This document shows positions 1 to 64,000 of a stretch of DNA of 64,000 nucleotides, one piece after another. This stretch comes from Alphaproteobacteria bacterium (GTDB lineage Bacteria; Pseudomonadota; Alphaproteobacteria; Rickettsiales; UBA998). The number at the start of each line of letters is the position of its first letter. The first letter of the stretch is position 1. The stretch covers positions 3,325 through 67,324 of the forward strand of contig JAYUJH010000041.1 in NCBI GenBank assembly GCA_043765375.1, given 5' to 3'. The notes beneath the pieces were generated by a model that ran no database searches, was not told the origin of the DNA, and saw nothing but the letters and a program-made list of their open reading frames with translations. The translations under genes and the position numbers were made by a program.

Positions 1-552
1 ATTATATCTTACAAAAGATTCAATTTTTTTATCCATCTGATTTGTAATATAACTAATACCAAAAAACAATGCCGCTAAAATGATACCTATAACCCACCTT
101 GTGTTTTCTTTAGACGATTTTTCTATTTTAGTTTCAAACTCTGCCATTTTAGTGCCAAATCCAGCTATTTTCACCTCCAAATCAGATTGAACTTTGCCAA
201 TTTTTACAGTCATATCAGCGTTTAATGTTGTTATTTGATTTTTCAATTCCTGCGATAATTGCGTAGCAATCTTGGCTGGCATGGCTTCAATGCTTGCTTC
301 CAGCTTTTGTTGATGCTCACGCATATGTTCATAATTAGCTTCCAATTTACCAACTGTTTTTGCAATATCCTCACTCACAACTATTTTCTCCTCAACTTTT
401 CCATAATACTCTATATCTGTTAAGTATTTATTAACTGGATTAACAGGCGCTGCGGAAGGTATTGTTTGGCTAGAAGGTTTGCTAGTTGATACTCCATTAT
501 CCCATTGTTTTGGATAAACAACGTTGTTTTCAATTTCTTCTTCATGCATCAT
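1..552 (-). CDS. hypothetical coiled-coil membrane protein (3' end beyond window edge)
   Basis: The minus-strand frame is open from ATG at 552/549 down to base 1; I checked every in-frame triplet. It is absent from the ORF track because no stop lies inside the window. The start overlaps the stop of the upstream ORF (ATGATGCATGA). Translation: MMHEEEIENNVVYPKQWDNGVSTSKPSSQTIPSAAPVNP...KLEANYEHMREHQQKLEASIEAM...RWVIGIILAALFFGISYI. This gives a Pro/Ser-rich head, a heptad-like middle and one TM helix. No family recognised. Confidence 0.5.
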   Translation of the reverse strand, partial: MMHEEEIENNVVYPKQWDNGVSTSKPSSQTIPSAAPVNPVNKYLTDIEYYGKVEEKIVVSEDIAKTVGKLEANYEHMREHQQKLEASIEAMPAKIATQLSQELKNQITTLNADMTVKIGKVQSDLEVKIAGFGTKMAEFETKIEKSSKENTRWVIGIILAALFFGISYITNQMDKKIESFVRYN

Positions 553-1210
553 AATCTTTTGCTATCATGTTAGATTTTTCTTTTATTTTATCAAAAATAT
601 TATCTATATTAGTTACAAAATCTAGCGTAGACCTCATTCTTGTTGCATCATTTATTTTTCTATCATAATTGGCGTTGAAAATAATCCCTTTTATTTCTGC
701 GGAGGTTGGAAAAGTAACTCCTCCTGAATTAATTGAAATTGTTGTAGATTCTTGTTTTATTTTATCCTCATATACCAATGTATAAGAAGTTTCTGTTGGT
801 TTTTCATTAATTGAAAAATGCAATTTGTTATTTAATACATCATTTGGATTTTCTTTTGGAATAATGAAGCTATAATTTAATCCCGTATGATTAATATTAT
901 ATTTAATGGCAATATTGGAAAATTGTTCTGCAATTTGTATGATATTTGCGAAAGTGACATCTTGATTTTGTATAGCGTCCTGGCGTATTTCTGCAAAATC
1001 TGGTTGTATGCTTATTATAACGTTATTACGAAACTTAAATGATTGAAAGGGTATACCATCTGGGTGCAATTTTCCTAATATTTCCCAGTTATCATCTCTT
1101 TTAGGAATGATTTTATTTGGATTTGTTATGAAATCGCTAAAAGGAATAACTCCCCCGTTTTCAGGCGAAACTCTAAACGCAAGTGAAACAAAAACGTCTA
1201 TTTTATCCAT
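542..1210 (-). CDS. hypothetical protein (222 aa), remote paralog of ORF 55241..55963
   Basis: Intact ORF with a strong SD (AGGAG, 8 nt upstream). It starts 11 nt after the glyA stop. AT-rich relative to glyA. Shares short blocks with the 240-aa ORF at 55241 (GLNYSFIIPKENPNDVLNN vs GLNFFMLLSCENCDDYINDN; FNANYDRKI vs LEANYHYEL). Confidence 0.6.
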   Translation of the reverse strand: MDKIDVFVSLAFRVSPENGGVIPFSDFITNPNKIIPKRDDNWEILGKLHPDGIPFQSFKFRNNVIISIQPDFAEIRQDAIQNQDVTFANIIQIAEQFSNIAIKYNINHTGLNYSFIIPKENPNDVLNNKLHFSINEKPTETSYTLVYEDKIKQESTTISINSGGVTFPTSAEIKGIIFNANYDRKINDATRMRSTLDFVTNIDNIFDKIKEKSNMIAKDYDA

Positions 1211-1221
1211 TGTAATATCTC

Positions 1222-2580
1222 CTACAAATCATAAATGGGGAAGCGGGCGCAAAGGGCTTGAACTTTGGCTTTGACTGATTGCTCAGTTGCGCCATTATTT
1301 TCGGGAGATTTTACTAATCCGTCCAGCACATCACCAATATATTCACCAATCAAGCAAAACTCCTCCAAGCTAAAACCACGAGTTGTTCCTGCTGGCGTGC
1401 CTAAGCGAATGCCAGAAGTTATCATTGGTGGTTGCGGATCAAACGGGATAGCATTTTTGTTACATGTTAATCCCGAACGCTCTAGGCTTTCCTCCGCTGC
1501 TTTGCCCGTTAATCCTTTTGGACGCAAATCAACCAACACAATATGGTTATCTGTTCCACCAGTGACAATATCCACCCCACGAGCAGTTAAAGTTTTGGCA
1601 AGCTCCCTTGCGTTATTGATAATCGCTTGACCATAAACTTTGAATGATGGTTGCAACGCCTCGCCATAAGCAACTGCTTTGCCTGCCATCACATGAACCA
1701 ATGGCCCGCCTTGAATCCCTGGGAACACAGCTGATTGCAATGCGGCAGCTAAAGTTACATCTGCGCCAGATTTAGTTTTGCGCACTACCATATCAGGGTT
1801 GGTTGACAATATCATTCCACCACGAGGGCCACGCAAAGTTTTGTGGGTGGTGGTTGTGACAATATGCGCATGTGGCAATGGTGAAGGATATGCTCCAGCA
1901 GCGACTAACCCTGAAATATGCGCCATATCAACCAGTAAGTAAGCCCCGATTTCATCAGCAATTGCACGGAACTTTGCCCAATCCAACACACGAGGATAAG
2001 CCGAGAATCCTGCAATAATCATTTTTGGCTTATGCTCACGGGCGAGCGCTTCAACTTCTGCGTAATCCACCAATCCAGTATCTTTATGCACACCATAATG
2101 CACGGCGTTAAACCATTTACCTGATTGATTAACTGATGCACCATGAGTTAAATGTCCACCAGCTGCTAAGGATTGCCCCATTATCGTATCATGTGGTTGC
2201 AATAATGCGGTGAACACGGCTTGATTAGCTTGAGATCCAGAGTTAGGTTGCACATTGGCATAAGCGCAAGCAAACAATTCTTTCGCACGGTCAATCGCTA
2301 ATTGCTCCACCACATCGGCGAACTCGCACCCGCCATAATAACGTTTATTGGGGTATCCTTCCGCATATTTATTGGTGAATACGCTCCCTTGCGCTTCCAT
2401 CACGGCACGGGAAACAATATTCTCGGAGGCGATTAATTCCACCCCGTTTTTTTGCCGTTGATATTCATTTTGAATGGCGTTAAAAACTGCGCTATCACGC
2501 TCAGCAAGGGTTGCGTGGAAATAGCGAGGCTCAGTGACAGCTTGGTTATTGGTTTGTGGTTTAATTGCGGCATTATTCAT
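1222..2580 (-). CDS. glyA: serine hydroxymethyltransferase
   Basis: 452 aa. Has the SHMT PLP-lysine block [14 protein letters not shown] plus VELIASEN and [13 protein letters not shown] motifs. Confidence 0.95.
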
Positions 2581-2798
2581 GTTAAAAAAATCCTTGTTAA
2601 TATTTGCGAAATGTGATGTTAAAAATAAATTATTAAATGATAACTTAGTTTATTTTGTTGCATTTGTCACTAACTCGCTTTGATTTTTTGAATAAAATAT
2701 TGTTAATTAAACAAGTAATATTTGAAGTAATTATCTATTCATTGATTATTATTGTTTTACTTCATGAAATTGTCACTTTATTTGGTTATTATATATTT

Positions 2799-3989
2799 AT
2801 GTTAGAACAGTTACTCGGAATGCTCACAAATAAAAAACCAGAAAGCAACGCCAGCAACAAGGAGGGAGGAGGCAATTCACCTCCCCCTGCACAATCCATG
2901 CAAGATATGGCAGGGAGTGCGCTCGGAGGTATTGCTGGTGGAGTGATTGAGGCGGTAAAGCCTGCCATTCTACCAATCGCAGCACTCCTCGGTGGCTTAG
3001 CAATATTCAACCCAGATATGCGTGAAAAAATTATGGGTATGTTTGGCGGGGTCATGAAAATGCTTGGCATGGGTGGTGGTGAGAAAAGCCCCGAGGAAAC
3101 AACTGGTCGCCAAGATAGCCCAAGTAATTATGGAAACGACCCTTTGGCATCAGCCAAGACCTCTTTAACTAATGCAAAAGAATCTTTAATGGGTTCTAAC
3201 TCCACAAAGTTTAATCCCGCTAAAGATGGAGTATCTTATGCTAGAAATGCAGGTGCGGAGGGCAGGGAGTTCCTAAACGCCAAGGATTATGAAGGAAAAA
3301 TATCAATTCCACAAACTGTTATTGATGATGCTAAGGCTAAGAATAAAGATGTAGAAAAAGTTTATGCTATGATTACCATAGACGCAAGCAACAATAATGG
3401 TGTTGCGGTGGCACGTGGTTTTCATGTTTTTCATGATTTGGAGAAAAATACAACAAAATTAATTCCATTTGTTTCTGGTGGGGCAGCTGGCGTTGACAAT
3501 GCTAAAGATTCTAAATCAGTAGAGGCAACCAACAGTGCGCCAATGCCCTTCTTGGTAACTGATGCAACCAAGAAAGGTGATGGAATTAATCGCATTGGTA
3601 AAATTGCAAGCGCAGATTTCAAAACTAATGACGAGTTTGGTTTTTTTGTTGAATATGATGATGGATTGGATAATAGAAGTGGAATTGGTTCGCATGAAAA
3701 CTTAAGACATGGTAGCAAGGGCGGTCAGGGAATATCAAAAGGTTGTCCAGTTGTTCGTCCCAATGATGTTGGCAGTATGCAAACGCTAATGAAAGAATAT
3801 GGCGTTGCTAGCGGAAGCAGTTTTTATATATTAGATTCAACTGAAACTGTGAATACTTCAGAAAACGCTGTGAAAAATATCGCTAAATCTATGGGCGGAA
3901 TAACACATTCTGATGCTAGCACAGGAAACAAAATATCATCAGAAGTTCCTCAAGCTAAGCTAACTCCTGAACGAATAATAGCGAAATAA
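2799..3989 (+). CDS. membrane-anchored hypothetical protein with C-terminal YkuD/Tlde1-like (L,D-transpeptidase fold) motif
   Basis: The track ORF is 2655..3989. I prefer the first ATG at 2799 (MLEQLLGM...), because the upstream part is an AT-rich hydrophobic read-through. Features: Gly-rich TM region (AGSALGGIAGGVIEAVKPAILPIAALLGGLAIF) and the C-terminal motif FFVEYDDG...SHENLRHGSKGGQGISKGCPVVRPND, which resembles H-x(12-17)-S-x-G-C-[IV]. Confidence 0.55.
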   Translation: MLEQLLGMLTNKKPESNASNKEGGGNSPPPAQSMQDMAGSALGGIAGGVIEAVKPAILPIAALLGGLAIFNPDMREKIMGMFGGVMKMLGMGGGEKSPEETTGRQDSPSNYGNDPLASAKTSLTNAKESLMGSNSTKFNPAKDGVSYARNAGAEGREFLNAKDYEGKISIPQTVIDDAKAKNKDVEKVYAMITIDASNNNGVAVARGFHVFHDLEKNTTKLIPFVSGGAAGVDNAKDSKSVEATNSAPMPFLVTDATKKGDGINRIGKIASADFKTNDEFGFFVEYDDGLDNRSGIGSHENLRHGSKGGQGISKGCPVVRPNDVGSMQTLMKEYGVASGSSFYILDSTETVNTSENAVKNIAKSMGGITHSDASTGNKISSEVPQAKLTPERIIAK

Positions 3990-4126
3990 CCTTAAAACAA
4001 AACATACGGCAAAACAAATTACAGGATTTTTAGATTATGATTTCAAGTTCAGAAGTTGAGAAAAAAGCAGTTAAGGGTGATATAGCCGCAACCGCCCGTG
4101 CAATGAATGGTTAGGGAATAAATATT

Positions 4127-5209
4127 ATGGCAAAAAACGCAAGTTTTAATGGTATCGCATCAGGGTTGTTCACCGCACCGCAGGATAAAAACGGTGGTAG
4201 TGAGGAATATCATATTGATATGAAGTTCAAAGATTTAATTGCCAAAGGTGATTGGAAAAGCGTTGTTGAGATATTAGACACTGTATCTAAGCAATATGAA
4301 TCACGTGGGCTGCATATGGAGTTTTCTAACAGTGGCGTTGGAGGAGAAAAGTGGAATCATAACGCCTCACCAGATGCAAAAATGGCACTCGCCAAGCAAG
4401 CAGTTGGTGCGCATAATCATAACCCAGCAACAACTGGTTTTTCTTTGGATTTCTATATTGTTCCACAGGGCAAAGATAGATTTGACGCTTCTGTTTCCAA
4501 ACCAACTGAAATGGCTTTAGCAGTTCCCGAGGGTGGAGCAGTGCGCTATTTTACTGGTGGAGGTTATGGGAATAATGCGCAAGTTTTAGGAAAAGATGGC
4601 AAAGAATTATTCACCATAGGGCATGGAGGCACTAACAACCCATTGCCGAAAAACTTTGATGTTACCCCTCAATTTTTAGCTTCAAAAAACATCACTCCAG
4701 TTGGTGACCCAAAAGCTCCCGCACCTACGCCATCATCTGCGATTGCTGGAAAGCAAAATCTGCCAACTGAAGAAGAAGCAAAAAACAGCATTGAGAAGAA
4801 AGGAGCTAAAAACACATATCAAGATATGATGTCAAATATGTTTGGTGGTGGTAACGAGCAGGGTGGTGGTGGATTTTTAGGTTTCATGCTTTTTGCATTG
4901 GTTGCTATGGCATCAGGTCAAAACCTAGAAGGGATTCAAAAGCATGATACTGATGAAAAAAGAAATGCTGAATTAGAACGAATTGATGAACAAAGGAGGC
5001 AGGGACAATCCAAGCTAAATAACGACATTGTTCTTGCAAAGCCCGCGACAACTCCTTCTGTTCAATCTAAACAATCAAACGGCATTCAAATCTCACCTGA
5101 TATATTACCAGCTACTCCAATATCCCAAGCGCAAACTATTGCAACTAACGAACCACCAGCATCAACTCCTCAAATTATAAGCAGCAATAGAGTGAGTGTA
5201 AATATTTAG
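4127..5209 (+). CDS. hypothetical protein (360 aa) with internal Gly-run plus TM helix
   Basis: Intact ORF with a purine-rich stretch (AGGGAA) upstream. Central MFGGGNEQGGGGFLGFMLFALVAMASG segment, Ser/Thr/Pro/Gln-rich C-terminal tail, no Cys. No family recognised. Confidence 0.55.
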   Translation: MAKNASFNGIASGLFTAPQDKNGGSEEYHIDMKFKDLIAKGDWKSVVEILDTVSKQYESRGLHMEFSNSGVGGEKWNHNASPDAKMALAKQAVGAHNHNPATTGFSLDFYIVPQGKDRFDASVSKPTEMALAVPEGGAVRYFTGGGYGNNAQVLGKDGKELFTIGHGGTNNPLPKNFDVTPQFLASKNITPVGDPKAPAPTPSSAIAGKQNLPTEEEAKNSIEKKGAKNTYQDMMSNMFGGGNEQGGGGFLGFMLFALVAMASGQNLEGIQKHDTDEKRNAELERIDEQRRQGQSKLNNDIVLAKPATTPSVQSKQSNGIQISPDILPATPISQAQTIATNEPPASTPQIISSNRVSVNI

Positions 5210-5407
5210 CGATAACAATATCCACATCTATAGCATTTTCACATTTGAATGATATAAAATAGGCGTCATGCAAACGTGAAACCACTATAATATTGTTGCA
5301 AAATCATAATAAATTAATTAGTTTGTTGTTATAAGAATTATGTTTATAATATGTAACTGTGTTGCAAGTGAAAGTTTGCGATGCGGTGGGATAATTAGGA
5401 TTTATTT

Positions 5408-8362
5408 ATGAATGCACAATCTTCATTAGCGCAACAATTGGCTGGGCAACAATCAGCTGGGCAACAATTGGGTGAGCAATCAAGCAATCAATCTTTATGG
5501 GATTTGTTTGATGCAACTGATTATTTATTCAGTGGCAATGGTTTGTTCGTTGAGGAAATGTATAAGTTATATTGCCAAGATACCAACAATGTAAGCGATG
5601 AATGGCGAGAGTTTTTCAATAATTTGCAGGCGCAGTGCATTGTGAAACGCAAGCCATCATGGGCGGATTATAATTCGGGCATTATTGGCGTGCTTGACCC
5701 TGAGGAAAAGCGGGAGATTGCCAAAAAAGAAAAAGAGATTAGGGCGCAAGATGATACGGCGATTTTGCACTCAATTCGGGCGTTGCAACTCATTCATGCT
5801 TATCGTGTTCGTGGACATTTGAAGGCAAATCTTGACCCGCTAATGCAGGTGGAATCGCGCGACCGTTCGCACCCTGAGCTAAATCCGCTTAATTATGGGT
5901 TTTCACGTGATGATTATACTAAAGAGATTTTCCTTGGTGGGACTTTAGGCAAGCAAAGTGCCAGTTTGAATGAGATTTTGGATATATTAGAGCGCACCTA
6001 TTGTTCAACCATTGGCGTTGAGTTTATGCATATTCAATATCCTGAACAAAAAGCGTGGATTCAAAATCGCATTGAGGCGATGCAAGGCAATCCGCATATT
6101 TCGCCTGCTGATAAACGTGAGATATTGAAAGATTTGATTGAAGTTGATAGTTTTGAGGAGTTTTTGCAGACTAAATATGCGGCAATGAAGCGATTTTCAA
6201 TTCAAGGGGGTGATGCGATGATTCCGGGGTTGCAACAAATTATGCACACTTCGGCAAGGCTTGGCGTGGAAGAAGTGGTAATCGGAATGCCGCATCGTGG
6301 GCGCATGAACGTGCTAACTAACATTATGAAAAAGCCATATGTTGAGATGTTTTCATTATTCGCTGGTAATATGGATTTTCCTGAATCGGTTAATTCTTCA
6401 GGTGATGTGAAATATCATATCGGGGTGTCAAGTGACCGTGAAATGCCAAATGGTAAGATGATTCACCTTTCGCTAACTGCTAACCCTTCGCATTTGGAGG
6501 CGGTGAACCCTGTTGTTTGTGGCAAAGTGCGTGCCAAGCAAGATCAAAAAAATGATATTGAAAAACAAAAAGTCATGGGGATTTTGTTGCATGGTGATGC
6601 AGCATTTGCGGGGCAGGGGATTGTGCCAGAAACGCTTTCACTCTCGGAGTTGCGGGGTTATCGTACTGGTGGAACAATTCATATTATTGTGAATAATCAA
6701 ATTGGTTTTACCACCGCACCACGTTATTCCCGCTTTACGCCTTACCCGTCAGATGTGGCAAAAATGGTGCAAGCTCCAATTTTCCATGTGAATGGTGAAG
6801 ATCCTGAAGCGGTGGTATATGTATGTCGGTTGGCAGCGGAGTTTCGTCAAACATTTGGGCGTGACGTGGTGGTTGATGTATTTTGTTATCGTAAATATGG
6901 TCATAATGAAGGCGATGAGCCAATGTTCACTCAACCAATTATGTATAATACGATTAGGCAGAAAAAATCTCCCGCTTTGCTATATGCTGATGTGTTGGTG
7001 TCGCAAGGAGTGATTACGCAAGCAGGAGTTGATAGCGAATATAAGCAATTTACTGAATTATTTGAAGCGCAATTAGCAGCAGGCAAGGATTATAAACCCA
7101 ATTCCGCAGATTGGCTAGGTGGAGCTTGGTCAAACATGACGGAAGCGGAAGAAGCCCGCAATCGCCAAACTCCTGATACTGGGGTGGATATGGCGGTGTT
7201 GCAGGATTTAGCGGCGCAAATGGCGGTGTTTCCCGCTGGCTTTAACGTTAATAAAAAACTCGCTCGCATCATTGAAACACGCACCAAAGCGGTGCTTGAT
7301 GGTGAGGGGATTGATTGGGCGATGGGTGAGCATTTGGCGTTTGCATCGTTGTTGAAAGATGGGTATGGATTGCGTTTAACTGGGCAGGATAGTTGCCGTG
7401 GGACGTTCTCGCATCGTCATTCAACTTTTGTGGATCAAACCACTGAAGAACGCTATATTCCGCTGAATAATTTGGCAGGGGTTGAGCGCAAGGCGGAAAT
7501 CGTGGATAGTTCGCTTTCGGAGTTTGCAATTTTGGGTTTTGAATATGGTTATTCGCAAGCTGAGCCTAACTCTCTCACCATTTGGGAATCGCAATTTGGT
7601 GATTTCGCTAATGGTGCGCAAGTGATGATTGATCAATTTATCGCATCTGGTGAGATTAAATGGTTGCGCATGTCAGGGCTGGTGATGTTACTGCCACATG
7701 GTTATGAGGGGCAAGGGCCCGAACATTCATCAGCTCGTTTGGAGCGGTTTTTGCAACTTTGCGGACAGGAAAATATGCAGGTGGTGAATTGCACTACGCC
7801 CGCAAACTTTTTCCATGTGTTGCGTCGTCAGATGCACCGCAAGTTCCGCAAACCTTTGATTGTGATGACGCCAAAATCATTATTGCGTCATAAGCGGGCG
7901 GTTTCAGTAATTAGCGATTTTGCACCAACAACGCATTTCAAAAAAGTTATTGGTGAGGTTGATGGAGGCATCAAAAACGTTAAGCGTGTTATCATTACTA
8001 GTGGCAAAGTTTATTATGATTTATTGCAAAAGCGTGAGGATTTGGGGCGTGAAGATTTGAGGCGCACTGATGTAGCAATTTTGCGCCTTGAGCAATATTA
8101 TCCGTTTCCGCACAACCAGTTGAAGGCAGAGCTTGAGAAATATGGCAATGCTGAAATTATTTGGGTGCAAGAAGAGCCAAAAAATATGGGGGCGTGGAGC
8201 TTTGTTGCGCCTTATATTGAGGAAGTGCTGGAGGATTGCGGCAGGGCAGGGGTGCGCCCTCGTTATGTTGGTCGGGCAATTTCAGCATCGCCCGCAGTTG
8301 GTTATTTGAAAATACATAATCGTGAGCAAGAAGAACTTGTCGCAAAAGCATTTGAGGGTTGA
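5408..8362 (+). CDS. sucA: 2-oxoglutarate dehydrogenase E1 component
   Basis: 984 aa. Conserved E1o blocks: GMPHRGRMNVL, LLHGDAAFAGQG, YRKYGHNEGDEP, LLPHGYEGQGPEHSS. Confidence 0.95.
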   Translation: MNAQSSLAQQLAGQQSAGQQLGEQSSNQSLWDLFDATDYLFSGNGLFVEEMYKLYCQDTNNVSDEWREFFNNLQAQCIVKRKPSWADYNSGIIGVLDPEEKREIAKKEKEIRAQDDTAILHSIRALQLIHAYRVRGHLKANLDPLMQVESRDRSHPELNPLNYGFSRDDYTKEIFLGGTLGKQSASLNEILDILERTYCSTIGVEFMHIQYPEQKAWIQNRIEAMQGNPHISPADKREILKDLIEVDSFEEFLQTKYAAMKRFSIQGGDAMIPGLQQIMHTSARLGVEEVVIGMPHRGRMNVLTNIMKKPYVEMFSLFAGNMDFPESVNSSGDVKYHIGVSSDREMPNGKMIHLSLTANPSHLEAVNPVVCGKVRAKQDQKNDIEKQKVMGILLHGDAAFAGQGIVPETLSLSELRGYRTGGTIHIIVNNQIGFTTAPRYSRFTPYPSDVAKMVQAPIFHVNGEDPEAVVYVCRLAAEFRQTFGRDVVVDVFCYRKYGHNEGDEPMFTQPIMYNTIRQKKSPALLYADVLVSQGVITQAGVDSEYKQFTELFEAQLAAGKDYKPNSADWLGGAWSNMTEAEEARNRQTPDTGVDMAVLQDLAAQMAVFPAGFNVNKKLARIIETRTKAVLDGEGIDWAMGEHLAFASLLKDGYGLRLTGQDSCRGTFSHRHSTFVDQTTEERYIPLNNLAGVERKAEIVDSSLSEFAILGFEYGYSQAEPNSLTIWESQFGDFANGAQVMIDQFIASGEIKWLRMSGLVMLLPHGYEGQGPEHSSARLERFLQLCGQENMQVVNCTTPANFFHVLRRQMHRKFRKPLIVMTPKSLLRHKRAVSVISDFAPTTHFKKVIGEVDGGIKNVKRVIITSGKVYYDLLQKREDLGREDLRRTDVAILRLEQYYPFPHNQLKAELEKYGNAEIIWVQEEPKNMGAWSFVAPYIEEVLEDCGRAGVRPRYVGRAISASPAVGYLKIHNREQEELVAKAFEG

Positions 8363-8365
8363 TTA

Positions 8366-8818
8366 ATGATTGAGATAGGTAAGCAAGCACCAGATTTTAT
8401 GGTGAAAAATCAAGCGGGTGAGCAACGCAATTTAGTGGATTTTGGGGGCAAAAAATTAGTGATTTATTTTTATCCCAAAGATGATACGTCAGGTTGCACG
8501 GTGGAGGCAAAAGATTTTAGCGAGTTGCTCCCACAATTTATCGCCAAGGGAGCGCATGTTGTTGGCGTTTCTCGTGATACTCAATCATCGCATTGTAAGT
8601 TCATCGCCAAGCATGAATTGGCGTTGGAGTTGCTTGCCGATGAAGATGGTTCAATGTGCGAATCTTATGGCGTGTGGGTTGAGAAATCTATGTATGGCAA
8701 AAAATATATGGGCATTGAACGAACCACTTTGCTGATTAATGAGGTTGGTGCAGTGCAGCAAATATGGCGCAAAGTGCAGGTCAAAAATCATGCACAATCG
8801 GTGCTGGAAGCAATATGA
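8366..8818 (+). CDS. bcp: peroxiredoxin, Bcp type
   Basis: 150 aa. AhpC/TSA fold signature YFYPKDDTSGCTVEA with the peroxidatic Cys. Confidence 0.88.
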   Translation: MIEIGKQAPDFMVKNQAGEQRNLVDFGGKKLVIYFYPKDDTSGCTVEAKDFSELLPQFIAKGAHVVGVSRDTQSSHCKFIAKHELALELLADEDGSMCESYGVWVEKSMYGKKYMGIERTTLLINEVGAVQQIWRKVQVKNHAQSVLEAI

Positions 8819-10059
8819 CAACAATGCTGGAGATGGGCAAAAAAGCAAAAGCGGCTTACAGAGTTTTGTCATTAGCAGGTTCTGCGCAAAAAAACACGGC
8901 GTTGCAAGCATCAGCAAAGGCGTTGCTTGAACGAAATGCGCAAATAATCGCCGCTAATCATATTGATATGGACAATGGACGCAATAAACAATTATCCGCT
9001 GCTATGTTGGATAGGTTGCACTTGAACGAGGCTCGCATTAAAGCAATCAGTGATGGTATGTTGGCGATTGCTTTAATGCCAGATCCTGTTGGGTGTGAAT
9101 TGGAGGCTTGGGATCGTCCAAGTGGGTTGCATATTCGTAAAGTCACAGTCCCGCTTGGGGTGATTGGTATCATCTATGAATCCCGCCCGAACGTCACCGC
9201 AGATGCAGGGGCAATATGTCTGAAATCAGGGAATGCAGCGATTTTGCGGGCGGGGGCGGATAGTTTGCACTCGTCGCAAGCGATTATGGAGTGTTTGCGC
9301 ATCGGTTTGGTGCAATCTGGTTTGCCTGAAGATTGCTTGCAATTAGTGCAATCAGTTGATCGGGCGATAGTTGGTGAAATGTTGCAATTGGTTGATTATA
9401 TTGATGTGATTGTGCCTCGTGGTGGCAAAAGCCTAACTGCACGAGTGGATAGCGAATCTCGCATTCCAACGATTTTGCATCTTGATGGTAATTGTCATAT
9501 TTATGTTCACGCAGCAGCAGATTTAGCCAAAACTTTGCGAGTGGTGAATAATGCAAAATTGCGCCGCACTGGGGTTTGTGGGGCGGCAGAATCATTATTA
9601 ATTGATGCAGAAATTGCGTCCGAATTTTTACCCGCTATCATTAATGCTCTTCCGCAAGTGGAAATTAGAGGTGACGCTGCCGCAATGACAATTGACCCTC
9701 GTATTGTGCCAGCAAATGATGAAGATTGGAGCAGTGAATATTTGGATAAAATTATTTCAGTCAAAATTGTAGCAAATGTTTGTGATGCCGCTAAACATAT
9801 TAACCAATATGGCTCACATCATACTGATTGCATCATCACAGAAGATGCAAATATTGCAGCACAATTTTTGGCAAATGTGGATAGTGCAATCGTCATGCAC
9901 AATACTTCCACTCAATTTGCTGATGGCGGAGAGTTTGGTATGGGGGCAGAAATTGGTATTTCAACTGGGCGTTTGCATGCAAGGGGGCCAGTTGGTGCGG
10001 CGCAATTAGTCACTTATAAATATGTGGTAACAAGTGATGGTGCTTTGCGTGCCGTTTAA
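8815..10059 (+). CDS. proA: glutamate-5-semialdehyde dehydrogenase (gamma-glutamyl phosphate reductase)
   Basis: ProA blocks GVIGIIYESRPNVT, VPRGG and HTDCIITED. Start set to ATG 8815 (MTTMLEMGKKAK...), which overlaps the bcp stop as ATGA. The track start at 8764 lies inside bcp. Confidence 0.92.
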   Translation: MTTMLEMGKKAKAAYRVLSLAGSAQKNTALQASAKALLERNAQIIAANHIDMDNGRNKQLSAAMLDRLHLNEARIKAISDGMLAIALMPDPVGCELEAWDRPSGLHIRKVTVPLGVIGIIYESRPNVTADAGAICLKSGNAAILRAGADSLHSSQAIMECLRIGLVQSGLPEDCLQLVQSVDRAIVGEMLQLVDYIDVIVPRGGKSLTARVDSESRIPTILHLDGNCHIYVHAAADLAKTLRVVNNAKLRRTGVCGAAESLLIDAEIASEFLPAIINALPQVEIRGDAAAMTIDPRIVPANDEDWSSEYLDKIISVKIVANVCDAAKHINQYGSHHTDCIITEDANIAAQFLANVDSAIVMHNTSTQFADGGEFGMGAEIGISTGRLHARGPVGAAQLVTYKYVVTSDGALRAV

Positions 10060-10150
10060 TATGGTTCATAATTTTTCACTCATTGCATTTTATTGATAAA
10101 TAAAAATATGGTTGGTGCAATTATAGCTTGCCTTATCTAGCTCAATTGAC

Positions 10151-10780
10151 TCACCTCACATATCGTAGCAATTCTGCTGCCATTTTCTCTGCGGAATCTT
10201 CTTGAGTAAAATGCGTGATATATTTACCAGTTTTGTCCATCAAATAGATAAAATCGGAATGATTAATATTACCATTTTTCGTAAGCAATTTCCCCGCTTC
10301 ATAATAAACTTTGAATGCGTTCGCTGCTTGTTTAGTTTGCGCTTCCGTCCCAGTTAATGCCATGAAACTTGGGTGAAAATTGCTGATATATTCTCGCATA
10401 ACTGAGGGATTATCGTGATTTGGGTCAATGCTAATGAAAATTGGGCGCACATCATCGCTTAAGTTACCAATTTTATCCAACGCATTTGTTATATTTCCAA
10501 GTGTAGTTGGGCAAACTGCGGGGCAGGAAGTAAAACCAAAATATACCAGTGAAAAATATCCCTGCAAAATAGATTCATCAACTTTATTTTCATTCGCATC
10601 AATCAGTTGGAACTTTCCTCCAATTTCAGCCTCGCCTGTGGTTGGAGATCGCCTATTTTGTTGCTTACCAATTCCTGCTTCACCCTCACCAATATTTGGT
10701 ATGGGTTGAATTGTCCAAACGGCAAGCCCTGCTGCTGCAATCAACGCCAAACTGATAATCAAACTTAGATATTTACGCAT
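10151..10780 (-). CDS. SCO1/SenC family copper chaperone
   Basis: 209 aa. N-terminal TM/signal and the thioredoxin-like motif FGFTSCPAVCPTTL (CxxxC). Confidence 0.88.
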   Translation of the reverse strand: MRKYLSLIISLALIAAAGLAVWTIQPIPNIGEGEAGIGKQQNRRSPTTGEAEIGGKFQLIDANENKVDESILQGYFSLVYFGFTSCPAVCPTTLGNITNALDKIGNLSDDVRPIFISIDPNHDNPSVMREYISNFHPSFMALTGTEAQTKQAANAFKVYYEAGKLLTKNGNINHSDFIYLMDKTGKYITHFTQEDSAEKMAAELLRYVR

Positions 10781-10816
10781 ATATGCCCCTTATGCTTCCT
10801 TATTCTTCACGAAATG

Positions 10817-12292
10817 TTATTCTTCACGGAATGATTTGCTAAATGAATCACGAATTGGCGAAAATAAATATTGCAACAAAGTGCGCTCACCCGTAACAAT
10901 TAACACATCTGTTGGCATTCCGGGATATAATTCTACATTATCAAGATGGCTCAATTCATCGCTATCAACTACAACACGAGCTTTATAATATGATGTTCCA
11001 CGTTGCAAATCATCAAATCTATCAGCTGAAATATTCGCAACTCGCCCCTTGATTGGTGGCACAAACCTTGCTTTGTAAGCACTGAGGCGCACACTTGCTT
11101 CCAGCCCATCACGCACTACATCAATATCTTGCGGTTGAACCATCGCTTCCACGATTAGCGCATCATCTTTTGGAATAATATCCATCAATTTATCACCGGG
11201 TTTAATCACCCCACCGACCGTATGCACTTGTAAATCCGTCACTTTGCCCGTTAATGGTGCAACGATATTAATACGGGTGAAGGTATCTTCACTCGCACGA
11301 ATGCGCTCTTCAATGTCGGATAAGTTTGCCTGCGTTTCCTTGAACTCAACGTTCACCTCATTCAAAAAACTGTTGCTGGTATTGATTATTTCAATCTCAG
11401 ATTCGCCAATGCTTTGACGCGCCCGAGATACTCCCGCTACCGCCTCGCCCAAAGATCCTTCCAGCGCAGATTTTTGCCGTTGCAATGATAGCAACCGAGA
11501 TTTCGGCGCATTATTATTTGCCACCAACTGAGCCACTGATTGAATCTCTTGATTCACAAATCCAATTTGGTTACGGCTTGACGATGCTTGCGATTCCAAT
11601 CCTCGTATTTCATCTTTATATTGCTGAATCTTTTGACGATGAATAGCAATTTTTCCTTTCACACTATTGCGCCTTGAATCAAATAATCTGCGCTGATTTT
11701 CTAGTGATTCCCTCGCCGTTATATCCGTTTGTTCAATATCAGTTAAATCTTTGCTAAATGGTATTTCACCCAAATCATCACGTTCGGCAATCAGCCTCGC
11801 CTCCGTTGCTTTGAGTGTTAAATATTGTTTGCGCACTAGTTCAAACCGAGCTTTAGCTGTTGTTTCATCTAGTCGCACTAAAATATCACCTTTATTAACC
11901 GCCTGTCCCTCACGCACCATGATTGCATCAACAATTCCACCCTCCAAATGCTGAATGGTTTTTTTGTTGCTATCCAAAATTACTCGCCCAGGTGCAATCG
12001 CCGCACTATCCAGCGGAGCAATTGCTGACCATAGGCCAAATACGCCAAATAACAAACCAATTCCAACCAAACCAATTGAAATTGATTTGCGGGCGAAATA
12101 TTCAGGGGAATCAGGGTTGATTTTGCTTGGTAGGGGAGTCAACCATTGTGAAACCGCATCAATTTTCTTAATCAAACTATCCGTTGTTTTGTTTGAAACT
12201 GGGCTTGAAACTGCACTAGCTGAAGATTTTTGAGCAGGTAGATTTTTTGATGATTTAGCATTAGCGGGCAATTGAGGGGAATTATTATCCAT
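10817..12292 (-). CDS. type I secretion periplasmic adaptor (HlyD family)
   Basis: 491 aa. One N-terminal TM, long coiled coil, and a C-terminal HlyD barrel block (LSAYKARFVPPIKGRV...PGMPTDVLIVTGERTLLQYL). Immediately downstream of the ABC exporter. Confidence 0.9.
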   Translation of the reverse strand: MDNNSPQLPANAKSSKNLPAQKSSASAVSSPVSNKTTDSLIKKIDAVSQWLTPLPSKINPDSPEYFARKSISIGLVGIGLLFGVFGLWSAIAPLDSAAIAPGRVILDSNKKTIQHLEGGIVDAIMVREGQAVNKGDILVRLDETTAKARFELVRKQYLTLKATEARLIAERDDLGEIPFSKDLTDIEQTDITARESLENQRRLFDSRRNSVKGKIAIHRQKIQQYKDEIRGLESQASSSRNQIGFVNQEIQSVAQLVANNNAPKSRLLSLQRQKSALEGSLGEAVAGVSRARQSIGESEIEIINTSNSFLNEVNVEFKETQANLSDIEERIRASEDTFTRINIVAPLTGKVTDLQVHTVGGVIKPGDKLMDIIPKDDALIVEAMVQPQDIDVVRDGLEASVRLSAYKARFVPPIKGRVANISADRFDDLQRGTSYYKARVVVDSDELSHLDNVELYPGMPTDVLIVTGERTLLQYLFSPIRDSFSKSFREE

Positions 12293-12375
12293 GATATATA
12301 CTCTGATATGATTTTATTTCTGCATCTATTTTTAGACGGCTAATATTTGCCAATTATGGTTGCTAATATTGAGAT

Positions 12376-14064
12376 TTAAGTTTGTTGATATTGACGGATA
12401 ACTTCGGCGTTAGGACCAAATCTATCAATAATACCGTTTTTTAGCACCAACAACATATCAACATTAGCAACGATTGTTTGGCGATGTGCAACCACAATGA
12501 AAGTTGTTCCAGCTTGTTTCATGTTTTGCAAAGCTATCAACAAAGCACGCTCACCATCACCGTCCAAGTTGCTATTTGGTTCATCTAGCAACACGAATTT
12601 TGGATCACCATATAATGCCCGAGCCAAACCGATGCGCTGACGTTGTCCTGGTGATAAACTATTCATGCGAGGATTTACCTTGGTTTCATAACCTTGAGGT
12701 AAGCGCAAAATCATCTCATGACATTCCGCCATTTTACACGCTTTGATCACTGCTTCCATTGGTGCATTTTTGTTCATTCTGGCGATATTATCCTTAATTG
12801 TTCCCGTGAATAAATCAACCGACTGTGGCATATATCCCACATATTGACCGAAATTAGCACGATTCCATTTGAATGTCTCCGCTCCATCTAAACGCACTGC
12901 TCCATGAGATGGTGGCAATAATCCGATAATCAACTTGGATAATGTTGATTTTCCTGCCGCCGATGGGCCAATAATTCCAAGCGATTGTCCCGCTGCCAAA
13001 GAAAAAGTAACTCCCTTGATGATTGGTGCAGTATTTGGTGGCGTAAATATGATATTCTCAACTGATAATGCGCCAGTTGGTTCAGGCAATTCTAGCGTTC
13101 CCCGCTCAATTGTTCTGCCATTTGATAATGCATTATTCAAACGATTATATGAATCACGGGCGGAAATGAAACTCTTCCACATTGAAATTGCATTCTCAAA
13201 TGGAGAGAGCGCACGTCCAACCAATATTGAGCTGGCAATCATTCCACCAACCGTCAACTCATTTTTCAGCGACAGGTAACCACCAATTCCAGTCACCGCA
13301 ATTTGCACCACCAAGCGCAACACACGTGAAACTGATTGAATTAGGTTAGCCCGACGATTACCGTTAAGATTGTGGATTGAGGCGGCATCTTGATGTTCTT
13401 TCCAGGCGAGCTTGACATTCTCCATCATTCCCATTGCTTCAATTGCTTCAGCATTTCGCCCCGCAATATCCGCTAAAAAATGGCTATTAATTTGCTCTTT
13501 GCTTGCTTCTTCAAACGGCTTGCGGGTGACAAGTTCATTAAGATAACCAAATAATAGCAAAATCACCAAGCCAATAACCGTGATGAAACCGAGTATCGGA
13601 TTAATTAAATATACCACGATAATAAATATTAGTGACCAAGGAATATCCATTAATGTAGCAACTGAACCTGTGATAAAACTGCGAATAGAAGTCATATCAC
13701 GTTGATGTTGCGATGCGTTCACATATGACCCAAGTGATGATTTCACTACTGCATCTGCCAACAAATTAGGTGATATTTCTTGATCTAACCATTCACTCAC
13801 TGAAAGCAAAATAAGGTTACGAACAGCGAAAAACACTCCATAAAACACCAAACCAACAATCATGATGATGGTTAGCATGATTAATGTTTCAATGCTTCTG
13901 CTGGATAAAACCCGATCCAGCACTTGCAATGAATAAAGCGGCAATACCAACATTAACACATTGATGCACAAGCTAAATAACCCCGCATATACAAATGCTC
14001 GTTTGGCTTTGCGCATATAAGGTTTGAGTGGATTATCTATAGATGTGTCAAAAATATCATTCAT
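12376..14064 (-). CDS. type I secretion ABC transporter ATPase/permease (PrtD/AprD-like, no C39 peptidase domain)
   Basis: TM domain plus Walker A GPSAAGKST, signature LSPGQRQRIGLARA and Walker B VLLDEP. Start set to ATG 14064 (MNDIFDTS...). Confidence 0.9.
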   Translation of the reverse strand: MNDIFDTSIDNPLKPYMRKAKRAFVYAGLFSLCINVLMLVLPLYSLQVLDRVLSSRSIETLIMLTIIMIVGLVFYGVFFAVRNLILLSVSEWLDQEISPNLLADAVVKSSLGSYVNASQHQRDMTSIRSFITGSVATLMDIPWSLIFIIVVYLINPILGFITVIGLVILLLFGYLNELVTRKPFEEASKEQINSHFLADIAGRNAEAIEAMGMMENVKLAWKEHQDAASIHNLNGNRRANLIQSVSRVLRLVVQIAVTGIGGYLSLKNELTVGGMIASSILVGRALSPFENAISMWKSFISARDSYNRLNNALSNGRTIERGTLELPEPTGALSVENIIFTPPNTAPIIKGVTFSLAAGQSLGIIGPSAAGKSTLSKLIIGLLPPSHGAVRLDGAETFKWNRANFGQYVGYMPQSVDLFTGTIKDNIARMNKNAPMEAVIKACKMAECHEMILRLPQGYETKVNPRMNSLSPGQRQRIGLARALYGDPKFVLLDEPNSNLDGDGERALLIALQNMKQAGTTFIVVAHRQTIVANVDMLLVLKNGIIDRFGPNAEVIRQYQQT

Positions 14065-14109
14065 ACTCTGCAATCTAGCAAATAATATCAAAAAAGCCAA
14101 TCAAATAAT

Positions 14110-15168
14110 TTATATTTTTGTGAAACTGGTTTGCAAGCAAAATCCTTGTTCGTTGCTATGAGCGATGATTTCACCGCAATGTAATTTGATGATTGCCTGC
14201 ACCAAACTAAGCCCCAACCCATTGCCTTGATGGCTAGTTCGGGCTGCATCAGTGCGATAAAAACGTTGAAAAATCCTATCCAAATGCTCCACTTGCACAT
14301 GGCTACCACTATTTTTGATGGTAAATATTATTTCACTCGCATCACTTTGTAATGATAAATAAATATCCCCGCCTTCTGGTGCATATTTCACCGCATTATC
14401 AATCATGTTAGCAAATGCTTGAAACAACAAATGACGATCGCCGAAAAAATCAGTTTTTTGTAAGTTAATATGCAGATTTTGCTGTTTTTCTGCCACTAAT
14501 GGCTCGTAATATTCTGCTACATCTTCAATTAATTTATCAAGTTGCAACGCCTCTCCTTCGCTTCGCCACTTGCCCGATTCAATAGTGCGAATGCGTAGCA
14601 AGGCGGCAAAAGTTGCAAGTAAATGGTCAGCTTCCGCAATTAAATTGTCAACATCTTCTTCAATTTCCAACCCTTCCAACTCACTTTTATCATGTAACAT
14701 TTCCAACCGATTTTTCAGGCGAGTGAGTGGTGTGCGCAAATCATGAGCTATCATATCAGAAACTTGGCGAACTTCGTCCATTAAATGTTCAATCCGAGCG
14801 AATAATTGGTTGAGAATATCCGCTAATTTGGATAAATCGTCCCATGATCCAAAATATGGAATGCGCCCTGATAAATCACCAGTTTGAATTACTTTATTCG
14901 CCGTATTTGCGATAATATTAATGCGATAAACTACCCTATCCGCAATATAAAATCCCCCAATAGCAAGGAAAAACAATAATGCAGATACGCCCCACCCAAG
15001 TGCAGTTACCAATTTATGGTTGCCGTTTATGCTTGTTTTTGTATATGCCAAATCCATAAAAAATAGCAATATTAGCACAGAAACGGTTAGCAATAACGTG
15101 AACAGCAAAGCCAGTGCAATGCTGGAGCTACGGCTTGGAGTGATGGATTTATGTGATAATTTATCCAT
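14110..15168 (-). CDS. sensor histidine kinase (two TM helices, very short periplasmic loop)
   Basis: H-box MIAHDLRTPLTRL, N-box NMIDNAVKYAP, G-box GNGLGLSLV, HAMP-like linker. Confidence 0.9.
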   Translation of the reverse strand: MDKLSHKSITPSRSSSIALALLFTLLLTVSVLILLFFMDLAYTKTSINGNHKLVTALGWGVSALLFFLAIGGFYIADRVVYRINIIANTANKVIQTGDLSGRIPYFGSWDDLSKLADILNQLFARIEHLMDEVRQVSDMIAHDLRTPLTRLKNRLEMLHDKSELEGLEIEEDVDNLIAEADHLLATFAALLRIRTIESGKWRSEGEALQLDKLIEDVAEYYEPLVAEKQQNLHINLQKTDFFGDRHLLFQAFANMIDNAVKYAPEGGDIYLSLQSDASEIIFTIKNSGSHVQVEHLDRIFQRFYRTDAARTSHQGNGLGLSLVQAIIKLHCGEIIAHSNEQGFCLQTSFTKI

Positions 15169-15180
15169 TATTATCGTGAA

Positions 15181-15855
15181 TTAATCGCTGATGACATAAC
15201 CAGAACCACGCACAGTTTTGAGCAATGGCTTAGGGAAGTCATCATCAACTTTGCGACGCAAACGGCTAATATGCACATCAATCACATTTGTTTGTGGGTC
15301 AAAATGATAATGCCAAACATTTTCCAGCAACATAGTTCGGGTGACGATTTGTCCTTTATTACGCAATAAATATTCTAGCAGGCTGAACTCCCTCGCTTGA
15401 AGATTGAGTTTTTTGCCCCCTCTTGTCACTGAGCGAGAGAGCAAATCCATCTCCAAATCACCAACTTCCAGTTTTGTTAATGCCTCGCCATCACCTTTAT
15501 GGCGGCGAATTAATGCTTCAACCCGTGCGAGCAATTCAGTGAATGCGAATGGCTTAACAAGATAATCATCACCACCAGCTTTCAAACCTTGCACCCTATC
15601 ATCAACTTCCGAAAGCGCGCTTAAAATAATGATTGGTGTGGTATTTCCAGCCCCTCGCAGGGTTTTCAAAATGGTTATTCCATCAATCGTTGGTAGCATA
15701 CGGTCTAGGATAATTATCGGGTAATCATTAGTGGTTGCCATTAGCAATCCATCTTTGCCATCATGCGATATATCAGGCGAATGCCCTGATTCTCGCAAGC
15801 CTTTGGCGATATATTCCGCTACATCTTTTTCATCTTCAATAATTAAAATCCGCAT
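15181..15855 (-). CDS. OmpR-family response regulator
   Basis: Receiver domain (MRILIIEDE...ILDRMLP...YLVKPF) plus a winged-helix output domain (REFSLLEYLLRN...VRGSGY). Confidence 0.93.
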   Translation of the reverse strand: MRILIIEDEKDVAEYIAKGLRESGHSPDISHDGKDGLLMATTNDYPIIILDRMLPTIDGITILKTLRGAGNTTPIIILSALSEVDDRVQGLKAGGDDYLVKPFAFTELLARVEALIRRHKGDGEALTKLEVGDLEMDLLSRSVTRGGKKLNLQAREFSLLEYLLRNKGQIVTRTMLLENVWHYHFDPQTNVIDVHISRLRRKVDDDFPKPLLKTVRGSGYVISD

Positions 15856-15888
15856 ATTCCCTCATTATACTTATATATATATCAAAAA

Positions 15889-16686
15889 TTAACTTTTCAT
15901 GCGCCAACCAATTGCGAATAAATGCTGCACCAGCAACCATAAACCCGTATTAATGCACAACATTATTATAATTCCTATATTGATATTGCCGTCACTATGC
16001 CCTGTCATTGCAAACCTAAACCCGTCTATCATATAGAAAAATGGATTATATAAGCTGATATTTCGCCATGTTTCAGGCAGGCTTTGAATGGAATAAAAAG
16101 TGCCAGAAAGAAACGAAAGTGGGGTGATAATGTAGTTAGTGAAAGCTGCTAATTGATCAAACCCACTTGCATAAACTCCGCCAAGCATTCCAAGCGAGGC
16201 AAGCATCATACTCGCTGTTATCACATAGAATATTGCAAGTGGAATGCTGTGAATGCTAAGTGGAACAAATATATATACCCCAATCATCACGGCGATTCCC
16301 ACCATTAATCCACGGGTAATTCCACCCGCAACAATCCCTAAAGTTATCTCCCAACCTTTCAGTGGTGGCATCAGATAATCAATAATTACCCCTTGGATTT
16401 TACCTAATATTAACGATGATGAAGAATTGGCAAATGAGTTCTGCACCACTGCCATCATAACCAGCCCCGCTGCCACAAATTGGCTAAACGGCATTCCCGC
16501 AACCATGCGTTTATCCCCGCCTAATGCTAAGGTTAGCACAGCAAGGAATAACAAAGTTGTTACAACGGGAGCAATTATTGTTTGATTCCACACCTTCATG
16601 AACCGCCAAGTTTCCCTGCGATAAACCGTCCAAACTCCCAACCAATTTGCCCCTGCGCTGATATTATGCTGCATGTTGTTTGCCAT
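15889..16686 (-). CDS. ABC-2 type transporter permease (YadH/NodJ-like)
   Basis: Six predicted TM helices, ABC-2 family look. Start set to ATG 16686 (MANNMQHN...), directly after the stop of the upstream 133-aa ORF. No cognate ATPase gene is adjacent. Confidence 0.8.
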   Translation of the reverse strand: MANNMQHNISAGANWLGVWTVYRRETWRFMKVWNQTIIAPVVTTLLFLAVLTLALGGDKRMVAGMPFSQFVAAGLVMMAVVQNSFANSSSSLILGKIQGVIIDYLMPPLKGWEITLGIVAGGITRGLMVGIAVMIGVYIFVPLSIHSIPLAIFYVITASMMLASLGMLGGVYASGFDQLAAFTNYIITPLSFLSGTFYSIQSLPETWRNISLYNPFFYMIDGFRFAMTGHSDGNINIGIIIMLCINTGLWLLVQHLFAIGWRMKS

Positions 16687-16690
16687 AAAG

Positions 16691-17092
16691 TTACTTAAAC
16701 CCAAGCTCTTCAGGTGAAAAATAAAAATAAACCGTATGTTTTTCTCCATCTGAAAGATAAACTTGTTTCTGACCTTTTATTTCTTTTGAATGTAATTCCA
16801 AAGAGCCATCTCTTTTTAATTTCCAATCTTTATTGATTGTAACCTTAGCTCCTTTGATTAAGCCAGCACGAACTCCTTGAAGAAAAATATTTTCAATTTC
16901 TTCGTCTATTCCTTCAGATAATTCATTAAAAAGTGAAGCGTTTATTTTTTCTTTTATTTTTGCAATTGCGTCCTTAAATCTTTCAGAAGGACTATAACCA
17001 ACAATTCCAACAATATCTAAATCATTTTCAAATGTGCTTATTGCTTTTTCTAATGTTTTAGACGAACCCTTCATTTCATGATAATTATTCAT
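16691..17092 (-). CDS. hypothetical protein (133 aa)
   Basis: Intact AT-rich ORF packed tightly between gap and the ABC-2 permease gene. No recognisable motif. Confidence 0.5.
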   Translation of the reverse strand: MNNYHEMKGSSKTLEKAISTFENDLDIVGIVGYSPSERFKDAIAKIKEKINASLFNELSEGIDEEIENIFLQGVRAGLIKGAKVTINKDWKLKRDGSLELHSKEIKGQKQVYLSDGEKHTVYFYFSPEELGFK

Positions 17093-17119
17093 ATCTTTTT
17101 CCCATTAATTTAATTTTAA

Positions 17120-18142
17120 TTATGCTGCACGTTGTTTACTCAATTCGTCACTTAAATATCTCGCAACTTCAAGCATTCGGCAGCTAAATCCCCACTCATT
17201 ATCATACCATGATGCAATGCGCCCAAGTTTGCCACCAATCACATAAATGGAACTTAAATCCACAATGCTGCTGTTAGGGTTATGGGTGAAATCTATTGAT
17301 ACTAGCGGTTCATCACAAACTGAAAGCACGCCTTTCATTGCACCATTTGCCGCTTTGATACATGCTTCTTTGATAGCCTCAACACTGATTGGCTTAACCG
17401 CATTAAATGTCAAATCCACGATGGAAACGTTTGGGGTTGGCACACGAATTGCCGTTCCGTCTAGCTTGCCGTTTAATTCAGGTAGCACCGCCCCTAAAGC
17501 TTTAGCAGCTCCCGTTGATGTTGGAATCATGGACATTGCGGCAGCCCTTGCACGGCGCAAATCTGCATGTCCCGCATCAACGATATTTTGGTCATTCGTA
17601 TATGAATGAATTGTCGTCATAAAACCGCTTTCAATTCCGAATGTATCATTCAATATTTTTGCCAGTGGTGCTAGGCAATTGGTGGTGCATGAACCATTGG
17701 AAATTATCAAATCATTTGCTGAAATTGTCTGATGATTAACGCCATAAACCACTGTTTTGATATCATCTTTGGCGGGAGCTGATAAAATCACCTTTTTTGC
17801 TCCACCAGCGAGGTGCAGTTTCAATTTCTCTGCGTCAGTGAATAACCCTGTGCATTCCAGCACAATATCCACCCCGAACTTATCCCAACCAATATCAGCG
17901 GGATTGCGTTGTTGCGTCACGGCGAAAGTTTGCCTGCCAAACGTTATTTCATCACCCTTATGTGAAACTCCACCATTAAATCTGCCATGAACTGAATCAT
18001 ATTTCAACAAGTGAGTTAGGCTCTCAATTGGAGCTAAATCATTAACCGCAGCTACTTTAATATCGTTATAGCCCTGCTCTTCCAATGCGCGCAAAACGCT
18101 TCTGCCAATTCTACCAAGTCCATTAATTCCAATCGTTACCAT
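17120..18142 (-). CDS. gap: glyceraldehyde-3-phosphate dehydrogenase
   Basis: INGLGRIGR NAD-binding motif and active site SNGSCTTNCLAP, plus WYDNEWGF. Start set to ATG 18142 (MVTIGINGLG). Confidence 0.95.
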   Translation of the reverse strand: MVTIGINGLGRIGRSVLRALEEQGYNDIKVAAVNDLAPIESLTHLLKYDSVHGRFNGGVSHKGDEITFGRQTFAVTQQRNPADIGWDKFGVDIVLECTGLFTDAEKLKLHLAGGAKKVILSAPAKDDIKTVVYGVNHQTISANDLIISNGSCTTNCLAPLAKILNDTFGIESGFMTTIHSYTNDQNIVDAGHADLRRARAAAMSMIPTSTGAAKALGAVLPELNGKLDGTAIRVPTPNVSIVDLTFNAVKPISVEAIKEACIKAANGAMKGVLSVCDEPLVSIDFTHNPNSSIVDLSSIYVIGGKLGRIASWYDNEWGFSCRMLEVARYLSDELSKQRAA

Positions 18143-18284
18143 GATTTTTTCCTTTATTACAAATATATTTATGAACATCATTACAACATTTTGCAAAGTA
18201 GTTCAACTGCTATAACCAAGTTATACATAGAATTATAAAATTATTTTGATTGTATTTTTGCACAAATGTTTTAAGTGATATTTT

Positions 18285-18584
18285 ATGGATAATATAGTTG
18301 AATTAATCACTGAACCCTTTGCACCGCCAACTCGTGATGCACCACGCATCAAACAAAAGATAATATTGCCGCAAACTTTGCAAAACCGCATTGCAGCGAA
18401 ATTATTACCAATTGAGAATTGTTGCGGTTCAGGTTGCAGGAAGTGTAATTATGGCAGGTGGCTCAAGGCGGAAAACCGCAACTGGGTTACGCTGTTTCAT
18501 GAAATCACCAAGCGCACCCCTCCGTGGATATGGTTGATATTAGTTATATGTTCATTTATATTGGGGTTGGTTTGTGGTGGATAA
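18285..18584 (+). CDS. small oxidoreductase-like-domain protein with C-terminal TM
   Basis: 99 aa. The CCGSGCRKCNYGRW motif resembles the CC-x-SGC-x-x-C signature of the 'Oxidored-like' family. Hydrophobic C-terminus. Confidence 0.5.
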   Translation: MDNIVELITEPFAPPTRDAPRIKQKIILPQTLQNRIAAKLLPIENCCGSGCRKCNYGRWLKAENRNWVTLFHEITKRTPPWIWLILVICSFILGLVCGG

Positions 18585-19374
18585 TTATTATATTCATCAT
18601 TTAAGCAACGAATATACGCTTTTACAAATTGATGTCCAGAACTCGTTGCGCAATTATAATTATCTATTGCATAATAACACGCAAAATATGACCATTGCGA
18701 TTGATCCAACAAATGGCGCAATCACTGACATTGCTTTGAAACATCATAATTGGGGCTTGCATGAGATATGGCTAACGCACCACCATAATGATCATATTGG
18801 TGGGGTGAATCAATTGGTGCAGAATTATGGTTGCATGGTGATGGGCAATGCTGCTGATGCGCAACGTTTGCCTCCGCTTAACTGCCCAATTAATGCTGAA
18901 CAATTTTCATGGTGCGGGCTTGATGTGAGTGTGTTGCAACTTGATGGGCATACAATTGGACATATTGGCTATCATATTCCAGCACTAAACTTGTTATTTG
19001 CGGGAGATGTGATTTTTTCACTTGGTTGTGGGCGAGTATTTGAGGGGACGCACAGCCAAGCATATCAATCATTGCAAAAAATTGCTGCCCTTCCGCCTGA
19101 AACAATATTGTGCATTGCGCATGAATATACACTAGACAACGCATATTTTGCTTTGCATGTGGAGGCGGAAAATATTTTGTTGCATAATGGAGGATTGCGT
19201 AATGTTTCATTGCAACAGCGGGTGGAAAATGTGCGGGAATTGCGGGCTGCCAAGCAACCAACCGTGCCTTCATTGCTGGAGTTGGAACTGGCAACAAATC
19301 CATTTTTGCGTGTTGATAATGTGGAGGATTTCACGATTCTACGGCAGTTGAAAGATAGCTTCCAACGCTCGTGA
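18574..19374 (+). CDS. gloB: hydroxyacylglutathione hydrolase (glyoxalase II)
   Basis: Metallo-beta-lactamase motif THHHNDHIGG, plus GHTIGHIGY and CIAHEYT. GTG start is uncertain. Confidence 0.87.
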   Translation: MVDNYYIHHLSNEYTLLQIDVQNSLRNYNYLLHNNTQNMTIAIDPTNGAITDIALKHHNWGLHEIWLTHHHNDHIGGVNQLVQNYGCMVMGNAADAQRLPPLNCPINAEQFSWCGLDVSVLQLDGHTIGHIGYHIPALNLLFAGDVIFSLGCGRVFEGTHSQAYQSLQKIAALPPETILCIAHEYTLDNAYFALHVEAENILLHNGGLRNVSLQQRVENVRELRAAKQPTVPSLLELELATNPFLRVDNVEDFTILRQLKDSFQRS

Positions 19375-19415
19375 ATTATGTGGAGTTGGAGTTGGTTCAC
19401 CTGGATTTTGGAGTT

Positions 19416-19440
19416 CGTCATACCAGCGGAGGCTGGTATC
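19416..19440. repeat. GTCATACCAGC/GCTGGTAT palindromic element (single hairpin copy)
   Basis: cGTCATACCAGC-GGAG-GCTGGTATc, 42 nt downstream of the gloB stop. Same arms as the elements at 22127, 29261-29480 and 34252. Confidence 0.7.
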
Positions 19441-19488
19441 TAAGATTTATAAATCATGTAACACTAGTTTGTGAATTGAAATGCAGGC

Positions 19489-19520
19489 AAAAAAATAAGG
19501 TAGCCCTTTGGGGGACTACC
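19489..19520 (-). terminator. rho-independent terminator of the 66-aa gene
   Basis: The minus strand reads GGTAGTCCCC-CAAA-GGGCTACC followed by TTATTTTTT, about 30 nt after the stop at 19549. Confidence 0.55.
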
Positions 19521-19548
19521 TTAAACCATAATCGTCAATCCTTATAGC

Positions 19549-19749
19549 TTACGCTTTAGGATCAACTTTTTCTTTTTCTTTTTCTTTTTCTGGTGGATCC
19601 CCTGTTGGATTTTCCTGCGTTACTCGGTGAGATTCTACTTTTTCTTGGTGAGACTCCACTTTTTCTTGAGTGGAATTGAAATCGGTCTTAAACTCTTCTC
19701 CGTCCGCGCTAGTATTTGTATCACTTCCTTGACCAATCTTTGTTGACAT
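19549..19749 (-). CDS. small acidic repeat protein (66 aa)
   Basis: Perfect SD AGGAGG 8 nt upstream of the ATG, with a terminator downstream. Internal QEKVESH x2 and (EK)n repeats. A Fur-box-like palindrome lies upstream. Confidence 0.6.
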   Translation of the reverse strand: MSTKIGQGSDTNTSADGEEFKTDFNSTQEKVESHQEKVESHRVTQENPTGDPPEKEKEKEKVDPKA

Positions 19750-19815
19750 AATAAAAACCTCCTAAAGGTTTCTAATTTTATTCGTAACCGTAACCGAAAA
19801 TAACTTGTGCCTGTT

Positions 19816-19834
19816 GATAATGAAAATCATTATC
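19816..19834. promoter_or_regulatory. Fur-box-like palindrome
   Basis: GATAATGAAAATCATTATC matches the classical 19-bp Fur consensus GATAATGATAATCATTATC at 18/19 positions. It lies 67 nt upstream of the 66-aa ORF start and 180 nt upstream of tkt. Confidence 0.6.
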
Positions 19835-20014
19835 AAATGATGGCGAAGACAAAGTTATAAAAATACTTTACCCCTCCCCCCTCGTTAATGTCAATGTAAT
19901 TAATATTAAGATTATGTGACAGGAGTTTCTCATCAAAAATAGCTTTGCATAGTTTGTTGTTTCTGTTATTAATTATGGTGATATTTTAACTTATATTTCA
20001 AAGACAAAATAACA

Positions 20015-22051
20015 ATGCAGCAATCAGCCAATGACACTCAAAATAATGCCACTCAAAATAATTCTCCTGCATCAAAAGCCATATCAGATATGACGCTCGC
20101 CAACGCCATTCGCGCGCTTAGTATGGACGCTGTGCAAGCGGCGAATTCGGGTCACCCCGGTATGCCAATGGGTATGGCTGATGTGGCAAGTATTTTGTGG
20201 CGGGAATTTTTGCACCATAACCCCGCTAATCCCAACTGGGCAGGGCGGGATAGGTTCGTGCTTTCGGCTGGTCATGGCTCAATGCTGCTATATTCGCTAA
20301 TGTATCTAAGTGGTTATGCGGACATCACCCTTGATGAGATTAAAAACTTTCGCCAAATGGGAGCAAAAACTTGCGGTCACCCTGAATATGGCGTGGCAAG
20401 CGGGATTGAAACAACGACGGGCCCCCTCGGGCAAGGCTTGGCAAATGCGGTGGGAATGGCTCTCGCAGAACGTATGATGAACGCTCAATTTGATGATATA
20501 TGTGATAATTTCACCTATTGCATCGTGGGTGATGGCTGTTTGATGGAGGGTATCTCGCAGGAAGCAGCGTCTTTTGCGGTGCATTTGAAATTGAACAAGT
20601 TGATTGTGCTATTTGACGATAATGGAATATCAATTGATGGGGCAACCTCGCTTGCAACATCGGAGGATAATTGCAAGCGGTTTGAGGCGTTAGGTTTTGC
20701 GGTGCAAGCGATTGATGGTCATGATGCAACGGCAATTCGTAATGCGCTGGCTCAAGCACAAAAATCATATAAACCATCATTTATTGCTTGCAAAACTACG
20801 ATTGGTTATGGCGCACCAACCAAGGCGGGGACATCATCAAGCCATGGTTCACCGCTAGGAGAGGCGGAGATTGCGGGGGCGAAAGCTGCGCTTGGCTGGG
20901 GTTACGGAGCGTTTGAAGTTCCCGCTGAAGTGCTGAATGAATGGCGAGTTGGGTTAGCCAAAGGCGCAGAGTTGGAGGAGAAATGGCAAGCTGCATTTGC
21001 AAAATTATCAGATGCTCAACAAACTGAGTTCAAGCGATTGACTGAAGGTGAATTGTCAAATGGCTGGTTGGAGATAATGCAGGAAACTAAGGCGAAATGG
21101 TTGGCAAATCCGCTGGTGCAAGCAACGAGGCAATCATCGCAGGAGTCGCTTGCAATATTAACTGTGGCAATCCCTGAATTGATTGGTGGCTCGGCGGATT
21201 TAACGGGTTCAAACCTGACTAAAGTATCGCAAACTATAGCATTAAATGCGGATAATTTTGCTGGTCGCTATATCCATTATGGCGTGCGTGAACATGCGAT
21301 GGGTGCAATCATGAACGGGCTTGCGTTATATAGCGGATATATTCCTTATGGTGGGACTTTTCTGGTGTTTAGCGATTATATGCGCACGCCAATTCGCCTG
21401 AGTGCATTAATGCAAATTGGGGTGATTTATGTGATGACGCATGATTCAATTGGGGTTGGTGAAGATGGTCCAACGCATCAACCAATTGAGCATTTAGCAT
21501 CATTGCGGGCGATGCCAAATGTGAATGTAATGCGTCCATGTGACCGCATTGAAACGCTGGAATGTTGGGAAATTGCGGTGAAAATGCGCAAAACTCCAAG
21601 CATATTGGCACTGACACGGCAAAATCTGCCGCAATTGCGGATTGATGGGTTGGAGAATGCTGTTGAAAATAAATCGGCTTTGGGTGGCTATGCGTTGCGC
21701 ACCAGCAATGATGATGTGGCGGTGTTGGTGGCAACTGGTTCAGAGGTGCATTTGGCGGTGAATGCTGCTGATGAGTTAGCGAAAAATGGCGTGAATGTGC
21801 GGGTTATATCCATGCCATGTGTTGAGTTATTTTTGGCGCAACCGCAGGATTATCAAACAAAATTGTTTGGTGAATTGCCTTGTATTGCGATTGAGGCAGC
21901 GAGTTCATTTGGGTGGCATCGTATTATTGGTAGAAATGGGATATGTATTTGTATTGATTCATTCGGGGAATCCGCTCCTGCGCCAGCGTTATTTGAGCAT
22001 TTTGGTTTGAGTGTTGCTAACATTATTAGCAAGGTTAAAGGGTTGATATAA
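20015..22051 (+). CDS. tkt: transketolase
   Basis: 678 aa. Motifs SGHPGMPMGMA, GDGCLMEGIS, THDSIGVGEDGPTHQP. Confidence 0.95.
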   Translation: MQQSANDTQNNATQNNSPASKAISDMTLANAIRALSMDAVQAANSGHPGMPMGMADVASILWREFLHHNPANPNWAGRDRFVLSAGHGSMLLYSLMYLSGYADITLDEIKNFRQMGAKTCGHPEYGVASGIETTTGPLGQGLANAVGMALAERMMNAQFDDICDNFTYCIVGDGCLMEGISQEAASFAVHLKLNKLIVLFDDNGISIDGATSLATSEDNCKRFEALGFAVQAIDGHDATAIRNALAQAQKSYKPSFIACKTTIGYGAPTKAGTSSSHGSPLGEAEIAGAKAALGWGYGAFEVPAEVLNEWRVGLAKGAELEEKWQAAFAKLSDAQQTEFKRLTEGELSNGWLEIMQETKAKWLANPLVQATRQSSQESLAILTVAIPELIGGSADLTGSNLTKVSQTIALNADNFAGRYIHYGVREHAMGAIMNGLALYSGYIPYGGTFLVFSDYMRTPIRLSALMQIGVIYVMTHDSIGVGEDGPTHQPIEHLASLRAMPNVNVMRPCDRIETLECWEIAVKMRKTPSILALTRQNLPQLRIDGLENAVENKSALGGYALRTSNDDVAVLVATGSEVHLAVNAADELAKNGVNVRVISMPCVELFLAQPQDYQTKLFGELPCIAIEAASSFGWHRIIGRNGICICIDSFGESAPAPALFEHFGLSVANIISKVKGLI

Positions 22052-22056
22052 GCACT

Positions 22057-22105
22057 GCGAATGATAATCATTCTCATAAATATGGTGAGAATGAGAATCG
22101 TTTGC
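22057..22105. promoter_or_regulatory. two tandem Fur-box-like sites
   Basis: 22057-22075 GCGAATGATAATCATTCTC matches the Fur consensus at 16/19, with a perfect 7-1-7 palindromic core. 22087-22105 GAGAATGAGAATCGTTTGC matches at 13/19. Both lie just after the tkt stop. Confidence 0.4.
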
Positions 22106-22126
22106 AGTAATTTTGGGTGATTTTTT

Positions 22127-22192
22127 GATACCAGAGTTTTATTTGTGTTTTTTTGGCTGGTATGACGGCAGAATCATAGGGGCTGGTATGAC
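22127..22192. repeat. GCTGGTATGAC palindromic element copies
   Basis: GATACCAG...GGCTGGTATGACG...TCATAGGGGCTGGTATGAC. The last 19 nt are nearly identical to 29409-29427. Confidence 0.7.
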
Positions 22193-22392
22193 AAAACAAA
22201 AAACCACCTCCACACAAAAAACATAATTATAAAAAAACATAATTATGGAAAATATATTTTATACCCTTCCAGCATCATTGAAAATATTGTTGATTGATAT
22301 GCAAGTATTGGTTCTGTTGTGATTTTGCTAGCGTATCAGCGAAGTTATAACACAAGCTAACATGCAAGCATTTTTCAAAGGGTGAAATATTT

Positions 22393-25300
22393 ATGGCGTC
22401 AATTATCTTATCAGCAGCGGGAGCAGCAGTTGGAGCAGGCTTGCCCGTGGTGGGCCCTGTGATTGGCGCAACCATAGGGCGGGCGATTGGTGCAAGCGTT
22501 GGCGGAGTGGTTGATAATGCGATCTTTGGTGAACCAACAAGGCAAACACAAGGGGCGAGATTGAGTGACCTTGGGGTGCAAGTTTCAACTTATGGCAAGG
22601 TAATTCCATTAATTTATGGCACAATTCGGCTTGCTGGTAATGTGATTTGGGCGACTAAAATCAAAGAAACTGCCACCACCACAACTAGCCGTTCGGGCGG
22701 TGGCAAGGGCGGTGGAGGGGTGAAAACTTCAGCGACAAATTATAGTTATTCAGTATCACTGGCAATTAGCATATGTGCGGGTGAGGTGAGCGAAATTATT
22801 CGCACATGGGCAGATGCAAAATTATTGAACTCCAGCTATGGAACTTATCGGGTTTATAAAGGGACGGAAGCACAATTGCCTGATTCACTGATTGAAGCAT
22901 TTGAGGGGGTAGGTAAATGCCCTGCTTATCGTGGGTTGGCTTATGTGGTGATTGAGGATTTTCCGCTAGCAGATTTTGGTAATCGTATTCCTAACTTCAC
23001 ATTTGAGGTTAAGCGCAAGGTTCGCACTCCAGATTATGAAGGGCAGACAACGGAAGAAATGGTCAAAGCAATGACAATAATTCCCGGGGCGGGCGAGTTT
23101 GTTTATGATACTGTTAAACAAACAAAAATCCAAGGTGAATATGCGGGTGCGAGTTTTGCACAAACAGCTTTGCAACAGCCTATCAATTATCATACTAATG
23201 AAGATGATACGAATGCGATTGTGGCAATAAACCAACTTGCTGAAACATGTCCAAACTTGGAGTGGGTGAGTGTGGTGGTGACATGGTTTGGCGATTCACT
23301 CAATGCGGGGGCGTGCAAGATTTTGCCAGCGGTGGAATATAAGAATGCAATTTCAAGCCCGAATGATTGGCTAGTTGCGGGATATAATCGTGGCAATGCA
23401 AGGCAGATGACGTTGGTTGATGGCAGCCCCCGCTATGGTGGAACTCCAAGTGATGCAAGCGTGGTGCGGTTGGTGGCAGCATTGCGGGCGCAAGGTTATA
23501 AGGTGATGTTTTATCCAATGTTTTTTATGGATTTAGCAAGCAAGCCATGGCGGGGGCGGGTGACTGGTTTGCCTGCTGATGTGGCAAGTTTTTTCATTAA
23601 GCCAGAGGGTTATAATGCGTTTATTAACCATTATGCAGGATTAATGCAAAATAAAGTGGATAGCTTTGTGATTGGCTCAGAGTTGATTGGATTAACCAAA
23701 GTTGCATCATCGGCGGGGGTTTATCCTGCGGTTGATGCTTTAGTGGGGTTGGCTAGCACAGTGAAGGCGGTGATGGGGGCTGTGACAAAGATAACTTACG
23801 CTGCGGATTGGTCTGAATATCACCATAGTGATGGCGGGTGGTATAATATGGATTCTCTATGGGCATCGCCGAATATTGATGTGATTGGGATAGATGCTTA
23901 TTTTCCGTTGACTAATTCTTCACAAGCAGAACTTGGCTATGGGTTGCAACCCGTGATGAATGGTTGGGGGCAGGGTGAAGGTTATGATTATTATTATACG
24001 GATAATTCACGCACCAACACTGCACCACTTGGGGCGGCTTATGCGTGGAAAAATATTGATTGGTTTTGGAGGAATGATCATTATAATCCAAATGGTGCAA
24101 AAACGGCGTGGGTGCCGCAATCTAAGAAAATATGGTTCACGGAATATGGATTTCCAAGTGTTGATGGTGCGTCTAATCAGCCAAATGTATTTTATGATCC
24201 AACAAGCTCGGAGAGTTATTTTCCAAGGCTTTCAAATGGGTTGGTGGATTTTCGGGCGCAACGAACAGCAATCACAGCAACGATAGCGCATTTTAAGAAT
24301 AGTGCATTTTTGGAGCAAATGTTTTTGTGGACGTGGGACGCTCGCCCCTTTCCATATTTTCCTGATTTGCGTAATGTGTGGGCAGATGGTGGCGTATGGG
24401 TGACGGGGCATTGGGTGAGTGGCAAGTTTGGTATGTCAGGGTTGGCTGGAATTGTGCGTGATATTTGCATAAAAGCGGGGCTTGATGATGCACAAATTGA
24501 TGTTTCACGCTTAACTGAGCAAGTGGAAGGCTATATTATTTCAGGGCGCACCACAGCTTATGATGCGTTGCAGGAGTTGATGCAAGCATATTTCTTTGAT
24601 GCGGTGGAGAGCGAACAAACATTGCGGTTTGTGCCAAGGGGAGCTGTTGGGGCTGGAAGTTCTATAATAATTCAGGCAGATGAATTATTATTTGATGGCA
24701 AAAATGAAGCATTACAAAAAACTCGTCGTCATGAGTTGGAATTACCACATTTATGTGAAGTATTATATTTAAGCAGGGCAAGTGGTTATCAAATTGGAAC
24801 TGCTCGGGCAACTCGGCAATTGACGCAAAGCAAAAATAAATACGCGCTTAATTTGCCAATTGTGATGTCAGCAACAGATGCAAGCGCAATTTCAGAGAAA
24901 TATTTATATTTAACATGGCTGGCACGCACGGCTTATCGGTTTTCGCTTGATAGGAAATATAGTGCATTGCAACCAACTGATGTTATCACTATCATTGAGC
25001 AGGGTATATCATCGCAAATGCGCATCATTAAAATGGTGCATGATGCAGGGCGAACAGTGATTGACGCAGTTTCAGAAAATATTGCATTATATCAACCAAG
25101 CCGCATTGCGGAGCAATTACCACCATCAGTTGCAATTGCTGTGAAAATTGCTGAAACTGAATATGAATTATTGGATATTCCAGCTTTGCCAAGTGATTTA
25201 TCCACCCAATCAGTGATGAGGGTCGCTGCTGTTGGTGTGGCAAGCGGTTGGAGTGGTTGTGCGATTTATTCGGCGCAAACTAGCAATGATTATGTGCGGT

Positions 25301-26076
25301 TGGGTGATGTTGCAAGCGGGAGCATATTCGGCAAAGTGCAAGCAATTCCAGCTAATTTTGCGGGGGGGAATATATTTGATGAAACAAGCGTGATTAGCGT
25401 GTTGTTGATTGCGGGGGGAGAATTGCAAAATGTGAGCGAACTTGCATTGTTAAATGGCGAGAATGCTGCATTAATTGGTGATGAGATTATTCAATTTATG
25501 AATGTGGAGATGTTAGGTGCGGGTAAATATCGGTTGCGACGATTATTGCGGGGCAGGCTTGGCACAAACTGGGCGATGAATATTCATAATGTGGGTGAGC
25601 GATTTGTGTTGCTGGGAACGGAACTTGGCAGCATTAGCGTTGCACCTGCAAATATTGGGGTGACAAAGTCATATAAAGCGGTCAGTTTTGGGCAAAGTTT
25701 GGGGGAGGTGCAACCACGCAATTTCAGTTTTAATGCGGTATGTCTGCGCCCTTATGCGCCTGTGCATCTCCAGATTTCAGGCGTTGCGGGTGGAAATATC
25801 AGTATAATATGGGTGCGATGTGATAGACTTTATGGTGCGTGGCGAGATTCTATGGATATTGGTTTGAGCGAGGCGCAGGAATTATATGATATTGAGATAT
25901 ATATTGGCGGGGTGTTGAAGCGCAAAACGCAAACGAATAATCCGTTATTTAATTATTCACCCGCAATGCAAGCGATTGATGCAGTTGTGGCGGGTAATTT
26001 AATGCTGGTTAAGATATGCCAAATATCCAATATAGTTGGGGCTGGATTATCAGTAGAATTAGTGCAGATTATTTGA
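22393..26076 (+). CDS. GTA ORFg15-like host-specificity/tail protein (GTA TIM-barrel-like plus phage-tail domains)
   Basis: 1227 aa. Gly-zipper N-terminus, then YGKVIPLIYGTIRLAGNVIW, YSYSVSLAISICAGEV, YRGLAYVVIEDFPLADFGNRIPNFTFEV and PWRGRVTG. These blocks are as remembered from RcGTA g15 homologs. Confidence 0.85.
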   Translation: MASIILSAAGAAVGAGLPVVGPVIGATIGRAIGASVGGVVDNAIFGEPTRQTQGARLSDLGVQVSTYGKVIPLIYGTIRLAGNVIWATKIKETATTTTSRSGGGKGGGGVKTSATNYSYSVSLAISICAGEVSEIIRTWADAKLLNSSYGTYRVYKGTEAQLPDSLIEAFEGVGKCPAYRGLAYVVIEDFPLADFGNRIPNFTFEVKRKVRTPDYEGQTTEEMVKAMTIIPGAGEFVYDTVKQTKIQGEYAGASFAQTALQQPINYHTNEDDTNAIVAINQLAETCPNLEWVSVVVTWFGDSLNAGACKILPAVEYKNAISSPNDWLVAGYNRGNARQMTLVDGSPRYGGTPSDASVVRLVAALRAQGYKVMFYPMFFMDLASKPWRGRVTGLPADVASFFIKPEGYNAFINHYAGLMQNKVDSFVIGSELIGLTKVASSAGVYPAVDALVGLASTVKAVMGAVTKITYAADWSEYHHSDGGWYNMDSLWASPNIDVIGIDAYFPLTNSSQAELGYGLQPVMNGWGQGEGYDYYYTDNSRTNTAPLGAAYAWKNIDWFWRNDHYNPNGAKTAWVPQSKKIWFTEYGFPSVDGASNQPNVFYDPTSSESYFPRLSNGLVDFRAQRTAITATIAHFKNSAFLEQMFLWTWDARPFPYFPDLRNVWADGGVWVTGHWVSGKFGMSGLAGIVRDICIKAGLDDAQIDVSRLTEQVEGYIISGRTTAYDALQELMQAYFFDAVESEQTLRFVPRGAVGAGSSIIIQADELLFDGKNEALQKTRRHELELPHLCEVLYLSRASGYQIGTARATRQLTQSKNKYALNLPIVMSATDASAISEKYLYLTWLARTAYRFSLDRKYSALQPTDVITIIEQGISSQMRIIKMVHDAGRTVIDAVSENIALYQPSRIAEQLPPSVAIAVKIAETEYELLDIPALPSDLSTQSVMRVAAVGVASGWSGCAIYSAQTSNDYVRLGDVASGSIFGKVQAIPANFAGGNIFDETSVISVLLIAGGELQNVSELALLNGENAALIGDEIIQFMNVEMLGAGKYRLRRLLRGRLGTNWAMNIHNVGERFVLLGTELGSISVAPANIGVTKSYKAVSFGQSLGEVQPRNFSFNAVCLRPYAPVHLQISGVAGGNISIIWVRCDRLYGAWRDSMDIGLSEAQELYDIEIYIGGVLKRKTQTNNPLFNYSPAMQAIDAVVAGNLMLVKICQISNIVGAGLSVELVQII

Positions 26077-26199
26077 ACAATAGTTGATTTTAGCAATAAT
26101 TATTTGCATTATGTTGCCCCTTGACCTTAAATTGTAATAATTAAATGGTAATGTAATTTTATTGGTAAAAATATTAATTATATATAGAGGTTGAGTGTT

Positions 26200-26553
26200 A
26201 TGGCAGAAGATGGAAATTTTGGTAGAAAAGCTGGTGAAATTGCTAGTGATATAGGTAAGGGTATTAGCGATGTATTTGGGCCAGTTTTGAAATGGATTTC
26301 AACGGACGGTTTGAAGATGGCTGGCGATGCCTTAAAGACGGTTACTAGCGGTTTGGGAGATATGGTTCAATCAATTGCGAAATCTATGAGTGGTGGCAAA
26401 AAAGATAATAGTGATGTGGCACTTGCTCCAGAAGCGGCGGCGGCTGTTGGATTTGGTAATAGTGCAAAATCTCCTGCGGTGCAAAGCTCTGGTGGAGTTG
26501 CGCCTGCTCTATCACCTGATGCAACAGATAAAAGTGCTTCTCAACAAAGATAA
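26200..26553 (+). CDS. hypothetical Gly/Ser/Ala-rich small protein
   Basis: ATG 26200 is preceded by AGAGG at 9 nt. 117 aa, low complexity, no family recognised. Confidence 0.45.
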   Translation: MAEDGNFGRKAGEIASDIGKGISDVFGPVLKWISTDGLKMAGDALKTVTSGLGDMVQSIAKSMSGGKKDNSDVALAPEAAAAVGFGNSAKSPAVQSSGGVAPALSPDATDKSASQQR

Positions 26554-26790
26554 TAAAATTAATAAATATTGCGTTTGTGTTAATTTATGATGCGATGCAA
26601 TGTTTTGTGGTTGCTTTTTGGTGAAAAAATGGTTATTATGTGCTTATTGTTAATGAATAGTTAATTATTAATTTGTTGAGTTAGTAAAGCATCAAATTAG
26701 TAAAATACTAAATTGATGAAATATTAACTGATAATTTTATATTAATAATTACATACAAACCATACCACACATAAACCATTAGGCACATTT

Positions 26791-27705
26791 ATGAAAAAAA
26801 TTAAGAAGGTAGTATTCCCCGTCGGTGGGCTTGGCACAAGATTTTTGCCAGCCACCAAATCTATGCCTAAAGAAATGATGCCAGTGGTTGATAAGCCATT
26901 AATTCATTATGCTTTTGAAGAAGCTCGTGACGCTGGAATTGAGGAGTTTATTTTCATAACAGGGCGTGCGAAAAATGCGATTTTTAACCATTTTGATCAT
27001 AATTATGAATTGCAACGAATATTAAACGATAAAGATAAGCAAGAGGAATTGCATCAAGTTCGTGGTTGGATGACAGAACCTGGGTCAATGGTGTTTATAC
27101 GTCAGCAAGAGCCAAAAGGCTTGGGTCATGCTATTTGGTGCGCCAGAAATGTGATTGGGGATCAACCATTTGCGGTGATTTTAGCTGATGATTTGATTAT
27201 GTCGCAAACGCCGTGCATTCAACAATTAATAGAATTATCAGAACGTTATGATAATAAGGCGAATATTGTTGCGGCAACTCGTGTGGAGGAATCGCAGACT
27301 AATAAATATGGAATATTGCAACCAAGTGGAATTGATGGCAAATGCGTCACGGTGAGCGGATTGGTGGAAAAGCCAGCGCCCGCCGATGCACCATCTAATA
27401 TTGCGATTATCGGGCGATATATATTGCAACCAAGCATTTTTAGCTATCTTGAAAATCAACAAACAGGGGCAGGCGGTGAGGTGCAAATCACCGATGCAAT
27501 TAGCCGTTCAATTGGTGAACATCAAGTTTTGGGTTGCCTATATGAAGGAGAGCGATTTGATTGCGGTGATAAAGCTGGATTCATCAAGGCAAATATCGCT
27601 TATGCTTTGAAAAATGCGGAAATATCAGGGGCAGTTGCGGATTATATCCGTGAATTGCAAACCTCGCATCAATCGCTAAATATCAAGTTTGTTGATGCTG
27701 CTTAA
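26791..27705 (+). CDS. galU: UTP-glucose-1-phosphate uridylyltransferase
   Basis: The N-terminal VFPVGGLGTRFLPATKSMPKEMMPVVDKP block is diagnostic. Confidence 0.93.
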   Translation: MKKIKKVVFPVGGLGTRFLPATKSMPKEMMPVVDKPLIHYAFEEARDAGIEEFIFITGRAKNAIFNHFDHNYELQRILNDKDKQEELHQVRGWMTEPGSMVFIRQQEPKGLGHAIWCARNVIGDQPFAVILADDLIMSQTPCIQQLIELSERYDNKANIVAATRVEESQTNKYGILQPSGIDGKCVTVSGLVEKPAPADAPSNIAIIGRYILQPSIFSYLENQQTGAGGEVQITDAISRSIGEHQVLGCLYEGERFDCGDKAGFIKANIAYALKNAEISGAVADYIRELQTSHQSLNIKFVDAA

Positions 27706-27825
27706 AAGTTGTGGATTGCAACTTTTGCAACTAAAAACTTGTGCAAAACTTATAAAACGCATAATAATTAAGAATATGCATAACAACTAAGAATATAATT
27801 AATCACCATTTGAGGAAATAAATTA

Positions 27826-29196
27826 ATGAAAATCGCAGTAATTGGAACAGGCTATGTTGGCTTGGTGAGTGGAACATGTTTTGCTGAGCTAGGGTTTAAT
27901 GTGATATGCGTTGACAAAGATAAGCGCAAAGTGGCAAGCCTGCAACAAGGGATTGTGCCAATTTATGAGCCAGAACTTGAGGAGTTGATTAAGAAAAATG
28001 TGGCAGCGGGCAGGTTGCACTTCTCGGATAATTTGAGTGAATCAATCCAAGGGGCAGAGGTGATAAGCATTGCCGTTGGAACGCCTACTCGCAAGCAAGA
28101 TGGCAATGCGGATTTGACTTATGTTTATAATGTAGCGCGTGAAGTGGCATCAAGCCTTAAACATTATGCGGTGGTGGTGACAAAATCAACAGTTCCAGCG
28201 GGGACAAATCAAGAAATTAAGCGGATAATTCAAACAGCGAACTCTAAGGCAGAGTTTGACATTGCCTCCAACCCTGAGTTTTTGCGTGAAGGCAGTGCGG
28301 TTGATGATTTCTTAAACCCTGAACGAGTGGTGCTTGGCACAGAAACAAAGCGGGCGCAGGAAGTTTTAGCACGGCTTTATGCACCAATTGAGGCGAAGGG
28401 TTCGGTGATTTTGCATACTGACATAACTTCCGCGGAATTGATTAAATATGCGTCCAACACATTTTTGGCAACTAAGGTGAGTTTCATCAATGAGATGGCG
28501 GATTTATGCGAAAAAGTTGGTGGAAATATTGAAGATGTAGCTCGTGGAATGGGAACTGATTCTCGCATTGGTATGCGCTTTCTTGCCCCCGGCCCTGGTT
28601 ATGGTGGGTCGTGTTTCCCCAAGGATACTCTGGCAATGGTGCATATTGGGGAGCGTGCGCTAAGCCCAATCACCATTGTTGAGGCGGTGATTGCGGTTAA
28701 TCGCTCCCGTCCGCACCGCATGGTTGCCAAGGTGATTGATGCAGCGGGTGGAAATGTGCGGGGCAAAAATATTGCATTGTTGGGGCTAGCGTTCAAGGCG
28801 AATACTGACGATGTGCGTGATTCGGTAGCGATTATTATTGCGGAGGAATTGGCTCGCCATGGGGCAAATATAGTGGCTTATGACCCGAAAGGAATGCCGC
28901 ATACGAAAGAGATTTTGGGTGATTTAATCACTTATGTTGATTCAACTGATGCGGCGTTGACTGGTGCGGATTTATGCGTGCTTGCAACGGAATGGAAGGA
29001 GTTTGCACAATTAACGCCAGAGCGCATCATTGAATCGCTTAAACAACCATTATTGATTGATTTGCGCAATTTGTTTGACCCGCAAATAATGGCGGAGGCG
29101 GGCGTGATTTATCATTCGGTGGGGAGGCAATTTATCTGCCCTGTTGAAGTGAAAAAACAAATTGAGGCGAAAAATAATTCTCAGAAAGTGGCTTAA
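27826..29196 (+). CDS. ugd: UDP-glucose 6-dehydrogenase
   Basis: Motifs GTGYVGLVSG, NPEFLREGSA, GGSCFPKD. Confidence 0.93.
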   Translation: MKIAVIGTGYVGLVSGTCFAELGFNVICVDKDKRKVASLQQGIVPIYEPELEELIKKNVAAGRLHFSDNLSESIQGAEVISIAVGTPTRKQDGNADLTYVYNVAREVASSLKHYAVVVTKSTVPAGTNQEIKRIIQTANSKAEFDIASNPEFLREGSAVDDFLNPERVVLGTETKRAQEVLARLYAPIEAKGSVILHTDITSAELIKYASNTFLATKVSFINEMADLCEKVGGNIEDVARGMGTDSRIGMRFLAPGPGYGGSCFPKDTLAMVHIGERALSPITIVEAVIAVNRSRPHRMVAKVIDAAGGNVRGKNIALLGLAFKANTDDVRDSVAIIIAEELARHGANIVAYDPKGMPHTKEILGDLITYVDSTDAALTGADLCVLATEWKEFAQLTPERIIESLKQPLLIDLRNLFDPQIMAEAGVIYHSVGRQFICPVEVKKQIEAKNNSQKVA

Positions 29197-29260
29197 TTTG
29201 TGCAAAAATAAGGTTTGTTGTTGAGTTTATCATACCGTATTGATGTGATTTTTGTTCTGT

Positions 29261-29480
29261 CGTCATACCAGCTCCCGATAGGGAAAAATAGTAAAAAGCT
29301 GGTATCTATAAGGGTTTTTATTTTATTATGGATACCAGCCTTTGGCTTCCCTTCCCTTCGGGGGCTGGTATGACAATAACTGCAAGCTGATTTTTTTACT
29401 GTTTTCCCTCATAGGGGCTGGCATGACGATAATTGCAAGTTGATTTTCTAACATTGTTTTCGTTCGGGATTTGGTATGAC
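29261..29480. repeat. cluster of GCTGGTATGAC palindromic elements, including ~53-nt tandem units
   Basis: Arm copies: CGTCATACCAGC (29261), AGCTGGTATC (29297), GGATACCAGCC-N-CCCTTCGGGG-GCTGGTATGAC (29330-29374), GGCTGGCATGACG (29415), TTGGTATGAC (29471). The units [GCTGGTATGAC..TGCAAG(C/T)TGATTTT..] repeat in tandem. Confidence 0.75.
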
Positions 29481-29564
29481 ACGCACCAATATCTCTGGTG
29501 GAAATAATATTATATAATAAAAAAACATTGCAAGCTGTTGATTGCACTTCTATATATATGAGCC

Positions 29565-30497
29565 ATGTTAGAGAAGTTAAAAAAGTTTGTTAAAAATATA
29601 TGGGTTGTGGTTTCAGATGCCGTATCCATCGGGGTGATGAAGCATGATGCGGTGGAGTTGGCTGGTTACCTTGCTTACCTCAATATGCTATCGTTATTTC
29701 CATTTTTAGTGTTGCTGATTTTGGGGCTTGGCTATTTGGGTGAGTTGCAAGTTGGGGCGAACTTCATTCAAAAAATGTTTGAAAATCTGCCACCTCATGC
29801 AACTGTTGCGCTTAAGCCACGGATTGAAGAAATTATCAAGGGCCCGCCACAAGGGTTTGTGACGATTTCAATCTTGGCTTCCATTTGGACTGCATCTTCA
29901 ACGGTGGAAGGTTTGCGCACCGTGCTGAACCGAGCTTATAGGGTTTATACCCCGCCCGCTTATATTTTCAGGCGATTGCTTAGCATGGTGCAATTGCTGA
30001 TTTTGATGATTATTATTATCAGTGGATTGACAATTTTGTTGGTGATGCCGTTTATGCGTGAATGGGCTAGTGCTTGGTTGAGCTCGGGGACATTATCGGC
30101 GGGAACGTTACAGGCGGGGACATTAAGTTCGGGGACATTAAGTTCAGGGACGGGATTTGGTAATACGGTATTTTTGTTTAGTGTATTTGCATTATTCGTT
30201 GTGGTATGTGTTATATATTATATATTACCAAACATTAAACAGCGTTTCATCAATGTTGCCCCCGGAGCAGCACTCACGGTTTTGTTATGGTTATGCACTA
30301 TCTCAATTTATAGTTATTATCTCTCCAAGTTTAATCAGGTTAGTGTTATTTATGGGTCACTTGGGGGAGTGATTGCGAGTTTATTATTTTTCTTTCTCGT
30401 TAATTTCTGTTTGATTATGGGGGCAGAGGTGAATTATCAATTATCACGCATATTTGGTTATGAATTGAAAGAGCGAGAACGCAAAGTTTCAAGGTGA
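29565..30497 (+). CDS. YihY/BrkB family membrane protein
   Basis: Multi-TM protein. YLAYLNMLSLFPFL, SIWTASSTVEGLRTVLNRAY and IYGSLGGVIASLLFFFL are typical of YihY. It carries an in-frame (xGTLx)5 repeat. Confidence 0.82.
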   Translation: MLEKLKKFVKNIWVVVSDAVSIGVMKHDAVELAGYLAYLNMLSLFPFLVLLILGLGYLGELQVGANFIQKMFENLPPHATVALKPRIEEIIKGPPQGFVTISILASIWTASSTVEGLRTVLNRAYRVYTPPAYIFRRLLSMVQLLILMIIIISGLTILLVMPFMREWASAWLSSGTLSAGTLQAGTLSSGTLSSGTGFGNTVFLFSVFALFVVVCVIYYILPNIKQRFINVAPGAALTVLLWLCTISIYSYYLSKFNQVSVIYGSLGGVIASLLFFFLVNFCLIMGAEVNYQLSRIFGYELKERERKVSR

Positions 30498-30566
30498 GTA
30501 TGTGACAGAAACAAGGTGATGGGCTAGCAAGTAAAGTGATAACCTAACAAAATAAATAGGTAAATA

Positions 30567-31535
30567 ATGGAACAAAACATTATAATTAATCATGGTAAAA
30601 ATACATTAATATGCGCAATGCAAGGGTTGCAAGCAGTGATTGATGGGTTGGACGAAAAGTTCATCGCTGCCGTGGATATAATCACTTCAGCTAAGGGGCG
30701 GTTAATCGTCACGGGTATGGGCAAAAGTGGGCATATTGCGCGCAAAATTGCTGCAACATTCGCCTCCACAGGAACGCCCGCATATTTTGTTCACCCCGCT
30801 GAAGCAAGCCATGGTGATATGGGTATGATTAGCGCAGGTGATGTGGTGATGATGCTTTCAAACTCGGGCGAAACAGCGGAACTTGGCGAAATGATTGCTT
30901 ATGCGAAACGGTTTAATATTGCATTAATTGCGATTGTGCGGCGGGAAAAATCCATGTTGGTGGAAGTGGCAGATGTGGCGATTGTGCTACCAGCCATTCC
31001 TGAGGCATCGCCAATTGGTGCGCCAACAACTTCCACCATGATGATGCTTGGTTATGGTGATGCGCTGGCGATGGCAGTTTTGGCGCAAAAAGGTTTCACA
31101 CAGGAAGATTTTGGCGTGTTGCACCGAGGGGGTAAGCTCGGCAAGGATTTATTGCGAGTGCGTGATTTGATGCGCCCGCTTGCTGAATTGCCTCGTGAAC
31201 TTCCTTTGGTGCAAGCTGATGATGCAATGAAAAATGTGTTGATGATAATGACACGTTGTGCGCTTGGTTGTGCTATTGTCGTTGGTGCAAACAAACAGTT
31301 GCAAGGTATTATCACTGATGGTGATTTACGCCGTCATATTAATGATGATTTGATGGCAAAAAATGCAAAAGACATCATGACAAGTAACCCGATGACGATT
31401 GCACCAAATATATTAGCAGTGGAGGCTCTGGGGATTTTGAATGAGCGTTCCATAACTTGTTTGGCGGTAACGGAGGGATTGCACCTCGTTGGATTGTTGC
31501 ATATTCATGATTGTTTGCGGGCGGGAATTGCTTAA
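30567..31535 (+). CDS. kdsD: arabinose-5-phosphate isomerase (KpsF/GutQ/KdsD family)
   Basis: SIS domain (GRLIVTGMGKSGHIARKIAATFASTGTPA) plus two CBS motifs. Located upstream of lptCAB. Confidence 0.9.
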   Translation: MEQNIIINHGKNTLICAMQGLQAVIDGLDEKFIAAVDIITSAKGRLIVTGMGKSGHIARKIAATFASTGTPAYFVHPAEASHGDMGMISAGDVVMMLSNSGETAELGEMIAYAKRFNIALIAIVRREKSMLVEVADVAIVLPAIPEASPIGAPTTSTMMMLGYGDALAMAVLAQKGFTQEDFGVLHRGGKLGKDLLRVRDLMRPLAELPRELPLVQADDAMKNVLMIMTRCALGCAIVVGANKQLQGIITDGDLRRHINDDLMAKNAKDIMTSNPMTIAPNILAVEALGILNERSITCLAVTEGLHLVGLLHIHDCLRAGIA

Positions 31536-31550
31536 TAAGCATTATAGGAT

Positions 31551-32198
31551 ATGAATCTCAAATCAATTAAAACTTATTCCAATTTTGTGCATTTTAGTAA
31601 ATTAGGCTTGAGTTTGCTGGTGATTATTGTGATGGTGTTTATGGTGGCTGTGCCGTTGATTGCCAAGCGGGGAAGTGATATGCGCCTCGCTTTTGCCTCA
31701 ATTGAACAGCGTGATCTTGATGAACAACCAGCGATGATAGATCCTGTGTTTCAGGGAGTTGATGATAATAATCAACCATATAAAATTAGTGCAAAGACCG
31801 CTATTCAGCAAGGTGATGCTAACCATGAGGGGGGGGGAGGAAATCAATCAGGTGATTTTAGCCAACCACTGAATGAAACGATTGCATTGCAACAGGTGGA
31901 AGCGGAATTAACACTGGAAGATGGTAAATTGTTATTTGTGAGTGCTAACCGTGGGGTTTATCAAATGGCAGACGGAGTTTTGTTGCTGGAGGGTGATGTG
32001 TGGATTTATCATGAGGCAGGGCATGATATGCACACGGAAAGATTGCGCATTAGCACCAAGCAAATGTCGGCTTATGGCGATTCACCTGTGCAGATTGCAA
32101 GCCCACTTGGCAGGTTGCGAGCGGATAATTTTAGCATTGTGGAGCGTGGCAACAGATTATTATTTAACCAAAATGTTAAGATGTTATTGCATCGTTGA
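31551..32198 (+). CDS. lptC: LPS export protein LptC
   Basis: N-terminal TM anchor, beta-jellyroll-like size, and a position between kdsD and lptA. Confidence 0.75.
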   Translation: MNLKSIKTYSNFVHFSKLGLSLLVIIVMVFMVAVPLIAKRGSDMRLAFASIEQRDLDEQPAMIDPVFQGVDDNNQPYKISAKTAIQQGDANHEGGGGNQSGDFSQPLNETIALQQVEAELTLEDGKLLFVSANRGVYQMADGVLLLEGDVWIYHEAGHDMHTERLRISTKQMSAYGDSPVQIASPLGRLRADNFSIVERGNRLLFNQNVKMLLHR

Positions 32199-32221
32199 GA
32201 TATTTTAGTTACAAATAAATA

Positions 32222-32758
32222 ATGCGTTATTTGTTGATATTATTGTTATTATTTGGGTTAGACGCGACGGAAGCGCAAGCAAAAGGCGGAATTGGTGATG
32301 CACCAATATCTGTTGATGCGGAATCGTTGGAGGTAATTCAAAATGAAAATAAAGCAATTTTCACGGGCGATGTGGTGGCAAAGCAGGGAAATATGGTGCT
32401 GAAAGCCGCAAAAATGATTATTAATTACGAGAAGCAGAGTAACGGCGCAGGAAAAGACGTTGAGCAATCTTCAATGGGTGCGCTGAATAATATTGAAGTG
32501 ATAGGCAATGTGCATATGTTGACCCCAACAGAAACTGCTGATGCTGAGCGTGGTTTATATGATGCGGTGCGTAAAAAGATTTTTTTATATGGCAATGTGG
32601 TGCTAAAACGTGAGCAAAATGTGCTAAATGGTTCGGCTCTGCAATATGATATGGTGACGGGTTCAAGCATTTTGACAGGCGGAGTGTCGCAAAATGGAGA
32701 TGGCAAAGCCGTGAAACCGCAGCGAGTTCGGGGGATATTTGTCCCTAAAGCGCAGTAG
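32222..32758 (+). CDS. lptA: LPS transport periplasmic protein LptA (OstA N-terminal domain)
   Basis: Signal peptide plus IFTGDVVAKQGNMVLKAAKMII...LYGNVVLKREQNVLNGSALQYDM repeats of the OstA fold. Synteny supports the call. Confidence 0.85.
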   Translation: MRYLLILLLLFGLDATEAQAKGGIGDAPISVDAESLEVIQNENKAIFTGDVVAKQGNMVLKAAKMIINYEKQSNGAGKDVEQSSMGALNNIEVIGNVHMLTPTETADAERGLYDAVRKKIFLYGNVVLKREQNVLNGSALQYDMVTGSSILTGGVSQNGDGKAVKPQRVRGIFVPKAQ

Positions 32759-32765
32759 GGTTGAT

Positions 32766-33611
32766 ATGTTCGGGCGAAATAATGCAAAGATAAGCAATTT
32801 AGGTGATAATAAATCTGGTAGCCCTGAAAAACATGAGCCTGAGAAACATGAGTATGAGAGACATGTTGTTGAAAAGAATGTTCTTGAGAAACAGGGCTTG
32901 GTGTGCGAGCATTTAGGCAAAAAATACGGTAAAAAATTGGTAGTGCGTGATGTTTCAATCAGCGTGAAGCAAGGCGAGGCGGTTGGGTTGCTTGGCCCCA
33001 ATGGCGCAGGAAAAACCACTTGTTTTTATATGATAACGGGGCTGGTGCAACCTGATTATGGGCGCATAACACTTGCTGGCAATGATATAACCTCGCTGCC
33101 AATGTATCGCAGGGCTAGGCTTGGAGTGAGTTATTTACCGCAGGAAAGTTCCATTTTTCGGGGTTTGACTGTTGGTGAAAATATTATGGCTATTTTGCAA
33201 ATTAGCTACCAAGATTCAAGCAAGCGTCGCCAGATTTTGCAGGAATTGCTGCATGAGTTTGCGATTGAACATTTGCAAAATGCACCAGCGAGCCAACTTT
33301 CAGGGGGGGAGCGTAGGCGGGCGGAGATTGCCCGAGCATTGGCGAGCAACCCGTCATATATATTGTTAGATGAGCCACTCGCAGGGATTGACCCAATCGC
33401 TGTGAATGATATTCGCCAAATTGTTGCAAAGTTAAAACAAAGAGCAATTGGCGTGCTTATCACTGACCATAATGTGCGTGAAACTTTAGATATTATTGAT
33501 AGGGCGTATATTATCCACGATGGAGTTGTGCTGGTGGAAGGCACGGCGGAGGAAATCGTCACCAACCCTGATGTGAAACGGGTTTATTTGGGTGAGAGCT
33601 TTAACTTGTAA
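32766..33611 (+). CDS. lptB: LPS export ABC transporter ATPase LptB
   Basis: Walker A GPNGAGKTT, signature LSGGERRRAEIARAL, Walker B ILLDEPLAGIDP. ATG 32766 gives a 45-aa repeat-containing N-terminal extension. Alternative canonical-length starts are TTG 32898 and GTG 32901. Confidence 0.92.
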   Translation: MFGRNNAKISNLGDNKSGSPEKHEPEKHEYERHVVEKNVLEKQGLVCEHLGKKYGKKLVVRDVSISVKQGEAVGLLGPNGAGKTTCFYMITGLVQPDYGRITLAGNDITSLPMYRRARLGVSYLPQESSIFRGLTVGENIMAILQISYQDSSKRRQILQELLHEFAIEHLQNAPASQLSGGERRRAEIARALASNPSYILLDEPLAGIDPIAVNDIRQIVAKLKQRAIGVLITDHNVRETLDIIDRAYIIHDGVVLVEGTAEEIVTNPDVKRVYLGESFNL

Positions 33612-33647
33612 TCATATTGTCATGTTTGTGTATTATCATATTGTTAT

Positions 33648-34220
33648 ATGCGTAATGAATTAAAGCCGTTTGAAATTATGCCCCCCGAGGTGCAAGCGAT
33701 GATTTTGCAAGCGGCTGATGCAAAAGTGGCGAGCATTATAGAGGGCAAATCGGGATTGAAAGAAATTGCACAAATATTGATTGAGAGGCTTGCGGGGGAT
33801 AGTAAATATTTGTTGCAAGCATATAACGCGCAGATTGAACCTGATGATTTGCGTAATGAAAATATCAATCATGAGCTGAAAGTTGAGGGATTGAAAGGCG
33901 AGGCAACAGAGAAGGCAAAAACTGCAATCGCTGAAAATGTATTGGTTGACCCTGAAAAATTATTGCCAAGATTGAACACAGAATATGTAAACTCGCAATA
34001 TTCCACAGCGCAAATTGAGAAAATGGCGGTGATTGTAAAATTGATAGGCAGCAGCAAAATTGATTATGGGTTGGTGAAAAATAATAACGAGGAAGAGCAG
34101 GGCAGTGCGGCTGCAAAAACTTTGGGTGCATCGCTTGCTCGTGGCATTACTATACCTGAATCAGATGCAAAGAATATATTGCCGAAAAAACAAAAAGAGG
34201 AAAAAACGGGTATAGGTTGA
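33648..34220 (+). CDS. hypothetical protein (190 aa)
   Basis: Intact ORF in the position normally taken by rpoN after lptB. No motif recognised. Confidence 0.45.
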   Translation: MRNELKPFEIMPPEVQAMILQAADAKVASIIEGKSGLKEIAQILIERLAGDSKYLLQAYNAQIEPDDLRNENINHELKVEGLKGEATEKAKTAIAENVLVDPEKLLPRLNTEYVNSQYSTAQIEKMAVIVKLIGSSKIDYGLVKNNNEEEQGSAAAKTLGASLARGITIPESDAKNILPKKQKEEKTGIG

Positions 34221-34251
34221 GTGGTGGGGGGAAATATTGGTGGATAATAGC

Positions 34252-34300
34252 TATGGATACCAGATTTTTATCACGCCTCCCTTCGGGTGCTGGTATGACG
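34252..34300. repeat. GCTGGTATGAC palindromic element
   Basis: TATGGATACCAG-N19-CCCTTCGGG-TGCTGGTATGACG aligns with 29328-29374. It sits between convergent genes. Confidence 0.75.
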
Positions 34301-34334
34301 AAAATGTAAATATCCCGTATTTTATATCTATGTT

Positions 34335-36524
34335 TTATATTTGACCTAGAGTTTTGAGGCGGGCTTTTGGGTGAATTTCATTTTGTGAAAGCACCACAGT
34401 GTTTGCACGAAACCGCTCAATGATTGAACGAACATAGGGCCGAATTGTTGGGCTGGTTAGCAATACAGGGTTTTCACCTTGCGATAGCGATTTATCAAAA
34501 TTAGTGCGAATGGTGGTGACAAACTCCTGAATCTTGCTTGGTGCCATGCTCAGAGTTTTATCATCACCAACTCCATTTAAGGATTCCACAAAAACCTGCT
34601 CCCAATTGGGGGACATCGCAATAATCGGAAGCAATCCTTCGGCATTAATTGCGGCATAACAAATCTGACGGCTCAGGCGGCTGCGCACATGCTCGGTGAT
34701 TAACATCAGGCTTTGCGTTGAATGCGAACTATCCGCAATCGCCTCCAGAATGGTGGGTAAATCACGAATGGAAATTAGTTCCTTCAATAGATTTTGCAAC
34801 ACACGCTGCACGCCATTGACACTAATTTGTGATGGAATAGTCTCCGCAATTAATTTTTGATGGTCTTTGCCTAAATCATCAAGCAATTTCTGCACTTCGG
34901 AATATGAAAGTAATTCGGATAAATTATCCTTGATAATTTCGGTCAAATGCGTGGTGATGACTGTTGGCGGGTCAACTAATGTAAGGTTGCGAAACAACGC
35001 TTCTTCACGATATTGCTCGGTTATCCACATGGCAGGCAAGCCAAAAGTTGGCTCAATCGTTTCCTCTCCGGGTAGCCCAATTTTTTCACCAGATGGGTTC
35101 ATCACTAGCAACATATCAGGGCGTAATGTGCCATGTGCTGCCTCTAGCTCCTTCACTTTGATGACGTAATTATTGGCGGGTAGCTGCATATTATCTTGAA
35201 TGCGAACAGATGGCATGACGAACCCCAAATCACGAGCAACTTGTTTGCGTAACGCTTTGATTTGCTCCGTGAGGCGATGCCCTTTTTGATAGTTAATTAG
35301 GGGCAATAAACCATAACCCAACTCAAGCCGCAAATAATCAATTTGCAATATTTGCGCCATATCTTCCGATGATGCTGGGCTTGCTGATGATTGCCCCGAT
35401 GCGCTTGGTTGTTCGTTTGAACCTCCAGCGTAAGACAAGCCTCCGCTGCTATTGGGGCGATTAACTCCTGCATTTGTTCCTGATTTATTAGCAATTTTAA
35501 CATGGTTTTTCATTTGCATGAAGCTAACAAACGCCATGATTGCAGCAAGCAACAAAAATGGTGCAGCTGGCATTCCGGGGATAAAAGCCATGGAAAATGC
35601 TAAAAATGCGGTAAGCCCCGTTGCGGCGGGATATTCGTTTAGCTGCCCAATTACTGCTTTTTCCGACGATCCAGTCACGCCCGCTTTGGTCACTAACATA
35701 CCAGCTGCGGTTGAAACAATTAATGCGGGAATCTGTGAAACTAGCCCGTCACCAATGGTGAGTATGGTATATGTTTCTAGTGATTGCCCAAAACTCAAGC
35801 CATGAACGGTTGAACCGATGATGATTCCACCAATGAAATTGATGAAAGTGATTAGCAGCCCTGCAACTGCGTCTCCCCGAACAAACTTGGAAGCTCCGTC
35901 CATTGCACCAAAAAATGTGCTTTCATCTTCCAACTCTTTGCGGCGAGATTTTGCTTGTGCATCATCAATTAATCCTGCGGATAAATCAGCATCAATTGCC
36001 ATTTGTTTCCCCGGCATTGCGTCCAAACTGAAACGAGCGGATACCTCGGCAATGCGCCCCGAACCTTTGGTGATGACGACGAAGTTAATGATGGTAAGGA
36101 TTGCGAAAATAATTACCCCGATTGCTAATTGACCACCCATCACGAGGGTTGCAAAAGTTGAGATAACTTCACCAGCAGCGTGTGTGCCTTCATGTCCATT
36201 AGTGAGAATTAGCCGTGTTGAGGCAATGTTAAGTGAAAGCCGCAACATGGTTGATACTAGCAATATGGTGGGGAATGAGCTAAGCCCCAAAGGTTTTTCC
36301 ACAAATATCACCGTCATTAGGATTAATACTGACAAAGTGATGGAAACGCCAAGCAACAAATCCAAAAAAGCTGGTGGAATTGGAATTAATAAAACTACTA
36401 ATATTCCAACAATCGCCAAGGCAAAGAAAATATCAGCACGGTGCAATGCGCTATTAGCCCTGCGCTTGATATTAGCGGGCTTAAATCCGTTGGTAATGGT
36501 GATTATTGTTGGCAGATTATACAT
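34335..36524 (-). CDS. flhA: flagellar biosynthesis protein FlhA
   Basis: 729 aa, FHIPEP family: RFSLDAMPGKQMAIDADL, FVRGDAVAGLLITFINFIGG, C-terminal cytoplasmic domain. Confidence 0.95.
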   Translation of the reverse strand: MYNLPTIITITNGFKPANIKRRANSALHRADIFFALAIVGILVVLLIPIPPAFLDLLLGVSITLSVLILMTVIFVEKPLGLSSFPTILLVSTMLRLSLNIASTRLILTNGHEGTHAAGEVISTFATLVMGGQLAIGVIIFAILTIINFVVITKGSGRIAEVSARFSLDAMPGKQMAIDADLSAGLIDDAQAKSRRKELEDESTFFGAMDGASKFVRGDAVAGLLITFINFIGGIIIGSTVHGLSFGQSLETYTILTIGDGLVSQIPALIVSTAAGMLVTKAGVTGSSEKAVIGQLNEYPAATGLTAFLAFSMAFIPGMPAAPFLLLAAIMAFVSFMQMKNHVKIANKSGTNAGVNRPNSSGGLSYAGGSNEQPSASGQSSASPASSEDMAQILQIDYLRLELGYGLLPLINYQKGHRLTEQIKALRKQVARDLGFVMPSVRIQDNMQLPANNYVIKVKELEAAHGTLRPDMLLVMNPSGEKIGLPGEETIEPTFGLPAMWITEQYREEALFRNLTLVDPPTVITTHLTEIIKDNLSELLSYSEVQKLLDDLGKDHQKLIAETIPSQISVNGVQRVLQNLLKELISIRDLPTILEAIADSSHSTQSLMLITEHVRSRLSRQICYAAINAEGLLPIIAMSPNWEQVFVESLNGVGDDKTLSMAPSKIQEFVTTIRTNFDKSLSQGENPVLLTSPTIRPYVRSIIERFRANTVVLSQNEIHPKARLKTLGQI

Positions 36525-36570
36525 TTTTATTTGATATCATATATTTAAGTTTATCTCTATTAACCTTTTA

Positions 36571-36630
36571 CCTCAACCCTCCCTCACTTGCGGGGTGAAA
36601 CTGCAAGTGAGTTCACGGTTGGGGTGGGGG
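36571..36630. repeat. GC-rich nested palindromic element
   Basis: CCTCAACCCTCC-CTCACTTGC-GGGGTGAAACT-GCAAGTGAG-TTCAC-GGTTGGGGTGGGGG. Located between the flbD stop and the flhA start. Compositionally like the hairpin repeats in gltB and upstream of lolA. Confidence 0.6.
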
Positions 36631-36637
36631 ATTCAAA

Positions 36638-37960
36638 TTATTCATATCTCGGATCGTCATAAAGGCGCAATTTATTACGCAAAGTGCGAATGGAAATACC
36701 CAAAATATTGGCGGCGTGAGTGCGGTTACCAAGGCAATGATCCAATGTTTTGAGGATTAAGTTTTTCTCAACATCAGCAACTGTGCGCCCCACCAACATG
36801 GATATTTCTGTGCCTTCATCGTCATGCTCGGCAATGATTTGAGTAGTGATTTTTTGCGCATCATTATTTTGCAAGATTATTGCATCAACATTAATTTCAT
36901 GTTCACGATTCATTAAAATCGCTCGGTGCATCATATTCTCCAACTCTCTGATGTTACCTGCAAATTGATATTCCAACAATTTATCCTTAGCTTCTTGCGT
37001 TAATTGATGCACGGGAATGTTGTTAGCAGTTGAATATTTAGCAATGAAATGCTCGGCTAACATGATGATATCATCGCCTCGTTCCCGCAGGGGTGGCAAT
37101 GCAATGTTAATCACATTTAGGCGATAATATAAATCTTCCCTGAAAGTGCCAATGCGCACCGCTTTCATCATATCACGGTTGCTAGTGGCGATGATGCGAA
37201 TATCAATTTTTATGGGCTTTGTTCCACCCACTCTATCAATTTCACGTTCTTGCAATGCTCGCAATAATTTGGCTTGCAACTTCAAATCCATCTCGCTAAT
37301 TTCATCAAGTAGCAATGTGCCTTTATCCGCTTCTTCAAACTTGCCAATGCGTCGCCCTAATGCGCCCGTGAATGCGCCTTTTTCATGTCCAAATAATTCG
37401 GATTCTAGTAAGTTCTCGGGGATTGCTGCACAATTAACTGAGATAAATGGTTTATCAACTCGCTTGGATTGCTTGTGGATATGTCGTGCAATCACCTCTT
37501 TGCCCGTGCCAGATTCTCCAGTGATTAGCACTGTTGCATCTGATGGTGCAACTTGGTTTGCCATATCAACAATTTTTTGCATAATTTTGGAGTTATAAAG
37601 CAATTGATGTTCATCTTGGGTGATTGCTTGCAACACGGCGGCGATTAATTCTTCATCGGGGGGTAGGGGAATATATTCCTTTGCTCCCGCTTTGATTGCT
37701 CTGACTGCTGCTTCTTTGTCCCTCGCAATTCCGCATGCCACCACGGGAATGGAAAATCGTTGCATTCTGATTGCGGCAATGAAACGGGCGATATCTTCCT
37801 TAACCGAAATCATGATTAAATCAGCACCTTTGCCCTCGCTTAATGCTGCAATGGCGATATCCGAGGTTTCACAATGACTGACTCTAGCCCCCCGCCTTGC
37901 TGCAATATCTGTTGCAATAGCTAATTGCACCTCTAAATCGCCAACAATCATTAACCTCAT
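36638..37960 (-). CDS. flbD: sigma-54-dependent flagellar transcriptional activator (FlbD-like)
   Basis: Degenerate receiver domain, AAA+ core (GESGTGKEVIARHIH, GAFTGA, ATSNRD) and C-terminal Fis-type HTH. Synteny fliN-flbD as in Caulobacter. Confidence 0.88.
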   Translation of the reverse strand: MRLMIVGDLEVQLAIATDIAARRGARVSHCETSDIAIAALSEGKGADLIMISVKEDIARFIAAIRMQRFSIPVVACGIARDKEAAVRAIKAGAKEYIPLPPDEELIAAVLQAITQDEHQLLYNSKIMQKIVDMANQVAPSDATVLITGESGTGKEVIARHIHKQSKRVDKPFISVNCAAIPENLLESELFGHEKGAFTGALGRRIGKFEEADKGTLLLDEISEMDLKLQAKLLRALQEREIDRVGGTKPIKIDIRIIATSNRDMMKAVRIGTFREDLYYRLNVINIALPPLRERGDDIIMLAEHFIAKYSTANNIPVHQLTQEAKDKLLEYQFAGNIRELENMMHRAILMNREHEINVDAIILQNNDAQKITTQIIAEHDDEGTEISMLVGRTVADVEKNLILKTLDHCLGNRTHAANILGISIRTLRNKLRLYDDPRYE

Positions 37961-37971
37961 GTTGCCTCGCC

Positions 37972-38262
37972 TTATTTTTTATCAGCTTTGATGATTTCTG
38001 TCATAGTTACCCCGACGCGATCTTCTACCACCACGACTTCACCCCGAGCAACCAAACGATTATTAATATAAATATCAACAGGTTCACCAACTTTTTTGTT
38101 TAGCTCAATCACTGCGCCTCGCCCCAACTTCAGTAGCTGATGCACTTGCATTGTTGTTTTGCCAAGCACCACTGAAATCTGCACAGGAATATCCTGCACA
38201 GCCTCCAATGATAGGCTATCATCGTTATTTCCCAGCAACTCATTGCTAAAAGGATTATCCAT
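37972..38262 (-). CDS. fliN: flagellar motor switch protein FliN
   Basis: 96 aa. SpoA/FliN domain VQISVVLGKTTMQVHQLLKLGRGAVIELNK...VARGEVVVV. Confidence 0.9.
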   Translation of the reverse strand: MDNPFSNELLGNNDDSLSLEAVQDIPVQISVVLGKTTMQVHQLLKLGRGAVIELNKKVGEPVDIYINNRLVARGEVVVVEDRVGVTMTEIIKADKK

Positions 38263-39017
38263 TATAATTGCTCCTTAATTTTATTGATTTTAGTAATTGT
38301 TGCAACAGGCGCACGCACCGCAATGGTTGGTAGCGGTGGACAAATTGCATCTATCTCAGCCGTTAGCTTCTCAAGTGAACGCTCCGCATCGCCAAATTGC
38401 CACTCTATTCTGATGTCACCACGTTGCATATTTTCATCAGAGGCAACTTGTAACTCACCCGCATAGCCCGCATCGGAGATTTGTGCGTTAATATCATTCC
38501 AAAACTCAGACGCATCTGCCTCACATACCATGATTTTTAGGCTTGGATAATCCAAAATATGGGGCAGACATTTTTCAATCATCTCACGCAATAATGCAAG
38601 CGAGTTTTGTTCAATCGCTTGCCCGCCTAGTTTTTTCGCCACGCTAAAAGCAAGTTGCGCAAGGGTTGTATGTTGCGCCTCAATTTGCGTTTTGATAACA
38701 TCATTTGCGTTGGTGATTTGTTCATTCAAGGCTTGCAATTGCTGATTTAAGCGCATTTGATTTTGCACCTCTTGCTGTTGATGCGCTGATATTGCTGCAT
38801 TTCTGCCTTCTTCCACGCCACGTTCATAGGCTATTTTTTTCGCTTGCTCCAGCTCGTTTTCAGAAAATATTGGGGCAATTGGTGCTTGAATTACCTCAAT
38901 TGGAACAATTTCTGGCGCATCATCAATCAGTGAGATTTCAATGAAATCCTCAGCCTTATTGAAATCCCGCAATGCAAAAAAATCAAAACGTTTTATTTGA
39001 ATAATATCATTTCTCAT
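38262..39017 (-). CDS. flagellar assembly protein FliH/FlbE-like
   Basis: 251 aa. Position between fliG and fliN, central coiled-coil (EEGRNAAISAHQQQEVQNQMRLNQQLQALNEQ), and a start overlapping the fliN boundary. Sequence similarity is only weakly recognisable. Confidence 0.55.
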   Translation of the reverse strand: MRNDIIQIKRFDFFALRDFNKAEDFIEISLIDDAPEIVPIEVIQAPIAPIFSENELEQAKKIAYERGVEEGRNAAISAHQQQEVQNQMRLNQQLQALNEQITNANDVIKTQIEAQHTTLAQLAFSVAKKLGGQAIEQNSLALLREMIEKCLPHILDYPSLKIMVCEADASEFWNDINAQISDAGYAGELQVASDENMQRGDIRIEWQFGDAERSLEKLTAEIDAICPPLPTIAVRAPVATITKINKIKEQL

Positions 39018-39054
39018 ATTTATCAGCCTTGATTGTTAGTTGTTAAATATTAGT

Positions 39055-40080
39055 TTAATATACAAACTGGTCTTCTCCATTAGCTTCGGCAATCATTATT
39101 TCCCCTTTGGTGGCGAGGTCTTTAGCAATTCCCACTACATACATTTGTGCTTCATCAACATCTTTCAAACGCACAGGCCCCATTGATTCCATATCCTCCA
39201 ATAATATTTTTGCTGCCCGCTCCGACATATTACCAAAAAATAAATCTTTCAACACATCAGATGAACCTTTCAATGCCATTGCTAATTTTTCCTTGTCAAG
39301 GTTGCGCATCATGGTTTGTATGCCAGCTGAATTGATTTTGACTAAATCCTCAAATGTGAACATTAAATTGCGTATTTTTTCAGCGGAATCAGGGCTTCTC
39401 TGCTCCAAATGTCCCATGAACTTGCCTTCTGAATTGCGGTCAAAATTGTTGAAAATATCCGCCATCATTTCATAACTATCACGTTTTTGGGTTTTAGATA
39501 TATTGCTCATAAACTCTTGACGCAAAGTTTTTTCCACCCCTTCAACTACTTCTTTTTTGACGGAATCCATGATAAGCATACGATTGATAACTTCAATCGT
39601 TAATTCTTCAGGCAGTGCGGTCAATACTTTGGCGGCGTGGTCGGGGCGTATTTTGGAGATAATCAAAGCAATTGTTTGCGGATATTCATTTTTCAGGAAT
39701 GATGCTAGCACCTCCTCATTAACATTTGCGAGTTTGTCCCAAGTGGTGCGTCCTGCGGGCCCGCGGATTTCGTCCATGATTGAACCAACTCGCTCTTTGC
39801 CAAGGGCTTTTGCAAGTAATCGTTGGGTGGAGTCAAAGCTGCCAATCAACACACCAGCTGCACTCATCTGCTCGGTGAACTCGCTAAATAATCGCTCCAC
39901 ACATTCAGAATCAACTTTGCCTAAGCTAGACATCGCCGTTGAAATATCCTTGATTTCATCATCACCCATCATTCCAAACAATTTGCTAGCTGCCTCGTCA
40001 CTGACGGACATCATCATAATAGCTGTTTTTTGCACTCCAGTTATTGAGCGATAATCATCTTTGGTGATAGATTTTGCCAT
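39055..40080 (-). CDS. fliG: flagellar motor switch protein FliG
   Basis: 341 aa. Blocks AAKVLTALPEE, MFTFEDL and the C-terminal torque helix region LKDVDEAQMYVVGIAKDL. Confidence 0.93.
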   Translation of the reverse strand: MAKSITKDDYRSITGVQKTAIMMMSVSDEAASKLFGMMGDDEIKDISTAMSSLGKVDSECVERLFSEFTEQMSAAGVLIGSFDSTQRLLAKALGKERVGSIMDEIRGPAGRTTWDKLANVNEEVLASFLKNEYPQTIALIISKIRPDHAAKVLTALPEELTIEVINRMLIMDSVKKEVVEGVEKTLRQEFMSNISKTQKRDSYEMMADIFNNFDRNSEGKFMGHLEQRSPDSAEKIRNLMFTFEDLVKINSAGIQTMMRNLDKEKLAMALKGSSDVLKDLFFGNMSERAAKILLEDMESMGPVRLKDVDEAQMYVVGIAKDLATKGEIMIAEANGEDQFVY

Positions 40081-40186
40081 TTATGCTAATCCTTATAAAA
40101 CTGAATGACTATTTGAAATTAAATTAATATGTGAAATTAAATTATCATTTGAAACTGAATTACTATGTGAAACCGAGTGATTATTT

Positions 40187-41809
40187 TTAATTGTTATCTT
40201 CATAAACCCAACTCCGTAGCACTGTGAGGCTTTCCTCGGGGTTATTTTCAATTAAATCATTTATTTTGCGGTAAAGCGAGGATTTAATTGGCCCATTAAT
40301 TTTGTCAATGGTGACGGTGGAATTATCATTTTCGTCAATGCTGAAATCCTCCAACAAGCCAGACATTGAAGGAGCAGAGAGGAGTTTTTGTAACTCCGCA
40401 TCTTCCGCTTCATTGCGTTCTTGGTTGCTGATGGTTTTGTTGACAATTGGACGTATGATTAATAATATCACTAATATTGCCACGGTTGCTAGCACTAAAG
40501 TTTGAAAAATTGAGTTAAAATCACGCTTTAACCAATCAAATGCCGATTCTTTTTCTATTAACATACTGTCTGAGAATTGCATATTAACTACTTCAATCAC
40601 ATCTCCCCTGTCTGCATCATAACCAACGGCGGAGCGCACTAATGTTTCTAACTGCGCCAATTCTTCAGCACTGCGGGGTTGGTATTGTGAAACACCATCA
40701 GCATTTGCATTATAAACGCCATCAATCAACACGGCGATGCTCAAACGATTAACTTTTCCCGTTTCTTTAACGTGATTTTGCACGGTTTTGGATATTTCAA
40801 AATTAGTAGTTTCATCGGTTCGCTGCATATTGCGGTTGACATCAAGCCCAGCATTATCAGCTTTTTTGTCGGGCAGGTTATTTGCAACTGAAACATTATC
40901 GCTTTGAGTTTTCTCAGTTTCTTGCTCATTTTCTTCAATTGATTGCACAGATCTTGCAACTTGTCCTTCAGGATCAAACTTCTCGGAATTAGTGACAATT
41001 CTATCAAAATCAATATCCGCATTAACTTCGGCTTTCACTTTGCCATAACCAACGGAACGCTCAAGCAATGATTCAATGGTTGAAGTGAGTTTTTTCTCAT
41101 AATTACTGCGAAACTCTTGGCTAGCCGCTGCCAAAACTTCAGGGTCATTTTCATCTTCAATGCCCTTGGCAAGCATTCGCCCTTGATTATCAATAATCGT
41201 GATACGAGTTGGCTTCAGCCCCGTGACTGATGTTGCAACTAAATGTTTAATTGCATTCACTTCCATTTTGCCAAGTTCAGTTGAACCTCGCAAACTTAAT
41301 ATCACTGATGCGGTTGGATCACGCTTATCACGGTTGAATAATTCACGTTTGGGAATAACAAGGTGAACCCGAGCCGAACTAACTTGTTTTATGGTGGCGA
41401 TGGTGCGAGCTAATTCGCCCTCAAGTGCGCGCAATTTATTAACATTTAACACAAAGTTTGATGTTCCGAGTGCATCACCACTATCAAATATTTCATAACC
41501 AACGCCAGAACCATTGCTTGGCAAGCCTTTTCCAGCAAGCATCACACGGGCTTGATCCACTTTATCATCTGGAACGAGAACTTGTTTGCCACCAGCTGCT
41601 AGCTCATATGGAATGCCTAGTTGGTCTAATTCCTCAACAATTTCTGCACCATCTTCAAGGGAGATATTGTTGAATAATGGTGACATAGTCGGGCTGGAGG
41701 CACGCATTGAGATGAATACGAAAAAGGCGAGCAAAGCGAATCCAACTGCCGCCATTGCGCCAATTTTTGTTTTATTCATTTCGCCGAAAGATTGCGCAAT
41801 AGCATTCAC
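40187..41809 (-). CDS. fliF: flagellar M-ring protein FliF
   Basis: YscJ/FliF family: LFNNISLEDGAEIVEELDQLGIPYEL, SARVHLVIPKRELF, C-terminal TM. Start set to GTG 41809 with GGAG 9 nt upstream. The alternative is ATG 41779; the track start TTG 41881 is unlikely. Confidence 0.9.
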   Translation of the reverse strand: MNAIAQSFGEMNKTKIGAMAAVGFALLAFFVFISMRASSPTMSPLFNNISLEDGAEIVEELDQLGIPYELAAGGKQVLVPDDKVDQARVMLAGKGLPSNGSGVGYEIFDSGDALGTSNFVLNVNKLRALEGELARTIATIKQVSSARVHLVIPKRELFNRDKRDPTASVILSLRGSTELGKMEVNAIKHLVATSVTGLKPTRITIIDNQGRMLAKGIEDENDPEVLAAASQEFRSNYEKKLTSTIESLLERSVGYGKVKAEVNADIDFDRIVTNSEKFDPEGQVARSVQSIEENEQETEKTQSDNVSVANNLPDKKADNAGLDVNRNMQRTDETTNFEISKTVQNHVKETGKVNRLSIAVLIDGVYNANADGVSQYQPRSAEELAQLETLVRSAVGYDADRGDVIEVVNMQFSDSMLIEKESAFDWLKRDFNSIFQTLVLATVAILVILLIIRPIVNKTISNQERNEAEDAELQKLLSAPSMSGLLEDFSIDENDNSTVTIDKINGPIKSSLYRKINDLIENNPEESLTVLRSWVYEDNN

Positions 41810-42135
41810 AATGAATATCTCCGCTTTAATAATATTTTTTATATATATTCCAATATTCACATGAGTTTGCAGAAAATGCAACCAAGTTTTTCGCTAAGCA
41901 AGCAATATTTACCTAGTAAGCTGATATTATATTGTAATTTTGGCATTTTTGCAACAATCATTATGATGATAATATGTTGGCTGTGGTAATTTTTGCCTAG
42001 GTTGTGTTGTGTTTTCTACTGTTGCTTGCTGCAAATCGCATTAACTAATTTTAGTAACTAATTTTTTTGGCTGCAATTATTTAATATTTTTCATGTATCA
42101 CATTATAAGTTGACGCAAAACTGATAATTGCGTAA

Positions 42136-43212
<1,077 letters not shown>

Positions 43213-43349
43213 TTTTTTTGTGTTGTTATGAAAATGTTGTTATGAAAATATAGTGTAGCTTAATTATGACAATTAATTGCAATTAATAGCAATTAATTTC
43301 TATCATACTGTTGACATGTTGCCAAATTATAATGTATATTACTAATATT

Positions 43350-43556
43350 ATGTCATTACAAAGTTTTTTATCAAAAAAAGGAATTACGCCCAGCAAATAC
43401 GGCGATTATCAGGATTATATTGAGGAGAAACAAAAAACAATAGTTCCTTCTCTTTATCGCACCGATATTGCGCCTGTGCGTGGAAGTGTGCATTTGGCTA
43501 TGGGGCGTGTGTGGAGTGCCAAGAAAATTAATGACAAATGGAATAATATTCGTTAA
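43350..43556 (+). CDS. small hypothetical protein (68 aa from ATG 43350)
   Basis: The track ORF starts at a TTG that is itself a TTGACA -35 box. In-frame ATGs lie at 43332 and 43350, and there is no clear SD. Ends 11 nt before the next ORF. Confidence 0.35.
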   Translation: MSLQSFLSKKGITPSKYGDYQDYIEEKQKTIVPSLYRTDIAPVRGSVHLAMGRVWSAKKINDKWNNIR

Positions 43557-43567
43557 ATAAAGTCCAT

Positions 43568-44191
43568 ATGGACCAATTTAAGCAACTGAGAATTGATAAA
43601 ATTAATGAAGCATTATTGTTTTATGAAGAATATTTTACAAAATATTTTGCAACAGTAATATCTTTAACTGAGAAAATACCAGAGCAAATAAATAACGAGA
43701 TAAGAAATGCTTTTTCTCATCTCGTTCGTGTTAATATTGCGCAGACAAAAGCAGAAATCATAGATGAGGCCGCTAAGGCAATAGGTCATATTGAGCGTGC
43801 ATGTCGTGATTGTTTGAAAATATGTATAGCTGAATCATACGATAATATTAAATTGCAATGTGATTATGCTTTAACTTATTATAAAGCGATATCCCCTAAC
43901 CATACGGCTGAAAAAAGATGGCTGATTGAAGAGCGAAAGAATATTAGCTTGGAAGAAATAAAAGGTGAAAAATCTTTGACTGGAAGATTTGAAGAACTGT
44001 TGAGCCGAATGCTTGCATTAAAAGAAAGCCTTGAGGAACAATATGGCTTACAACCGAGAAAAGCATCAAAAATAAAATTGCTGCTTACTCAATGGCTTGG
44101 TGCTGGGGTTGCTGCTGGAATTGGTAAAGTTGTTTTTATATTTATTGGTGCTGGACTAATGTGGTTAGCAAAATATTGTGAGTTGATATAA
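43568..44191 (+). CDS. hypothetical helical protein with R-N-x3-H motif and C-terminal TM anchor
   Basis: 207 aa, AT-rich. Has NNEIRNAFSHLVRV (RNxxxH, residues 46-51) and HIERACRDCLK. The C-terminus LLLTQWLGAGVAAGIGKVVFIFIGAGLMWLA is hydrophobic. Its stop (44189-44191) ends one base before the fdx start codon at 44193. Confidence 0.55.
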   Translation: MDQFKQLRIDKINEALLFYEEYFTKYFATVISLTEKIPEQINNEIRNAFSHLVRVNIAQTKAEIIDEAAKAIGHIERACRDCLKICIAESYDNIKLQCDYALTYYKAISPNHTAEKRWLIEERKNISLEEIKGEKSLTGRFEELLSRMLALKESLEEQYGLQPRKASKIKLLLTQWLGAGVAAGIGKVVFIFIGAGLMWLAKYCELI

Positions 44192-44192
44192 A

Positions 44193-44513
44193 ATGCAAAT
44201 AGTTAATGTAATTGTGACGGATATGTTGGGTGTGGAGCATAATTTGGAGGGGCTGGTTGGCTGGCGACTGATGGAGGTCATTCGTGATTATGGTTTGCCG
44301 ATTAAAGCGGAATGTGGTGGGGCGTGCAGTTGCGCCACTTGCCATATATATATTGAAAGCGATATGGATTTGCCAATCATGTGTGATGAAGAATTGGAGC
44401 GGTTGGACGAAGCCTTTGAAGTGCGCCCAAACTCGCGCCTTGCTTGCCAAATAATCCTTGATGAATCAATGCAGGGCTTGCGAGTGAAGCTGGCTGCTGG
44501 CAGTGAACCATAA
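44193..44513 (+). CDS. fdx: 2Fe-2S ferredoxin (adrenodoxin/putidaredoxin type)
   Basis: 106 aa. Cluster ligand motif CGGACSCATCH...C (LACQI). Confidence 0.9.
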   Translation: MQIVNVIVTDMLGVEHNLEGLVGWRLMEVIRDYGLPIKAECGGACSCATCHIYIESDMDLPIMCDEELERLDEAFEVRPNSRLACQIILDESMQGLRVKLAAGSEP

Positions 44514-44521
44514 ATATATAT

Positions 44522-45322
44522 ATGTTAAGTCGTATTGCATTATTGATTGAATATCATGGGAGCGCATTTCATGGCTGGCAATTTCAGCCTAATTTGTCAA
44601 CGGTGCAGGGGGCAATTCAAGCAGCGATTTATCAATATTGCGGGCAGGAAGTGGAGTTGCATTGTGCGGGGCGGACTGATGCGGGCGTTCACGCAGTGGC
44701 GCAAGTTGCACATGTAGATTTGGCGGGGGTGCATCAACCTTTCCGTGTGATGGACGCTGTGAACTTTTATTTGAGGAATGGTGATTTTAACTTCAATAAT
44801 GCACATATTAAACATGATTTTGCCAATAAAGTTGCCATCATTAATGCACAAAGCGTGCCTGATTCATTTCATGCTCGCTTTAGTGCAAAATCACGGCGAT
44901 ATCAATATCGGGTGATAATAAGGCGGTCACCATTAGTGTTGGAACATGGTTTGGCATGGCGCATTCAGAGTGAACTGGATATGGACGCAATGCGGGAGGC
45001 GGCGCAAATGATGCTTGGGGAGCATGATTTTAATTCATTTCGTTCGGGTGATTGTCAAGCGAAGAACTCCATCAAAAAATTGGATATATTGGAAATTATT
45101 CAAGTGGGCGAGCATATAATTTTTAATGTCAAGGCAAAATCATTCCTTCATAATCAGGTGCGGATTATGGCGGGGACGCTGGTGCAAATTGGCAAGGGGT
45201 TATATCCACCGAGTGTTATCTCGCAAATGTTTGCGGGTAATCATCGCCGTTGCGCTGGTATGACTGCTCCAGCTGAGGGGCTGTTTTTCATGGAAGTTGA
45301 ATATGATGATTTGTCGTGGTGA
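44522..45322 (+). CDS. truA: tRNA pseudouridine(38-40) synthase
   Basis: Motifs YHGSAFHGWQFQP, the catalytic GRTDAGVHA, and RRYQYRV. Confidence 0.92.
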   Translation: MLSRIALLIEYHGSAFHGWQFQPNLSTVQGAIQAAIYQYCGQEVELHCAGRTDAGVHAVAQVAHVDLAGVHQPFRVMDAVNFYLRNGDFNFNNAHIKHDFANKVAIINAQSVPDSFHARFSAKSRRYQYRVIIRRSPLVLEHGLAWRIQSELDMDAMREAAQMMLGEHDFNSFRSGDCQAKNSIKKLDILEIIQVGEHIIFNVKAKSFLHNQVRIMAGTLVQIGKGLYPPSVISQMFAGNHRRCAGMTAPAEGLFFMEVEYDDLSW

Positions 45323-45326
45323 ATAG

Positions 45327-45382
45327 ATGTATATACAATTTGTATATACATGATTGACTTTTAATGGGGAATGTTTTATTAT
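45327..45382 (+). promoter_or_regulatory. 25-bp perfect palindrome abutting a sigma70-like promoter (candidate brnTA operator/promoter)
   Basis: ATGTATATACAA-T-TTGTATATACAT (45327-45351), followed by TTGACT (45354-45359), a 17-nt spacer and TATTAT (45377-45382). Confidence 0.4.
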
Positions 45383-45492
45383 TATAAGTGGTTAGAAATA
45401 TAATAAATATTATATGACTATTTTTCAATTAAAATTATAATGTGATGGTGGGTATATGGAGCAATTATTAAATCAAAATAGGAATGTAAAAT

Positions 45493-45774
45493 ATGAATAT
45501 CAGCTACTCACAAACGAAGAACCAACAGAACATAGAAAAGCATGGTATTTCATTTGAACTAATAGAAGAAATGGAGCAGACGACTTCATATACCAAACAA
45601 GATTTAAGAAATAAATATAACGAGCCAAGATTTATAAGTTATGGTTTTATTCGTAATAGGTTGCACATATTAATATGGACTTTAAGGGAATATAAAATGC
45701 GTGCAATTAGCTTGCGCAAAGCCAACAAAAAAGAAGAGAGAGAATATTATGACAAAATGGGAACAAGAGATTGA
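45493..45774 (+). CDS. brnT: BrnT-family (DUF497) toxin
   Basis: 93 aa. N-terminal QQNIEKHGISFE, central EPRFISYG and C-terminal MRAISLRKANKKEEREY match the BrnT pattern (KHG-x-F ... E-x-R ... R-x-IS-x-R-x-A). Confidence 0.78.
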   Translation: MNISYSQTKNQQNIEKHGISFELIEEMEQTTSYTKQDLRNKYNEPRFISYGFIRNRLHILIWTLREYKMRAISLRKANKKEEREYYDKMGTRD

Positions 45775-46045
45775 AGATGCAGATGACGCATGGGCTGATA
45801 TACCATTAACGGACGAAGAATCAGCTGCTTTTCCAACTTATTTCGGGATAGATGGGTTGCCTGAAGATGCAAGAAATGCGTTTTTGAACTTTGTGGCAGA
45901 AATTAAAGAGCGCAAAAAGAAAGCAATTTCGGTGCGTATTGATGAGGATATAATTGCATGGTTGAAATCTTCTAGTGATGCTTATCAAACACAATTAAAC
46001 ATGATTTTACGCCAAGCAATGCTAAAAGATATTGCGGGCAAATAA
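45749..46045 (+). CDS. brnA: BrnA-family (DUF4415/RHH) antitoxin
   Basis: ATG 45749 overlaps the brnT 3' end by 26 nt. The C-terminal KKKAISVRIDEDIIAWLKSSSDAYQTQLNMILRQAM matches the BrnA/DUF4415 signature. Confidence 0.72.
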   Translation: MTKWEQEIEDADDAWADIPLTDEESAAFPTYFGIDGLPEDARNAFLNFVAEIKERKKKAISVRIDEDIIAWLKSSSDAYQTQLNMILRQAMLKDIAGK

Positions 46046-46085
46046 GAACTTGGCAAAAACGATTAGCTGTTATAATGTGCAAATC

Positions 46086-46931
46086 ATGGAAACAGATAAT
46101 ATTATAGCTTTTATGGGGGTGGCGGGTGCAAATGCTGATCTCGCTTGTCGCCAGAAGCAACCTTATATGAATACACTCGCATTGCCAAGTTTTGATGATG
46201 TGTTTGAGGCGGTGGCAGAGGGGCGAGCAAAGTTTGGTATGTTGCCAATTGAGAACTCGCAAGCGGGCAGGGTGGCGGAGATTCATAATTTACTACCCCG
46301 CACAGATTTGCATATTATAGGTGAGCATATTCAGCGCATTGAGCATCATTTGATGGGCGTTAAAGGTGCGGATATTAATAATATTCAATATATTTATTCG
46401 CACCCGCAGGCGTTGATGCAATGTCGTGATAATTTGCGCAAGTTTAATGCGCAGTTGCACCCGCATTCCAACACGGCAGTTGCGGCAAGTGACGTTGCCA
46501 AATGGAATGACCCAACCAAAGTTGCGATTGCCTCAGATTTGGCGGCGGAACTTTATGGTTTGGAGATTTTGCAGCGAAATATTGAAGATGCGTCGGATAA
46601 TGTTACAGTATTTGTGGTGATTGCCCGTGAACCATCTGACCCTGAACCAAATGATGGCTTAACTTTGACATCATTATTATTTGAATTGCGCAATATTCCC
46701 TCGGCGTTATATAAAGCAATTGGTGGATTTGCGACAAATGGCGTGAATCTGATCAAGTTGGAGAGTTATATTCGGGGCGGTGGGAGCGTGGAATCGCAGT
46801 TTTTTGTAACATTTGAGGGACACCCTTCCAGCCCCAATGTGCAGCGTGCGCTTGAAGAACTTGGTTTTTATTCCCGCAAAGTCAAGGTTTTGGGAGTATA
46901 TTTGGCGGATAAAAAACGTTATAAGCAATAA
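46086..46931 (+). CDS. pheA: prephenate dehydratase
   Basis: PDT domain (IAFMGVAGANADLAC...LPIENSQAGRV) plus an ACT domain. Start set to ATG 46086 (METDNIIAF). Confidence 0.88.
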   Translation: METDNIIAFMGVAGANADLACRQKQPYMNTLALPSFDDVFEAVAEGRAKFGMLPIENSQAGRVAEIHNLLPRTDLHIIGEHIQRIEHHLMGVKGADINNIQYIYSHPQALMQCRDNLRKFNAQLHPHSNTAVAASDVAKWNDPTKVAIASDLAAELYGLEILQRNIEDASDNVTVFVVIAREPSDPEPNDGLTLTSLLFELRNIPSALYKAIGGFATNGVNLIKLESYIRGGGSVESQFFVTFEGHPSSPNVQRALEELGFYSRKVKVLGVYLADKKRYKQ

Positions 46932-46984
46932 TTTTTTATGCTTGTAATTAGTGGAATTATAAATTATAAACAGATTTCATTTTT

Positions 46985-47060
46985 GCCCGAATAGCTCAGT
47001 TGGTAGAGCAAAGGATTGAAAATCCTTGTGTCGCTGGTTCGAATCCGGCTTCGGGCACCA
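46985..47060 (+). tRNA. tRNA-Phe (anticodon GAA)
   Basis: 76 nt cloverleaf: acceptor GCCCGAA/TTCGGGC, D-arm GCTCAGTTGGTAGAGC, anticodon stem AAGGA/TCCTT with loop TTGAAAA, T-arm GCTGGTTCGAATCCGGC, encoded CCA. Confidence 0.95.
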
Positions 47061-47165
47061 TATTTATTCATTGCTATATGTTGGTTATTGTCGCTTGATT
47101 ATTGATGATTTTGAGGGTAAGTTATCCCTTGAAGTAATTGGTGGAAGATAATTTTTAAGGTGCAA

Positions 47166-48242
47166 ATGATGCTTGAACGGCAATCTGAGAATATACATGT
47201 TAATGATGTTATGAATGGTGATGTGGTCATTGAAAATGAGAATGGCGCAGATTTTGTGGAAAATATTTCGCTAAAAGATGATGTGAAAGATATTTCACCA
47301 AATAAAAATAACAATAAAAATAATAATAATAAAATAGCGAAATTATGTTGGGTTGCGGGTTTATGCGCCGTGATTTTTGGCAGCTGGTGGGTGGCTAATT
47401 TACCTGATGAGCAGAAAGCTCAAGCGCAACGCAAACAGCAATTTGCACAGGCGAAACAATTAGTTGCACAAAATCAACTAAACCGTCAGCAGGAGTTGGA
47501 TAAATTAGGGTTGGATAAGTTAGAGGAAAAATCTGTTGCGAGCGGCATTAAAACGGGTGATGATTTGCCCGCAAGTCTAAATAATCAAGCTCCAAATATA
47601 GCAACTCCTAACCTTAAAATATTAGGCGTGCAGAATAATTCAGATGGTGGTGAAATATTAACAAGTGATAATGCAGCAACCTCGCTTATGAAGGAAGATG
47701 TTATTGCGGAGCAAAATCAAAGCGTGAAAGATGATATTGTGAAAGGGCAATTAGTTGAGGAGCAAGCAGTTTTGAAACAAAAATTAGTTGCAAAAAACTT
47801 GATAATCAAACAATTGCAAAGGGAATTAGAGCAATCAAAACAACAAAATATTGCATTGCAACAGCGAAATGTGGAGCAAGCTGAATTATTTAAGCCATAT
47901 TTGAAAATTATTCCGCAAATTGCCAAATCCAAGCCATTGAATGAATTGTTGCAAATGGCAGTAGATGATTATTATAATCATAATCAGCAAGGTGGAATGA
48001 TTGGTTCATTGGTGATGATGCGCAAAATTGGGGCGGATCATGCGGGTGGTGATGATGCTTCAATTATCGCAAGATTAGAGCATTATGCGCAAAATAATCA
48101 ACTTAAAGATGCAGTTGAGTTGGCGCAAAGTTTGAGTGTTGAGGCATCGCCTTATTTTAAGAAATGGCGAAAAATTGCTTATGCACATTTGGAGATGCAA
48201 CGAATGGTTGAGCAAAACTTAAAAATTGGAGGGGCGCAATGA
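47166..48242 (+). CDS. alphaproteobacterial Mic60-like protein (mitofilin-domain; often annotated HemX-like)
   Basis: N-terminal TM (LCWVAGLCAVIFGSWWVA), long Gln-rich coiled coil, and a conserved C-terminal helix bundle (DAVELAQSL...YFKKWRKIAYAHLEMQ). Translationally coupled (ATGA) to the HemY_N gene. Confidence 0.6.
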   Translation: MMLERQSENIHVNDVMNGDVVIENENGADFVENISLKDDVKDISPNKNNNKNNNNKIAKLCWVAGLCAVIFGSWWVANLPDEQKAQAQRKQQFAQAKQLVAQNQLNRQQELDKLGLDKLEEKSVASGIKTGDDLPASLNNQAPNIATPNLKILGVQNNSDGGEILTSDNAATSLMKEDVIAEQNQSVKDDIVKGQLVEEQAVLKQKLVAKNLIIKQLQRELEQSKQQNIALQQRNVEQAELFKPYLKIIPQIAKSKPLNELLQMAVDDYYNHNQQGGMIGSLVMMRKIGADHAGGDDASIIARLEHYAQNNQLKDAVELAQSLSVEASPYFKKWRKIAYAHLEMQRMVEQNLKIGGAQ

Positions 48243-49597
48243 AGTTATTATGGCGTTGGGGGGTGATTGCGTTGGTGGTGGCGTGCGTTGCATCAATTAC
48301 AATTTGGTTGAAAAATAATGATGGTGGCGTGCAGATTAACTGGTTGGGTTATCAAATCAGCGCACCATTTTGGTTGTTAATATCGGCTATGATGGTGGTT
48401 TTATTCACCGTGGCAATGGCGATATGGGCGGTGATGCGCCTGAAGTTTTGGCGCAAAAAATCATCATTGCAACATAGTTTGAAAAATCAGCAAATGGGGT
48501 TGTCAGAGGTGACAAAATTGATAAGCTCGCTGGCACTTGGTGATGTGAAAGATGCGACAAAATATTTGCGTAATTGTAAAAAATTGTTAGGGTCGGATAA
48601 TGGGTTATATCAATTATTGGATTTTTATGTGGCTGCTAAAGATGGTGGGGATTTGCCACAAAATAACTTGGAAAAACTAGAGAAATTGACGCAATTAGAA
48701 AATTATAGTGAAACAAAATTGCTTAGTTATAGTGCTAAAGCGAATATGGCGTTGCAGCAAGGAGAGTTGCAAACAGCGTTGACTGAAGCAAAAAAACTCT
48801 ATGAAATGCAAGGAGATAATCCCCGCATTAATCAGCAATATTTGGGCTTGTTGTTGCAAAATGCAGAGTTTGCGTTGGCTGGGATTATGTTGAAAAAATC
48901 CCGTAAGAGTAAGGTTTTTACGGCGAAAAAACTGGATAAATTGCAAGCGATTATGTTTTTTATGCAGTTTAAGCAACAGCAGGAGCAGACTAGTTTATTG
49001 CAACAATCATTCAATTCATCACCAGATTTTGCACCTGCTTATGAGTGGATTATTGCAACGAATAAAACTTCGGCGAGAGATGACTTCTCTATGAAAGATG
49101 CGTGGAAAATGTTGCAAATAGCTTGGCAAGCGAACCCGCACCCTGAATTGGTGGAGATTATATTACAATATTTCAGCAATGAAGAACCACAGAAATTGCA
49201 AAAACAATTGCAGAAAATGAAAGATGCGCACCCAAATCATATTGAAACACAATGGTTGTTGGCGAACATGGCGATGGTTGGCAAGCATTATGATGTTGCA
49301 CGAAACCATTTGAAGGCGGGATTGGCGATTTCAGCGCAACAACGTTTTTATGGAATGTTGGTGCGCTTGGAGGAGCAAACCTCCGATGAAAAAGCTGCTA
49401 AAATATGGTTGCAAAAAATGGCAAATGCAAAGGCGGATCCATCATGGTTTTGTGATAATTGCGGGCATAATCATTCATATTGGCAGTTAAAATGTGATAA
49501 TTGCCATGTTTTTGCGGAAATGGAGTTTGGCGAAAATAATATTCATAATAGTAACAATAATATGTTGAAAAATCAGACTTATATTGGAATTATGTGA
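48239..49597 (+). CDS. HemY N-terminal domain/TPR protein with C-terminal zinc ribbon
   Basis: Two N-terminal TM helices (HemY_N look), TPR-like repeats, and the C-terminal WFCDNCGHNHSYWQLKCDNCHVF. Confidence 0.75.
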   Translation: MKLLWRWGVIALVVACVASITIWLKNNDGGVQINWLGYQISAPFWLLISAMMVVLFTVAMAIWAVMRLKFWRKKSSLQHSLKNQQMGLSEVTKLISSLALGDVKDATKYLRNCKKLLGSDNGLYQLLDFYVAAKDGGDLPQNNLEKLEKLTQLENYSETKLLSYSAKANMALQQGELQTALTEAKKLYEMQGDNPRINQQYLGLLLQNAEFALAGIMLKKSRKSKVFTAKKLDKLQAIMFFMQFKQQQEQTSLLQQSFNSSPDFAPAYEWIIATNKTSARDDFSMKDAWKMLQIAWQANPHPELVEIILQYFSNEEPQKLQKQLQKMKDAHPNHIETQWLLANMAMVGKHYDVARNHLKAGLAISAQQRFYGMLVRLEEQTSDEKAAKIWLQKMANAKADPSWFCDNCGHNHSYWQLKCDNCHVFAEMEFGENNIHNSNNNMLKNQTYIGIM

Positions 49598-49665
49598 TTT
49601 TATAATATTAGTAAAATCCATGATATATATAAAAATATTTGACAAATGCGTTGATTATAGGTTTG

Positions 49666-52600
49666 ATGGTGGCTATGGAAAATGATGGCAAATTGAAATA
49701 TTATTCATCTGAGCTGGAGCAGCATTTTGGCAAGCATGGTATGTATGATGCGAGTGATGAGCATGATGCTTGCGGGGTTGGTTTGGTCGCAGCGATTGAT
49801 GGCAACCCAAGGCGTGAAGTGATTGATAAAGCGATTGCTGCGCTGAAATCTGTGTGGCATCGTGGGGCGGTGAATGGTGATGGCAAAACGGGCGACGGTG
49901 CGGGAATCCATTTGCAATTACCGCATAATTTTTTCGCAAGCGTTGTGCCAACATATGCACAAGCGATTGCTGAAGGCGCGCCTGTTGGGGTGGGAATGTT
50001 GTTTCTGCCACGCACAGATGCGGGAGCGCAGGAAGAGGCAAAACTGATTATTGAAACGGAGATTGCTCGCCTTAATATGCGCATAATAGGGTGGCGACAA
50101 GTGCCAATTCGCCCTGAAATTATTGGTGATGATGCTAATTTCACTCGCCCTGAAATTATGCAGGTGTTTATTCGTGGTGCTGTTGCGCCCCTTAAAAATA
50201 TATTCACCCCCCCTCCCAACCTCCCCCCGCAAGGGGGGGAGGAGCCGTTTGCGAACGACCCTCCAGAGCAAAAACGAGGGGAGGAGCTGTTTGCGAACGA
50301 CCCCCCAGAACAGAAAATGAGCTTTGCTTCTACGCAAAAAATGGAGCAGGAGTTTAGCGCAGACAATGCGCAGAGGGATAAAAATAATGATGAGTTTGAA
50401 CGCAATTTATATATTATTCGCCGTCGTATTGAGCGTAAATTACGGCAAGCAGCGATTAATGATTGCTATATTTGCTCGCTTTCAAGCCGTATTATAATTT
50501 ATAAAGGCCTGTTTCAAGCATCGCATTTGAGTGTGTTTTATCCTGAATTGAACAATCCGTTGCTTGTTTCATCATATGCTATTTTTCATCAGCGATTTTC
50601 CACTAATACCGCACCAAGTTGGGCGATGGCGCAGCCTTTTCGTATGGTAGCGCATAATGGTGAGATTAACACGCTTCGTGGCAATGTGAACTGGATGAGC
50701 AGCTATGAGGCTTGTTTTGGGGCGGAAGTTTTTGCCCATGCGATTGAGGATTTAACCCCGATTGTGCCACCGAGTGGTTCTGACACTGCAATGCTTGATG
50801 CGGTGATGGAGTTTATCACTTTATCAGGCAAGAAATTACCATTTTCAAAGTTGATGTTGATTCCGCCAGCTTGGCGCAAAGATGATGATTTGATTGAGGA
50901 TTCACACAAAGCATTATATGAATATGCAAATTGTTTAATGTCACCATGGGACGGCCCCGCAGCGATTGTGGCGTGTGATGGTAATTGGGTGGTTGCAGGG
51001 ACTGACCGCAATGGGTTGCGCCCTTTGCGTTATGCGATAACTAAGGATGGGTTGCTTACCGTTGGTTCAGAAACTGGAATGGTAGCATTAGCGAGTGATG
51101 ATGTGTTGCACTTGGGGCAGCTTTCACCAGGGCAGTTGATCGGGGTGGATTTATGCACGGGTAAATATTACGGTGATGTGGAGCTGAAAAATTATTTGGC
51201 AAGTGCAGCTGATTATGCAGACAAAATCGCTAATATTAAAGAGATTAGGATTGGGGGGGTTAAGGTTGTTGAAGATGATGTTAATCAAAATGAAGTATTA
51301 AATATATCTGAGAATGATAATCAATCGCATGATGTTAGTTCGCTATTAAATCAGCAATTTGCAGCGGGATTTTCGGCAGAAGATATTGATATGATAATAT
51401 TGCCAATGTTGCGTGATGGCAAGGAGGCTGTTGGTTCAATGGGTGATGATACGCCTTTGGCAGTGATGTCTTCACATTATCGTGGGTTGCATCATTTTTT
51501 CAGGCAGCATTTTTCACAAGTAACCAATCCACCGATTGACCCGTTGCGTGAGGCTCATGCGATGAGTTTGGCGACAAAAGTTGGTATGGTGCGCAATATT
51601 TTGGGAGAAAATCCAGATTTATCAGCGATAGTTCATTTGGATACGCCAATTTTGATGCAAGCGGAAATGCAAGCATTGCTCGCACATTTTGCGGGGCTTC
51701 ATTCATGTGTGTTGGATTGCACTTATGGCGCAAGCGATGATGCAGATGCGTTGCGTAATGCGATTGATGAATTAATCATGCAAGCTGATGACGCAATCAA
51801 GCATGGGGCGCAAATGCTGGTTTTATGTGATATGAACGCGGGGGCGGATAGGTTGGTTATTCCAGCAATTTTGGCAGCGGCAGCCGTGCATACTCATATG
51901 GTGAATCTGCGCAAACGTAAGCAATTATCAATTATTTCACGAACATCATGTGTGTGTGATACTCATAGCATGGCAGTGCTGATTGGCGTGGGAGCAACGG
52001 CGGTATATCCATATTTGATGGAGCAAACGGCTCGGAGTTTATGCGATGCTGGTAAGGTGAAATATGTAACAAAAACTTTACCAATACAATCTTCAGTTAT
52101 ACCCTCTCCTCAACCCACTTTTCCCTCTCCCCTAGCCCCTCTCCCAGAGGGCGAGGGGAACTCTCTCAAAAATCATATTGCCCTCTCCCCACCAATTACC
52201 TCACCCCTCACCCCTACCCTCTCCCAAGGGGAGAGGGAGGCACTCAATCAGCAGCATTACTCTAAATTAAGCCGATATATGGTTGAGTTTGCTAGAGAAT
52301 TGCGTCAGAACTCCTCAAACGTGCAGCAAGCATTATGGCAAGTTTTACGCAATAGTAATTTACAAGTCAAGTTTCGTAGGCAACACCCGATTGATAACTT
52401 AATTATAGATTTTTATTGCCATGAATTAAAATTAGGAATTGAGATATTTAAGGTTAAGGCAGAATTATCAAAACAACAATATCTGCAAACTAAAAATATT
52501 AAATTATTACAATTTGATAATCAAGAAATGCTGAAAGATGTTGGTAAGTTCATAAATATCATTATTGATGAAATTGAAATGCGCCAGAAACTCAGCATTC

Positions 52601-55176
52601 AAGATAAAGACAGCATTCAAAAATATAGTTCTGGATTTAGCGTTCCCTCTCCCAAAGGGAGAGGGCAGGGTGAGGTTATCTCCCCTCTCCTCATAGGAGA
52701 GGGGCAGGGGGTGAGGTCTGGTAGTGATATTTCTATAATTGAGTTTGAGCAAGCTATTAAAAATCTGCGTCATGCTTATGAACAGGGTATGTTGAAGATT
52801 ATGTCAAAAATGGGCATTTCGGTGATAAGTTCGTATCGTGGAGGGCGCAATTTTGATGCAATTGGTCTATCACGTTCACTGGTGGCGGAGTTTTTTCCGG
52901 GGTTGGTTTCTCGCATTTCGGGGATTGGGTTGCAGGAGTTGCAGCGTAAAATCAAGGATTTGCATGATGTGGCTTATAATAAAAAAAATCCGTTAGCAAT
53001 TGGGAGCCTACCAATAGGGGGCCTACCAATTGGAGGCCTACCAATAGGAGGATTTTATCGTTATCGCAATAATGGTGAAAAACATGCTTATGAAGGTGAA
53101 TTAATTCATCGTTTGCAAACGGCATGTGCTACGGGGAGTTATAAACAATATCTAGATTTCGTCAGTGGAGTTGCTAAGCAAGAAGCAATTCACATACGTT
53201 CACTGTTTGAGTTTAACTCGGATCGCAAAGCAATTTTGTTGCAGGAAGTGGAATCTGTGCAAAATATTCGCAAGCGTTTTGTTGCCCCCGCCATGTCACT
53301 TGGGTCGCTAAGTCCAGAGGCACATCATACGCTAGCAATTGCTATGAACCGTATCGGAGCGGCGAGTAATTCGGGCGAAGGTGGTGAAGGAGCAGAGCGA
53401 TATTATCCGTTAGCCAATGGTGATAATCCTAATTCTAGCATCAAACAAGTTGCATCGGGGCGTTTTGGGGTAACAGCGCAATATTTGCAACATTGCTCGG
53501 AGATTCAAATAAAGGTGGCGCAAGGAGCAAAACCGGGTGAAGGGGGGCAGTTGCCATCATTCAAAGTGACGGCTGAAATTGCTCGGTTGCGCCATACAAC
53601 TATTGGCACAATGTTAATTTCACCACCGCCACATCATGATATATATTCCATAGAAGATTTAGCGCAGTTAATTTATGACCTTAAACAAATTAATCCGAAT
53701 GCGATTGTGTCCGTCAAGTTGGTGGCGCAATCAGGAATTGGGACGATTGCAAGCGGGGTGGTGAAAGCGTTGGCGGATAAAATCATTATTTCAGGGCATG
53801 TGGGAGGAACTGGTGCAAGCCCGCTTTCTAGCATAAAATATGCTGGTGTTCCTTGGGAAATGGGGCTGGCGGAGGTGAGCCAAGTTCTTGCGATTAATAA
53901 ACTCCGTCATAGGGTGCGGTTGCAAACTGATGGCGGTTTGAAAGTTGGGCGTGATATTGTGATTGCCGCTATGCTTGGTGCAGATGAATATGCAATTGGA
54001 ACACTTTCATTGGTGGCGATGGGTTGTTTGATGGTGCGACAATGTCATAGCAACACTTGCCCCGTTGGGATTTGCACGCAAAATGAGCAATTACGCAAGC
54101 ATTTTGATGGCACGCCAGAGAAGGTGATTAACCTGATGAGCTTTATCGCTGAAGATGTGCGTCATATTTTGGCAGATTTGGGTTATTCCTCGCTTAATGA
54201 AATTATCGGCCGCACTGATTTGTTGCGGCAAATGGTGCATGAAAATGCGGATATTAATATGTTGGATTTAACGCCGTTACTCACCCGACCAACTTTACAC
54301 AATGCAGAAATGAAGCAAGATTCACGCCCCTATAACCCTGTTGCAGATGCGTTGGATAGCAAGATTATCGCTGAAGCAGGAGAATCACTAAGGTTGGGGC
54401 AGAAAGTGCAGTTGAATTATACGGTGCATAATACTGACCGAACCATAGGAGCGGGTCTTTCACATTATTTGTTGAAGCATCATAGTGATATGAGTGGTGA
54501 TATGAGACTAACAGATACCATGCTAACAGATAATTTAGTGCAGCTTTCATTGCAAGGGACAGCGGGGCAATCACTTGGAGCATTTTTGGTGCATGGCGTG
54601 GTGATTAATTTGCAAGGTGATGCGAATGATTATGTTGGCAAAGGGCTTTCAGGCGGGCGAATTATTGTGCGCCCTGACCCTGCATCGGGGCTTGTGAGCC
54701 AACAAAATGCAATTATTGGTAACACAGTGCTTTATGGCGCAACTAGTGGAGAATTATATGCGGCGGGGATTGCGGGTGAGCGTTTTGCGGTGCGTAACTC
54801 GGGGGCGATAGCGGTGATTGAGGGTTGCGGTTCAAACGCACTGGAATATATGACTGGTGGTGTGGTGGTGATACTCGGCAAAACTGGTAATAATATAGCA
54901 GCGGGAATGACGGGCGGAATTGCTTATATTTATGATGAAACTTTGATTGATGGGCGGGGATTATTACCGCAATTAATTAATAATGAAAATGTGGTTTGTA
55001 AAAATATGGTTTATAAAAACATAGTTTATAATGGGGTTTCAGATGCGGAGCATATTGTGAAATTGCAGCAATTAATTGAAAAGCATGTGCGCTATACTGG
55101 TTCAATATATGCGCAAAATATTTTGGAGAGTTGGGAGCAAAGTTTGCAATGCTTTTGGGTGGTGCAACCAAAATAA
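49666..55176 (+). CDS. gltB: glutamate synthase large subunit, with several in-frame insertions
   Basis: All four GltB domains are recognisable: Ntn amidotransferase CGVGLVA...; central FFRQHFSQVTNPPIDPLRE; FMN domain QVASGRFGV...KPGEGGQLP...ISPPPHHDIYSIEDLAQLI; C-terminal GXGXG beta-helix. The start is ambiguous (TTG 49639, ATG 49666, ATG 49675). Length is about 1840 aa, against about 1500 expected. Confidence 0.9.
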   Translation: MVAMENDGKLKYYSSELEQHFGKHGMYDASDEHDACGVGLVAAIDGNPRREVIDKAIAALKSVWHRGAVNGDGKTGDGAGIHLQLPHNFFASVVPTYAQAIAEGAPVGVGMLFLPRTDAGAQEEAKLIIETEIARLNMRIIGWRQVPIRPEIIGDDANFTRPEIMQVFIRGAVAPLKNIFTPPPNLPPQGGEEPFANDPPEQKRGEELFANDPPEQKMSFASTQKMEQEFSADNAQRDKNNDEFERNLYIIRRRIERKLRQAAINDCYICSLSSRIIIYKGLFQASHLSVFYPELNNPLLVSSYAIFHQRFSTNTAPSWAMAQPFRMVAHNGEINTLRGNVNWMSSYEACFGAEVFAHAIEDLTPIVPPSGSDTAMLDAVMEFITLSGKKLPFSKLMLIPPAWRKDDDLIEDSHKALYEYANCLMSPWDGPAAIVACDGNWVVAGTDRNGLRPLRYAITKDGLLTVGSETGMVALASDDVLHLGQLSPGQLIGVDLCTGKYYGDVELKNYLASAADYADKIANIKEIRIGGVKVVEDDVNQNEVLNISENDNQSHDVSSLLNQQFAAGFSAEDIDMIILPMLRDGKEAVGSMGDDTPLAVMSSHYRGLHHFFRQHFSQVTNPPIDPLREAHAMSLATKVGMVRNILGENPDLSAIVHLDTPILMQAEMQALLAHFAGLHSCVLDCTYGASDDADALRNAIDELIMQADDAIKHGAQMLVLCDMNAGADRLVIPAILAAAAVHTHMVNLRKRKQLSIISRTSCVCDTHSMAVLIGVGATAVYPYLMEQTARSLCDAGKVKYVTKTLPIQSSVIPSPQPTFPSPLAPLPEGEGNSLKNHIALSPPITSPLTPTLSQGEREALNQQHYSKLSRYMVEFARELRQNSSNVQQALWQVLRNSNLQVKFRRQHPIDNLIIDFYCHELKLGIEIFKVKAELSKQQYLQTKNIKLLQFDNQEMLKDVGKFINIIIDEIEMRQKLSIQDKDSIQKYSSGFSVPSPKGRGQGEVISPLLIGEGQGVRSGSDISIIEFEQAIKNLRHAYEQGMLKIMSKMGISVISSYRGGRNFDAIGLSRSLVAEFFPGLVSRISGIGLQELQRKIKDLHDVAYNKKNPLAIGSLPIGGLPIGGLPIGGFYRYRNNGEKHAYEGELIHRLQTACATGSYKQYLDFVSGVAKQEAIHIRSLFEFNSDRKAILLQEVESVQNIRKRFVAPAMSLGSLSPEAHHTLAIAMNRIGAASNSGEGGEGAERYYPLANGDNPNSSIKQVASGRFGVTAQYLQHCSEIQIKVAQGAKPGEGGQLPSFKVTAEIARLRHTTIGTMLISPPPHHDIYSIEDLAQLIYDLKQINPNAIVSVKLVAQSGIGTIASGVVKALADKIIISGHVGGTGASPLSSIKYAGVPWEMGLAEVSQVLAINKLRHRVRLQTDGGLKVGRDIVIAAMLGADEYAIGTLSLVAMGCLMVRQCHSNTCPVGICTQNEQLRKHFDGTPEKVINLMSFIAEDVRHILADLGYSSLNEIIGRTDLLRQMVHENADINMLDLTPLLTRPTLHNAEMKQDSRPYNPVADALDSKIIAEAGESLRLGQKVQLNYTVHNTDRTIGAGLSHYLLKHHSDMSGDMRLTDTMLTDNLVQLSLQGTAGQSLGAFLVHGVVINLQGDANDYVGKGLSGGRIIVRPDPASGLVSQQNAIIGNTVLYGATSGELYAAGIAGERFAVRNSGAIAVIEGCGSNALEYMTGGVVVILGKTGNNIAAGMTGGIAYIYDETLIDGRGLLPQLINNENVVCKNMVYKNIVYNGVSDAEHIVKLQQLIEKHVRYTGSIYAQNILESWEQSLQCFWVVQPK
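50205..50320 (+). repeat. in-frame GC-rich hairpin plus 42-nt tandem duplication inside gltB
   Basis: CCTCCCCCC-GCAA-GGGGGGGAGG (50220-50242), followed by two 42-nt units encoding GEEPFANDPPEQKR / GEELFANDPPEQKM. Confidence 0.75.
52085..52735 (+). mobile_element. in-frame insertion in gltB: degenerate DUF559/Vsr-like endonuclease domain flanked by two GC-rich hairpins on each side
   Basis: Core ~52270-52590 encodes FARELRQNSSNVQQALWQVLRNSNLQVKFRRQHPIDNLIIDFYCHELKLGIEI...LLQFDNQEM. Hairpins lie at 52136-52158, 52217-52237, 52645-52665 and 52682-52704. No stop codon. GltB-like sequence resumes at FEQAIKNLRHAYEQGMLKIMSKMG. Confidence 0.7.
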
Positions 55177-55240
55177 TATGTTGCGAAATACTTATTTTAT
55201 AATATATAATGGAAAATAAAATATTTTTTAGGTAAATAGA

Positions 55241-55963
55241 ATGCATAGTTTTTCAATTAATAGTAAATCGATAGTTTTTATTTCAGAAGCTGTAGGTAAT
55301 ATTGTTTCACAAAATGGAATAGATATTATAACATCATCGAATAATTCTATTGATAATAAAAAAATACCAGCATTTTATGTTAATCAATTTGATTTAAGTG
55401 AAAACAAAGTCATAGATAAAACTTGGGAAGAAGAAGAAAGACCAGTTTATACCGGGGTTGAAGCAAATATAATTTATAAAAATGGAATAAATATTGCAGC
55501 GCAATTCAATAGATTAATGGTAGCTAATAATAAACAAGATATATCTGACACAGTATTCACGACTAAAGCAAAAAATTTGTATAAAATGCTTAATGATAAA
55601 GAAATAAAACCTAATCAAATAGGATTAAATTTTTTCATGTTATTAAGTTGTGAAAATTGCGATGATTATATTAATGATAACTTTTTGAATAAAAGCGTAT
55701 TTTCAAAACTAGGAAAATCAGTGTTGCAACCTTACGTAAGAGTTTCATATGAAATTACAGAATATGAAAAATTAAATATAGCAATTTACACAGCTAAAAA
55801 AGAAAATATCAAGAACAACACTATGTCGGGAGATGAATTTGTTGTGCTTGAAGCCAATTATCATTATGAATTAAAATCTGAAAATACCTCTGCAAACATT
55901 ATAATAGATAACAGCAAGAAAAAATTAGATTTACTTAAAAAGTTATTTTCCATAGAGTCTTAA
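55241..55963 (+). CDS. hypothetical protein (240 aa), remote paralog of ORF 542..1210
   Basis: Very AT-rich intact ORF 64 nt after gltB. Shares blocks with the 222-aa ORF (see that entry). Confidence 0.55.
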   Translation: MHSFSINSKSIVFISEAVGNIVSQNGIDIITSSNNSIDNKKIPAFYVNQFDLSENKVIDKTWEEEERPVYTGVEANIIYKNGINIAAQFNRLMVANNKQDISDTVFTTKAKNLYKMLNDKEIKPNQIGLNFFMLLSCENCDDYINDNFLNKSVFSKLGKSVLQPYVRVSYEITEYEKLNIAIYTAKKENIKNNTMSGDEFVVLEANYHYELKSENTSANIIIDNSKKKLDLLKKLFSIES

Positions 55964-55966
55964 GCA

Positions 55967-56359
55967 ATGAACTCACCAACAATACCTACAGGAACAGTTA
56001 CTAACCCAGCATTATCTTCAACCGCAGCTAGTGCAAGTTTCACAGTTTCACCGCCTCAATTAACACAGGTTCCTAATCAAGGTAGCAAAGGCTGGATGAA
56101 ATATTTTAATAACACTCCTGTTATTTCCGTAATTGTATGTTTAATTGCAACTATAATAGGCATGGCTATTAATATTTACTATAAGGATAACAGTCAAGTA
56201 ACTACAGATATTGTAAACTTGGCTGATAAACTTGAGACAATAAATAATAATTTGATAAACAACAATAATTCTATTAATGCAAAGATAGATAATCTGGATG
56301 TTAGATTAACTCATAGAATAGATTTGCTTTTTCAAGATAATAAAAACAAAATAAAATGA
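55967..56359 (+). CDS. small membrane protein: Pro/Ser/Thr-rich head, TM helix, Asn-rich coiled coil (130 aa)
   Basis: Starts 3 nt after the previous stop. TM VISVIVCLIATIIGMAINIY, then DIVNLADKLETINNNL...IDNLDVRLTHRIDLL. Its stop overlaps the SDR start (ATGA). Confidence 0.5.
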   Translation: MNSPTIPTGTVTNPALSSTAASASFTVSPPQLTQVPNQGSKGWMKYFNNTPVISVIVCLIATIIGMAINIYYKDNSQVTTDIVNLADKLETINNNLINNNNSINAKIDNLDVRLTHRIDLLFQDNKNKIK

Positions 56360-57123
56360 AACATGCACTAATCACGGGGGCGGCGAAACGAGTTGGGCGA
56401 GAAATTGCCTTGCATTTGGCAGCTAATGGCTATGATATTACTATTCATTATAATGATTCATATGATGAAGCGTGCCAAACCAAGCATGATGTTGAATTGC
56501 ATAATGTGAAATGTTGGTTGGTGCAAGCTGATTTGAGTGATTTGCATCAGGCTGGTGAGATTGTGCAAAAAGCATATGCGCAAGGTGGGGAAATAACTTT
56601 ATTAATTAACAACGCATCATTATTTTTGAAAGATGATTTGGCAAATGTTACAGCGCAATCATTGCAATCCCACATGAATATTAATTGTTTTAGTGCGGTG
56701 ATGTTGACGCAAGAATTGTTGAAACAAAAAATGGAGGCGCATAGTTCGTCACTCAATAATTTGTCACCGACGCAAGTGATATGTTTGCTTGATGGTATGA
56801 ATAGTTGGAGTATCTCGCCTAATTTTTTGGCTTATTCACTGAGCAAGCAAGCATTGGAGCAGTTCATAAAATTGCAAGCGGCAAGCCTTGCACCGCATAT
56901 TCGCCTGAATGGAATTGCACTCGGGGCAACCATGTGCGGGCATATGGATAAGGAAGATACATTTGCAAAAATTGCTGAATTAAGCCCGCTTAAACGAGTT
57001 AGCAACCCGCAAGAAGTGTGTGACGCTGTGATGTTTTTGGAGAATATTCCAACAATCACGGGGCAGATTATTTCGCTCTCAAGTGGGTTTAATTTGCAAT
57101 CAATTAGTGGTGCTAGGTTTTAG
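56356..57123 (+). CDS. SDR family oxidoreductase (pteridine-reductase-like)
   Basis: Cofactor motif ALITGAAKRVGREIA, NNAS, catalytic YSLSK. Confidence 0.82.
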   Translation: MKHALITGAAKRVGREIALHLAANGYDITIHYNDSYDEACQTKHDVELHNVKCWLVQADLSDLHQAGEIVQKAYAQGGEITLLINNASLFLKDDLANVTAQSLQSHMNINCFSAVMLTQELLKQKMEAHSSSLNNLSPTQVICLLDGMNSWSISPNFLAYSLSKQALEQFIKLQAASLAPHIRLNGIALGATMCGHMDKEDTFAKIAELSPLKRVSNPQEVCDAVMFLENIPTITGQIISLSSGFNLQSISGARF

Positions 57124-57137
57124 TAAATTAGGGGCTA

Positions 57138-57166
57138 GGGTTTAGGGTTTAGGGTTTAGGGTTTAG
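57138..57166. repeat. heptanucleotide microsatellite (GGGTTTA)x4
   Basis: GGGTTTAGGGTTTAGGGTTTAGGGTTTAG fills the 45-nt gap between the convergent SDR and rsmE stops. Confidence 0.9.
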
Positions 57167-57168
57167 AA

Positions 57169-57951
57169 TTACCAGTCACCGCAATAATTTTGCAATAATG
57201 TTAAGCCCGCCAAAGCTGCGGTATCAGCTCGCATGATTCGCTTGCCCATGTTGAGTGGGTGCATGAACGGAAATTGCTTAAATAATGCGAACTCAGATGC
57301 AGAAAATCCACCTTCGGGCCCAATTAGTAGGGCGAGTGGCGGGTTCATATTATGCAATAAATCTGAGGCTACCCTGCCTTGCCCTGACTCATCACCATAA
57401 ATTAATGGACGGATATTTGGTTTTTCATTTAGGTTGTCATTTAGGTTTTCATTAGGGTTGGTATCTGGATTTTCATTTGACCAATCATAAAGTAACTGCT
57501 CCAATGTTTGATATTGCAGCACTTGCGGCACATCAACCCGCCCTGATTGCTCGGCTGCTTCAATTGCGTGGGCTTGCAACCGCTCCACATTAACCCGCCC
57601 TAAAATAGTGCGTTCAGTTTTGATTGGCAATAAGCGTGAAACTCCAAGCTCGGTTGCTTTTTCCACCAAAAAATCAATCCGCCCCGCTTTAATGGGAGCA
57701 AATGCAAGCCATATATCGGGTGATGAGGTTTGAGGCAAAGTTTGTTCTGTCACTCGCACATTCACTTCTTTTTTGCTGATTTGAGTAATTTTTGCTAGCC
57801 ATTCACCGCTAATTCCATCAAATAAATGTAAATGCGCATCAATTTTTAGGCGCATAACATGTTGAGCGTAATGCGACTGTGCTTGCGTTAAGGCGAACTC
57901 TGCTCCAAATGATAGTGGCACATTTTCAATATATAATCTTATTTTTTGCAT
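57169..57951 (-). CDS. rsmE: 16S rRNA (uracil1498-N3)-methyltransferase
   Basis: RsmE blocks: PIKAGRIDFLVEKATELGV and the C-terminal LLIGPEGGFSASE. Start set to ATG 57951 (MQKIRLYI). Contains an Asn-rich 12-nt repeat insertion. Confidence 0.87.
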   Translation of the reverse strand: MQKIRLYIENVPLSFGAEFALTQAQSHYAQHVMRLKIDAHLHLFDGISGEWLAKITQISKKEVNVRVTEQTLPQTSSPDIWLAFAPIKAGRIDFLVEKATELGVSRLLPIKTERTILGRVNVERLQAHAIEAAEQSGRVDVPQVLQYQTLEQLLYDWSNENPDTNPNENLNDNLNEKPNIRPLIYGDESGQGRVASDLLHNMNPPLALLIGPEGGFSASEFALFKQFPFMHPLNMGKRIMRADTAALAGLTLLQNYCGDW

Positions 57952-58013
57952 TATAGCATTTTCCATTTTTGTTTATATGACATTTTCCTGCGGGTTCGCA
58001 AGTGCGCACGTAT

Positions 58014-58138
58014 TATAGTGCTTCCGAATAATTTTTGGACACTATGTGGCAAAAATTATTTGGACAAAAGCACTATAAATCATATGTTTATAGTCATTCC
58101 GAAAAAAAATTGAACAATTTTTATTCGGAATGACTATA
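58014..58138. repeat. two adjacent related inverted repeats (arms TATAGTSMTTCCGAATAA...)
   Basis: A: 58014-58077, imperfect ~24-bp arms. B: 58089-58138, perfect 15-bp arms TATAGTCATTCCGAA / TTCGGAATGACTATA. Located in the divergent rsmE-proS intergenic region. Confidence 0.7.
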
Positions 58139-58303
58139 ATTATACGCTTACGCCTTACTCACCTTGCAAAATACAATCTAAATAAAAAGCGAAAAAGCTG
58201 TAAGTTCATCATTAAACCATTTTTTTGCAAAAATAAATTGCTAATTTGAGTTCATATATTTAATATCTATTTTCTAATAATTCATAACCCCCTTAAAATA
58301 TAT

Positions 58304-59584
58304 ATGCGATTTTCACAAAGCCTTATCCCACTAATTAAAGAAACGCCTTCAGAAGCGAAAATTGCCTCGCATCGTTTGATGTTGCGCTCGGGAATGGTGC
58401 GTCAACATTCAGCGGGGATTTATAGCTGGTTACCGTTGGGGTTGCGGGTGTTGAATAAAGTTTCCAACATTATTCGTGAGGAGATGAACAAAGCTGGGGC
58501 AGTGGAATTGCTAATGCCAACCATGCAACCAATTGAATTATGGGAAGAATCAGGGCGGGGTGGCTATGGCACGGAAACGCTCAAAGCGGTGGATAGGCAC
58601 GACCGCACTATGATTTATGGCCCAACACATGAGGAAGTTATCACCGATTTATTCCGCCGTAGTGTGAAATCATATAAAGCATTGCCTTTGAACTTATATC
58701 AGATTCAATGGAAGTTTCGTGATGAAATCCGTCCACGGTTTGGCGTGATGCGGGGGCGGGAGTTTTTGATGAAAGATGCTTATACTTTTTCGGAAGATGG
58801 AGATTCGCATCAGGCTTTATATGATAATATGTATGCAACATATTTTCGTATTTTTAGGCGCATGGGGTTGCAGGTAATCCCGTTTAAGGCGGATACTGGT
58901 ATGATTGGTGGTGACCAAAGCCATGAGTTTCAAGTGGTTGCTGGCACAGGCGAGAGCGACATTTATTATGATAGAAAATTGGAGCAGTTAATAGCAGCGG
59001 AAGAATTGGATATTGATGCAATTCGTGCAAGCTATTCGGCGGCGGACGAAAAGCATGTTGCAAGCGAATGTGGTGTTGCGAGTGATGATTTGGTGGCAGC
59101 GAGAGGGATTGAAGTTGGGCATATATTTTATTTTGCGGATAAATATTCCAAAGCGATGAAAGCGATGATAAAAAATGCGCAAGGCGAGGAAGTTCCTGTG
59201 ATGATGGGGGCGCATGGAATTGGCGTTTCTCGGTTGCTTGGTGCAATCATTGAGGTTCATCACGATGAGAAGGGGATTTTGTGGCCAGAATCAGTTGCGC
59301 CATTCAAAGTTGGATTGATTAATATTCGCCAAGGTGACGTGGTCTGTGACGCATTTGCTAATGAAGTTTATGCTGAATTAAATAAGGCGGGAATTGAGGT
59401 GCTATATCATGATACGGACGAGCGAGCAGGGGGCAAGTTTGCCGCAATGGAATTAATCGGAGTGCCGTGGCAAGTGGTGGTTGCGCCAAACTCAGCGCAA
59501 ATGCGCAATATTGAATTGAAATGTCGCAAAAGCGGTGAAACTCAATTGCTTGATTTGAGTGAGTTGATTGCGAAGATGATTTGA
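58304..59584 (+). CDS. proS: proline-tRNA ligase (short class II form)
   Basis: Motif 2 FRDEIRPRFGVMRGREFLMKDAY, motif 3 GAHGIGVSRLLGAI, C-terminal anticodon-binding domain. 426 aa. Confidence 0.95.
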   Translation: MRFSQSLIPLIKETPSEAKIASHRLMLRSGMVRQHSAGIYSWLPLGLRVLNKVSNIIREEMNKAGAVELLMPTMQPIELWEESGRGGYGTETLKAVDRHDRTMIYGPTHEEVITDLFRRSVKSYKALPLNLYQIQWKFRDEIRPRFGVMRGREFLMKDAYTFSEDGDSHQALYDNMYATYFRIFRRMGLQVIPFKADTGMIGGDQSHEFQVVAGTGESDIYYDRKLEQLIAAEELDIDAIRASYSAADEKHVASECGVASDDLVAARGIEVGHIFYFADKYSKAMKAMIKNAQGEEVPVMMGAHGIGVSRLLGAIIEVHHDEKGILWPESVAPFKVGLINIRQGDVVCDAFANEVYAELNKAGIEVLYHDTDERAGGKFAAMELIGVPWQVVVAPNSAQMRNIELKCRKSGETQLLDLSELIAKMI

Positions 59585-59663
59585 ATATGGGTTTGGCTGT
59601 GGTTTTTGCAAAAAACGTCAATAATCGGTTTGTGAATTAGGTTGAAATTATTTGCGATAAATT

Positions 59664-59708
59664 GTTGCCGCTATCTATGTTGCCACTATCTATGTTGCTA
59701 CTATCTAT
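59664..59708. repeat. 15-nt tandem repeat x3 (GTTGCYRCTATCTAT)
   Basis: GTTGCCGCTATCTAT GTTGCCACTATCTAT GTTGCTACTATCTAT, between convergent proS and the XRE gene. Confidence 0.9.
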
Positions 59709-59762
59709 CGCAATATAATCATCATTGAACTATAAACCAGTTATAATCGTCAATATACTGCC

Positions 59763-60191
59763 TTATGATGCGGCTTGAACTTCCTGCTCGGCGAATGAAC
59801 GAATTAAATCAGCAAAACGCTTGCGAGTTTTTTCATCTTTAATGCTATAATATGAGCGCACTAACTCCAAAGTTTCACGGCTATATATTTCATCATATTG
59901 ATAACCAGCTTCTTCTTCAGCAGCTCTCGCACTGATATATGACGTTGACGGGTTATTATCATTGGCTTGATAATCCATTCCTTCAAAGAAATGCGCAACT
60001 GGTGCATTAAATGCTTTGCTAAACTCATATAATCGGCTGGAAGCAATGCGATTTGCCCCTCGTTCATATTTTTGGATTTGCTGGAAACTTATTCCCAACA
60101 TTTTTCCAACTGCATCTTGGCTTAAGCCAAGCATAATTCGCTTTTCGCGCAATTTGTTACCAACAAAAACATCAACAGGGTGGTGGGACAT
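59763..60191 (-). CDS. XRE-family helix-turn-helix transcriptional regulator
   Basis: N-terminal HTH VGNKLREKRIMLGLSQDAVGKMLGISFQQIQKYERGANRI. Confidence 0.85.
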   Translation of the reverse strand: MSHHPVDVFVGNKLREKRIMLGLSQDAVGKMLGISFQQIQKYERGANRIASSRLYEFSKAFNAPVAHFFEGMDYQANDNNPSTSYISARAAEEEAGYQYDEIYSRETLELVRSYYSIKDEKTRKRFADLIRSFAEQEVQAAS

Positions 60192-60532
60192 AAGCTTAAC
60201 TATACCTATATTTGAATTATATTAATTTTATTTACCAAGCAATTAAACTAAATTATTTTCATACTCAAGTAACTTTTGTACTCAAATGATTTTCAGAATT
60301 GAAAAATATTTAGACTTTACTGCAATAAGTTAAATATATTATAATTTTTGTATCATGTCACGCAATTTATTCATAATAGTTGCATATTGAAACAAAACTT
60401 TAACAAAACTTTAGGACTTCCGCATAATTATGTCTGTGGATATTGTTATTTCTACTGTTGCTTGCGAAAATCAGAACGCAACTTAATCAGAACGCAACCT
60501 AATAAAAATCAGCAAAGGGGTTATAAAATAAC

Positions 60533-60973
60533 ATGAATGAACAAAATATCTATGAGTTGGAGCAGTATTTTTCGCAATTAATTGAGAAATCTTTGGGGGA
60601 TTTGCGTGAAGATTTGCTTGATAAAATGAATGAGTTATTGCAAAATCTGAATGGTGCGCCAGATTTTCAAGCGGATTTATCTGATGGAGTTGTGAAGGCT
60701 GGTGCAGATGATTTCGGCAGTAAAACTTTTGATGCGTTTGGTGATGTCATTAGTTATGCAGCGATTTCTGCCGTGTTACCAAATATTAATTCTACCGCCC
60801 GCTTGCCTCGGGGGCTTGATGGTAGCGTGGTATTTCGCCCTGCATTGCGCAGAGTTGGAACATTGGCGGGGAAAACTATTGCTAGCACAATTTTTGATAC
60901 AAGTGGTGGCAAAATTAGTTACGGCTCTAGGCAGCTGGGAAGCAGCATTTTTGCGGAATTATTTTCAGGGTGA
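60533..60973 (+). CDS. hypothetical protein (146 aa)
   Basis: Intact ORF with GGGG 10 nt upstream of the ATG. No motif recognised. Confidence 0.45.
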   Translation: MNEQNIYELEQYFSQLIEKSLGDLREDLLDKMNELLQNLNGAPDFQADLSDGVVKAGADDFGSKTFDAFGDVISYAAISAVLPNINSTARLPRGLDGSVVFRPALRRVGTLAGKTIASTIFDTSGGKISYGSRQLGSSIFAELFSG

Positions 60974-61000
60974 TGATTTGTTTTTGATTTTATTTAATCC

Positions 61001-61609
61001 CTACCGTTGGCGTTTTTTGATATTAGGGTCGTATATTGCAAATATTTTATCATCAAGGGGAAGGTTATAAGTTGCATTATCAAGGGCGATGGTGGTTTCT
61101 TCGCCTTTTGCATCACGGGTTAAAATATTTTTCAATATATATGGGCGTTCGCTAAATATGAAACTTATTTCGCCTTCATCGGGGGCTTTGCGGGAGGTGA
61201 TGCGAACAACTTGCACGCCATCAATGCTACTTGCTTCTAGCACTTTAATTTGTTTGTCAGCGAAATTGATGTTGTCGCTAGCGAGGTAGCTAGCAATTGT
61301 TCCTGCAATTGGAATATCGCTAATTTGCTCTAATTCACGGTCATAATAGCGCATAAATGTTCCGCGCGTCACCATGGTGATTGGGGTTGGTGGTGCATAT
61401 TCCCAGCGCATTTTACCCGCTCGTTTGAGATATAGCACGCCTGAGCTAATTTGTCCGTTTGGCGCAATTTGGGTGAAGTTCGCTTTTAATGAACGTATGT
61501 TATTGAGATGTTGTTGCGCTTGTTTTAGCACATTTGCTTCAATTTTTGGTGCAGCATAAACGGGATTGGTTAGTAACATAAAGAGAATTATTAATGATAA
61601 ACCCCTCAC
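61001..61609 (-). CDS. lolA: outer-membrane lipoprotein carrier protein LolA
   Basis: LolA block GVLYLKRAGKMRWEYAPP. Start set to GTG 61609, giving the signal peptide (M)RGLSLIILFMLLTNPVYA/AP. The track ORF extends to 61903 only by reading through the hairpin repeats. Confidence 0.82.
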   Translation of the reverse strand: MRGLSLIILFMLLTNPVYAAPKIEANVLKQAQQHLNNIRSLKANFTQIAPNGQISSGVLYLKRAGKMRWEYAPPTPITMVTRGTFMRYYDRELEQISDIPIAGTIASYLASDNINFADKQIKVLEASSIDGVQVVRITSRKAPDEGEISFIFSERPYILKNILTRDAKGEETTIALDNATYNLPLDDKIFAIYDPNIKKRQR

Positions 61610-61614
61610 CCCAA

Positions 61615-61730
61615 CCCTCTCCCGCAAGGGGAGAGGGAGAAAAGGAGTTCTCTCCCGCAAGGGGAGAGGGAGCAGAAGAGTTCTCTCCCGCAAGGGGAGA
61701 GGGAGCAAAAGAATTCTCTCCCGCAAGGGG
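61615..61730. repeat. tandem array (33-nt period, 4 units) of GC-rich GCAA-loop hairpins
   Basis: CTCTCCC-GCAA-GGGGAGAG occurs at 61617, 61650, 61683 and 61716 (the last is truncated), separated by GGAGNAGAAGAGTT-type linkers. Located between recR and lolA. Confidence 0.9.
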
Positions 61731-61892
61731 ATTTGTGGCGAATAAGTTATCTGTTTCAATGGAAGATGAAGGCATGAAAGGATCCTGAAAAAACTATCCC
61801 GCCCACTGCACGGTTGAAACATAAAATGCTTGACGTTTGGCAGGATTGGTGGCTTATATGTCGTGATAGGTTTGTAAAAAACATTCAAAATA

Positions 61893-62513
61893 TTAAATCG
61901 CATAACGAGCCTTCATGGCGGCGGCTAATGTTCCATCATCAAGATAATCCAGTTCGCCACCGATTGGGATTCCTTGCGCTAATTTGGTAATTTTAATGTT
62001 AGCAAATTGTAGTTCATTAATCGTATCATGCAGATAATGTGCGGTGGTTTGCCCATCTGTGGTGATGTTAGTCGCCAAAATAACCTCTGTGACATTGTTG
62101 GTTTTGATACGGGCAAGCAACTGATTAACGCCTAAATGCTCGGGATTAACGCCATCAATCGCTGAGAGAACCCCGCCTAATACATGATAAACCCCACGAT
62201 AAAGCCCTGAACGCTCCATTGCCCATAAATCAGCAATATCTTCAACTACACACAAAACATTATGTTCACGCCGTTCATCTTCACAAATATGGCATGGGTC
62301 GCATACGTCAAAATTGCGACAAATGCTGCAAGTTTTTATGTTATCCGCTACATTTTGTAATTGAGCGATTAATGGCAATAAGGCGGATTCTCGCTTGCGC
62401 AACAAGTGAAGTGCAACTCGGCGGGCGGAGCGTGAGCCAAGGCTTGGCAGACGTGACAGCGAAAAGATTAGCTGCTCCATGGCGTTTGGGGTGAGTTGTT
62501 TCATAAGTGACAA
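61893..62513 (-). CDS. recR: recombination protein RecR
   Basis: HhH N-terminus (LPSLGSRSARRVALHLL), C4 zinc finger (CSICRNFDVCDPCHIC), Toprim domain. Confidence 0.93.
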   Translation of the reverse strand: MSLMKQLTPNAMEQLIFSLSRLPSLGSRSARRVALHLLRKRESALLPLIAQLQNVADNIKTCSICRNFDVCDPCHICEDERREHNVLCVVEDIADLWAMERSGLYRGVYHVLGGVLSAIDGVNPEHLGVNQLLARIKTNNVTEVILATNITTDGQTTAHYLHDTINELQFANIKITKLAQGIPIGGELDYLDDGTLAAAMKARYAI

Positions 62514-62649
62514 TATAAATATATTTATATAATAAAGCTAGGATATTTTTATGGATTTGTTAGAGTAAATATAATAAGGTGATTTTTGGTTATTATAAAG
62601 GGAATAAAAATAGTGTTAGTGGAAATTAAATAGTTATAATGGGGATAAT

Positions 62650-63738
62650 ATGGGCAAAATTATAACTTTTTACAATCACAAAGGCGGAGTTGGCAAAACC
62701 ACGCTGGTGCATAATATCGGTTTTGCGTTAGCAGATTTGGGTAAGAAAGTTTTATTGATTGATGCTGACCCACAAATGAACTTAACTTCGGCGATGTATG
62801 GATTATCTACCGCAGTTGAATATTCAATGAATGAAGGAGCTAAATGGAGGGAATATACTGAGCAATATACTTCATTTGTTGACCACATAAATGAATATTT
62901 GCTTGATGAAAAATTGAATGATTCTGAAAATAGCAAGGAAATATTCCAAGTTAAATCTAAGCATAATCAAAATGGAAAAATAGATTTGATATCTGGTTCT
63001 ATTTTGATTTCAAATATTGAAGCTAAGTTTTACAATATTATAACTAATAAAAACGATTATAACACAAATATTCCATATAAGTTTGAGAAATTAATTAGAG
63101 AAAAGGCAAAAGACTATGATTTGGTGTTGATTGATACATCACCAAGTGCAAGCAGCATTATCAACGCATTATCTGTGATGACTTCTGATTATTTTATTGT
63201 TCCAGTATCGCCCACTTTTTTTTCGTTACAGGCAGTTGATAATTTAACGCAAGTTATAACTAATTGGAATAATTTACTAAGGGATTATCAACAGACTATT
63301 GGTAAAAAAGGGATATCGCTAAACTCTAAGTTTTTAGGTCTAGTAATTCAAATGGGAAAAAGATTTAACGGGGGAGCTGTTAACAATACAGGTTATTCAA
63401 AATCAACTGAAGATTGGATAACTGAGGTTAATAAGAGCGTCAAAAGATTTGTAAGTGACATTAATAAATATGAATATGCTATTAGCTCAAATGATTTTCA
63501 AGAAATATTTTCTGCAAAAAATCCATATATTATAGAAAAATGTTGCGATTTCACCGCAAAACTAAGAGCTATAGCTGAGAAAGAAGGCGTGCCGGTCATA
63601 TATTTAACGCAAGATATTTGTGATAAATATAATAAAAATGTTGATGTAACTATGCCAACAAGGCAATATGCGCGCTCACTAACAAGCATTAATCAATCAT
63701 ACCGATATATTGCCGAAAGTTTAACTAAATTATTATAA
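62650..63738 (+). CDS. ParA/MinD-like P-loop ATPase, unusually long (362 aa), no partner gene
   Basis: Deviant Walker [11 protein letters not shown], then [12 protein letters not shown], and Walker B-like [12 protein letters not shown]-rich, with a ~90-aa insertion after the DPQ motif and a long C-terminal extension. Confidence 0.75.
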
Positions 63739-63756
63739 AGGAATATAGTGCATAAA

Positions 63757-64000
63757 ATGAAGCATGAACACGGAGTTATCGCCATTAGGGGCGCAAAAGA
63801 ACATAATTTGAAGAATGTCTCAATAGAGATTCCTCGGCAAAAATTGGTGGTGATTACGGGGCTTTCAGGCTCGGGCAAATCATCGCTTGCGTTTGATACG
63901 CTTTATGCGGAGGGGCAACGCAGATATGTGGAGTCACTTTCAGCTTATGCACGGCAATTTTTGAATATTCAAGATAAGCCAGATGTGGAATCCATTGAGG
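63757..64000 (+). CDS. uvrA: excinuclease ABC subunit A (5' end only)
   Basis: [68 protein letters not shown]. An alternative in-frame GTG start lies at 63748. The ORF runs off the window. Confidence 0.93.

What the first reader, a model, noticed from the sequence alone, without database searches (positions are those of the whole stretch)
1..1210. AT-rich two-gene cassette (222-aa protein plus coiled-coil TM protein) attached to glyA: copy 1 of 2
Directly after glyA (11-nt gap, strong AGGAG SD) comes a 222-aa ORF of unknown family. Its stop overlaps the start of a second ORF, which is open to the window edge.

The second ORF has a Pro/Ser-rich head, a heptad-rich segment and one TM helix. Both genes are visibly AT-richer than glyA.

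A cassette with the same architecture and weak but specific sequence similarity lies at 55241-56359:
- IDVFVS vs SIVFIS
- GLNYSFIIPKENPNDVLNN vs GLNFFMLLSCENCDDYINDN
- VYED vs SYEI
- FNANYDRKI vs LEANYHYEL

A duplicated, diverged and translationally coupled soluble-plus-membrane pair inserted next to unrelated housekeeping genes is the pattern expected of an accessory system (abortive infection, toxin/antitoxin-like, or an effector pair). I cannot assign either protein to a family. A TIGR04255-like fold for the larger protein is only a guess.
Basis: partly seen in the sequence, partly recalled or inferred. Interest (0 to 1): 0.7.

Follow-up and report, generated by a model that had tools for sequence, protein, structure and literature searches.

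The report
Uncharacterised soluble-plus-membrane gene pair, two copies
The two AT-rich genes after glyA are a real, very rare and unannotated gene pair (a cytoplasmic protein plus a one-helix membrane protein) that occurs twice in this window and in about a dozen other places in public data. It looks like an accessory, possibly anti-phage, module, but its function is still untested.

Summary
glyA (1222-2580, -) is followed after 11 nt by a 222-aa ORF (A1, 542-1210). An overlapping ORF (B1, from 552) runs off the window and is 215 aa on the parent contig, where nrdR follows with a 4-nt overlap.

A1 matches no family in Pfam, NCBIfam (including TIGR04255), PADLOC, PHROGs or PDB. An exhaustive HMMER search and a profile search found only about 13 relatives among billions of proteins. 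In all 11 places with gene calls, the A gene is followed within 4 nt, or overlapped by 4-11 nt, by a downstream gene. Where that gene could be read in full (9 places), it encodes a single-pass coiled-coil membrane protein.

The second window copy is homologous. An A-family HMM built without it finds A2 as the only non-member hit among 10,891 ORFs (E=1.5e-8). B1 and B2 differ in type: coiled coil then TM, versus TM then coiled coil.

glyA-A-B-nrdR is conserved in at least three further related contigs. More distant relatives lack the pair. A and B have about 5 times the dN of glyA, and A is 25-38% GC against 41-53% around it. One subfamily-II copy lies in a recombinase-bearing defence island.

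Best reading: a new accessory two-gene module, probably a cytoplasmic sensor with a membrane effector. The function is inferred, not shown.

The parts
542..1210 (-). A1: 222-aa cytoplasmic alpha+beta protein, founding member of an unannotated family (subfamily I)
   Evidence: ORF. Relatives. AF2 model with a 13-sequence alignment has pLDDT 84 and pTM 0.82. No Pfam, NCBIfam, PADLOC, PHROGs or PDB match. dN/dS is about 0.25 against the L094 orthologue.
1..552 (-). B1 (first 184 of 215 codons; the rest lies beyond the window edge): variable Pro/Ser head, conserved coiled coil, one TM helix (residues 153-171), Pro-rich tail. It overlaps the A1 stop by 8-11 nt.
   Evidence: Orthologues aligned. Sub-threshold PF07798 CCDC90-like match.
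1211..1221 (-). 11-nt glyA-A1 spacer. An AGGAG Shine-Dalgarno overlaps the glyA stop codon.
   Evidence: Sequence read directly. No same-strand terminator between glyA and nrdR.
1222..2580 (-). glyA (serine hydroxymethyltransferase), the upstream gene of the host operon. Context only, not part of the module.
   Evidence: Pfam SHMT on the parent contig. 60-79% identical to alphaproteobacterial glyA.
55241..55963 (+). A2: 240-aa distant homologue of the A family (third, divergent branch, nearer to subfamily II)
   Evidence: hmmsearch E=1.5e-8 as the only non-member hit among 10,891 ORFs. hhalign P=2.3e-5. Subfamily II HMM 24.9 bits vs subfamily I 14.0 bits. GC 25%.
55967..56359 (+). B2: 130-aa single-pass membrane protein of type-II layout (Ser/Thr/Pro-rich head, TM at residues 52-70, C-terminal coiled coil). 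Starts 3 nt after the A2 stop; its own stop overlaps the start of the downstream SDR gene (ATGA).
   Evidence: Top non-member hit of the B-II HMM, but only E=0.0076.

Best explanation
**Shown**
- A and B form a conserved, co-transcribed, tightly coupled two-gene module.
- A is a soluble alpha+beta protein of about 225 aa. It has no signal peptide and no invariant catalytic-type residues. The conserved positions are mostly hydrophobic, plus G110, N112, G163, G175, N181, Y182 and R184.
- B is a single-pass membrane protein with a coiled coil.
- The module is extremely rare and much more AT-rich than every genome it sits in.
- It lies in unrelated genomic contexts, including a recombinase-bearing defence island.
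- Its dN is about 5 times that of the flanking housekeeping genes, while it stays under purifying selection.
- This genome carries two subtypes. Each is embedded in a housekeeping operon: glyA-A1-B1-nrdR and gltB-A2-B2-SDR.

**Inferred**
- A stays in the cytoplasm and binds the cytoplasmic part of B. That part would be the coiled coil in type-I B, and the conserved N-terminal MDxNPTIVxL peptide in type-II B.
- A acts as the fast-evolving specificity or sensor subunit. It controls oligomerisation of the more conserved coiled-coil/TM core of B in the inner membrane.
- The most likely biological role is a conflict system of the abortive-infection type. On a trigger such as a phage protein, B would perturb the membrane.
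- The housekeeping operons supply transcription only.
For: **Family and pairing**
- Searches found the relatives.
-, plus copy 2 in the window, cover 11 of 11 places in which A is followed by a downstream gene with a gap of at most 4 nt or a 4-11 nt overlap.
- The 9 B proteins that could be translated each have exactly one TM helix.

**A2 belongs to the family**
-.

**Real genes**
- AF2 gives pLDDT 84 from only 13 sequences.
- dN/dS is about 0.25.

**Fast evolution**
- Between the window and L094/L095, A is 53/34% identical and B 66/31%. glyA is 92/87% and nrdR 89/78%.
- dN is 0.35 for A against 0.063 for glyA.
- In the B1 alignment, the coiled-coil/TM core is nearly identical to the L094 orthologue while the head and tail diverge. 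This fits a conserved effector with a variable partner.

**Foreign composition**
- A is 25-31% GC (38% in L089) against 41-53% in its surroundings, in all 9 loci.

**Insertion**
- Relatives with 68-79% identical glyA lack the pair between glyA and nrdR.

**Mobile and defence context**
- In L084 a large serine recombinase lies directly upstream and RepB downstream.
- PADLOC PDC-S01 (470 bits), PDC-S28 (1132 bits), PDC-S05/RhuM (500 bits) and a type IIG restriction-modification system lie within 8 kb.
- L091 has a PHROG-matching neighbour.

**From my own knowledge, not tested here**
- Lactococcal abi genes are also markedly more AT-rich than their hosts.
Against: - There is no homology to any known defence protein.
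- There is no phenotype and no toxicity data.
- Only one of about 11 loci is a recognisable defence island.
- The glyA-linked copy has been kept at the same site in at least 4 diverged genomes, with dS saturated. This is more stable than the rapid gain and loss typical of defence genes.
- The hosts look like Rickettsiales-type bacteria, for which phage pressure is uncertain.
- The family is absent from IMG/VR, phage and plasmid collections.
- The A-B physical interaction and the membrane topology are not shown. Flanking charges are ambiguous.
- Type-I and type-II B proteins are not detectably homologous, so a single common mechanism is an assumption.
Confidence: 0.4

Rival explanations
1. A lineage-specific envelope or host-interaction factor. 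B would be a membrane-anchored coiled-coil protein, and A its cytoplasmic adaptor or chaperone. The pair would be used by these Rickettsiales-like (probably host-associated) bacteria, and it would evolve fast because of interaction with a eukaryotic host or through relaxed constraint.
For: - Long-term syntenic retention of glyA-A-B-nrdR in at least 4 genomes.
- Translational coupling to housekeeping genes on both sides.
- Moderate purifying selection.
- Neighbouring Pfam-less ORFs in the same genome.
- The conserved positions of A are mostly structural rather than catalytic.
Against: - Other family members sit in unrelated contexts and in genomes of very different GC content (53% in L087).
- One of those contexts is a recombinase-bearing defence island.
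- A has no secretion signal.
- The closest outgroups lack the pair.
Confidence: 0.25
2. A toxin-antitoxin-like addiction module. B would be a small membrane-damaging toxin of holin or XhlA type. The upstream, overlapping A would be its protein antidote. This would explain retention inside operons.
For: - Antidote-first gene order with 4-11 nt overlaps.
- Weak resemblance of B to XhlA/hemolysin, holin and i-spanin PHROG and Pfam families.
- AT-rich, patchy, mobile-element-associated distribution.
Against: - The resemblances to lysis proteins are sub-threshold and driven by coiled-coil/TM composition.
- A is large for an antitoxin and has no DNA-binding domain.
- There are only two copies in this genome, and the family is extremely rare for a toxin-antitoxin family.
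- No toxicity data exist.
Confidence: 0.15
3. A remnant of a phage lysis or morphogenesis cassette: an XhlA-like or spanin-like membrane protein plus a structural protein, domesticated or decaying.
For: - The A1 model's best structural neighbour is an unnamed viral protein in BFVD (A0A515MGR4, E=7.8e-9, TM 0.55/0.60).
- B proteins weakly hit Rz-like spanin and hemolysin PHROGs.
- L091 has a PHROG-matching neighbour.
Against: - No endolysin, holin, o-spanin or other phage genes lie near either window copy.
- There are no relatives in IMG/VR or GenBank phages.
- The ORFs are intact and under purifying selection in several genomes.
Confidence: 0.05
4. Spurious ORFs in AT-rich spacer DNA, with the two-copy similarity arising by chance.
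For: - Low GC content.
- No database family.
- The pairwise BLASTP between A1 and A2 is not significant.
Against: - Thirteen full-length homologues were found.
- The partner gene is conserved.
- AF2 gives a confident model from the alignment.
- dN/dS is about 0.25.
- Profile E=1.5e-8 for A2.
Confidence: 0.01

Closest known systems
Two-gene abortive-infection systems with a cytoplasmic sensor and a membrane effector (e.g. lambda RexA/RexB; lactococcal two-gene Abi systems such as AbiT)
   Same: - A soluble protein of about 220-280 aa is paired with a small membrane protein.
- The genes are tightly linked.
- The genes are atypically AT-rich, the distribution is patchy, and one copy lies in a defence island.
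- This is a comparison of how it might work, not of family membership.
   Different: - There is no sequence or fold similarity (PADLOC; PDB).
- B has one TM helix plus a coiled coil. RexB has four TM helices (my own knowledge).
- No phenotype is known.
- One copy is stably embedded in a housekeeping operon.
PF07798 CCDC90-like / DUF1640 (MCUR1 family) and PF10779 XhlA: coiled coil followed by a C-terminal TM helix
   Same: - Type-I B proteins share the layout of coiled coil then C-terminal TM.
- They give the best (sub-threshold) Pfam matches over the coiled-coil-plus-TM part of the model: L094 B E=1.4e-5 at 25.5 bits, B1 E=0.0013.
   Different: - Scores are below the gathering threshold (33.5 bits).
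- Two of the four type-I B proteins do not hit at all.
- XhlA matches only at E=0.65.
- Type-II B proteins (including B2) have the opposite order of TM and coiled coil.
- None of these families is known to be paired with an A-like gene.
TIGR04255 family
   Same: Similar length, and an alpha+beta protein of unknown function with sporadic distribution (my own recollection).
   Different: - No TIGR04255 hit at E<=1 for any of the 13 A-family members in NCBIfam.
- Fold-level similarity could not be tested.
Bitopic membrane proteins with a short conserved cytoplasmic N-terminal peptide, a TM helix and a periplasmic coiled coil, which dock a cytoplasmic partner (PilN with PilM; FtsB/FtsL/DivIC; i-spanin Rz)
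   Same: - Type-II B proteins have a conserved N-terminal peptide (MDxNPTIVxL..TSTST), a low-complexity linker, one TM helix and a coiled coil of 60-80 aa.
- This suggests the N-terminal peptide is the docking site for A.
   Different: - There is no significant sequence match (Rz-like phrog_739 only at E=0.006-0.03).
- No pilus, divisome or lysis genes are nearby.
- The topology is not established.

Membership tests
TIGR04255 family (NCBIfam) | Match to the TIGR04255 HMM at or above its curated cut-off | tested here: not met
   hmmscan of A1 and A2 and of all 13 A-family members at E<=1 gave no TIGR04255 hit.
TIGR04255 family (NCBIfam) | Shared three-dimensional fold | not testable with these tools
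   No TIGR04255 structure or sequence was available. Foldseek against PDB gave no convincing neighbour (best TM 0.33).
PF07798 CCDC90-like (DUF1640) | Score at or above the Pfam gathering threshold (33.5 bits) | tested here: not met
   B1 scored 19 bits and L094 B 25.5 bits. L095 B and L089 B gave no hit.
PF07798 CCDC90-like (DUF1640) | Coiled coil followed by a single C-terminal TM helix | tested here: met
   Type-I B proteins have their TM at residues 146-187 after about 90 aa of coiled coil. This is not true of B2 or the type-II B proteins.
PF10779 XhlA / phage hemolysin-holin-like proteins | Significant HMM match and a neighbouring holin/endolysin lysis cassette | tested here: not met
   XhlA E=0.65. 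PHROG hemolysin E=0.026-0.043. No lysis genes lie next to either window copy.
Known or candidate anti-phage defence systems (PADLOC-DB v2.0.0) | HMM match of at least one component to a catalogued system | tested here: not met
   No hit for A1, A2, P0004, P0006, P0007 or P0014. B proteins gave only coiled-coil noise at E>=0.002.
Known or candidate anti-phage defence systems (PADLOC-DB v2.0.0) | Enrichment next to known defence genes or in mobile islands | tested here: inconclusive
   L084 is a clear case: PDC-S01, PDC-S28, PDC-S05, a type IIG restriction-modification system, a serine recombinase and RepB. The other loci are housekeeping or too short.
Known or candidate anti-phage defence systems (PADLOC-DB v2.0.0) | Protection against phage when expressed | not testable with these tools
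   This needs an experiment.
Type II toxin-antitoxin modules | Small overlapping gene pair with the antitoxin first | tested here: met
   A precedes B with a 4-11 nt overlap or a gap of at most 4 nt in 11 of 11 places with gene calls.
Type II toxin-antitoxin modules | Recognisable toxin fold, and an antitoxin with a DNA-binding domain | tested here: not met
   No Pfam or NCBIfam domain was found in A or B.
Lambda RexAB-type sensor/membrane-effector pair | Homology to RexA/RexB, and a polytopic (4-TM) membrane partner | tested here: not met
   No PADLOC or PDB match. B has a single TM helix. The 4-TM figure for RexB comes from my own knowledge.

The most novel reading that the evidence does not exclude
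The pair defines a previously undescribed membrane-acting conflict system, anti-phage or abortive-infection-like.
- Its sensor subunit has a fold with no close solved relative.
- It exists in at least three subtypes whose membrane partners have swapped domain order.
- In one clade of Rickettsiales-like bacteria it has been captured inside the glyA-nrdR operon and kept for a long time. A second subtype sits inside the gltB operon of the same genome.
Probability: 0.3. Interest if true: 0.7.

Novelty: new variant of a known kind. Interest (0 to 1): 0.55.

Why it matters
If the module is a working sensor-plus-membrane-effector system, three things follow.
- It adds a new protein family pair, and probably a new fold, to the catalogue of bacterial conflict systems.
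- It comes from a poorly sampled group of host-associated alphaproteobacteria.
- It shows how such a module can be carried for long periods as a passenger inside housekeeping operons.

Even without a function, it turns two 'hypothetical proteins' into a defined family. The family has a confident structural model, a conserved partner and clear subtypes, and it can be tested directly by expression in E. coli.

Tried and rejected
**Searches that gave nothing usable**
- Word-indexed homology searches with A1 and A2 alone returned only the proteins themselves.
- AF2 on the single A1 sequence was useless, with pLDDT 33.
- Pfam, NCBIfam, PADLOC and PHROGs gave no assignment for A. For B they gave only coiled-coil or TM composition hits.
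- A profile search against PDB sequences gave only noise, T4 lysozyme at E=0.11.
- Foldseek against PDB: the best hits (AdoMetDC prozyme, SRPBCC proteins, actin-capping protein) have TM<=0.33, so I rejected them as fold assignments.
- tblastn of P0007 against the plasmid and phage collections found no match.
- IMG/VR scans with the subfamily II profile, A1 and A2 found nothing.
- The metagenome scan returned only the known L084 contig and one fragment.
- The 13-sequence alignment was too diverse for locus scanning.
- The literature holds no paper mentioning TIGR04255. The DUF1640 papers concern mitochondrial MCUR1 or passing annotations.

**Comparisons that were negative**
- B1 vs B2, B-I profile vs B-II profile, and B-I profile vs B2 showed no significant similarity.
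- B2 vs the B-II profile was negative by hhalign and only marginal by hmmsearch, E=0.0076.
- I looked for an internal repeat in A by aligning the two halves of the profile; none was found. The two-half description therefore rests on the order of secondary-structure elements only.
- No insertion scars or flanking repeats surround either cassette; there are only short AT-rich chance matches.
- Promoter-like and terminator-like sites are not above shuffled expectation.

**Ideas considered and rejected**
- A functional link to glyA or nrdR: the family also occurs without them, in copy 2 and in L084, L087, L088, L089 and L091.
- A recent tandem or segmental duplication as the origin of copy 2: A2 is closer to subfamily II than to A1.
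Full report
**1. What is in the sequence**

On the minus strand, glyA occupies 1222-2580. Its TAG stop is part of an AGGAG, and after an 11-nt spacer a 222-aa ORF (A1, 542-1210) begins.

A second ORF (B1) starts at ATGATG (552/549), overlaps the A1 stop by 8-11 nt, and runs off the window. The parent contig is a 492-kb metagenome contig (L001). It shows that B1 is 215 aa and that nrdR follows with a 4-nt overlap, so the order is glyA-A1-B1-nrdR.

B1 has four parts: a Pro/Ser-rich head, a long segment that matches only coiled-coil families below threshold, exactly one hydrophobic helix (residues 153-171), and a Pro-rich tail. GC content is 29% for A1 and 36% for B1, against 46% for glyA and 45% for nrdR.

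The second cassette is A2 (240 aa, 55241-55963) and B2 (130 aa, 55967-56359). It lies between gltB and a short-chain dehydrogenase (SDR) gene, whose ATG overlaps the B2 stop. No same-strand terminator-like site interrupts either arrangement.

**2. A is a real but very rare family**

- Pfam, NCBIfam, PADLOC and PHROGs give nothing for A1 or A2.
- Word-indexed searches returned only the proteins themselves.
- The exhaustive HMMER search over 1.84 billion representatives found six full-length relatives, 26-52% identical.
- A profile search added six more.
- The family splits into subfamily I (A1, P0003-P0006, P0008) and subfamily II (P0007, P0009-P0014). The two are clearly homologous: hhalign between the A1-seeded 7-sequence profile and the subfamily II profile gives P=5e-42.
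- All members that carry a source name are called 'hypothetical protein'.
- With the 13-sequence alignment, AlphaFold2 gives a confident model: pLDDT 84 and pTM 0.82, against 33 without the alignment.
- The order of elements is strand, short helix, four strands and a long helix, then strand, helix, three long strands and a 27-residue C-terminal helix. I read this as two alpha+beta halves. That is my interpretation; no sequence-level repeat is detectable.
- Foldseek finds no convincing solved relative (best TM 0.33). It finds one unnamed viral protein in BFVD (E=7.8e-9, TM 0.55/0.60).
- The conserved positions are mostly hydrophobic, plus G110, N112, G163, G175, N181, Y182 and R184. This looks like a binding or scaffold protein rather than an enzyme, which is an inference.

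**3. The two window copies are homologous, but are different subtypes**

- Pairwise, A1 and A2 are marginal: BLASTP E=0.32, and 2 of 2000 shuffles reach the Smith-Waterman score.
- The signal grows as the profile grows: hhalign P=3.5e-4 with 7 sequences and 2.3e-5 with 13.
- An HMM built without A2 was searched against all 10,891 six-frame ORFs of the window and every fetched locus (1.1 Mb). A2 was the only non-member hit, at E=1.5e-8; the next ORF scored E=6.6.
- A2 scores 24.9 bits against subfamily II and 14.0 bits against subfamily I. Copy 2 is therefore not a recent duplicate of copy 1.

**4. The partner gene is always there, in two layouts**

In all 11 places with gene calls, A is followed by a downstream gene with a gap of at most 4 nt or a 4-11 nt overlap. 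These places are the window twice, L084, L087, L088, L089, L091, L094, L095, and the contigs carrying P0005 and P0008. Each of the 9 B proteins that could be translated has exactly one TM helix. For the P0005 and P0008 contigs no DNA was returned, so only the gene calls are known.

| Layout | Members | Order of parts |
|---|---|---|
| Type I | B1, L094, L095, L089 | variable head, conserved coiled coil (GxLEA motif), TM, Pro/Gln-rich tail |
| Type II | partners of subfamily II | conserved N-terminal peptide MDxNPTIVxL..TSTST, Ser/Thr/Pro linker, TM, coiled coil of 60-80 aa |

- B2 has the type-II layout, including an N-terminal MNSPTI. It is the top non-member hit of the B-II HMM, but only at E=0.0076.
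- Type I and type II are not detectably homologous.
- Type-I B proteins resemble PF07798 CCDC90-like/DUF1640 below threshold.

**5. History**

The nearest species-representative genomes are 'Rickettsiales bacterium' MAGs with glyA 79, 71 and 68% identical. They have glyA next to nrdR without the pair: L005 has a 170-nt gap, L006 a 4-nt gap, and L004 an unrelated 177-aa lipoprotein-like ORF. The pair is therefore an insertion into an ancestrally adjacent gene pair.

The insertion is old. glyA-A-B-nrdR is conserved in L094, in L095 (a 752-kb contig, also followed by fliS, fliD and flagellin as in this genome), and in the contig with P0005.

| Gene | Identity, window vs L094 | Identity, window vs L095 |
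|---|---|---|
| glyA | 92% | 87% |
| nrdR | 89% | 78% |
| A | 53% | 34% |
| B | 66% | 31% |

(All.)

Nei-Gojobori estimates for window vs L094 give dN 0.35 for A and 0.28 for B, against 0.063 for glyA. dS is about 1.4 and near saturation, so dN/dS is roughly 0.25 for A. The genes are constrained but evolve about five times faster than their neighbours. Within B1, the coiled-coil/TM core is almost unchanged against L094 while the head and tail diverge.

In all nine loci with DNA, A is 25-31% GC (38% in L089) against 41-53% around it, including a 53% GC background in L087. No flanking repeats mark either insertion.

**6. Context elsewhere**

- In L084 the pair lies directly after a large serine recombinase and before RepB.
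- Within 8 kb of it are PADLOC candidates PDC-S01, PDC-S28 and PDC-S05 (RhuM) and a type IIG restriction-modification system, i.e. a mobile defence island.
- L091 has a PHROG-matching neighbour.
- L087 is a housekeeping context between yjdM and thiC.
- L089 follows a lytic transglycosylase gene and an unknown ORF.
- No relatives were found in IMG/VR, GenBank phages or PLSDB plasmids.

**7. Interpretation**

Shown: a conserved, tightly coupled two-gene module encoding a soluble protein and a bitopic coiled-coil membrane protein. It is rare, compositionally foreign, found in unrelated contexts, fast-evolving, and present here as two subtypes that sit inside housekeeping operons.

Inferred:
- A binds the cytoplasmic part of B.
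- A is the variable specificity subunit, and the B core is the conserved membrane-acting part.
- The system is most likely a conflict module of the abortive-infection type. I give this 0.4.

Rivals:

| Rival reading | Confidence |
|---|---|
| Lineage-specific envelope or host-interaction factor (favoured by the long syntenic retention) | 0.25 |
| Toxin-antitoxin-like addiction pair | 0.15 |
| Phage lysis remnant | 0.05 |
| Spurious ORFs | 0.01 |

A functional link to glyA or nrdR is unlikely, because other family members lack these neighbours.

**8. Comparison with known families, and verdict**

Membership of CCDC90-like, XhlA, any PADLOC family, or recognisable toxin-antitoxin folds is not met. 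Only architectural resemblances remain.

I rate it a new variant of a known kind: an accessory soluble-plus-membrane pair built from unannotated families. Interest is 0.55. It is solid and testable, but has no demonstrated function.

Noticed in passing
window 49639-55176 (+), especially about 52280-52580 and about 50200-50400: The gltB ORF is 1845 aa. It carries an in-frame DUF559 (Vsr-like endonuclease, PF04480, 60 bits) at residues 882-979, which splits the Glu_syn_central domain. The insert is flanked by Pro/Gly-rich peptides (PLPEGEGN, SPKGRGQGEV, GEGQGVRS). A second insert of about 50 aa, containing a repeat (PPEQK...FANDPPEQK), splits GATase_2. These could be in-frame mobile insertions or palindromic-element-type insertions.
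   Followed up: partly
window 2655-3989 (+) and 4127-5209 (+): Two further ORFs (444 and 360 aa) without any Pfam match lie next to glyA on the other strand. They are also called as genes on the parent contig. The 444-aa one has a Gly/Ser/Pro-rich N-terminal region.
   Followed up: no
L004:7492-8025: In the closest species-representative genome (glyA 79% identical), the glyA-nrdR gap holds a different, Pfam-less 177-aa ORF with a lipoprotein-like signal (MRLLCAVLCVMLLASC). This suggests the junction repeatedly accepts accessory genes.
   Followed up: partly
L084:1-14494 (JGI Ga0256839_1001943): This is a compact mobile defence island. It holds a serine recombinase, the A/B pair, RepB, PDC-S28 (DEAD helicase), an HTH_17 protein, PDC-S05 (RhuM), a split MmeI/Eco57I-type IIG restriction-modification system, a T5orf172 protein, and PDC-S01 (AAA_14/DUF4143).
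   Followed up: partly
L001:10659-11306 and L094:1952-2683: Type-I B proteins from these Rickettsiales-like bacteria give sub-threshold matches to PF07798 CCDC90-like. That is the family of the mitochondrial inner-membrane protein MCUR1, and the matches cover the coiled-coil-plus-C-terminal-TM part (E=0.0013 and 1.4e-5). This is probably convergence of architecture, and I did not resolve it.
   Followed up: partly
L001:14830-17697 (-) and L095:14608-17520 (-): Unusually long flagellin genes (955 and 970 aa, with Flagellin_N and Flagellin_C at the ends) lie a few genes beyond nrdR in both related genomes.
   Followed up: no

Follow-up and report, generated by a model that had tools for sequence, protein, structure and literature searches.

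A degenerate DUF559 nuclease domain between inverted BoxC/PIT/TMECO-type repeats is carried in frame within an alphaproteobacterial glutamate synthase

The gene for the glutamate synthase large subunit (gltB) in the window, the 64,000-nucleotide stretch of alphaproteobacterial DNA analysed here, contains an in-frame segment that is most probably an old and no longer mobile copy of a mobile cassette with a wide distribution, a DUF559 nuclease domain between inverted BoxC/PIT/TMECO repeats (Table 1). The reading frame far exceeds the 1472–1520 aa of solved GltB chains, in line with the excess length noted in the preliminary description of this DNA, and the start chosen by the gene caller (49651; P0121, 1841 aa) lies four codons downstream of the start of the ORF. 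Pfam analysis of the product identified GATase_2, Glu_syn_central (as two stretches), Glu_synthase and GXGXG, together with DUF559. The nearest named GltBs belong to MAGs labelled 'Rickettsiales' or 'Alphaproteobacteria bacterium' and are ~60% identical. Elsewhere in gltB, a 42-nt tandem repeat differs between assemblies.

An insert-free close relative (P0123/L003) and Azospirillum GltB were aligned to set the boundaries of the insert, and the alignment confirmed a foreign segment within an open frame, as had been proposed. Its position had been described as an inter-domain linker, a placement that is not retained. The insert breaks the Glu_syn_central Pfam model at profile position 234/277, and the site is therefore a length-variable loop within the GltB central domain. 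No direct repeat indicative of a target-site duplication was evident at the gltB junctions when the occupied window and L001 were compared with the empty L003, nor was a conserved target sequence found there. Because the insertion is old, a short duplication could have decayed.

Table 1. Positions of gltB, its insert and the parts of the insert within the window
Feature	Position	Strand	Description
gltB (glutamate synthase large subunit) ORF	49639..55176	+	1845 codons, stop-free; all four GltB domains
Whole cassette-derived in-frame insert	52066..52740	+	aa 810-1034, 225 codons, 675 bases
Left junction spacer VTKTLPIQSSVI	52066..52101	+	motif AACAAAAACT present again in P0124 scar
Half-site of repeat CCCTCTCCTCA	52102..52112	+	repeat family D2
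Left TM/BoxC unit 1	52123..52157	+	C-rich tail 52123-52131 and hairpin 52137-52157; reads SPLAPLPEGEG
Half-site of repeat CCCTCTCCCCA	52181..52191	+	repeat family D2
Left TM/BoxC unit 2	52205..52237	+	tail CCCTCACCC 52205-52213 and hairpin 52217-52237; reads LTPTLSQGERE
DUF559 (YcjD-type, Vsr/EDxHD-fold) nuclease domain, degenerate	52282..52575	+	aa 882-979; Pfam, 3hrl match, AF2
C-terminal helix extension and spacer	52576..52644	+	17 codons missing in L001
Right TM/BoxC unit 1	52645..52675	+	hairpin 52645-52665 and G-rich tail GGGTGAGG 52668-52675; reads PSPKGRGQGE
Right TM/BoxC unit 2	52682..52716	+	hairpin 52682-52704 and tail 52709-52716; reads PLLIGEGQGVR
Right junction spacer SGSDISII	52717..52740	+	insert-free alignment

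The DUF559 domain scored 60.2 bits (E 2.1e-16) when the full protein was searched and 64.6 bits for the insert alone, against a gathering cut-off of 20.6 bits for PF04480, with profile positions 4–108 of 109 matched. In the AF2 model of the insert the core had a pLDDT of 88–97 and the flanks were disordered. Foldseek placed the modelled core on 3hrl (target-normalised TM 0.88, rmsd 1.7 Å, 32% identity), which was also its sequence match in the PDB, and on 3r3p, the I-Bth0305I homing endonuclease (E 2e-4). The DUF559/Vsr-like identity first assigned to the core is upheld by both approaches. In sequence and predicted fold the domain resembles YcjD/DUF559 (PF04480) and the Vsr-EDxHD group (3hrl, 1vsr, 3r3p; PMC3424549, PMC3239194), and it retains a tryptophan (W) together with the conserved FRRQHPI-DFYCH-E block of the YcjD/DUF559 family. 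Unlike members of these groups, it lacks D-G..H, D..R and its own start and stop codons. Previously described EDxHD enzymes are either free-standing or housed in introns and inteins, and they carry NUMOD DNA-binding domains (PMC3424549, PMC3239194), whereas the gltB copy is in no intron or intein and has no NUMOD.

The stretch following KLGIEI had been read as degenerate, and alignment to the family revealed an 8-residue deletion that takes out the nearly invariant D-G-x-x-H. In the family motif D...E-x-D-G-x-x-H...D-x-x-R, the D-G..H and D..R columns each reach 90% conservation or more; the window and its relative P0122 both lack the first through deletion and have other residues at the second. 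Among the equivalents of Vsr D51, H64, H69 and D97, the catalytic roles of which are described in PMC3239194, only D51 (IIDF) is present, alongside the retained Glu. Judged by these residues, the embedded domain is predicted to be nuclease-dead and unable to cut DNA. It is thus very unlikely that the cassette is a still-active selfish element with a nuclease that homes into insert-free gltB alleles or other hairpin sites. The fold it shares with the EDxHD homing endonuclease I-Bth0305I, the intact hairpin stems, and the presence or absence of the insert at one site in close lineages within a recombinant tract, as in homing with co-conversion, would suit such activity. However, the H64, H69 and D97 equivalents are gone in both insert-bearing lineages, whereas the D..E-x-D-G..H motif is intact in 30/30 copies embedded in other hosts. 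Furthermore, the window holds no second DUF559, and no closer free-standing copy was found among 5.8 billion proteins or in the metagenome scan, the best being 44% identical. The genome and metagenome scans likewise yielded no closer relative of the gltB copy, with best matches of 36–47% identity.

Hairpins of the pattern CCCTCTCC-N5-GGAGAGGG were found at 52137, 52217, 52645 and 52683, two on each side of the core, where zero matches were expected (100 shuffles); the coordinates originally given for them were correct to within 1–2 nt. The two sides are inverted and form terminal inverted repeats of about 40 nt, with arms at 52197–52237 and 52683–52723 (41 nt, 73% complementary) and a second pair at 52124–52159 and 52681–52716 (36 nt, 78% complementary). 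A single TM/BoxC unit comprises the hairpin CCCTCTCCC-loop-GGGAGAGGG plus a 9-nt tail. The criterion used for the repeat was CCCTC(T/G)CCC-loop-GGG(A/G)GAGGG followed by GGGTGAGGG within 2–4 nt, or the reverse complement, and all four gltB units have this BoxC/PIT/TMECO sequence when compared with Table 1 of PMC4666352. By sequence, the insert hairpins are assigned to the BoxC/PIT/TMECO triplex-motif repeat already described in PMC4666352; hairpin complementarity is what was found in the gltB units, and the word triplex is carried over from the name of the repeat. They share with that repeat the layout CCCTCTCCC-loop-GGGAGAGGG-NNN-GGGTGAGGG, the frequent occurrence of units as inverted pairs, and loops that vary more than the stems; the loop of right unit 1, for instance, is AAA in the window and TTT in L001. 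Unlike the intergenic BoxC/PIT/TMECO repeats, all four gltB units are part of a coding sequence, flank a DUF559 gene and between them use three reading frames (left unit 2 is read in another frame of the repeat than left unit 1). No stop codon occurs in the stems, and a single TGA is found in the G-rich tail in one of the three frames. The encoded peptides are rich in Pro, Gly and Glu and predicted to be disordered.

Long flanking inverted repeats (I1–I3) could also bring the junctions together, and homing endonucleases usually reside in introns or inteins (PMC3239194). If the insert were taken out, as intron-like RNA via the inverted repeats or in the manner of an intein, mature GltB would be normal. 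A search of the whole window against Rfam at gathering thresholds returned a tRNA only, and in 51800–53000, under permissive filters at E up to 10, the matches were at chance level (at most 21 bits, well short of the respective gathering scores); no intron family was matched in either search, and the hairpins represent no curated RNA family in Rfam. Pfam identified no Hint/intein domain, and the junctions KY/VTKT and SII/EFEQ (slash, junction) offer neither a Cys/Ser/Thr nucleophile nor a His-Asn. An intein or intron was rejected on these grounds: no Hint domain, wrong junction residues and no intron model. RNA excision, moreover, requires no reading frame, yet among the copies sampled from other genomes (below) 30/120 are in frame with their hosts vs 1/240 control frames, and the core in gltB is constrained at the amino-acid level in the frame of its host. 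Excision in either form is therefore considered exceedingly improbable.

An insert at the same site, with the same degenerate IEIF(K/H)VK motif, is present in P0122/P0244 (86.5% identity), and the insert was recovered in a diverged lineage assembled in two further projects, L001 (JGI) and L002 (ENA). In P0124 a 16-residue scar marks the insertion site, in which the 3' arm and tail of right unit 2 survive as GEGQG, and in P0123 and P0125 the site is empty. The insert is absent from the GltBs of unrelated bacteria; insert or scar was found only in close relatives of 78–87% identity, and the segment is an insertion, as first suggested, and not a general part of GltB. That two lineages acquired the insert independently was rejected because both copies have the identical 8-residue catalytic deletion and identical junctions. 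In the rest of the gene P0123 groups as the sister of P0122, yet it is insert-free. The sister signal amounts to 19 vs 2 sites in aa 280–630 and 1105–1841, and to 0 vs 3 sites in aa 630–1105, and the latter tract, which surrounds the site, is mosaic among P0122 and P0123, probably through recombination.

The sequences were assembled from metagenomes, the region is repeat-rich, and the 42-nt tandem repeat is not constant between assemblies, all of which could suggest a repeat-induced chimera or a dead gltB. However, two independent assemblies, ERZ27314324 and ERZ28574377, made from different samples with different assemblers, carry the insert in identical form, and its recovery in the diverged lineage of L001 and L002 likewise speaks against an artefact. 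The frame is stop-free throughout, the dN/dS of the host gene against relatives is 0.09–0.14, and all catalytic blocks of GltB are conserved. The chance that the locus is a misassembly or pseudogene is accordingly negligible.

Within the insert, the DUF559 core gave a dN of 0.166 and an omega of 0.108, beside 0.11 for the host gltB; the core omega is approximate because dS is saturated (>1), and was obtained from one lineage pair and 106 codons. The N-terminal half of the core is especially well conserved, with 13 non-synonymous vs 25 synonymous differences. Identity reaches 70/74 positions (95%) in the TM stems and 33/34 in the tails, and 57/120 in the other non-core insert sequence. The gltB insert is ancient, vertically inherited, catalytically gutted and under purifying selection. 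Thus, the earlier view that a nuclease element had landed in a core metabolic enzyme stands as regards an in-frame insert in gltB, but this is no recent landing.

Purifying selection on a dead domain is fitted equally well by folding constraint and by a new function. Under the latter, a former nuclease would have been recruited in GltB for nucleic-acid or protein binding, regulation or assembly, and the new role would explain its conservation. The low dN/dS of the core, above all in its N-terminal half, its maintenance over a divergence with dS above 1, and the retention of the helix–helix and FRRQHPI/DFYCH block alongside loss of the catalytic positions are consistent with exaptation of this kind. 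The same rates are, however, predicted by folding constraint, no partner or function can be named, and the insert was lost cleanly in P0123 and P0125 or cut to a scar in P0124 with GltB equally conserved. Exaptation is for these reasons considered unlikely.

The description of the insert as a selfish hairpin-bounded nuclease element is borne out by other genomes. A comparison set of 120 DUF559 loci from >10 phyla was collected with two conserved peptide patterns, and is a non-random sample of one DUF559 subfamily; the genome scan for DUF559 loci employed a 17-sequence alignment. The same hairpin occurred within 350 nt of DUF559 at 56/80 genome loci in at least ten phyla, and no hairpin was found at 23/80. 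Hairpin density was 2.4 per kb near DUF559 vs 0.11 per kb further off (~22-fold). The commonest architecture is a C-tail unit, DUF559 and a G-tail unit, as in the window. Long open frames contained 30/120 DUF559 loci vs 1/240 control frames, and hairpins accompany 29 of these 30 embedded copies. About a quarter of the sampled copies are therefore in frame in host proteins, including the essential LeuRS and MetH, with catalytic motifs intact. Pfam domains of the host were found on both sides of DUF559 in MetH, LeuRS (two sites), HrpA, RibE, Maf, YgiQ, HsdR/M/S and type IIG enzymes. A profile search put the DUF559/YcjD family at about 46,000 representative clusters, and about 42 among the best 150 representatives are at least 250 aa long.

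These data show that DUF559 and BoxC/TMECO hairpins travel together across phyla. The cassette stands alone or embedded in unrelated proteins in many phyla, which fits the prediction of a selfish mobile cassette, and further hairpin-DUF559 units and empty sites both exist. The gltB arrangement thus belongs to a class that is widespread. In the literature on DUF559, ycjD, TMECO/PIT/ITxF and Vsr with REP, no link between the repeat and the nuclease was found, nor a description of the in-frame hairpin-DUF559 cassette class. The preliminary description knew of no earlier account of the arrangement either, but the hairpins themselves were already known (PMC4666352) and the arrangement is not unique to gltB.

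Several known systems share features with the cassette. The comparison previously drawn with in-frame Rickettsia palindromic elements is apt: in these elements and MITEs (PMC10969869), as in gltB, a palindromic repeat is tolerated as an in-frame peptide in housekeeping enzymes, and several such insertions occur in the same gene (gltB). However, Rickettsia palindromic elements are about 150 bp long, confined to Rickettsia and devoid of an enzyme domain (PMC10969869), whereas the gltB element encodes a nuclease fold in full and has a repeat common to many phyla; the in-frame behaviour alone is shared, the gltB repeat being of TM/BoxC sequence. The terminal inverted repeats recall MITE/transposon-like elements. 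In REPIN-RAYT systems (PMC3116915, PMC3337134) a gene likewise lies between inverted short GC-rich palindromes (ycjD is single-copy in E. coli), and further copies of the repeat are scattered over the genome, frequently as inverted doublets. REPINs are extragenic, though, and the gene flanked here encodes a PD-(D/E)XK/Vsr-fold nuclease and no Y1 (HUH) transposase; the likeness is one of architecture, and any role of DUF559 in spreading the repeat is hypothetical. Inteins with homing endonucleases also place a selfish nuclease module in frame in conserved proteins, express it via the host gene and recur at the same site in orthologues, but the cassette has neither a Hint splicing domain nor splice-junction residues, and the mature protein apparently retains the module between flexible linkers encoded by the repeats. 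With regard to the presence/absence polymorphism and flank co-conversion that mark homing endonuclease genes, the gltB site is occupied (window, P0122), scarred (P0124) or empty (P0123, P0125) and lies in the mosaic tract over aa 630–1105; the nuclease is predicted to be inactive, and transfer may have gone in either direction.

The BoxC/PIT/TMECO repeats have been catalogued since the 1990s. To our knowledge they have been given neither an origin nor a partner, and we know of few DUF559/YcjD members with a role. E. coli K-12 has 1 ycjD and 23 TMECO units, including 5 doublets; ycjD ends inside a TM/BoxC hairpin, and TMECO#9 lies 170 nt downstream. The gene is missing from 38% of complete E. 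coli genomes. In ycjD-less strains the eefRABC efflux operon adjoins fabI at the position of K-12 ycjD, and these strains therefore yield no clean empty site. If ycjD-less genomes carry TMECO repeats, the nuclease would be unneeded for upkeep of the repeat. Holder et al. 2015 (PMC4666352) reported these elements, previously named BoxC and PIT motifs, as intrastrand-triplex repeats in E. coli and >260 further genomes, and described the E. coli TMECO repeats as always intergenic, with no associated gene, neighbour function or mobile element found. The words DUF559 and endonuclease are absent from that paper (PMC4666352).

An ancestor of a group of freshwater alphaproteobacteria acquired the cassette in a length-variable loop on the surface of the GltB central domain, as shown by the shared site, the shared degeneracy and the scar in a further relative. 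The host enzyme would have survived with the cassette read through as linker, domain and linker, translation being suggested by dN/dS; such read-through would be tolerated because the stems are stop-free and the peptides Pro/Gly/Glu-rich and predicted to be disordered. Later, according to the alignment, the nuclease would have lost three of the four Vsr catalytic equivalents and with them DNA cutting. Selection at a rate like that of GltB itself may keep the domain foldable because a misfolded 100-residue module would harm an essential 200-kDa enzyme. The patchy presence would then have arisen by internal deletion, as the P0124 scar suggests, and also by allelic replacement through homologous recombination, as the P0122/P0123 tract suggests. 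The original movement was most likely homing-like copying with the conserved repeat, triggered by the nuclease and dependent on recombination.

On a more general level, we tentatively put forward, as a real possibility, that BoxC/TMECO repeats and YcjD-type DUF559 are halves of one mobile system extending over many bacterial phyla. The nuclease would recognise or cut the repeat structure, break-induced copying would follow, and coding sequences would be colonised in frame and free of splicing, given the scarcity of stops in the repeat and the flexible linkers it encodes. Nuclease-less doublets too would then have been spread by break-induced copying, and in-frame expression without splicing would amount to an intein-like strategy without an intein.

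Two puzzles, the origin of BoxC/TMECO and the role of DUF559/YcjD, may thus share one answer. One mobile system would supply a function for E. coli ycjD and an origin for BoxC repeats, and would explain the extra nuclease domains in LeuRS, MetH, HrpA, GltB and many restriction-modification enzymes. The cassettes suggest that a selfish nuclease could enter conserved genes with no need of an intron or intein, by means of flexible, largely stop-free repeat linkers. In annotation, protein lengths are inflated by repeat-encoded peptides such as PLPEGEG and SPKGRG and by embedded DUF559 domains, which can pass for fusions or errors. The gltB copy would be the end state of such an invasion, in which selection maintains a dead nuclease domain as part of a core enzyme, and a natural example of stable domain insertion.

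The preliminary description had proposed that gltB, the glutamate synthase large subunit gene, is interrupted in frame by a DUF559-like endonuclease cassette, and this was borne out. The gltB ORF runs for 1845 codons without a stop and contains four GltB domains plus a DUF559 match (Pfam; aa 882–979, E = 2.1e-16; 60 bits, cut-off 20.6; profile positions 4–108 of 109) that breaks the GltB central-domain model into two stretches. Solved GltB chains comprise 1472–1520 aa (PDB); the alignment with Azospirillum GltB runs to query residue 797 and picks up again at 1035, and the sole further PDB match is 3hrl, a DUF559 protein. Alignment with an insert-free close relative placed the insert at aa 810–1034. 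No intein or intron features were found within it from Pfam, junction residues or Rfam.

Hairpins had also been claimed on both sides of the DUF559 core, and the motif CCCTCTCC-N5-GGAGAGGG is indeed present four times in the insert and absent from shuffled sequence. The left and right hairpin pairs form terminal inverted repeats of 36–41 nt, each unit consisting of a hairpin and a 9-nt tail (CCTCACCCC-NN-CCCTCTCCC-loop-GGGAGAGGG on the left, the reverse complement on the right). No Rfam family matched the hairpins. Judged by sequence, the hairpin-plus-tail is the 'TMECO' tabulated by Holder et al. 2015 (PMC4666352), a motif formerly named BoxC and PIT that forms an intrastrand triplex in vitro, has 23 copies and five inverted doublets in E. 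coli MG1655 and occurs in more than 260 genomes. It was described there as always intergenic, without mobile-element association and with flanking genes of no common function; the words DUF559 and endonuclease are absent from that paper. The repeat is read in all three frames (PSPKGRG, PLPEGEG, LSQRERE), even inside the gltB insert alone, and it is therefore the DNA that is conserved, not a peptide. Elsewhere in the window, a 33-nt × 3.5 array of hairpins resembling this triplex motif (TM; TCTCCCGCAAGGGGAGAGGG) with a CCTCACCCC tail is located at the start (5') of a LolA-like gene, and a long ORF runs through it. A GTG start within the GGGGTGAGG tail, followed by signal-peptide-like sequence, is more plausible than the long-ORF start. 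The repeat is therefore present without DUF559 too in the source genome.

Positions of the cassette, repeats and related loci
Feature	Sequence	Position	Strand
gltB ORF	window	49639–55176	+
Second in-frame gltB insert	window	50176–50373	
42-nt tandem repeat	window	50236–50321	
DUF559 insert	window	52066–52740	
Insert hairpin motifs	window	52137; 52217; 52645; 52683	
First right-hand loop, AAA	window	52654–52656	
First right-hand loop, TTT	L001	7704–7706	
15-nt × 3.5 tandem repeat	window	52997–53051	
15-nt × 3 tandem repeat	window	54986–55031	
Long ORF through hairpin array	window	61001–61903	-
TM-like hairpin array	window	61617–61731	
E. coli K-12 ycjD region (L084)	NC_000913.3	1351160–1351830	
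HsdR frame, two DUF559 inserts	L071	2018–5299	
Type IIG methyltransferase frame	L004	1562–5272	

Alignment of the insert with 43 homologues from many phyla (best identity 44%) showed that the family-invariant W, F-RRQHPI, DFYCH and E are retained, that the near-invariant D-G-x-x-H has been lost through an 8-residue deletion, and that D-x-x-R and the Arg of 'RF-N' are substituted. The corresponding residues of Vsr and of I-Bth0305I, an EDxHD homing endonuclease (D51, H64, H69 and D97), act in metal binding or as general base (PMC3239194); only the D51 equivalent is kept in the gltB copy, which is very probably nuclease-dead. The AlphaFold model gave a core with pLDDT 88–97 over insert residues 70–185 and flanks predicted to be disordered (47–69). 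Its top Foldseek match was 3hrl (TM 0.88, rmsd 1.7 Å), followed by I-Bth0305I (3r3p, E = 2e-4); Vsr, DUF559 and 3r3p were grouped together in PD-(D/E)XK by Steczkiewicz et al. (PMC3424549).

Between the window and L001, DNA of an insert-bearing relative lineage, the host gltB has a dN/dS of 0.11 (dS ~1.1) and the 106-codon DUF559 core an omega of 0.108 (dN 0.166, dS saturated), with 13 non-synonymous versus 25 synonymous differences in the N-terminal half of the core and an omega of 0.28 in the C-terminal half. From the core dN/dS we infer that the insert is translated in the gltB frame and is under protein-level constraint. In the same comparison, repeat stems (70/74) and tails (33/34) are near-identical, whereas loops (6/12) and other non-core insert sequence (57/120) have diverged; core third codon positions match at 60/99. 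The repeats are therefore under nucleotide-level constraint, or conversion from other copies keeps them homogeneous. In the first right-hand unit the loop reads AAA in the window and TTT in L001 between identical stems, as though the hairpin had been inverted.

The window's GltB is identical in the independent assemblies ERZ27314324 and ERZ28574377; the only difference between the two is a tandem repeat in another part of gltB, expanded by 126 nt. Two relatives at 86.5% identity, P0122 and P0244, come from other freshwater metagenomes and have the same insert, site and deletion (IEIFHVK). Relative P0124 (78% identical) carries at this site a 16-residue scar, LNETKTQALTNGEGQG, whose DNA retains the left junction motif AACAAAAACT and, from the final repeat unit, the 3' arm with its tail, GGAGAAGGGCAGGGCGATGAT, with the frame unchanged; the site is clean in P0123 and P0125. 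P0123 and P0122 are sisters over most of gltB (90% identity; 28 informative sites versus 6–13 for alternatives). This signal is carried by aa 280–630 plus 1105–1841 (19 versus 2 sites) and lost in aa 630–1105 around the insert (0 versus 3), where nucleotide identity falls from 0.84–0.90 to 0.73–0.78. Homing with co-conversion would leave a trace like that of insertion plus allelic replacement and may have occurred in the past; the simplest reading is a single old insertion, then internal deletion in one lineage and recombinational allelic replacement in others.

Further repeats were observed in gltB. The amidotransferase domain contains a second in-frame insert, missing from Azospirillum GltB. 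It has a G/C hairpin of another kind (CCTCCCCCCGCAAGGGGGGGAGG) and, after it, a 42-nt tandem repeat encoding GEELFANDPPEQKR, with 2 copies in the window versus 5 in L127, an assembly that is identical in other respects; its remnant FTPPPNLPPQGG is common to the window and P0244. A 15-nt × 3.5 tandem repeat encoding IGSLPIGGLPIGGLPIGG occupies a third length-variable site, where P0122, P0124 and P0129 have other repeat-like inserts (SPARGE, SPSRGE type peptides), and a 15-nt × 3 repeat (VCKNMVYKNIVYNG) close to the C-terminus is absent from relatives. In relative P0130, an N-terminal GIY-YIG domain and then 'CHPERSEGS' are fused in frame, joining a small nuclease other than DUF559 to the same enzyme.

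Scanning one genome per species yielded 80 DUF559 loci from Chloroflexota, Bacteroidota, Pseudomonadota, Patescibacteria, Planctomycetota, Verrucomicrobiota, Cyanobacteria, Nitrospirota and others. The same hairpin (≤2 mismatches) lay within 350 nt of DUF559 in 56 of them; its density was 2.4 per kb close to the gene versus 0.11 per kb farther off in the same loci. The most frequent layout, C-tail unit / DUF559 / G-tail unit, is that of the window; some loci show G / DUF559 / C or doublets at both sides instead. Typically the 5' hairpin ends 40–55 nt ahead of the domain and the 3' hairpin starts 1–50 nt past it. The ycjD gene of E. coli K-12 has its stop codon inside a TM-like hairpin loop (…RSPSP*), and the TMECO#9 copy is located 170 nt 3' of the gene, which is single-copy and found in 3378/5426 complete E. 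coli genomes. Between this hairpin and TMECO#9 there is a partial copy of the ycjD 3' end. Strains that lack ycjD have the eefRABC efflux operon beside fabI, and homology ends ~40 nt from TMECO#9.

Embedding, defined as an open frame reaching ≥100 aa upstream and ≥85 aa downstream of DUF559, was found for 30 copies among 120 loci (80 genome, 40 metagenome), compared with 1/240 control frames. Hairpins accompany 29/30 embedded versus 33/77 stand-alone copies. Pfam host domains flank DUF559 on both sides in methionine synthase, leucyl-tRNA synthetase (two different sites), HrpA helicase, riboflavin synthase, Maf, the YgiQ radical-SAM protein, HsdR (one with two inserts), HsdM, HsdS, and type IIG and N6/N4 methyltransferases. 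A profile search gave 46,411 representative clusters, with lengths of at least 250 aa in ~42 of the best 150. The gltB insert is thus one case of a general class, unusual only through its catalytic gutting: the D..E-x-D-G..H motif is intact in all 30 embedded copies. The two HsdR inserts share one type I restriction frame (Pfam, two stretches, 235 bits), and several family representatives have 2–3 DUF559 copies per protein. One type IIG methyltransferase frame carries, besides its DUF559 insert, at least six nuclease-less repeat-encoded in-frame peptides elsewhere (…LPSPSGRGAGGEG…).

Beyond the observed identity of the parts, their association across phyla, the in-frame habit and the age, decay and constraint of the gltB copy, a mechanism can be outlined. 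Read-through would be tolerated because the repeat stems are stop-free and encode flexible linkers, with a TGA in the G-rich tail in one frame only, and the domain would be retained since it has to fold. The original movement may have been nuclease-triggered, recombination-dependent copying involving the repeat, the weakest step because neither a transposase nor a target duplication or cleavage site is known. In its in-frame behaviour the cassette resembles Rickettsia palindromic elements (PMC10969869), to which it adds an enzyme fold. Its layout is that of a RAYT between REPs (PMC3116915, PMC3337134), with a Vsr-fold nuclease in place of the Y1 transposase; like a homing endonuclease carried by an intein, it exploits expression of its host, yet has no splicing domain. 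Both repeat and DUF559 nuclease are already known; no link between them was found in the open-access literature searched, and their association and in-frame embedding in many host proteins appear to be new. The origin of BoxC/TMECO and the role of YcjD thereby become directly testable in E. coli K-12.

Follow-up and report, generated by a model that had tools for sequence, protein, structure and literature searches.

A fast-evolving, AT-rich gene pair nested in a gltB operon, and a possible new type of helper protein for toxin-antitoxin systems

Layout of the cassette between gltB and the SDR gene

In the window, the whole 64,000-nucleotide stretch of alphaproteobacterial DNA analyzed here, two tightly packed AT-rich ORFs, for proteins of 240 aa and 130 aa, separate gltB from an SDR gene (Table 1). 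As an earlier sequence-only reading had described, the larger ORF (A2) is followed after a 3-nt spacer (GCA) by the smaller one (B2), whose stop codon overlaps the ATG of the SDR gene within the motif ATGA. A2-B2 is a genuine two-gene operon. The gap between the gltB stop codon and the A2 start codon measures 64 nt and contains a candidate sigma-70-type promoter; this candidate is a consensus match alone, and sites of this type are no more numerous in the region than expected from shuffles. The sharp fall in GC content that the same reading had noticed relative to both neighbors is real: GC is 25.2% in A2 and 30.5% in B2, compared with 44.2% in gltB, 40.8% in the SDR gene and 40.9% in the window, and at third codon positions it is 0.17 and 0.21, respectively, compared with about 0.39. 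The dip is also seen in a sliding profile. At neither of the two cassettes of the window do flanking direct or inverted repeats rise above the AT-rich background.

Table 1. Coordinates of the features of the two cassettes within the window.
Feature	Position	Strand	Basis or remark
Candidate sigma-70-type promoter TTGCGA-18-TATAAT	55181..55210	+	consensus scan, 10/12 match
A2	55241..55963	+	240 aa, soluble, pI 5.6; ORF listing
B2	55967..56359	+	130 aa, predicted single-pass membrane protein; ORF listing
B2 Ser/Thr/Pro-rich segment, residues 1-45, probably disordered	55967..56101	+	composition
B2 TM helix VISVIVCLIATIIGMAINIYY, residues 52-72	56120..56182	+	Kyte-Doolittle 19-residue maximum 2.66
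B2 Asn-rich coiled-coil-like C-terminal segment, conserved RID-x-L motif	56195..56329	+	alignment of B2-like proteins
ATGA stop/start overlap of B2 and SDR gene	56356..56359	+	sequence; same in ortholog L009
SDR gene	56356-57123	+	Pfam adh_short 1e-26
OrfA-1, large gene of copy 1	542..1210	-	222 aa; starts 11 nt past glyA stop
OrfB-1, small gene of copy 1	1..552	-	cut by window edge; 215 aa on full contig (L003)

The sequence of B2 bears out the described succession of a Pro/Ser/Thr-rich head, a TM helix and an Asn-rich coiled coil. Serine and threonine together make up 40% of residues 2-21 and 10% of the remainder, and the C-terminal half is Asn-rich and heptad-like. From its composition, the segment comprising residues 1-45 is proposed as the docking region for A2, and the charge distribution of B2 relatives suggests that their N-terminus is in the cytoplasm. 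In PHROG, B2 also has weak matches (E 0.006 to 0.5) to spanins of the Rz type and to holins; such scores are no better than chance and stem from composition.

An ortholog at the same junction and the A2 subfamily

A related metagenomic contig (L009) has an ortholog of the cassette in the identical position, between gltB and the SDR gene. The ORFs there are intact and equal in length to those of the window, the ATGA overlap is present, and GC content is just as low. The B protein of L009 has 55% Ser plus Thr at the N-terminus. Between the source and L009, identity is 75% for GltB and 65% for the SDR protein but 44% for A and 36% for B; the pair thus evolves very fast relative to its neighbors, yet is persistently AT-rich. 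Because the cassette sits at the same junction in a relative, it is old and vertically kept rather than recently inserted, which leaves the proposal of an insertion in the place of gltD without support. No gltD adjoins gltB in the source contig or in the related metagenomic contig, and none is present among the 10 large window ORFs that were scanned against Pfam. Retention at one locus over 25% GltB divergence is unusual for a selfish module and fits a domesticated cellular role. When the SDR protein was searched against contigs of named genomes, only actinobacterial SDRs of 27-40% identity were returned.

A2 belongs to an Alphaproteobacteria-type subfamily, one member of which is assigned by its annotation to an Alphaproteobacteria MAG. 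In seven of its eight loci, a homologous B2-type membrane protein is encoded a few nucleotides after A (2-9 nt where coordinates were called). The B protein of this subfamily is a conserved single-pass membrane protein with a Ser/Thr/Pro-rich N-terminal segment, a TM helix and a coiled coil, and no toxin gene follows it. A profile of the B genes of L009, L011 and L012 matches B2 at 1e-13, and the B genes of L110, L111 and L112 match the B2 profile at 5e-12 to 7e-15. The cassettes are patchily distributed, occupy different loci in different genomes, and lie 7-15 GC points under their surroundings in every genome examined. On another contig, the cassette is nested in a metH operon; in L011, an RHH+ParE pair lies 124 nt downstream, and in L111 a Gp49/HTH_37 pair and a DNA methylase lie beside the cassette.

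A second cassette between glyA and nrdR

The claim that the cassette occurs twice in the window holds, in that a second copy is found between glyA and nrdR. Its small gene, OrfB-1, starts at position 552, overlapping OrfA-1 by 11 nt, and its stop codon overlaps nrdR as ATGA. The third gene is therefore nrdR in this copy and the SDR gene in the A2-B2 cassette, and a toxin gene is absent from both.

The match that had been reported between the two copies stands for the large proteins and is limited to architecture for the small ones. A2 and OrfA-1 share 22% identity (BLASTP E 0.27), a score reached by 5 of 2000 shuffles, whereas profile comparison with hhalign gives 97.4% and E 1.1e-11. The AF2 model of OrfA-1 (pLDDT 89.1) has the same order of secondary-structure elements as A2. 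By this comparison, A2 and OrfA-1 are true but distant, diverged paralogs, detectable by profile only. For B2 and OrfB-1, the alignment score was reached by 19 of 2000 shuffles, and OrfB-1 was not among the best matches of a profile of B2 relatives; judged by these searches, the two have a common architecture only and no detectable homology. In OrfB-1, a short Ser/Thr/Pro-rich segment is followed by a long coiled coil, a TM helix and a Pro/Ser-rich tail, so that the order of TM helix and coiled coil differs from that in B2. This swap had been taken as a sign of modular evolution, an idea that loses its footing because the small proteins are not detectably homologous; since B is moreover replaced wholesale by unrelated proteins across the family, the exchange of one partner for a non-homologous one accounts for the difference better than domain shuffling does. 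Ser plus Thr content in OrfB-1 is 0% in residues 2-21 and 17.5% in residues 2-41, a weak form of the N-terminal enrichment. Scans of OrfB-1 covered PADLOC and PHROGs and yielded weak coiled-coil-type matches (PADLOC E 0.002-0.009).

The A family and its predicted fold

A is a large family that is nameless in every library searched here. Neither A2, B2 nor OrfA-1 reaches the curated cut-off of any Pfam or NCBIfam family, PADLOC 2.0 returned zero families for the three proteins at E<=1, no sequence relative of the family was found in the PDB, and literature searches found no description of it. Nor did the pair turn out to belong to a universal core with a known function, and the large gene does have a homolog in copy 1. 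Word-seeded homology searches with A2 and OrfA-1 retrieved the queries themselves only, and an alignment-based word-seeded search retrieved just 8 proteins. An exhaustive HMMER search with A2 returned the query and 31 relatives at E<1e-3, 32 proteins in total; 7 of the relatives are full-length, at 31-45% identity. An HMM built from 35 non-window members recovers A2 at 3.7e-52 and OrfA-1 at 3.9e-18 and has no other match in the window, and one built from the distant group alone recovers them at 1e-35 and 9e-18, respectively. The alignment of A2 with its ortholog had no match among metagenome contigs and viral contigs, and searches for viral or phage sequence relatives, tblastn included, found none.

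Family members have about 220-240 aa and are soluble, and most of them are mildly acidic (median pI 5.7; 26 of 37 below 6). The AF2 model of A2 (pLDDT 92.6, pTM 0.89) predicts an alpha/beta sandwich made up of two beta-alpha-beta3-alpha halves and a subfamily-specific N-terminal beta-hairpin insert. In 120 A-family sequences, conservation of >=95% among polar residues is confined to two Asn, both on beta-strands, and no conserved set of Asp, Glu, Lys, Ser or Cys is present. On these features, A resembles a binding protein rather than an enzyme or a DNA-binding factor. Conserved Asn and His residues on neighboring strands could still form an active site.

No credible structural homolog in the PDB was found by Foldseek for the models of A2 or OrfA-1. 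The best PDB matches of A2, 1msv and 1jl0, have the AdoMetDC fold (E 1.4e-3 to 7e-3, probability 0.98-1.0); however, they align at TM 0.34-0.37 with an rmsd of 12-15 Å, and A2 has neither the pyruvoyl-processing motif nor sequence similarity to these enzymes. Bet v 1/START/PYL proteins stand lower in the list. The only good structural match of A2 is an unnamed viral protein (BFVD A0A515MGR4, E 1.9e-10, TM 0.60/0.69). One of 32 A-family members gave a sub-threshold match (E 0.006) to the uncharacterized NCBIfam family TIGR04255. This match was not reproduced in 10 core members (E up to 10) or in two more core A proteins (E up to 0.05), both window A proteins were without a match at E up to 1, and a literature search on TIGR04255 was empty; any relation of A to this family is very remote at best.

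A-B-C operons and plasmid contexts of the wider family

The core of the family was sampled at 80 metagenomic loci, in which A nearly always opens an A-B-C operon whose genes are co-directional and tightly coupled. A coupled B is present in 66 of the 67 core loci with room for one, and a coupled C in 51 of 52. Core B proteins are hypervariable, 150-320 aa long and Ser/Thr-rich at the N-terminus, and their genes fall into 8 BLAST clusters and 17 singletons. Core C proteins were assigned by Pfam to DUF5615 (3e-21), PIN (5e-8), HEPN (1e-5) and HNH (9e-6); in the cases that Pfam can name, C is by its domain assignment a classical toxin-antitoxin toxin. The two largest unannotated C clusters received no name from NCBIfam. 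One core B contains DUF433 (1e-17) behind a 115-aa N-terminal extension, DUF433 being the partner that Pfam associates with DUF5615. Locus L055 combines A with a DUF433-containing B and a DUF5615 C, and in L068 the C is a PIN protein. No DNA-binding domain was recognizable by Pfam in 15 B representatives, 10 of them core and 5 window-type or plasmid-neighbor proteins. A DUF5678 domain was guessed in one B, and the Pfam scan did not confirm it.

The N-termini of the putative clients of A contain a mean of 22% Ser plus Thr, compared with 12.7% in control ORFs (p 9e-14), and are also enriched relative to the rest of the same proteins (p 1e-7); this is a modest enrichment, and it comes from 60 client sequences that lack phylogenetic independence. 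In 46 of 48 cases, an A protein and its nearest A neighbor are paired with B proteins of one cluster. For two B clusters that are both paired with HEPN, the A proteins are no closer to each other than to others (31%). On this comparison, A tracks B rather than C. In the core operons, B and C co-vary as cognate pairs.

On cyanobacterial plasmids, the A gene precedes giant genes of 14-35 kb, from which it is separated by 100-730 nt and to which it is not translationally coupled; one mechanism may not cover all contexts. Such plasmids include pCC7120alpha of Nostoc PCC 7120 and pANACY.01 of Anabaena cylindrica, and RefSeq labels the A proteins "hypothetical" on every cyanobacterial plasmid examined. 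The first 1000 residues of the giant proteins contain no TM segment, and most core B proteins have none either. Given such TM-less clients, an Eag/DUF1795-type role, in which A would cover a TM helix in the client protein, did not hold up.

Resemblance to known systems

TAC systems combine toxin-antitoxin pairs of the HigBA, MqsRA or HicAB type with a SecB-like chaperone, and they also include CmdTAC. The chaperone is reported to stabilize the antitoxin through a terminal extension, and TAC systems are reported to mediate anti-phage defense (PMC6377645; bioRxiv 10.1101/2024.02.24.581848). The core A operon resembles TAC in having three genes, in which one conserved protein that is neither toxin nor antitoxin accompanies many toxin/antitoxin pairs, and in the terminal extension of its middle protein. 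However, a SecB Pfam match was absent from the 32 A members scanned, and hhalign of A against E. coli SecB gave a probability of 0.4%. Unlike SecB, A has about 220 aa and a beta-alpha-beta3-alpha layout that occurs twice; in every operon examined here A is the leading gene, and the extension of its client is N-terminal and Ser/Thr-rich, whereas that of TAC is a C-terminal ChAD element. The window cassettes, moreover, carry no toxin and represent a two-gene variant of the core form.

Type II toxin-antitoxin systems (VapBC/PIN, HEPN, DUF433-DUF5615 and HNH) share their toxin domains, and in one case the DUF433 partner, with core B-C. These are two-gene systems, whereas core A operons have a third conserved gene in front, and A2-B2 has no recognizable toxin or antitoxin domain. 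With its one TM helix and the coiled coil behind it, B2 also recalls the phage i-spanin Rz (PHROG 739, E 0.006). However, B2 has an extra Ser/Thr-rich N-terminal segment of 45-90 aa, the PHROG 739 match is at chance level, and unlike a spanin or lysis cassette, B2 lies next to gltB and an SDR gene, with neither an o-spanin, an endolysin nor phage context.

A model for A-B function and its alternatives

The model that we favor, tentatively and at somewhat less than even chances, draws on the analogy to TAC: A may be a dedicated binding partner or chaperone of the N-terminal extension of the downstream protein, comparable to SecB in TAC and unrelated to it. A would be a non-enzymatic chaperone or neutralizer that recognizes the Ser/Thr-rich N-terminal extension of the product encoded directly downstream, and its binding would control the stability or activity of that client. 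In the window cassettes, the client would be the membrane protein B, which could be either a domesticated derivative or an effector that acts on the membrane and is restrained by A. The cassettes would be translationally coupled to the housekeeping operons in which they lie, gltB-...-SDR and glyA-...-nrdR. Vertical inheritance would have maintained them in these positions, AT-rich throughout, as their sequences changed rapidly. Several observations sit uneasily with a chaperone: the window cassettes are without a toxin gene, so the toxin-antitoxin logic of the core family may not carry over to them; the first 20 residues of OrfB-1 are not Ser/Thr-rich; and the predicted fold of A resembles no known chaperone. 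A wider proposal, possible and on balance rather unlikely, is that A defines a large unannotated tripartite toxin-antitoxin or defense class, in which it would serve as a non-SecB, first-encoded chaperone or sensor for the Ser/Thr-rich N-terminal extension of hypervariable antitoxins paired with PIN, HEPN, HNH, DUF5615 and still-unknown toxins. The module would then have been co-opted twice, for the giant exoproteins of 14-35 kb genes on cyanobacterial plasmids and for the alphaproteobacterial membrane coiled-coil protein in housekeeping operons.

An unlikely alternative keeps the A-B partnership of the chaperone model, adding that B is a toxin and that the pair has a defense or addiction role. 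A2-B2 would then be a self-contained membrane toxin-antitoxin or abortive-infection module, in which B2 would oligomerize via its coiled coil and permeabilize the inner membrane, with A2 as antitoxin or infection sensor. Core-family operons do end in bona fide toxins, the cassettes lie 7-15 GC points below their surroundings and are patchy at differing loci, toxin-antitoxin pairs adjoin some of them (L011, L111), and the TM helix and coiled coil of B2 give the weak spanin/holin PHROG matches; however, A2, B2 and OrfA-1 have no PADLOC match and OrfB-1 a weak coiled-coil-type one, the pair is kept orthologously in a housekeeping operon of two diverged relatives, and the toxicity of B2 is an assumption of this reading only. 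That last retention, together with intact reading frames, conserved coupling to the SDR gene, the absence of a toxin gene and the conservation of B2-type proteins over 7 loci, would suit a domesticated, lineage-specific envelope or cell-cycle factor, no longer tied to conflict systems and co-expressed through its operon position. We consider such a factor quite unlikely: A and B evolve very fast (44% and 36% identity against 75% for GltB and 65% for the SDR protein) and remain AT-rich, the same genome carries two copies that have diverged deeply and whose B partners are not homologous, and other subfamily members lie at unrelated loci near mobile or toxin-antitoxin genes.

Less probable still is that A acts as a transcriptional autoregulator or nucleic-acid-binding component of its own operon, without chaperone-like contact to B. 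Models for such a role are omega in omega-epsilon-zeta and PaaR in paaR-paaA-parE. The first position of A in the operons examined, the lack of a recognizable DNA-binding domain in the 15 scanned B representatives, a duplicated beta-alpha-beta-alpha layout that recalls TBP-like folds and weak BFVD matches to viral early transcription factor subunits are consistent with regulation, but most A proteins are acidic (median pI 5.7; 26/37 below 6) and have no conserved basic residue, the TBP-like structural matches are at TM below 0.3, and the co-diversification of A with B type fits protein-protein specificity. Finally, the cassette could be a recently acquired mobile element that took the place of gltD and whose small protein shuffles TM and coiled-coil modules. 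The sharp GC drop, the presence of two copies within one 64-kb window and the unlike order of TM helix and coiled coil in the small proteins gave this reading its appeal. It is very improbable and largely refuted by the same-site ortholog, whose equally low GC indicates that the cassette is neither recent nor ameliorating; in addition, flanking repeats are not above background, the small proteins are without detectable homology, and viral or phage relatives were not found by sequence.

Implications

If the chaperone model is true, "chaperone addiction" in toxin-antitoxin systems would have a second solution in A, one of unrelated structure, and the A-B pair may lead to a helper protein of a new kind for such systems. 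The family offers dozens of A-B-C operons with different toxins, including two large unannotated toxin clusters, and would give a name and a context to A proteins now labeled "hypothetical." Conflict-type genes can, on this evidence, nest in core metabolic operons (gltB, glyA-nrdR and, elsewhere, metH), where they are translationally coupled and are kept across long divergence while AT-rich.

The gltB-SDR cassette

The cassette between gltB and an SDR gene is a two-gene variant of a widespread, unannotated family; core members of the family are organized as three-gene toxin-antitoxin operons (genes A, B and C, in order). Its large and small genes, A2 and B2, lie exactly where a sequence-only reading had placed them, 3 nt apart, and other features of that reading were borne out: the B2 stop overlaps the SDR start as ATGA, and base composition falls relative to both neighbors. 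GC content is 25.2% in A2 and 30.5% in B2 against 44.2% in gltB, 40.8% in the SDR gene and 40.9% in the window, and the contrast is sharpest at third codon positions (0.17-0.21 versus ~0.39). B2 has the described layout: a Ser/Thr/Pro-rich head, one strongly hydrophobic helix at residues 52-72, and a tail that is rich in Asn and heptad-like.

Features of the window and of related loci
Feature	Sequence	Position	Strand	Content
gltB	window	49639-55176		GltB, 1845 aa
In-frame insertions in GltB	window	50236-50321; ~52100-52725; 52997-53051		
A2	window	55241-55963		240 aa
B2	window	55967-56359		130 aa
SDR gene	window	56356-57123		
Heptamer repeat	window	57128-57166		TTAGGGT x5.6
OrfA-1	window	1210-542	minus	222 aa
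ORF	window	2655-3989		444 aa; no Pfam family
ORF	window	4127-5209		360 aa; no Pfam family
ORF	window	47160-48242		360 aa; no Pfam family
ORF	window	60533-60973		146 aa; no Pfam family
GTA-type tail/host-specificity gene	window	22393-26076		GTA_TIM, Phage-tail_3, Rcc01698_C
Flagellar genes	window	34335-41881		FlhA, sigma-54 activator, FliF
BrnT/BrnA toxin-antitoxin pair	window	~45493-46045		
Tandem array upstream of lolA	window	61617-61731		33 nt x3.5, GGAGAGGG type
RHH antitoxin and ParE toxin	L011	4736-5279		
Cyanobacterial plasmid locus with giant gene	NC_019772.1	167868-202784		
Cyanobacterial plasmid locus with giant gene	NC_014533.1	412536-447603		

A search of 1.84 billion representative proteins finds 31 relatives of A2 at E<1e-3, seven of them full-length (31-45% identity). 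The closest (45%) is encoded on a metagenomic contig, L009, where the order gltB-A-B-SDR and the ATGA overlap are kept (A, 243 aa; B, 128 aa) and the cassette genes have 27% and 32% GC against 41-45%. The A and B proteins of the two loci are 44% and 36% identical and have thus changed much faster than GltB (75%) and the SDR protein (65%). Because site and low GC are shared, the cassette is older than the split between their hosts and shows no amelioration. Neither cassette has terminal repeats that stand out.

GltB carries several in-frame insertions, which include a 42-nt x2 tandem repeat and a 15-nt x3.5 "LPIGG" repeat. A DUF559 (Vsr-like endonuclease) domain is inserted within a 31%-GC patch flanked by palindromic repeats of the CCCTCTCC/GGAGAGGG type; since L009 GltB shares this insertion, glutamate synthase appears to tolerate a mobile-element-like ORF within it.

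Relation to the second cassette

The second copy noted at the window start is real. OrfA-1 begins 11 nt past glyA, and OrfB-1 (215 aa on the full contig) overlaps it, leaves the window at its edge and ends in an ATGA overlap with nrdR, as B2 does with the SDR gene. The claimed match between the copies holds for the large genes, barely by pairwise comparison and clearly by profile. BLASTP gives 22% identity (E 0.27), and the Smith-Waterman score was equaled or beaten by 5 of 2000 composition-preserving shuffles; a profile of A2 relatives gives a 153-column alignment with OrfA-1 (probability 97.4%, E 1.1e-11), and an HMM built without window sequences matches A2 at 3.7e-52 and OrfA-1 at 3.9e-18 but no other of the window's 412 ORFs. 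Confident AlphaFold models (pLDDT 92.6 for A2, 89.1 for OrfA-1) have identical strand and helix order, A2 having an extra N-terminal hairpin. A2 and OrfA-1 are therefore old paralogs. For the small genes the match fails: a profile from three B2 relatives matches B2 at 1e-13, and OrfB-1 is not among its best hits, so B2 and OrfB-1 have just a general layout in common. Recent insertion with a swap of TM helix and coiled coil between copies, as proposed earlier, is largely refuted by the L009 ortholog and the absence of detectable homology between the small proteins, and is very improbable. The cassette is neither ordinary nor a freshly inserted, domain-shuffled element.

Six other loci of the A2 subfamily have A at unrelated sites: after metH, near cutA/znuA, next to a DNA methylase and a HigB/HigA-like pair, or next to an RHH/ParE pair and a trpD-like gene; the rest lie on contigs whose length reveals no neighbors. 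In five, a protein matching the B2 profile (5e-12 to 7e-15 where tested) is encoded a few nucleotides downstream of A; it has a Ser/Thr/Pro-rich N-terminus and a single TM helix, and its coiled coil contains an RID-x-L(Y) motif. The remaining locus encodes a two-TM protein instead. The second gene of this subfamily encodes a membrane protein, with no toxin. At all loci with enough flank, the GC content of A and B is 7-15 points lower than that of the surroundings, and one member is annotated as from an Alphaproteobacteria MAG. At one locus, L011, the RHH/ParE pair lies 124 nt after the A-B pair on the same strand.

The core family and its toxins

A pattern scan of metagenomes with the core-family alignment yielded 80 core loci. 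A co-directional B (start about -45 to +45 nt) follows A in 66 of the 67 loci that extend at least 600 nt beyond A, and a coupled third ORF was present in 51 of the 52 loci in which B is complete and space remains for one. B is hypervariable (150-320 aa; 8 BLAST clusters and 17 singletons), with N-termini rich in Ser/Thr relative both to control ORFs (22% versus 12.7%, p 9e-14) and to the remainder of the same proteins (p 1e-7). The third gene, C, comprises a few families, several of which Pfam names as classical toxins: DUF5615/PIN-like (3e-21), PIN (5e-8), HEPN (1e-5) and HNH (9e-6). B and C covary as cognate pairs. The B preceding the DUF5615 toxin carries, behind a 115-residue N-terminal extension, DUF433 (1e-17), the Pfam-associated partner of DUF5615. 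A tracks B type: in 46 of 48 cases an A protein and its nearest neighbor go with the same B cluster, and the A proteins of two HEPN-toxin B clusters are no closer to each other than to the rest.

Two large C clusters (15 loci, ~147 aa; 12 loci, ~180 aa with a conserved "QSCD/QTCD" motif) matched nothing in Pfam or NCBIfam. As they hold the slot of PIN, HEPN and HNH in sister operons, they are candidate new toxin families.

No A member matched a Pfam or NCBIfam model above noise, A2 and OrfA-1 had no PADLOC and no meaningful PHROG match, and RefSeq labels every cyanobacterial copy "hypothetical protein." No description of the family turned up in the libraries and literature searched, though one may exist elsewhere.

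Proposed role of A

A is soluble and in most members mildly acidic (median pI 5.7), with a predicted fold of a duplicated beta-alpha-beta3-alpha sandwich. It has no PDB relative by sequence. The best PDB structure matches are weak (AdoMetDC for A2, E 1.4e-3, TM 0.34-0.37; RepDE for OrfA-1, E 2.2e-3, TM 0.26), followed by Bet v 1/START-like proteins; in BFVD, one unnamed viral protein matches well (TM 0.60/0.69, E 1.9e-10). Across 120 members, the only polar residues at least 95% conserved are two Asn in the central strands (N130 and N206 of A2); His208 reaches 76%, and no set of acidic, basic, Ser or Cys residues is conserved. Such a surface would suit a peptide or protein binder better than a catalytic center or a DNA-binding face.

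The known kind of system nearest to the cassette is the tripartite toxin-antitoxin system with a helper protein. On the leading reading, A would be a partner dedicated to the next-encoded protein, binding its N-terminal extension and controlling its stability or activity; in the window, its clients would be B2 or OrfB-1. Basic residues of B2 relatives sit in the N-terminal region (e.g., MARRK..., ...RRRREK...), so the Ser/Thr-rich head of B2 is expected to be cytoplasmic, within reach of A, and the coiled coil to lie outside. For OrfB-1, a cytoplasmic head and coiled coil and an external Pro/Ser tail would be expected. B may act at the membrane as an effector, or it may be an envelope protein that has been domesticated.

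The closest known logic is that of toxin-antitoxin-chaperone (TAC) systems. In TAC, a SecB-like chaperone stabilizes the antitoxin via a terminal "chaperone addiction" segment, and phage defense has been reported for these systems (PMC6377645; bioRxiv 10.1101/2024.02.24.581848). Unlike in TAC, A is encoded first and the client extension is N-terminal, and A does not resemble SecB (hhalign probability 0.4% against E. coli SecB).

Other roles are less probable. The window pairs might be self-contained membrane toxin-antitoxin or abortive-infection pairs in which B is the toxin, an unlikely reading. Somewhat less likely still is a domesticated housekeeping pair, and that A regulates its operon is slightly more doubtful again.

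Cyanobacterial plasmids and the window neighborhood

Full-length plasmid members found by tblastn were confined to cyanobacteria. In 7 of 12 plasmids inspected (L018-L029), A is followed, directly or one to two genes further on, by a same-strand gene of 14-35 kb for an Ig-, CARDB- or "polymorphic membrane"-type giant protein; counted across CARDB, Ig, Calx-beta and "polymorphic membrane protein" giants, 7-8 of the 12 have A directly upstream. Calothrix NIES-4105 has two tandem A paralogs ahead of the giant gene, and A of Nostoc PCC 7120 is followed at a distance of 3.5 kb by a 16-kb Calx-beta gene. The giant proteins lack TM segments in their first 1000 residues, and most of their N-termini that were read begin Ser/Thr/Asn-rich and low-complexity. 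In two Oscillatoria plasmids (PCC 7112), A ends a HINT-type polymorphic-toxin/immunity cassette array.

Besides GTA and flagellar genes, the window has a glyA-nrdR arrangement; such adjacency and GTA genes are both typical of Alphaproteobacteria. The BrnT/BrnA pair lies upstream of pheA-like and hemY-like genes, in a further patch of low GC. For the four sizeable ORFs listed without a Pfam family, neither the scans run here nor the precomputed annotation gave one; the 444-aa ORF has a Gly/Met-rich N-terminal region. The 45-nt gap that separates the convergent SDR and rsmE-like genes contains the heptamer repeat, and the array directly upstream of lolA translates as "LPLPLRER" x4 in a long ORF call.
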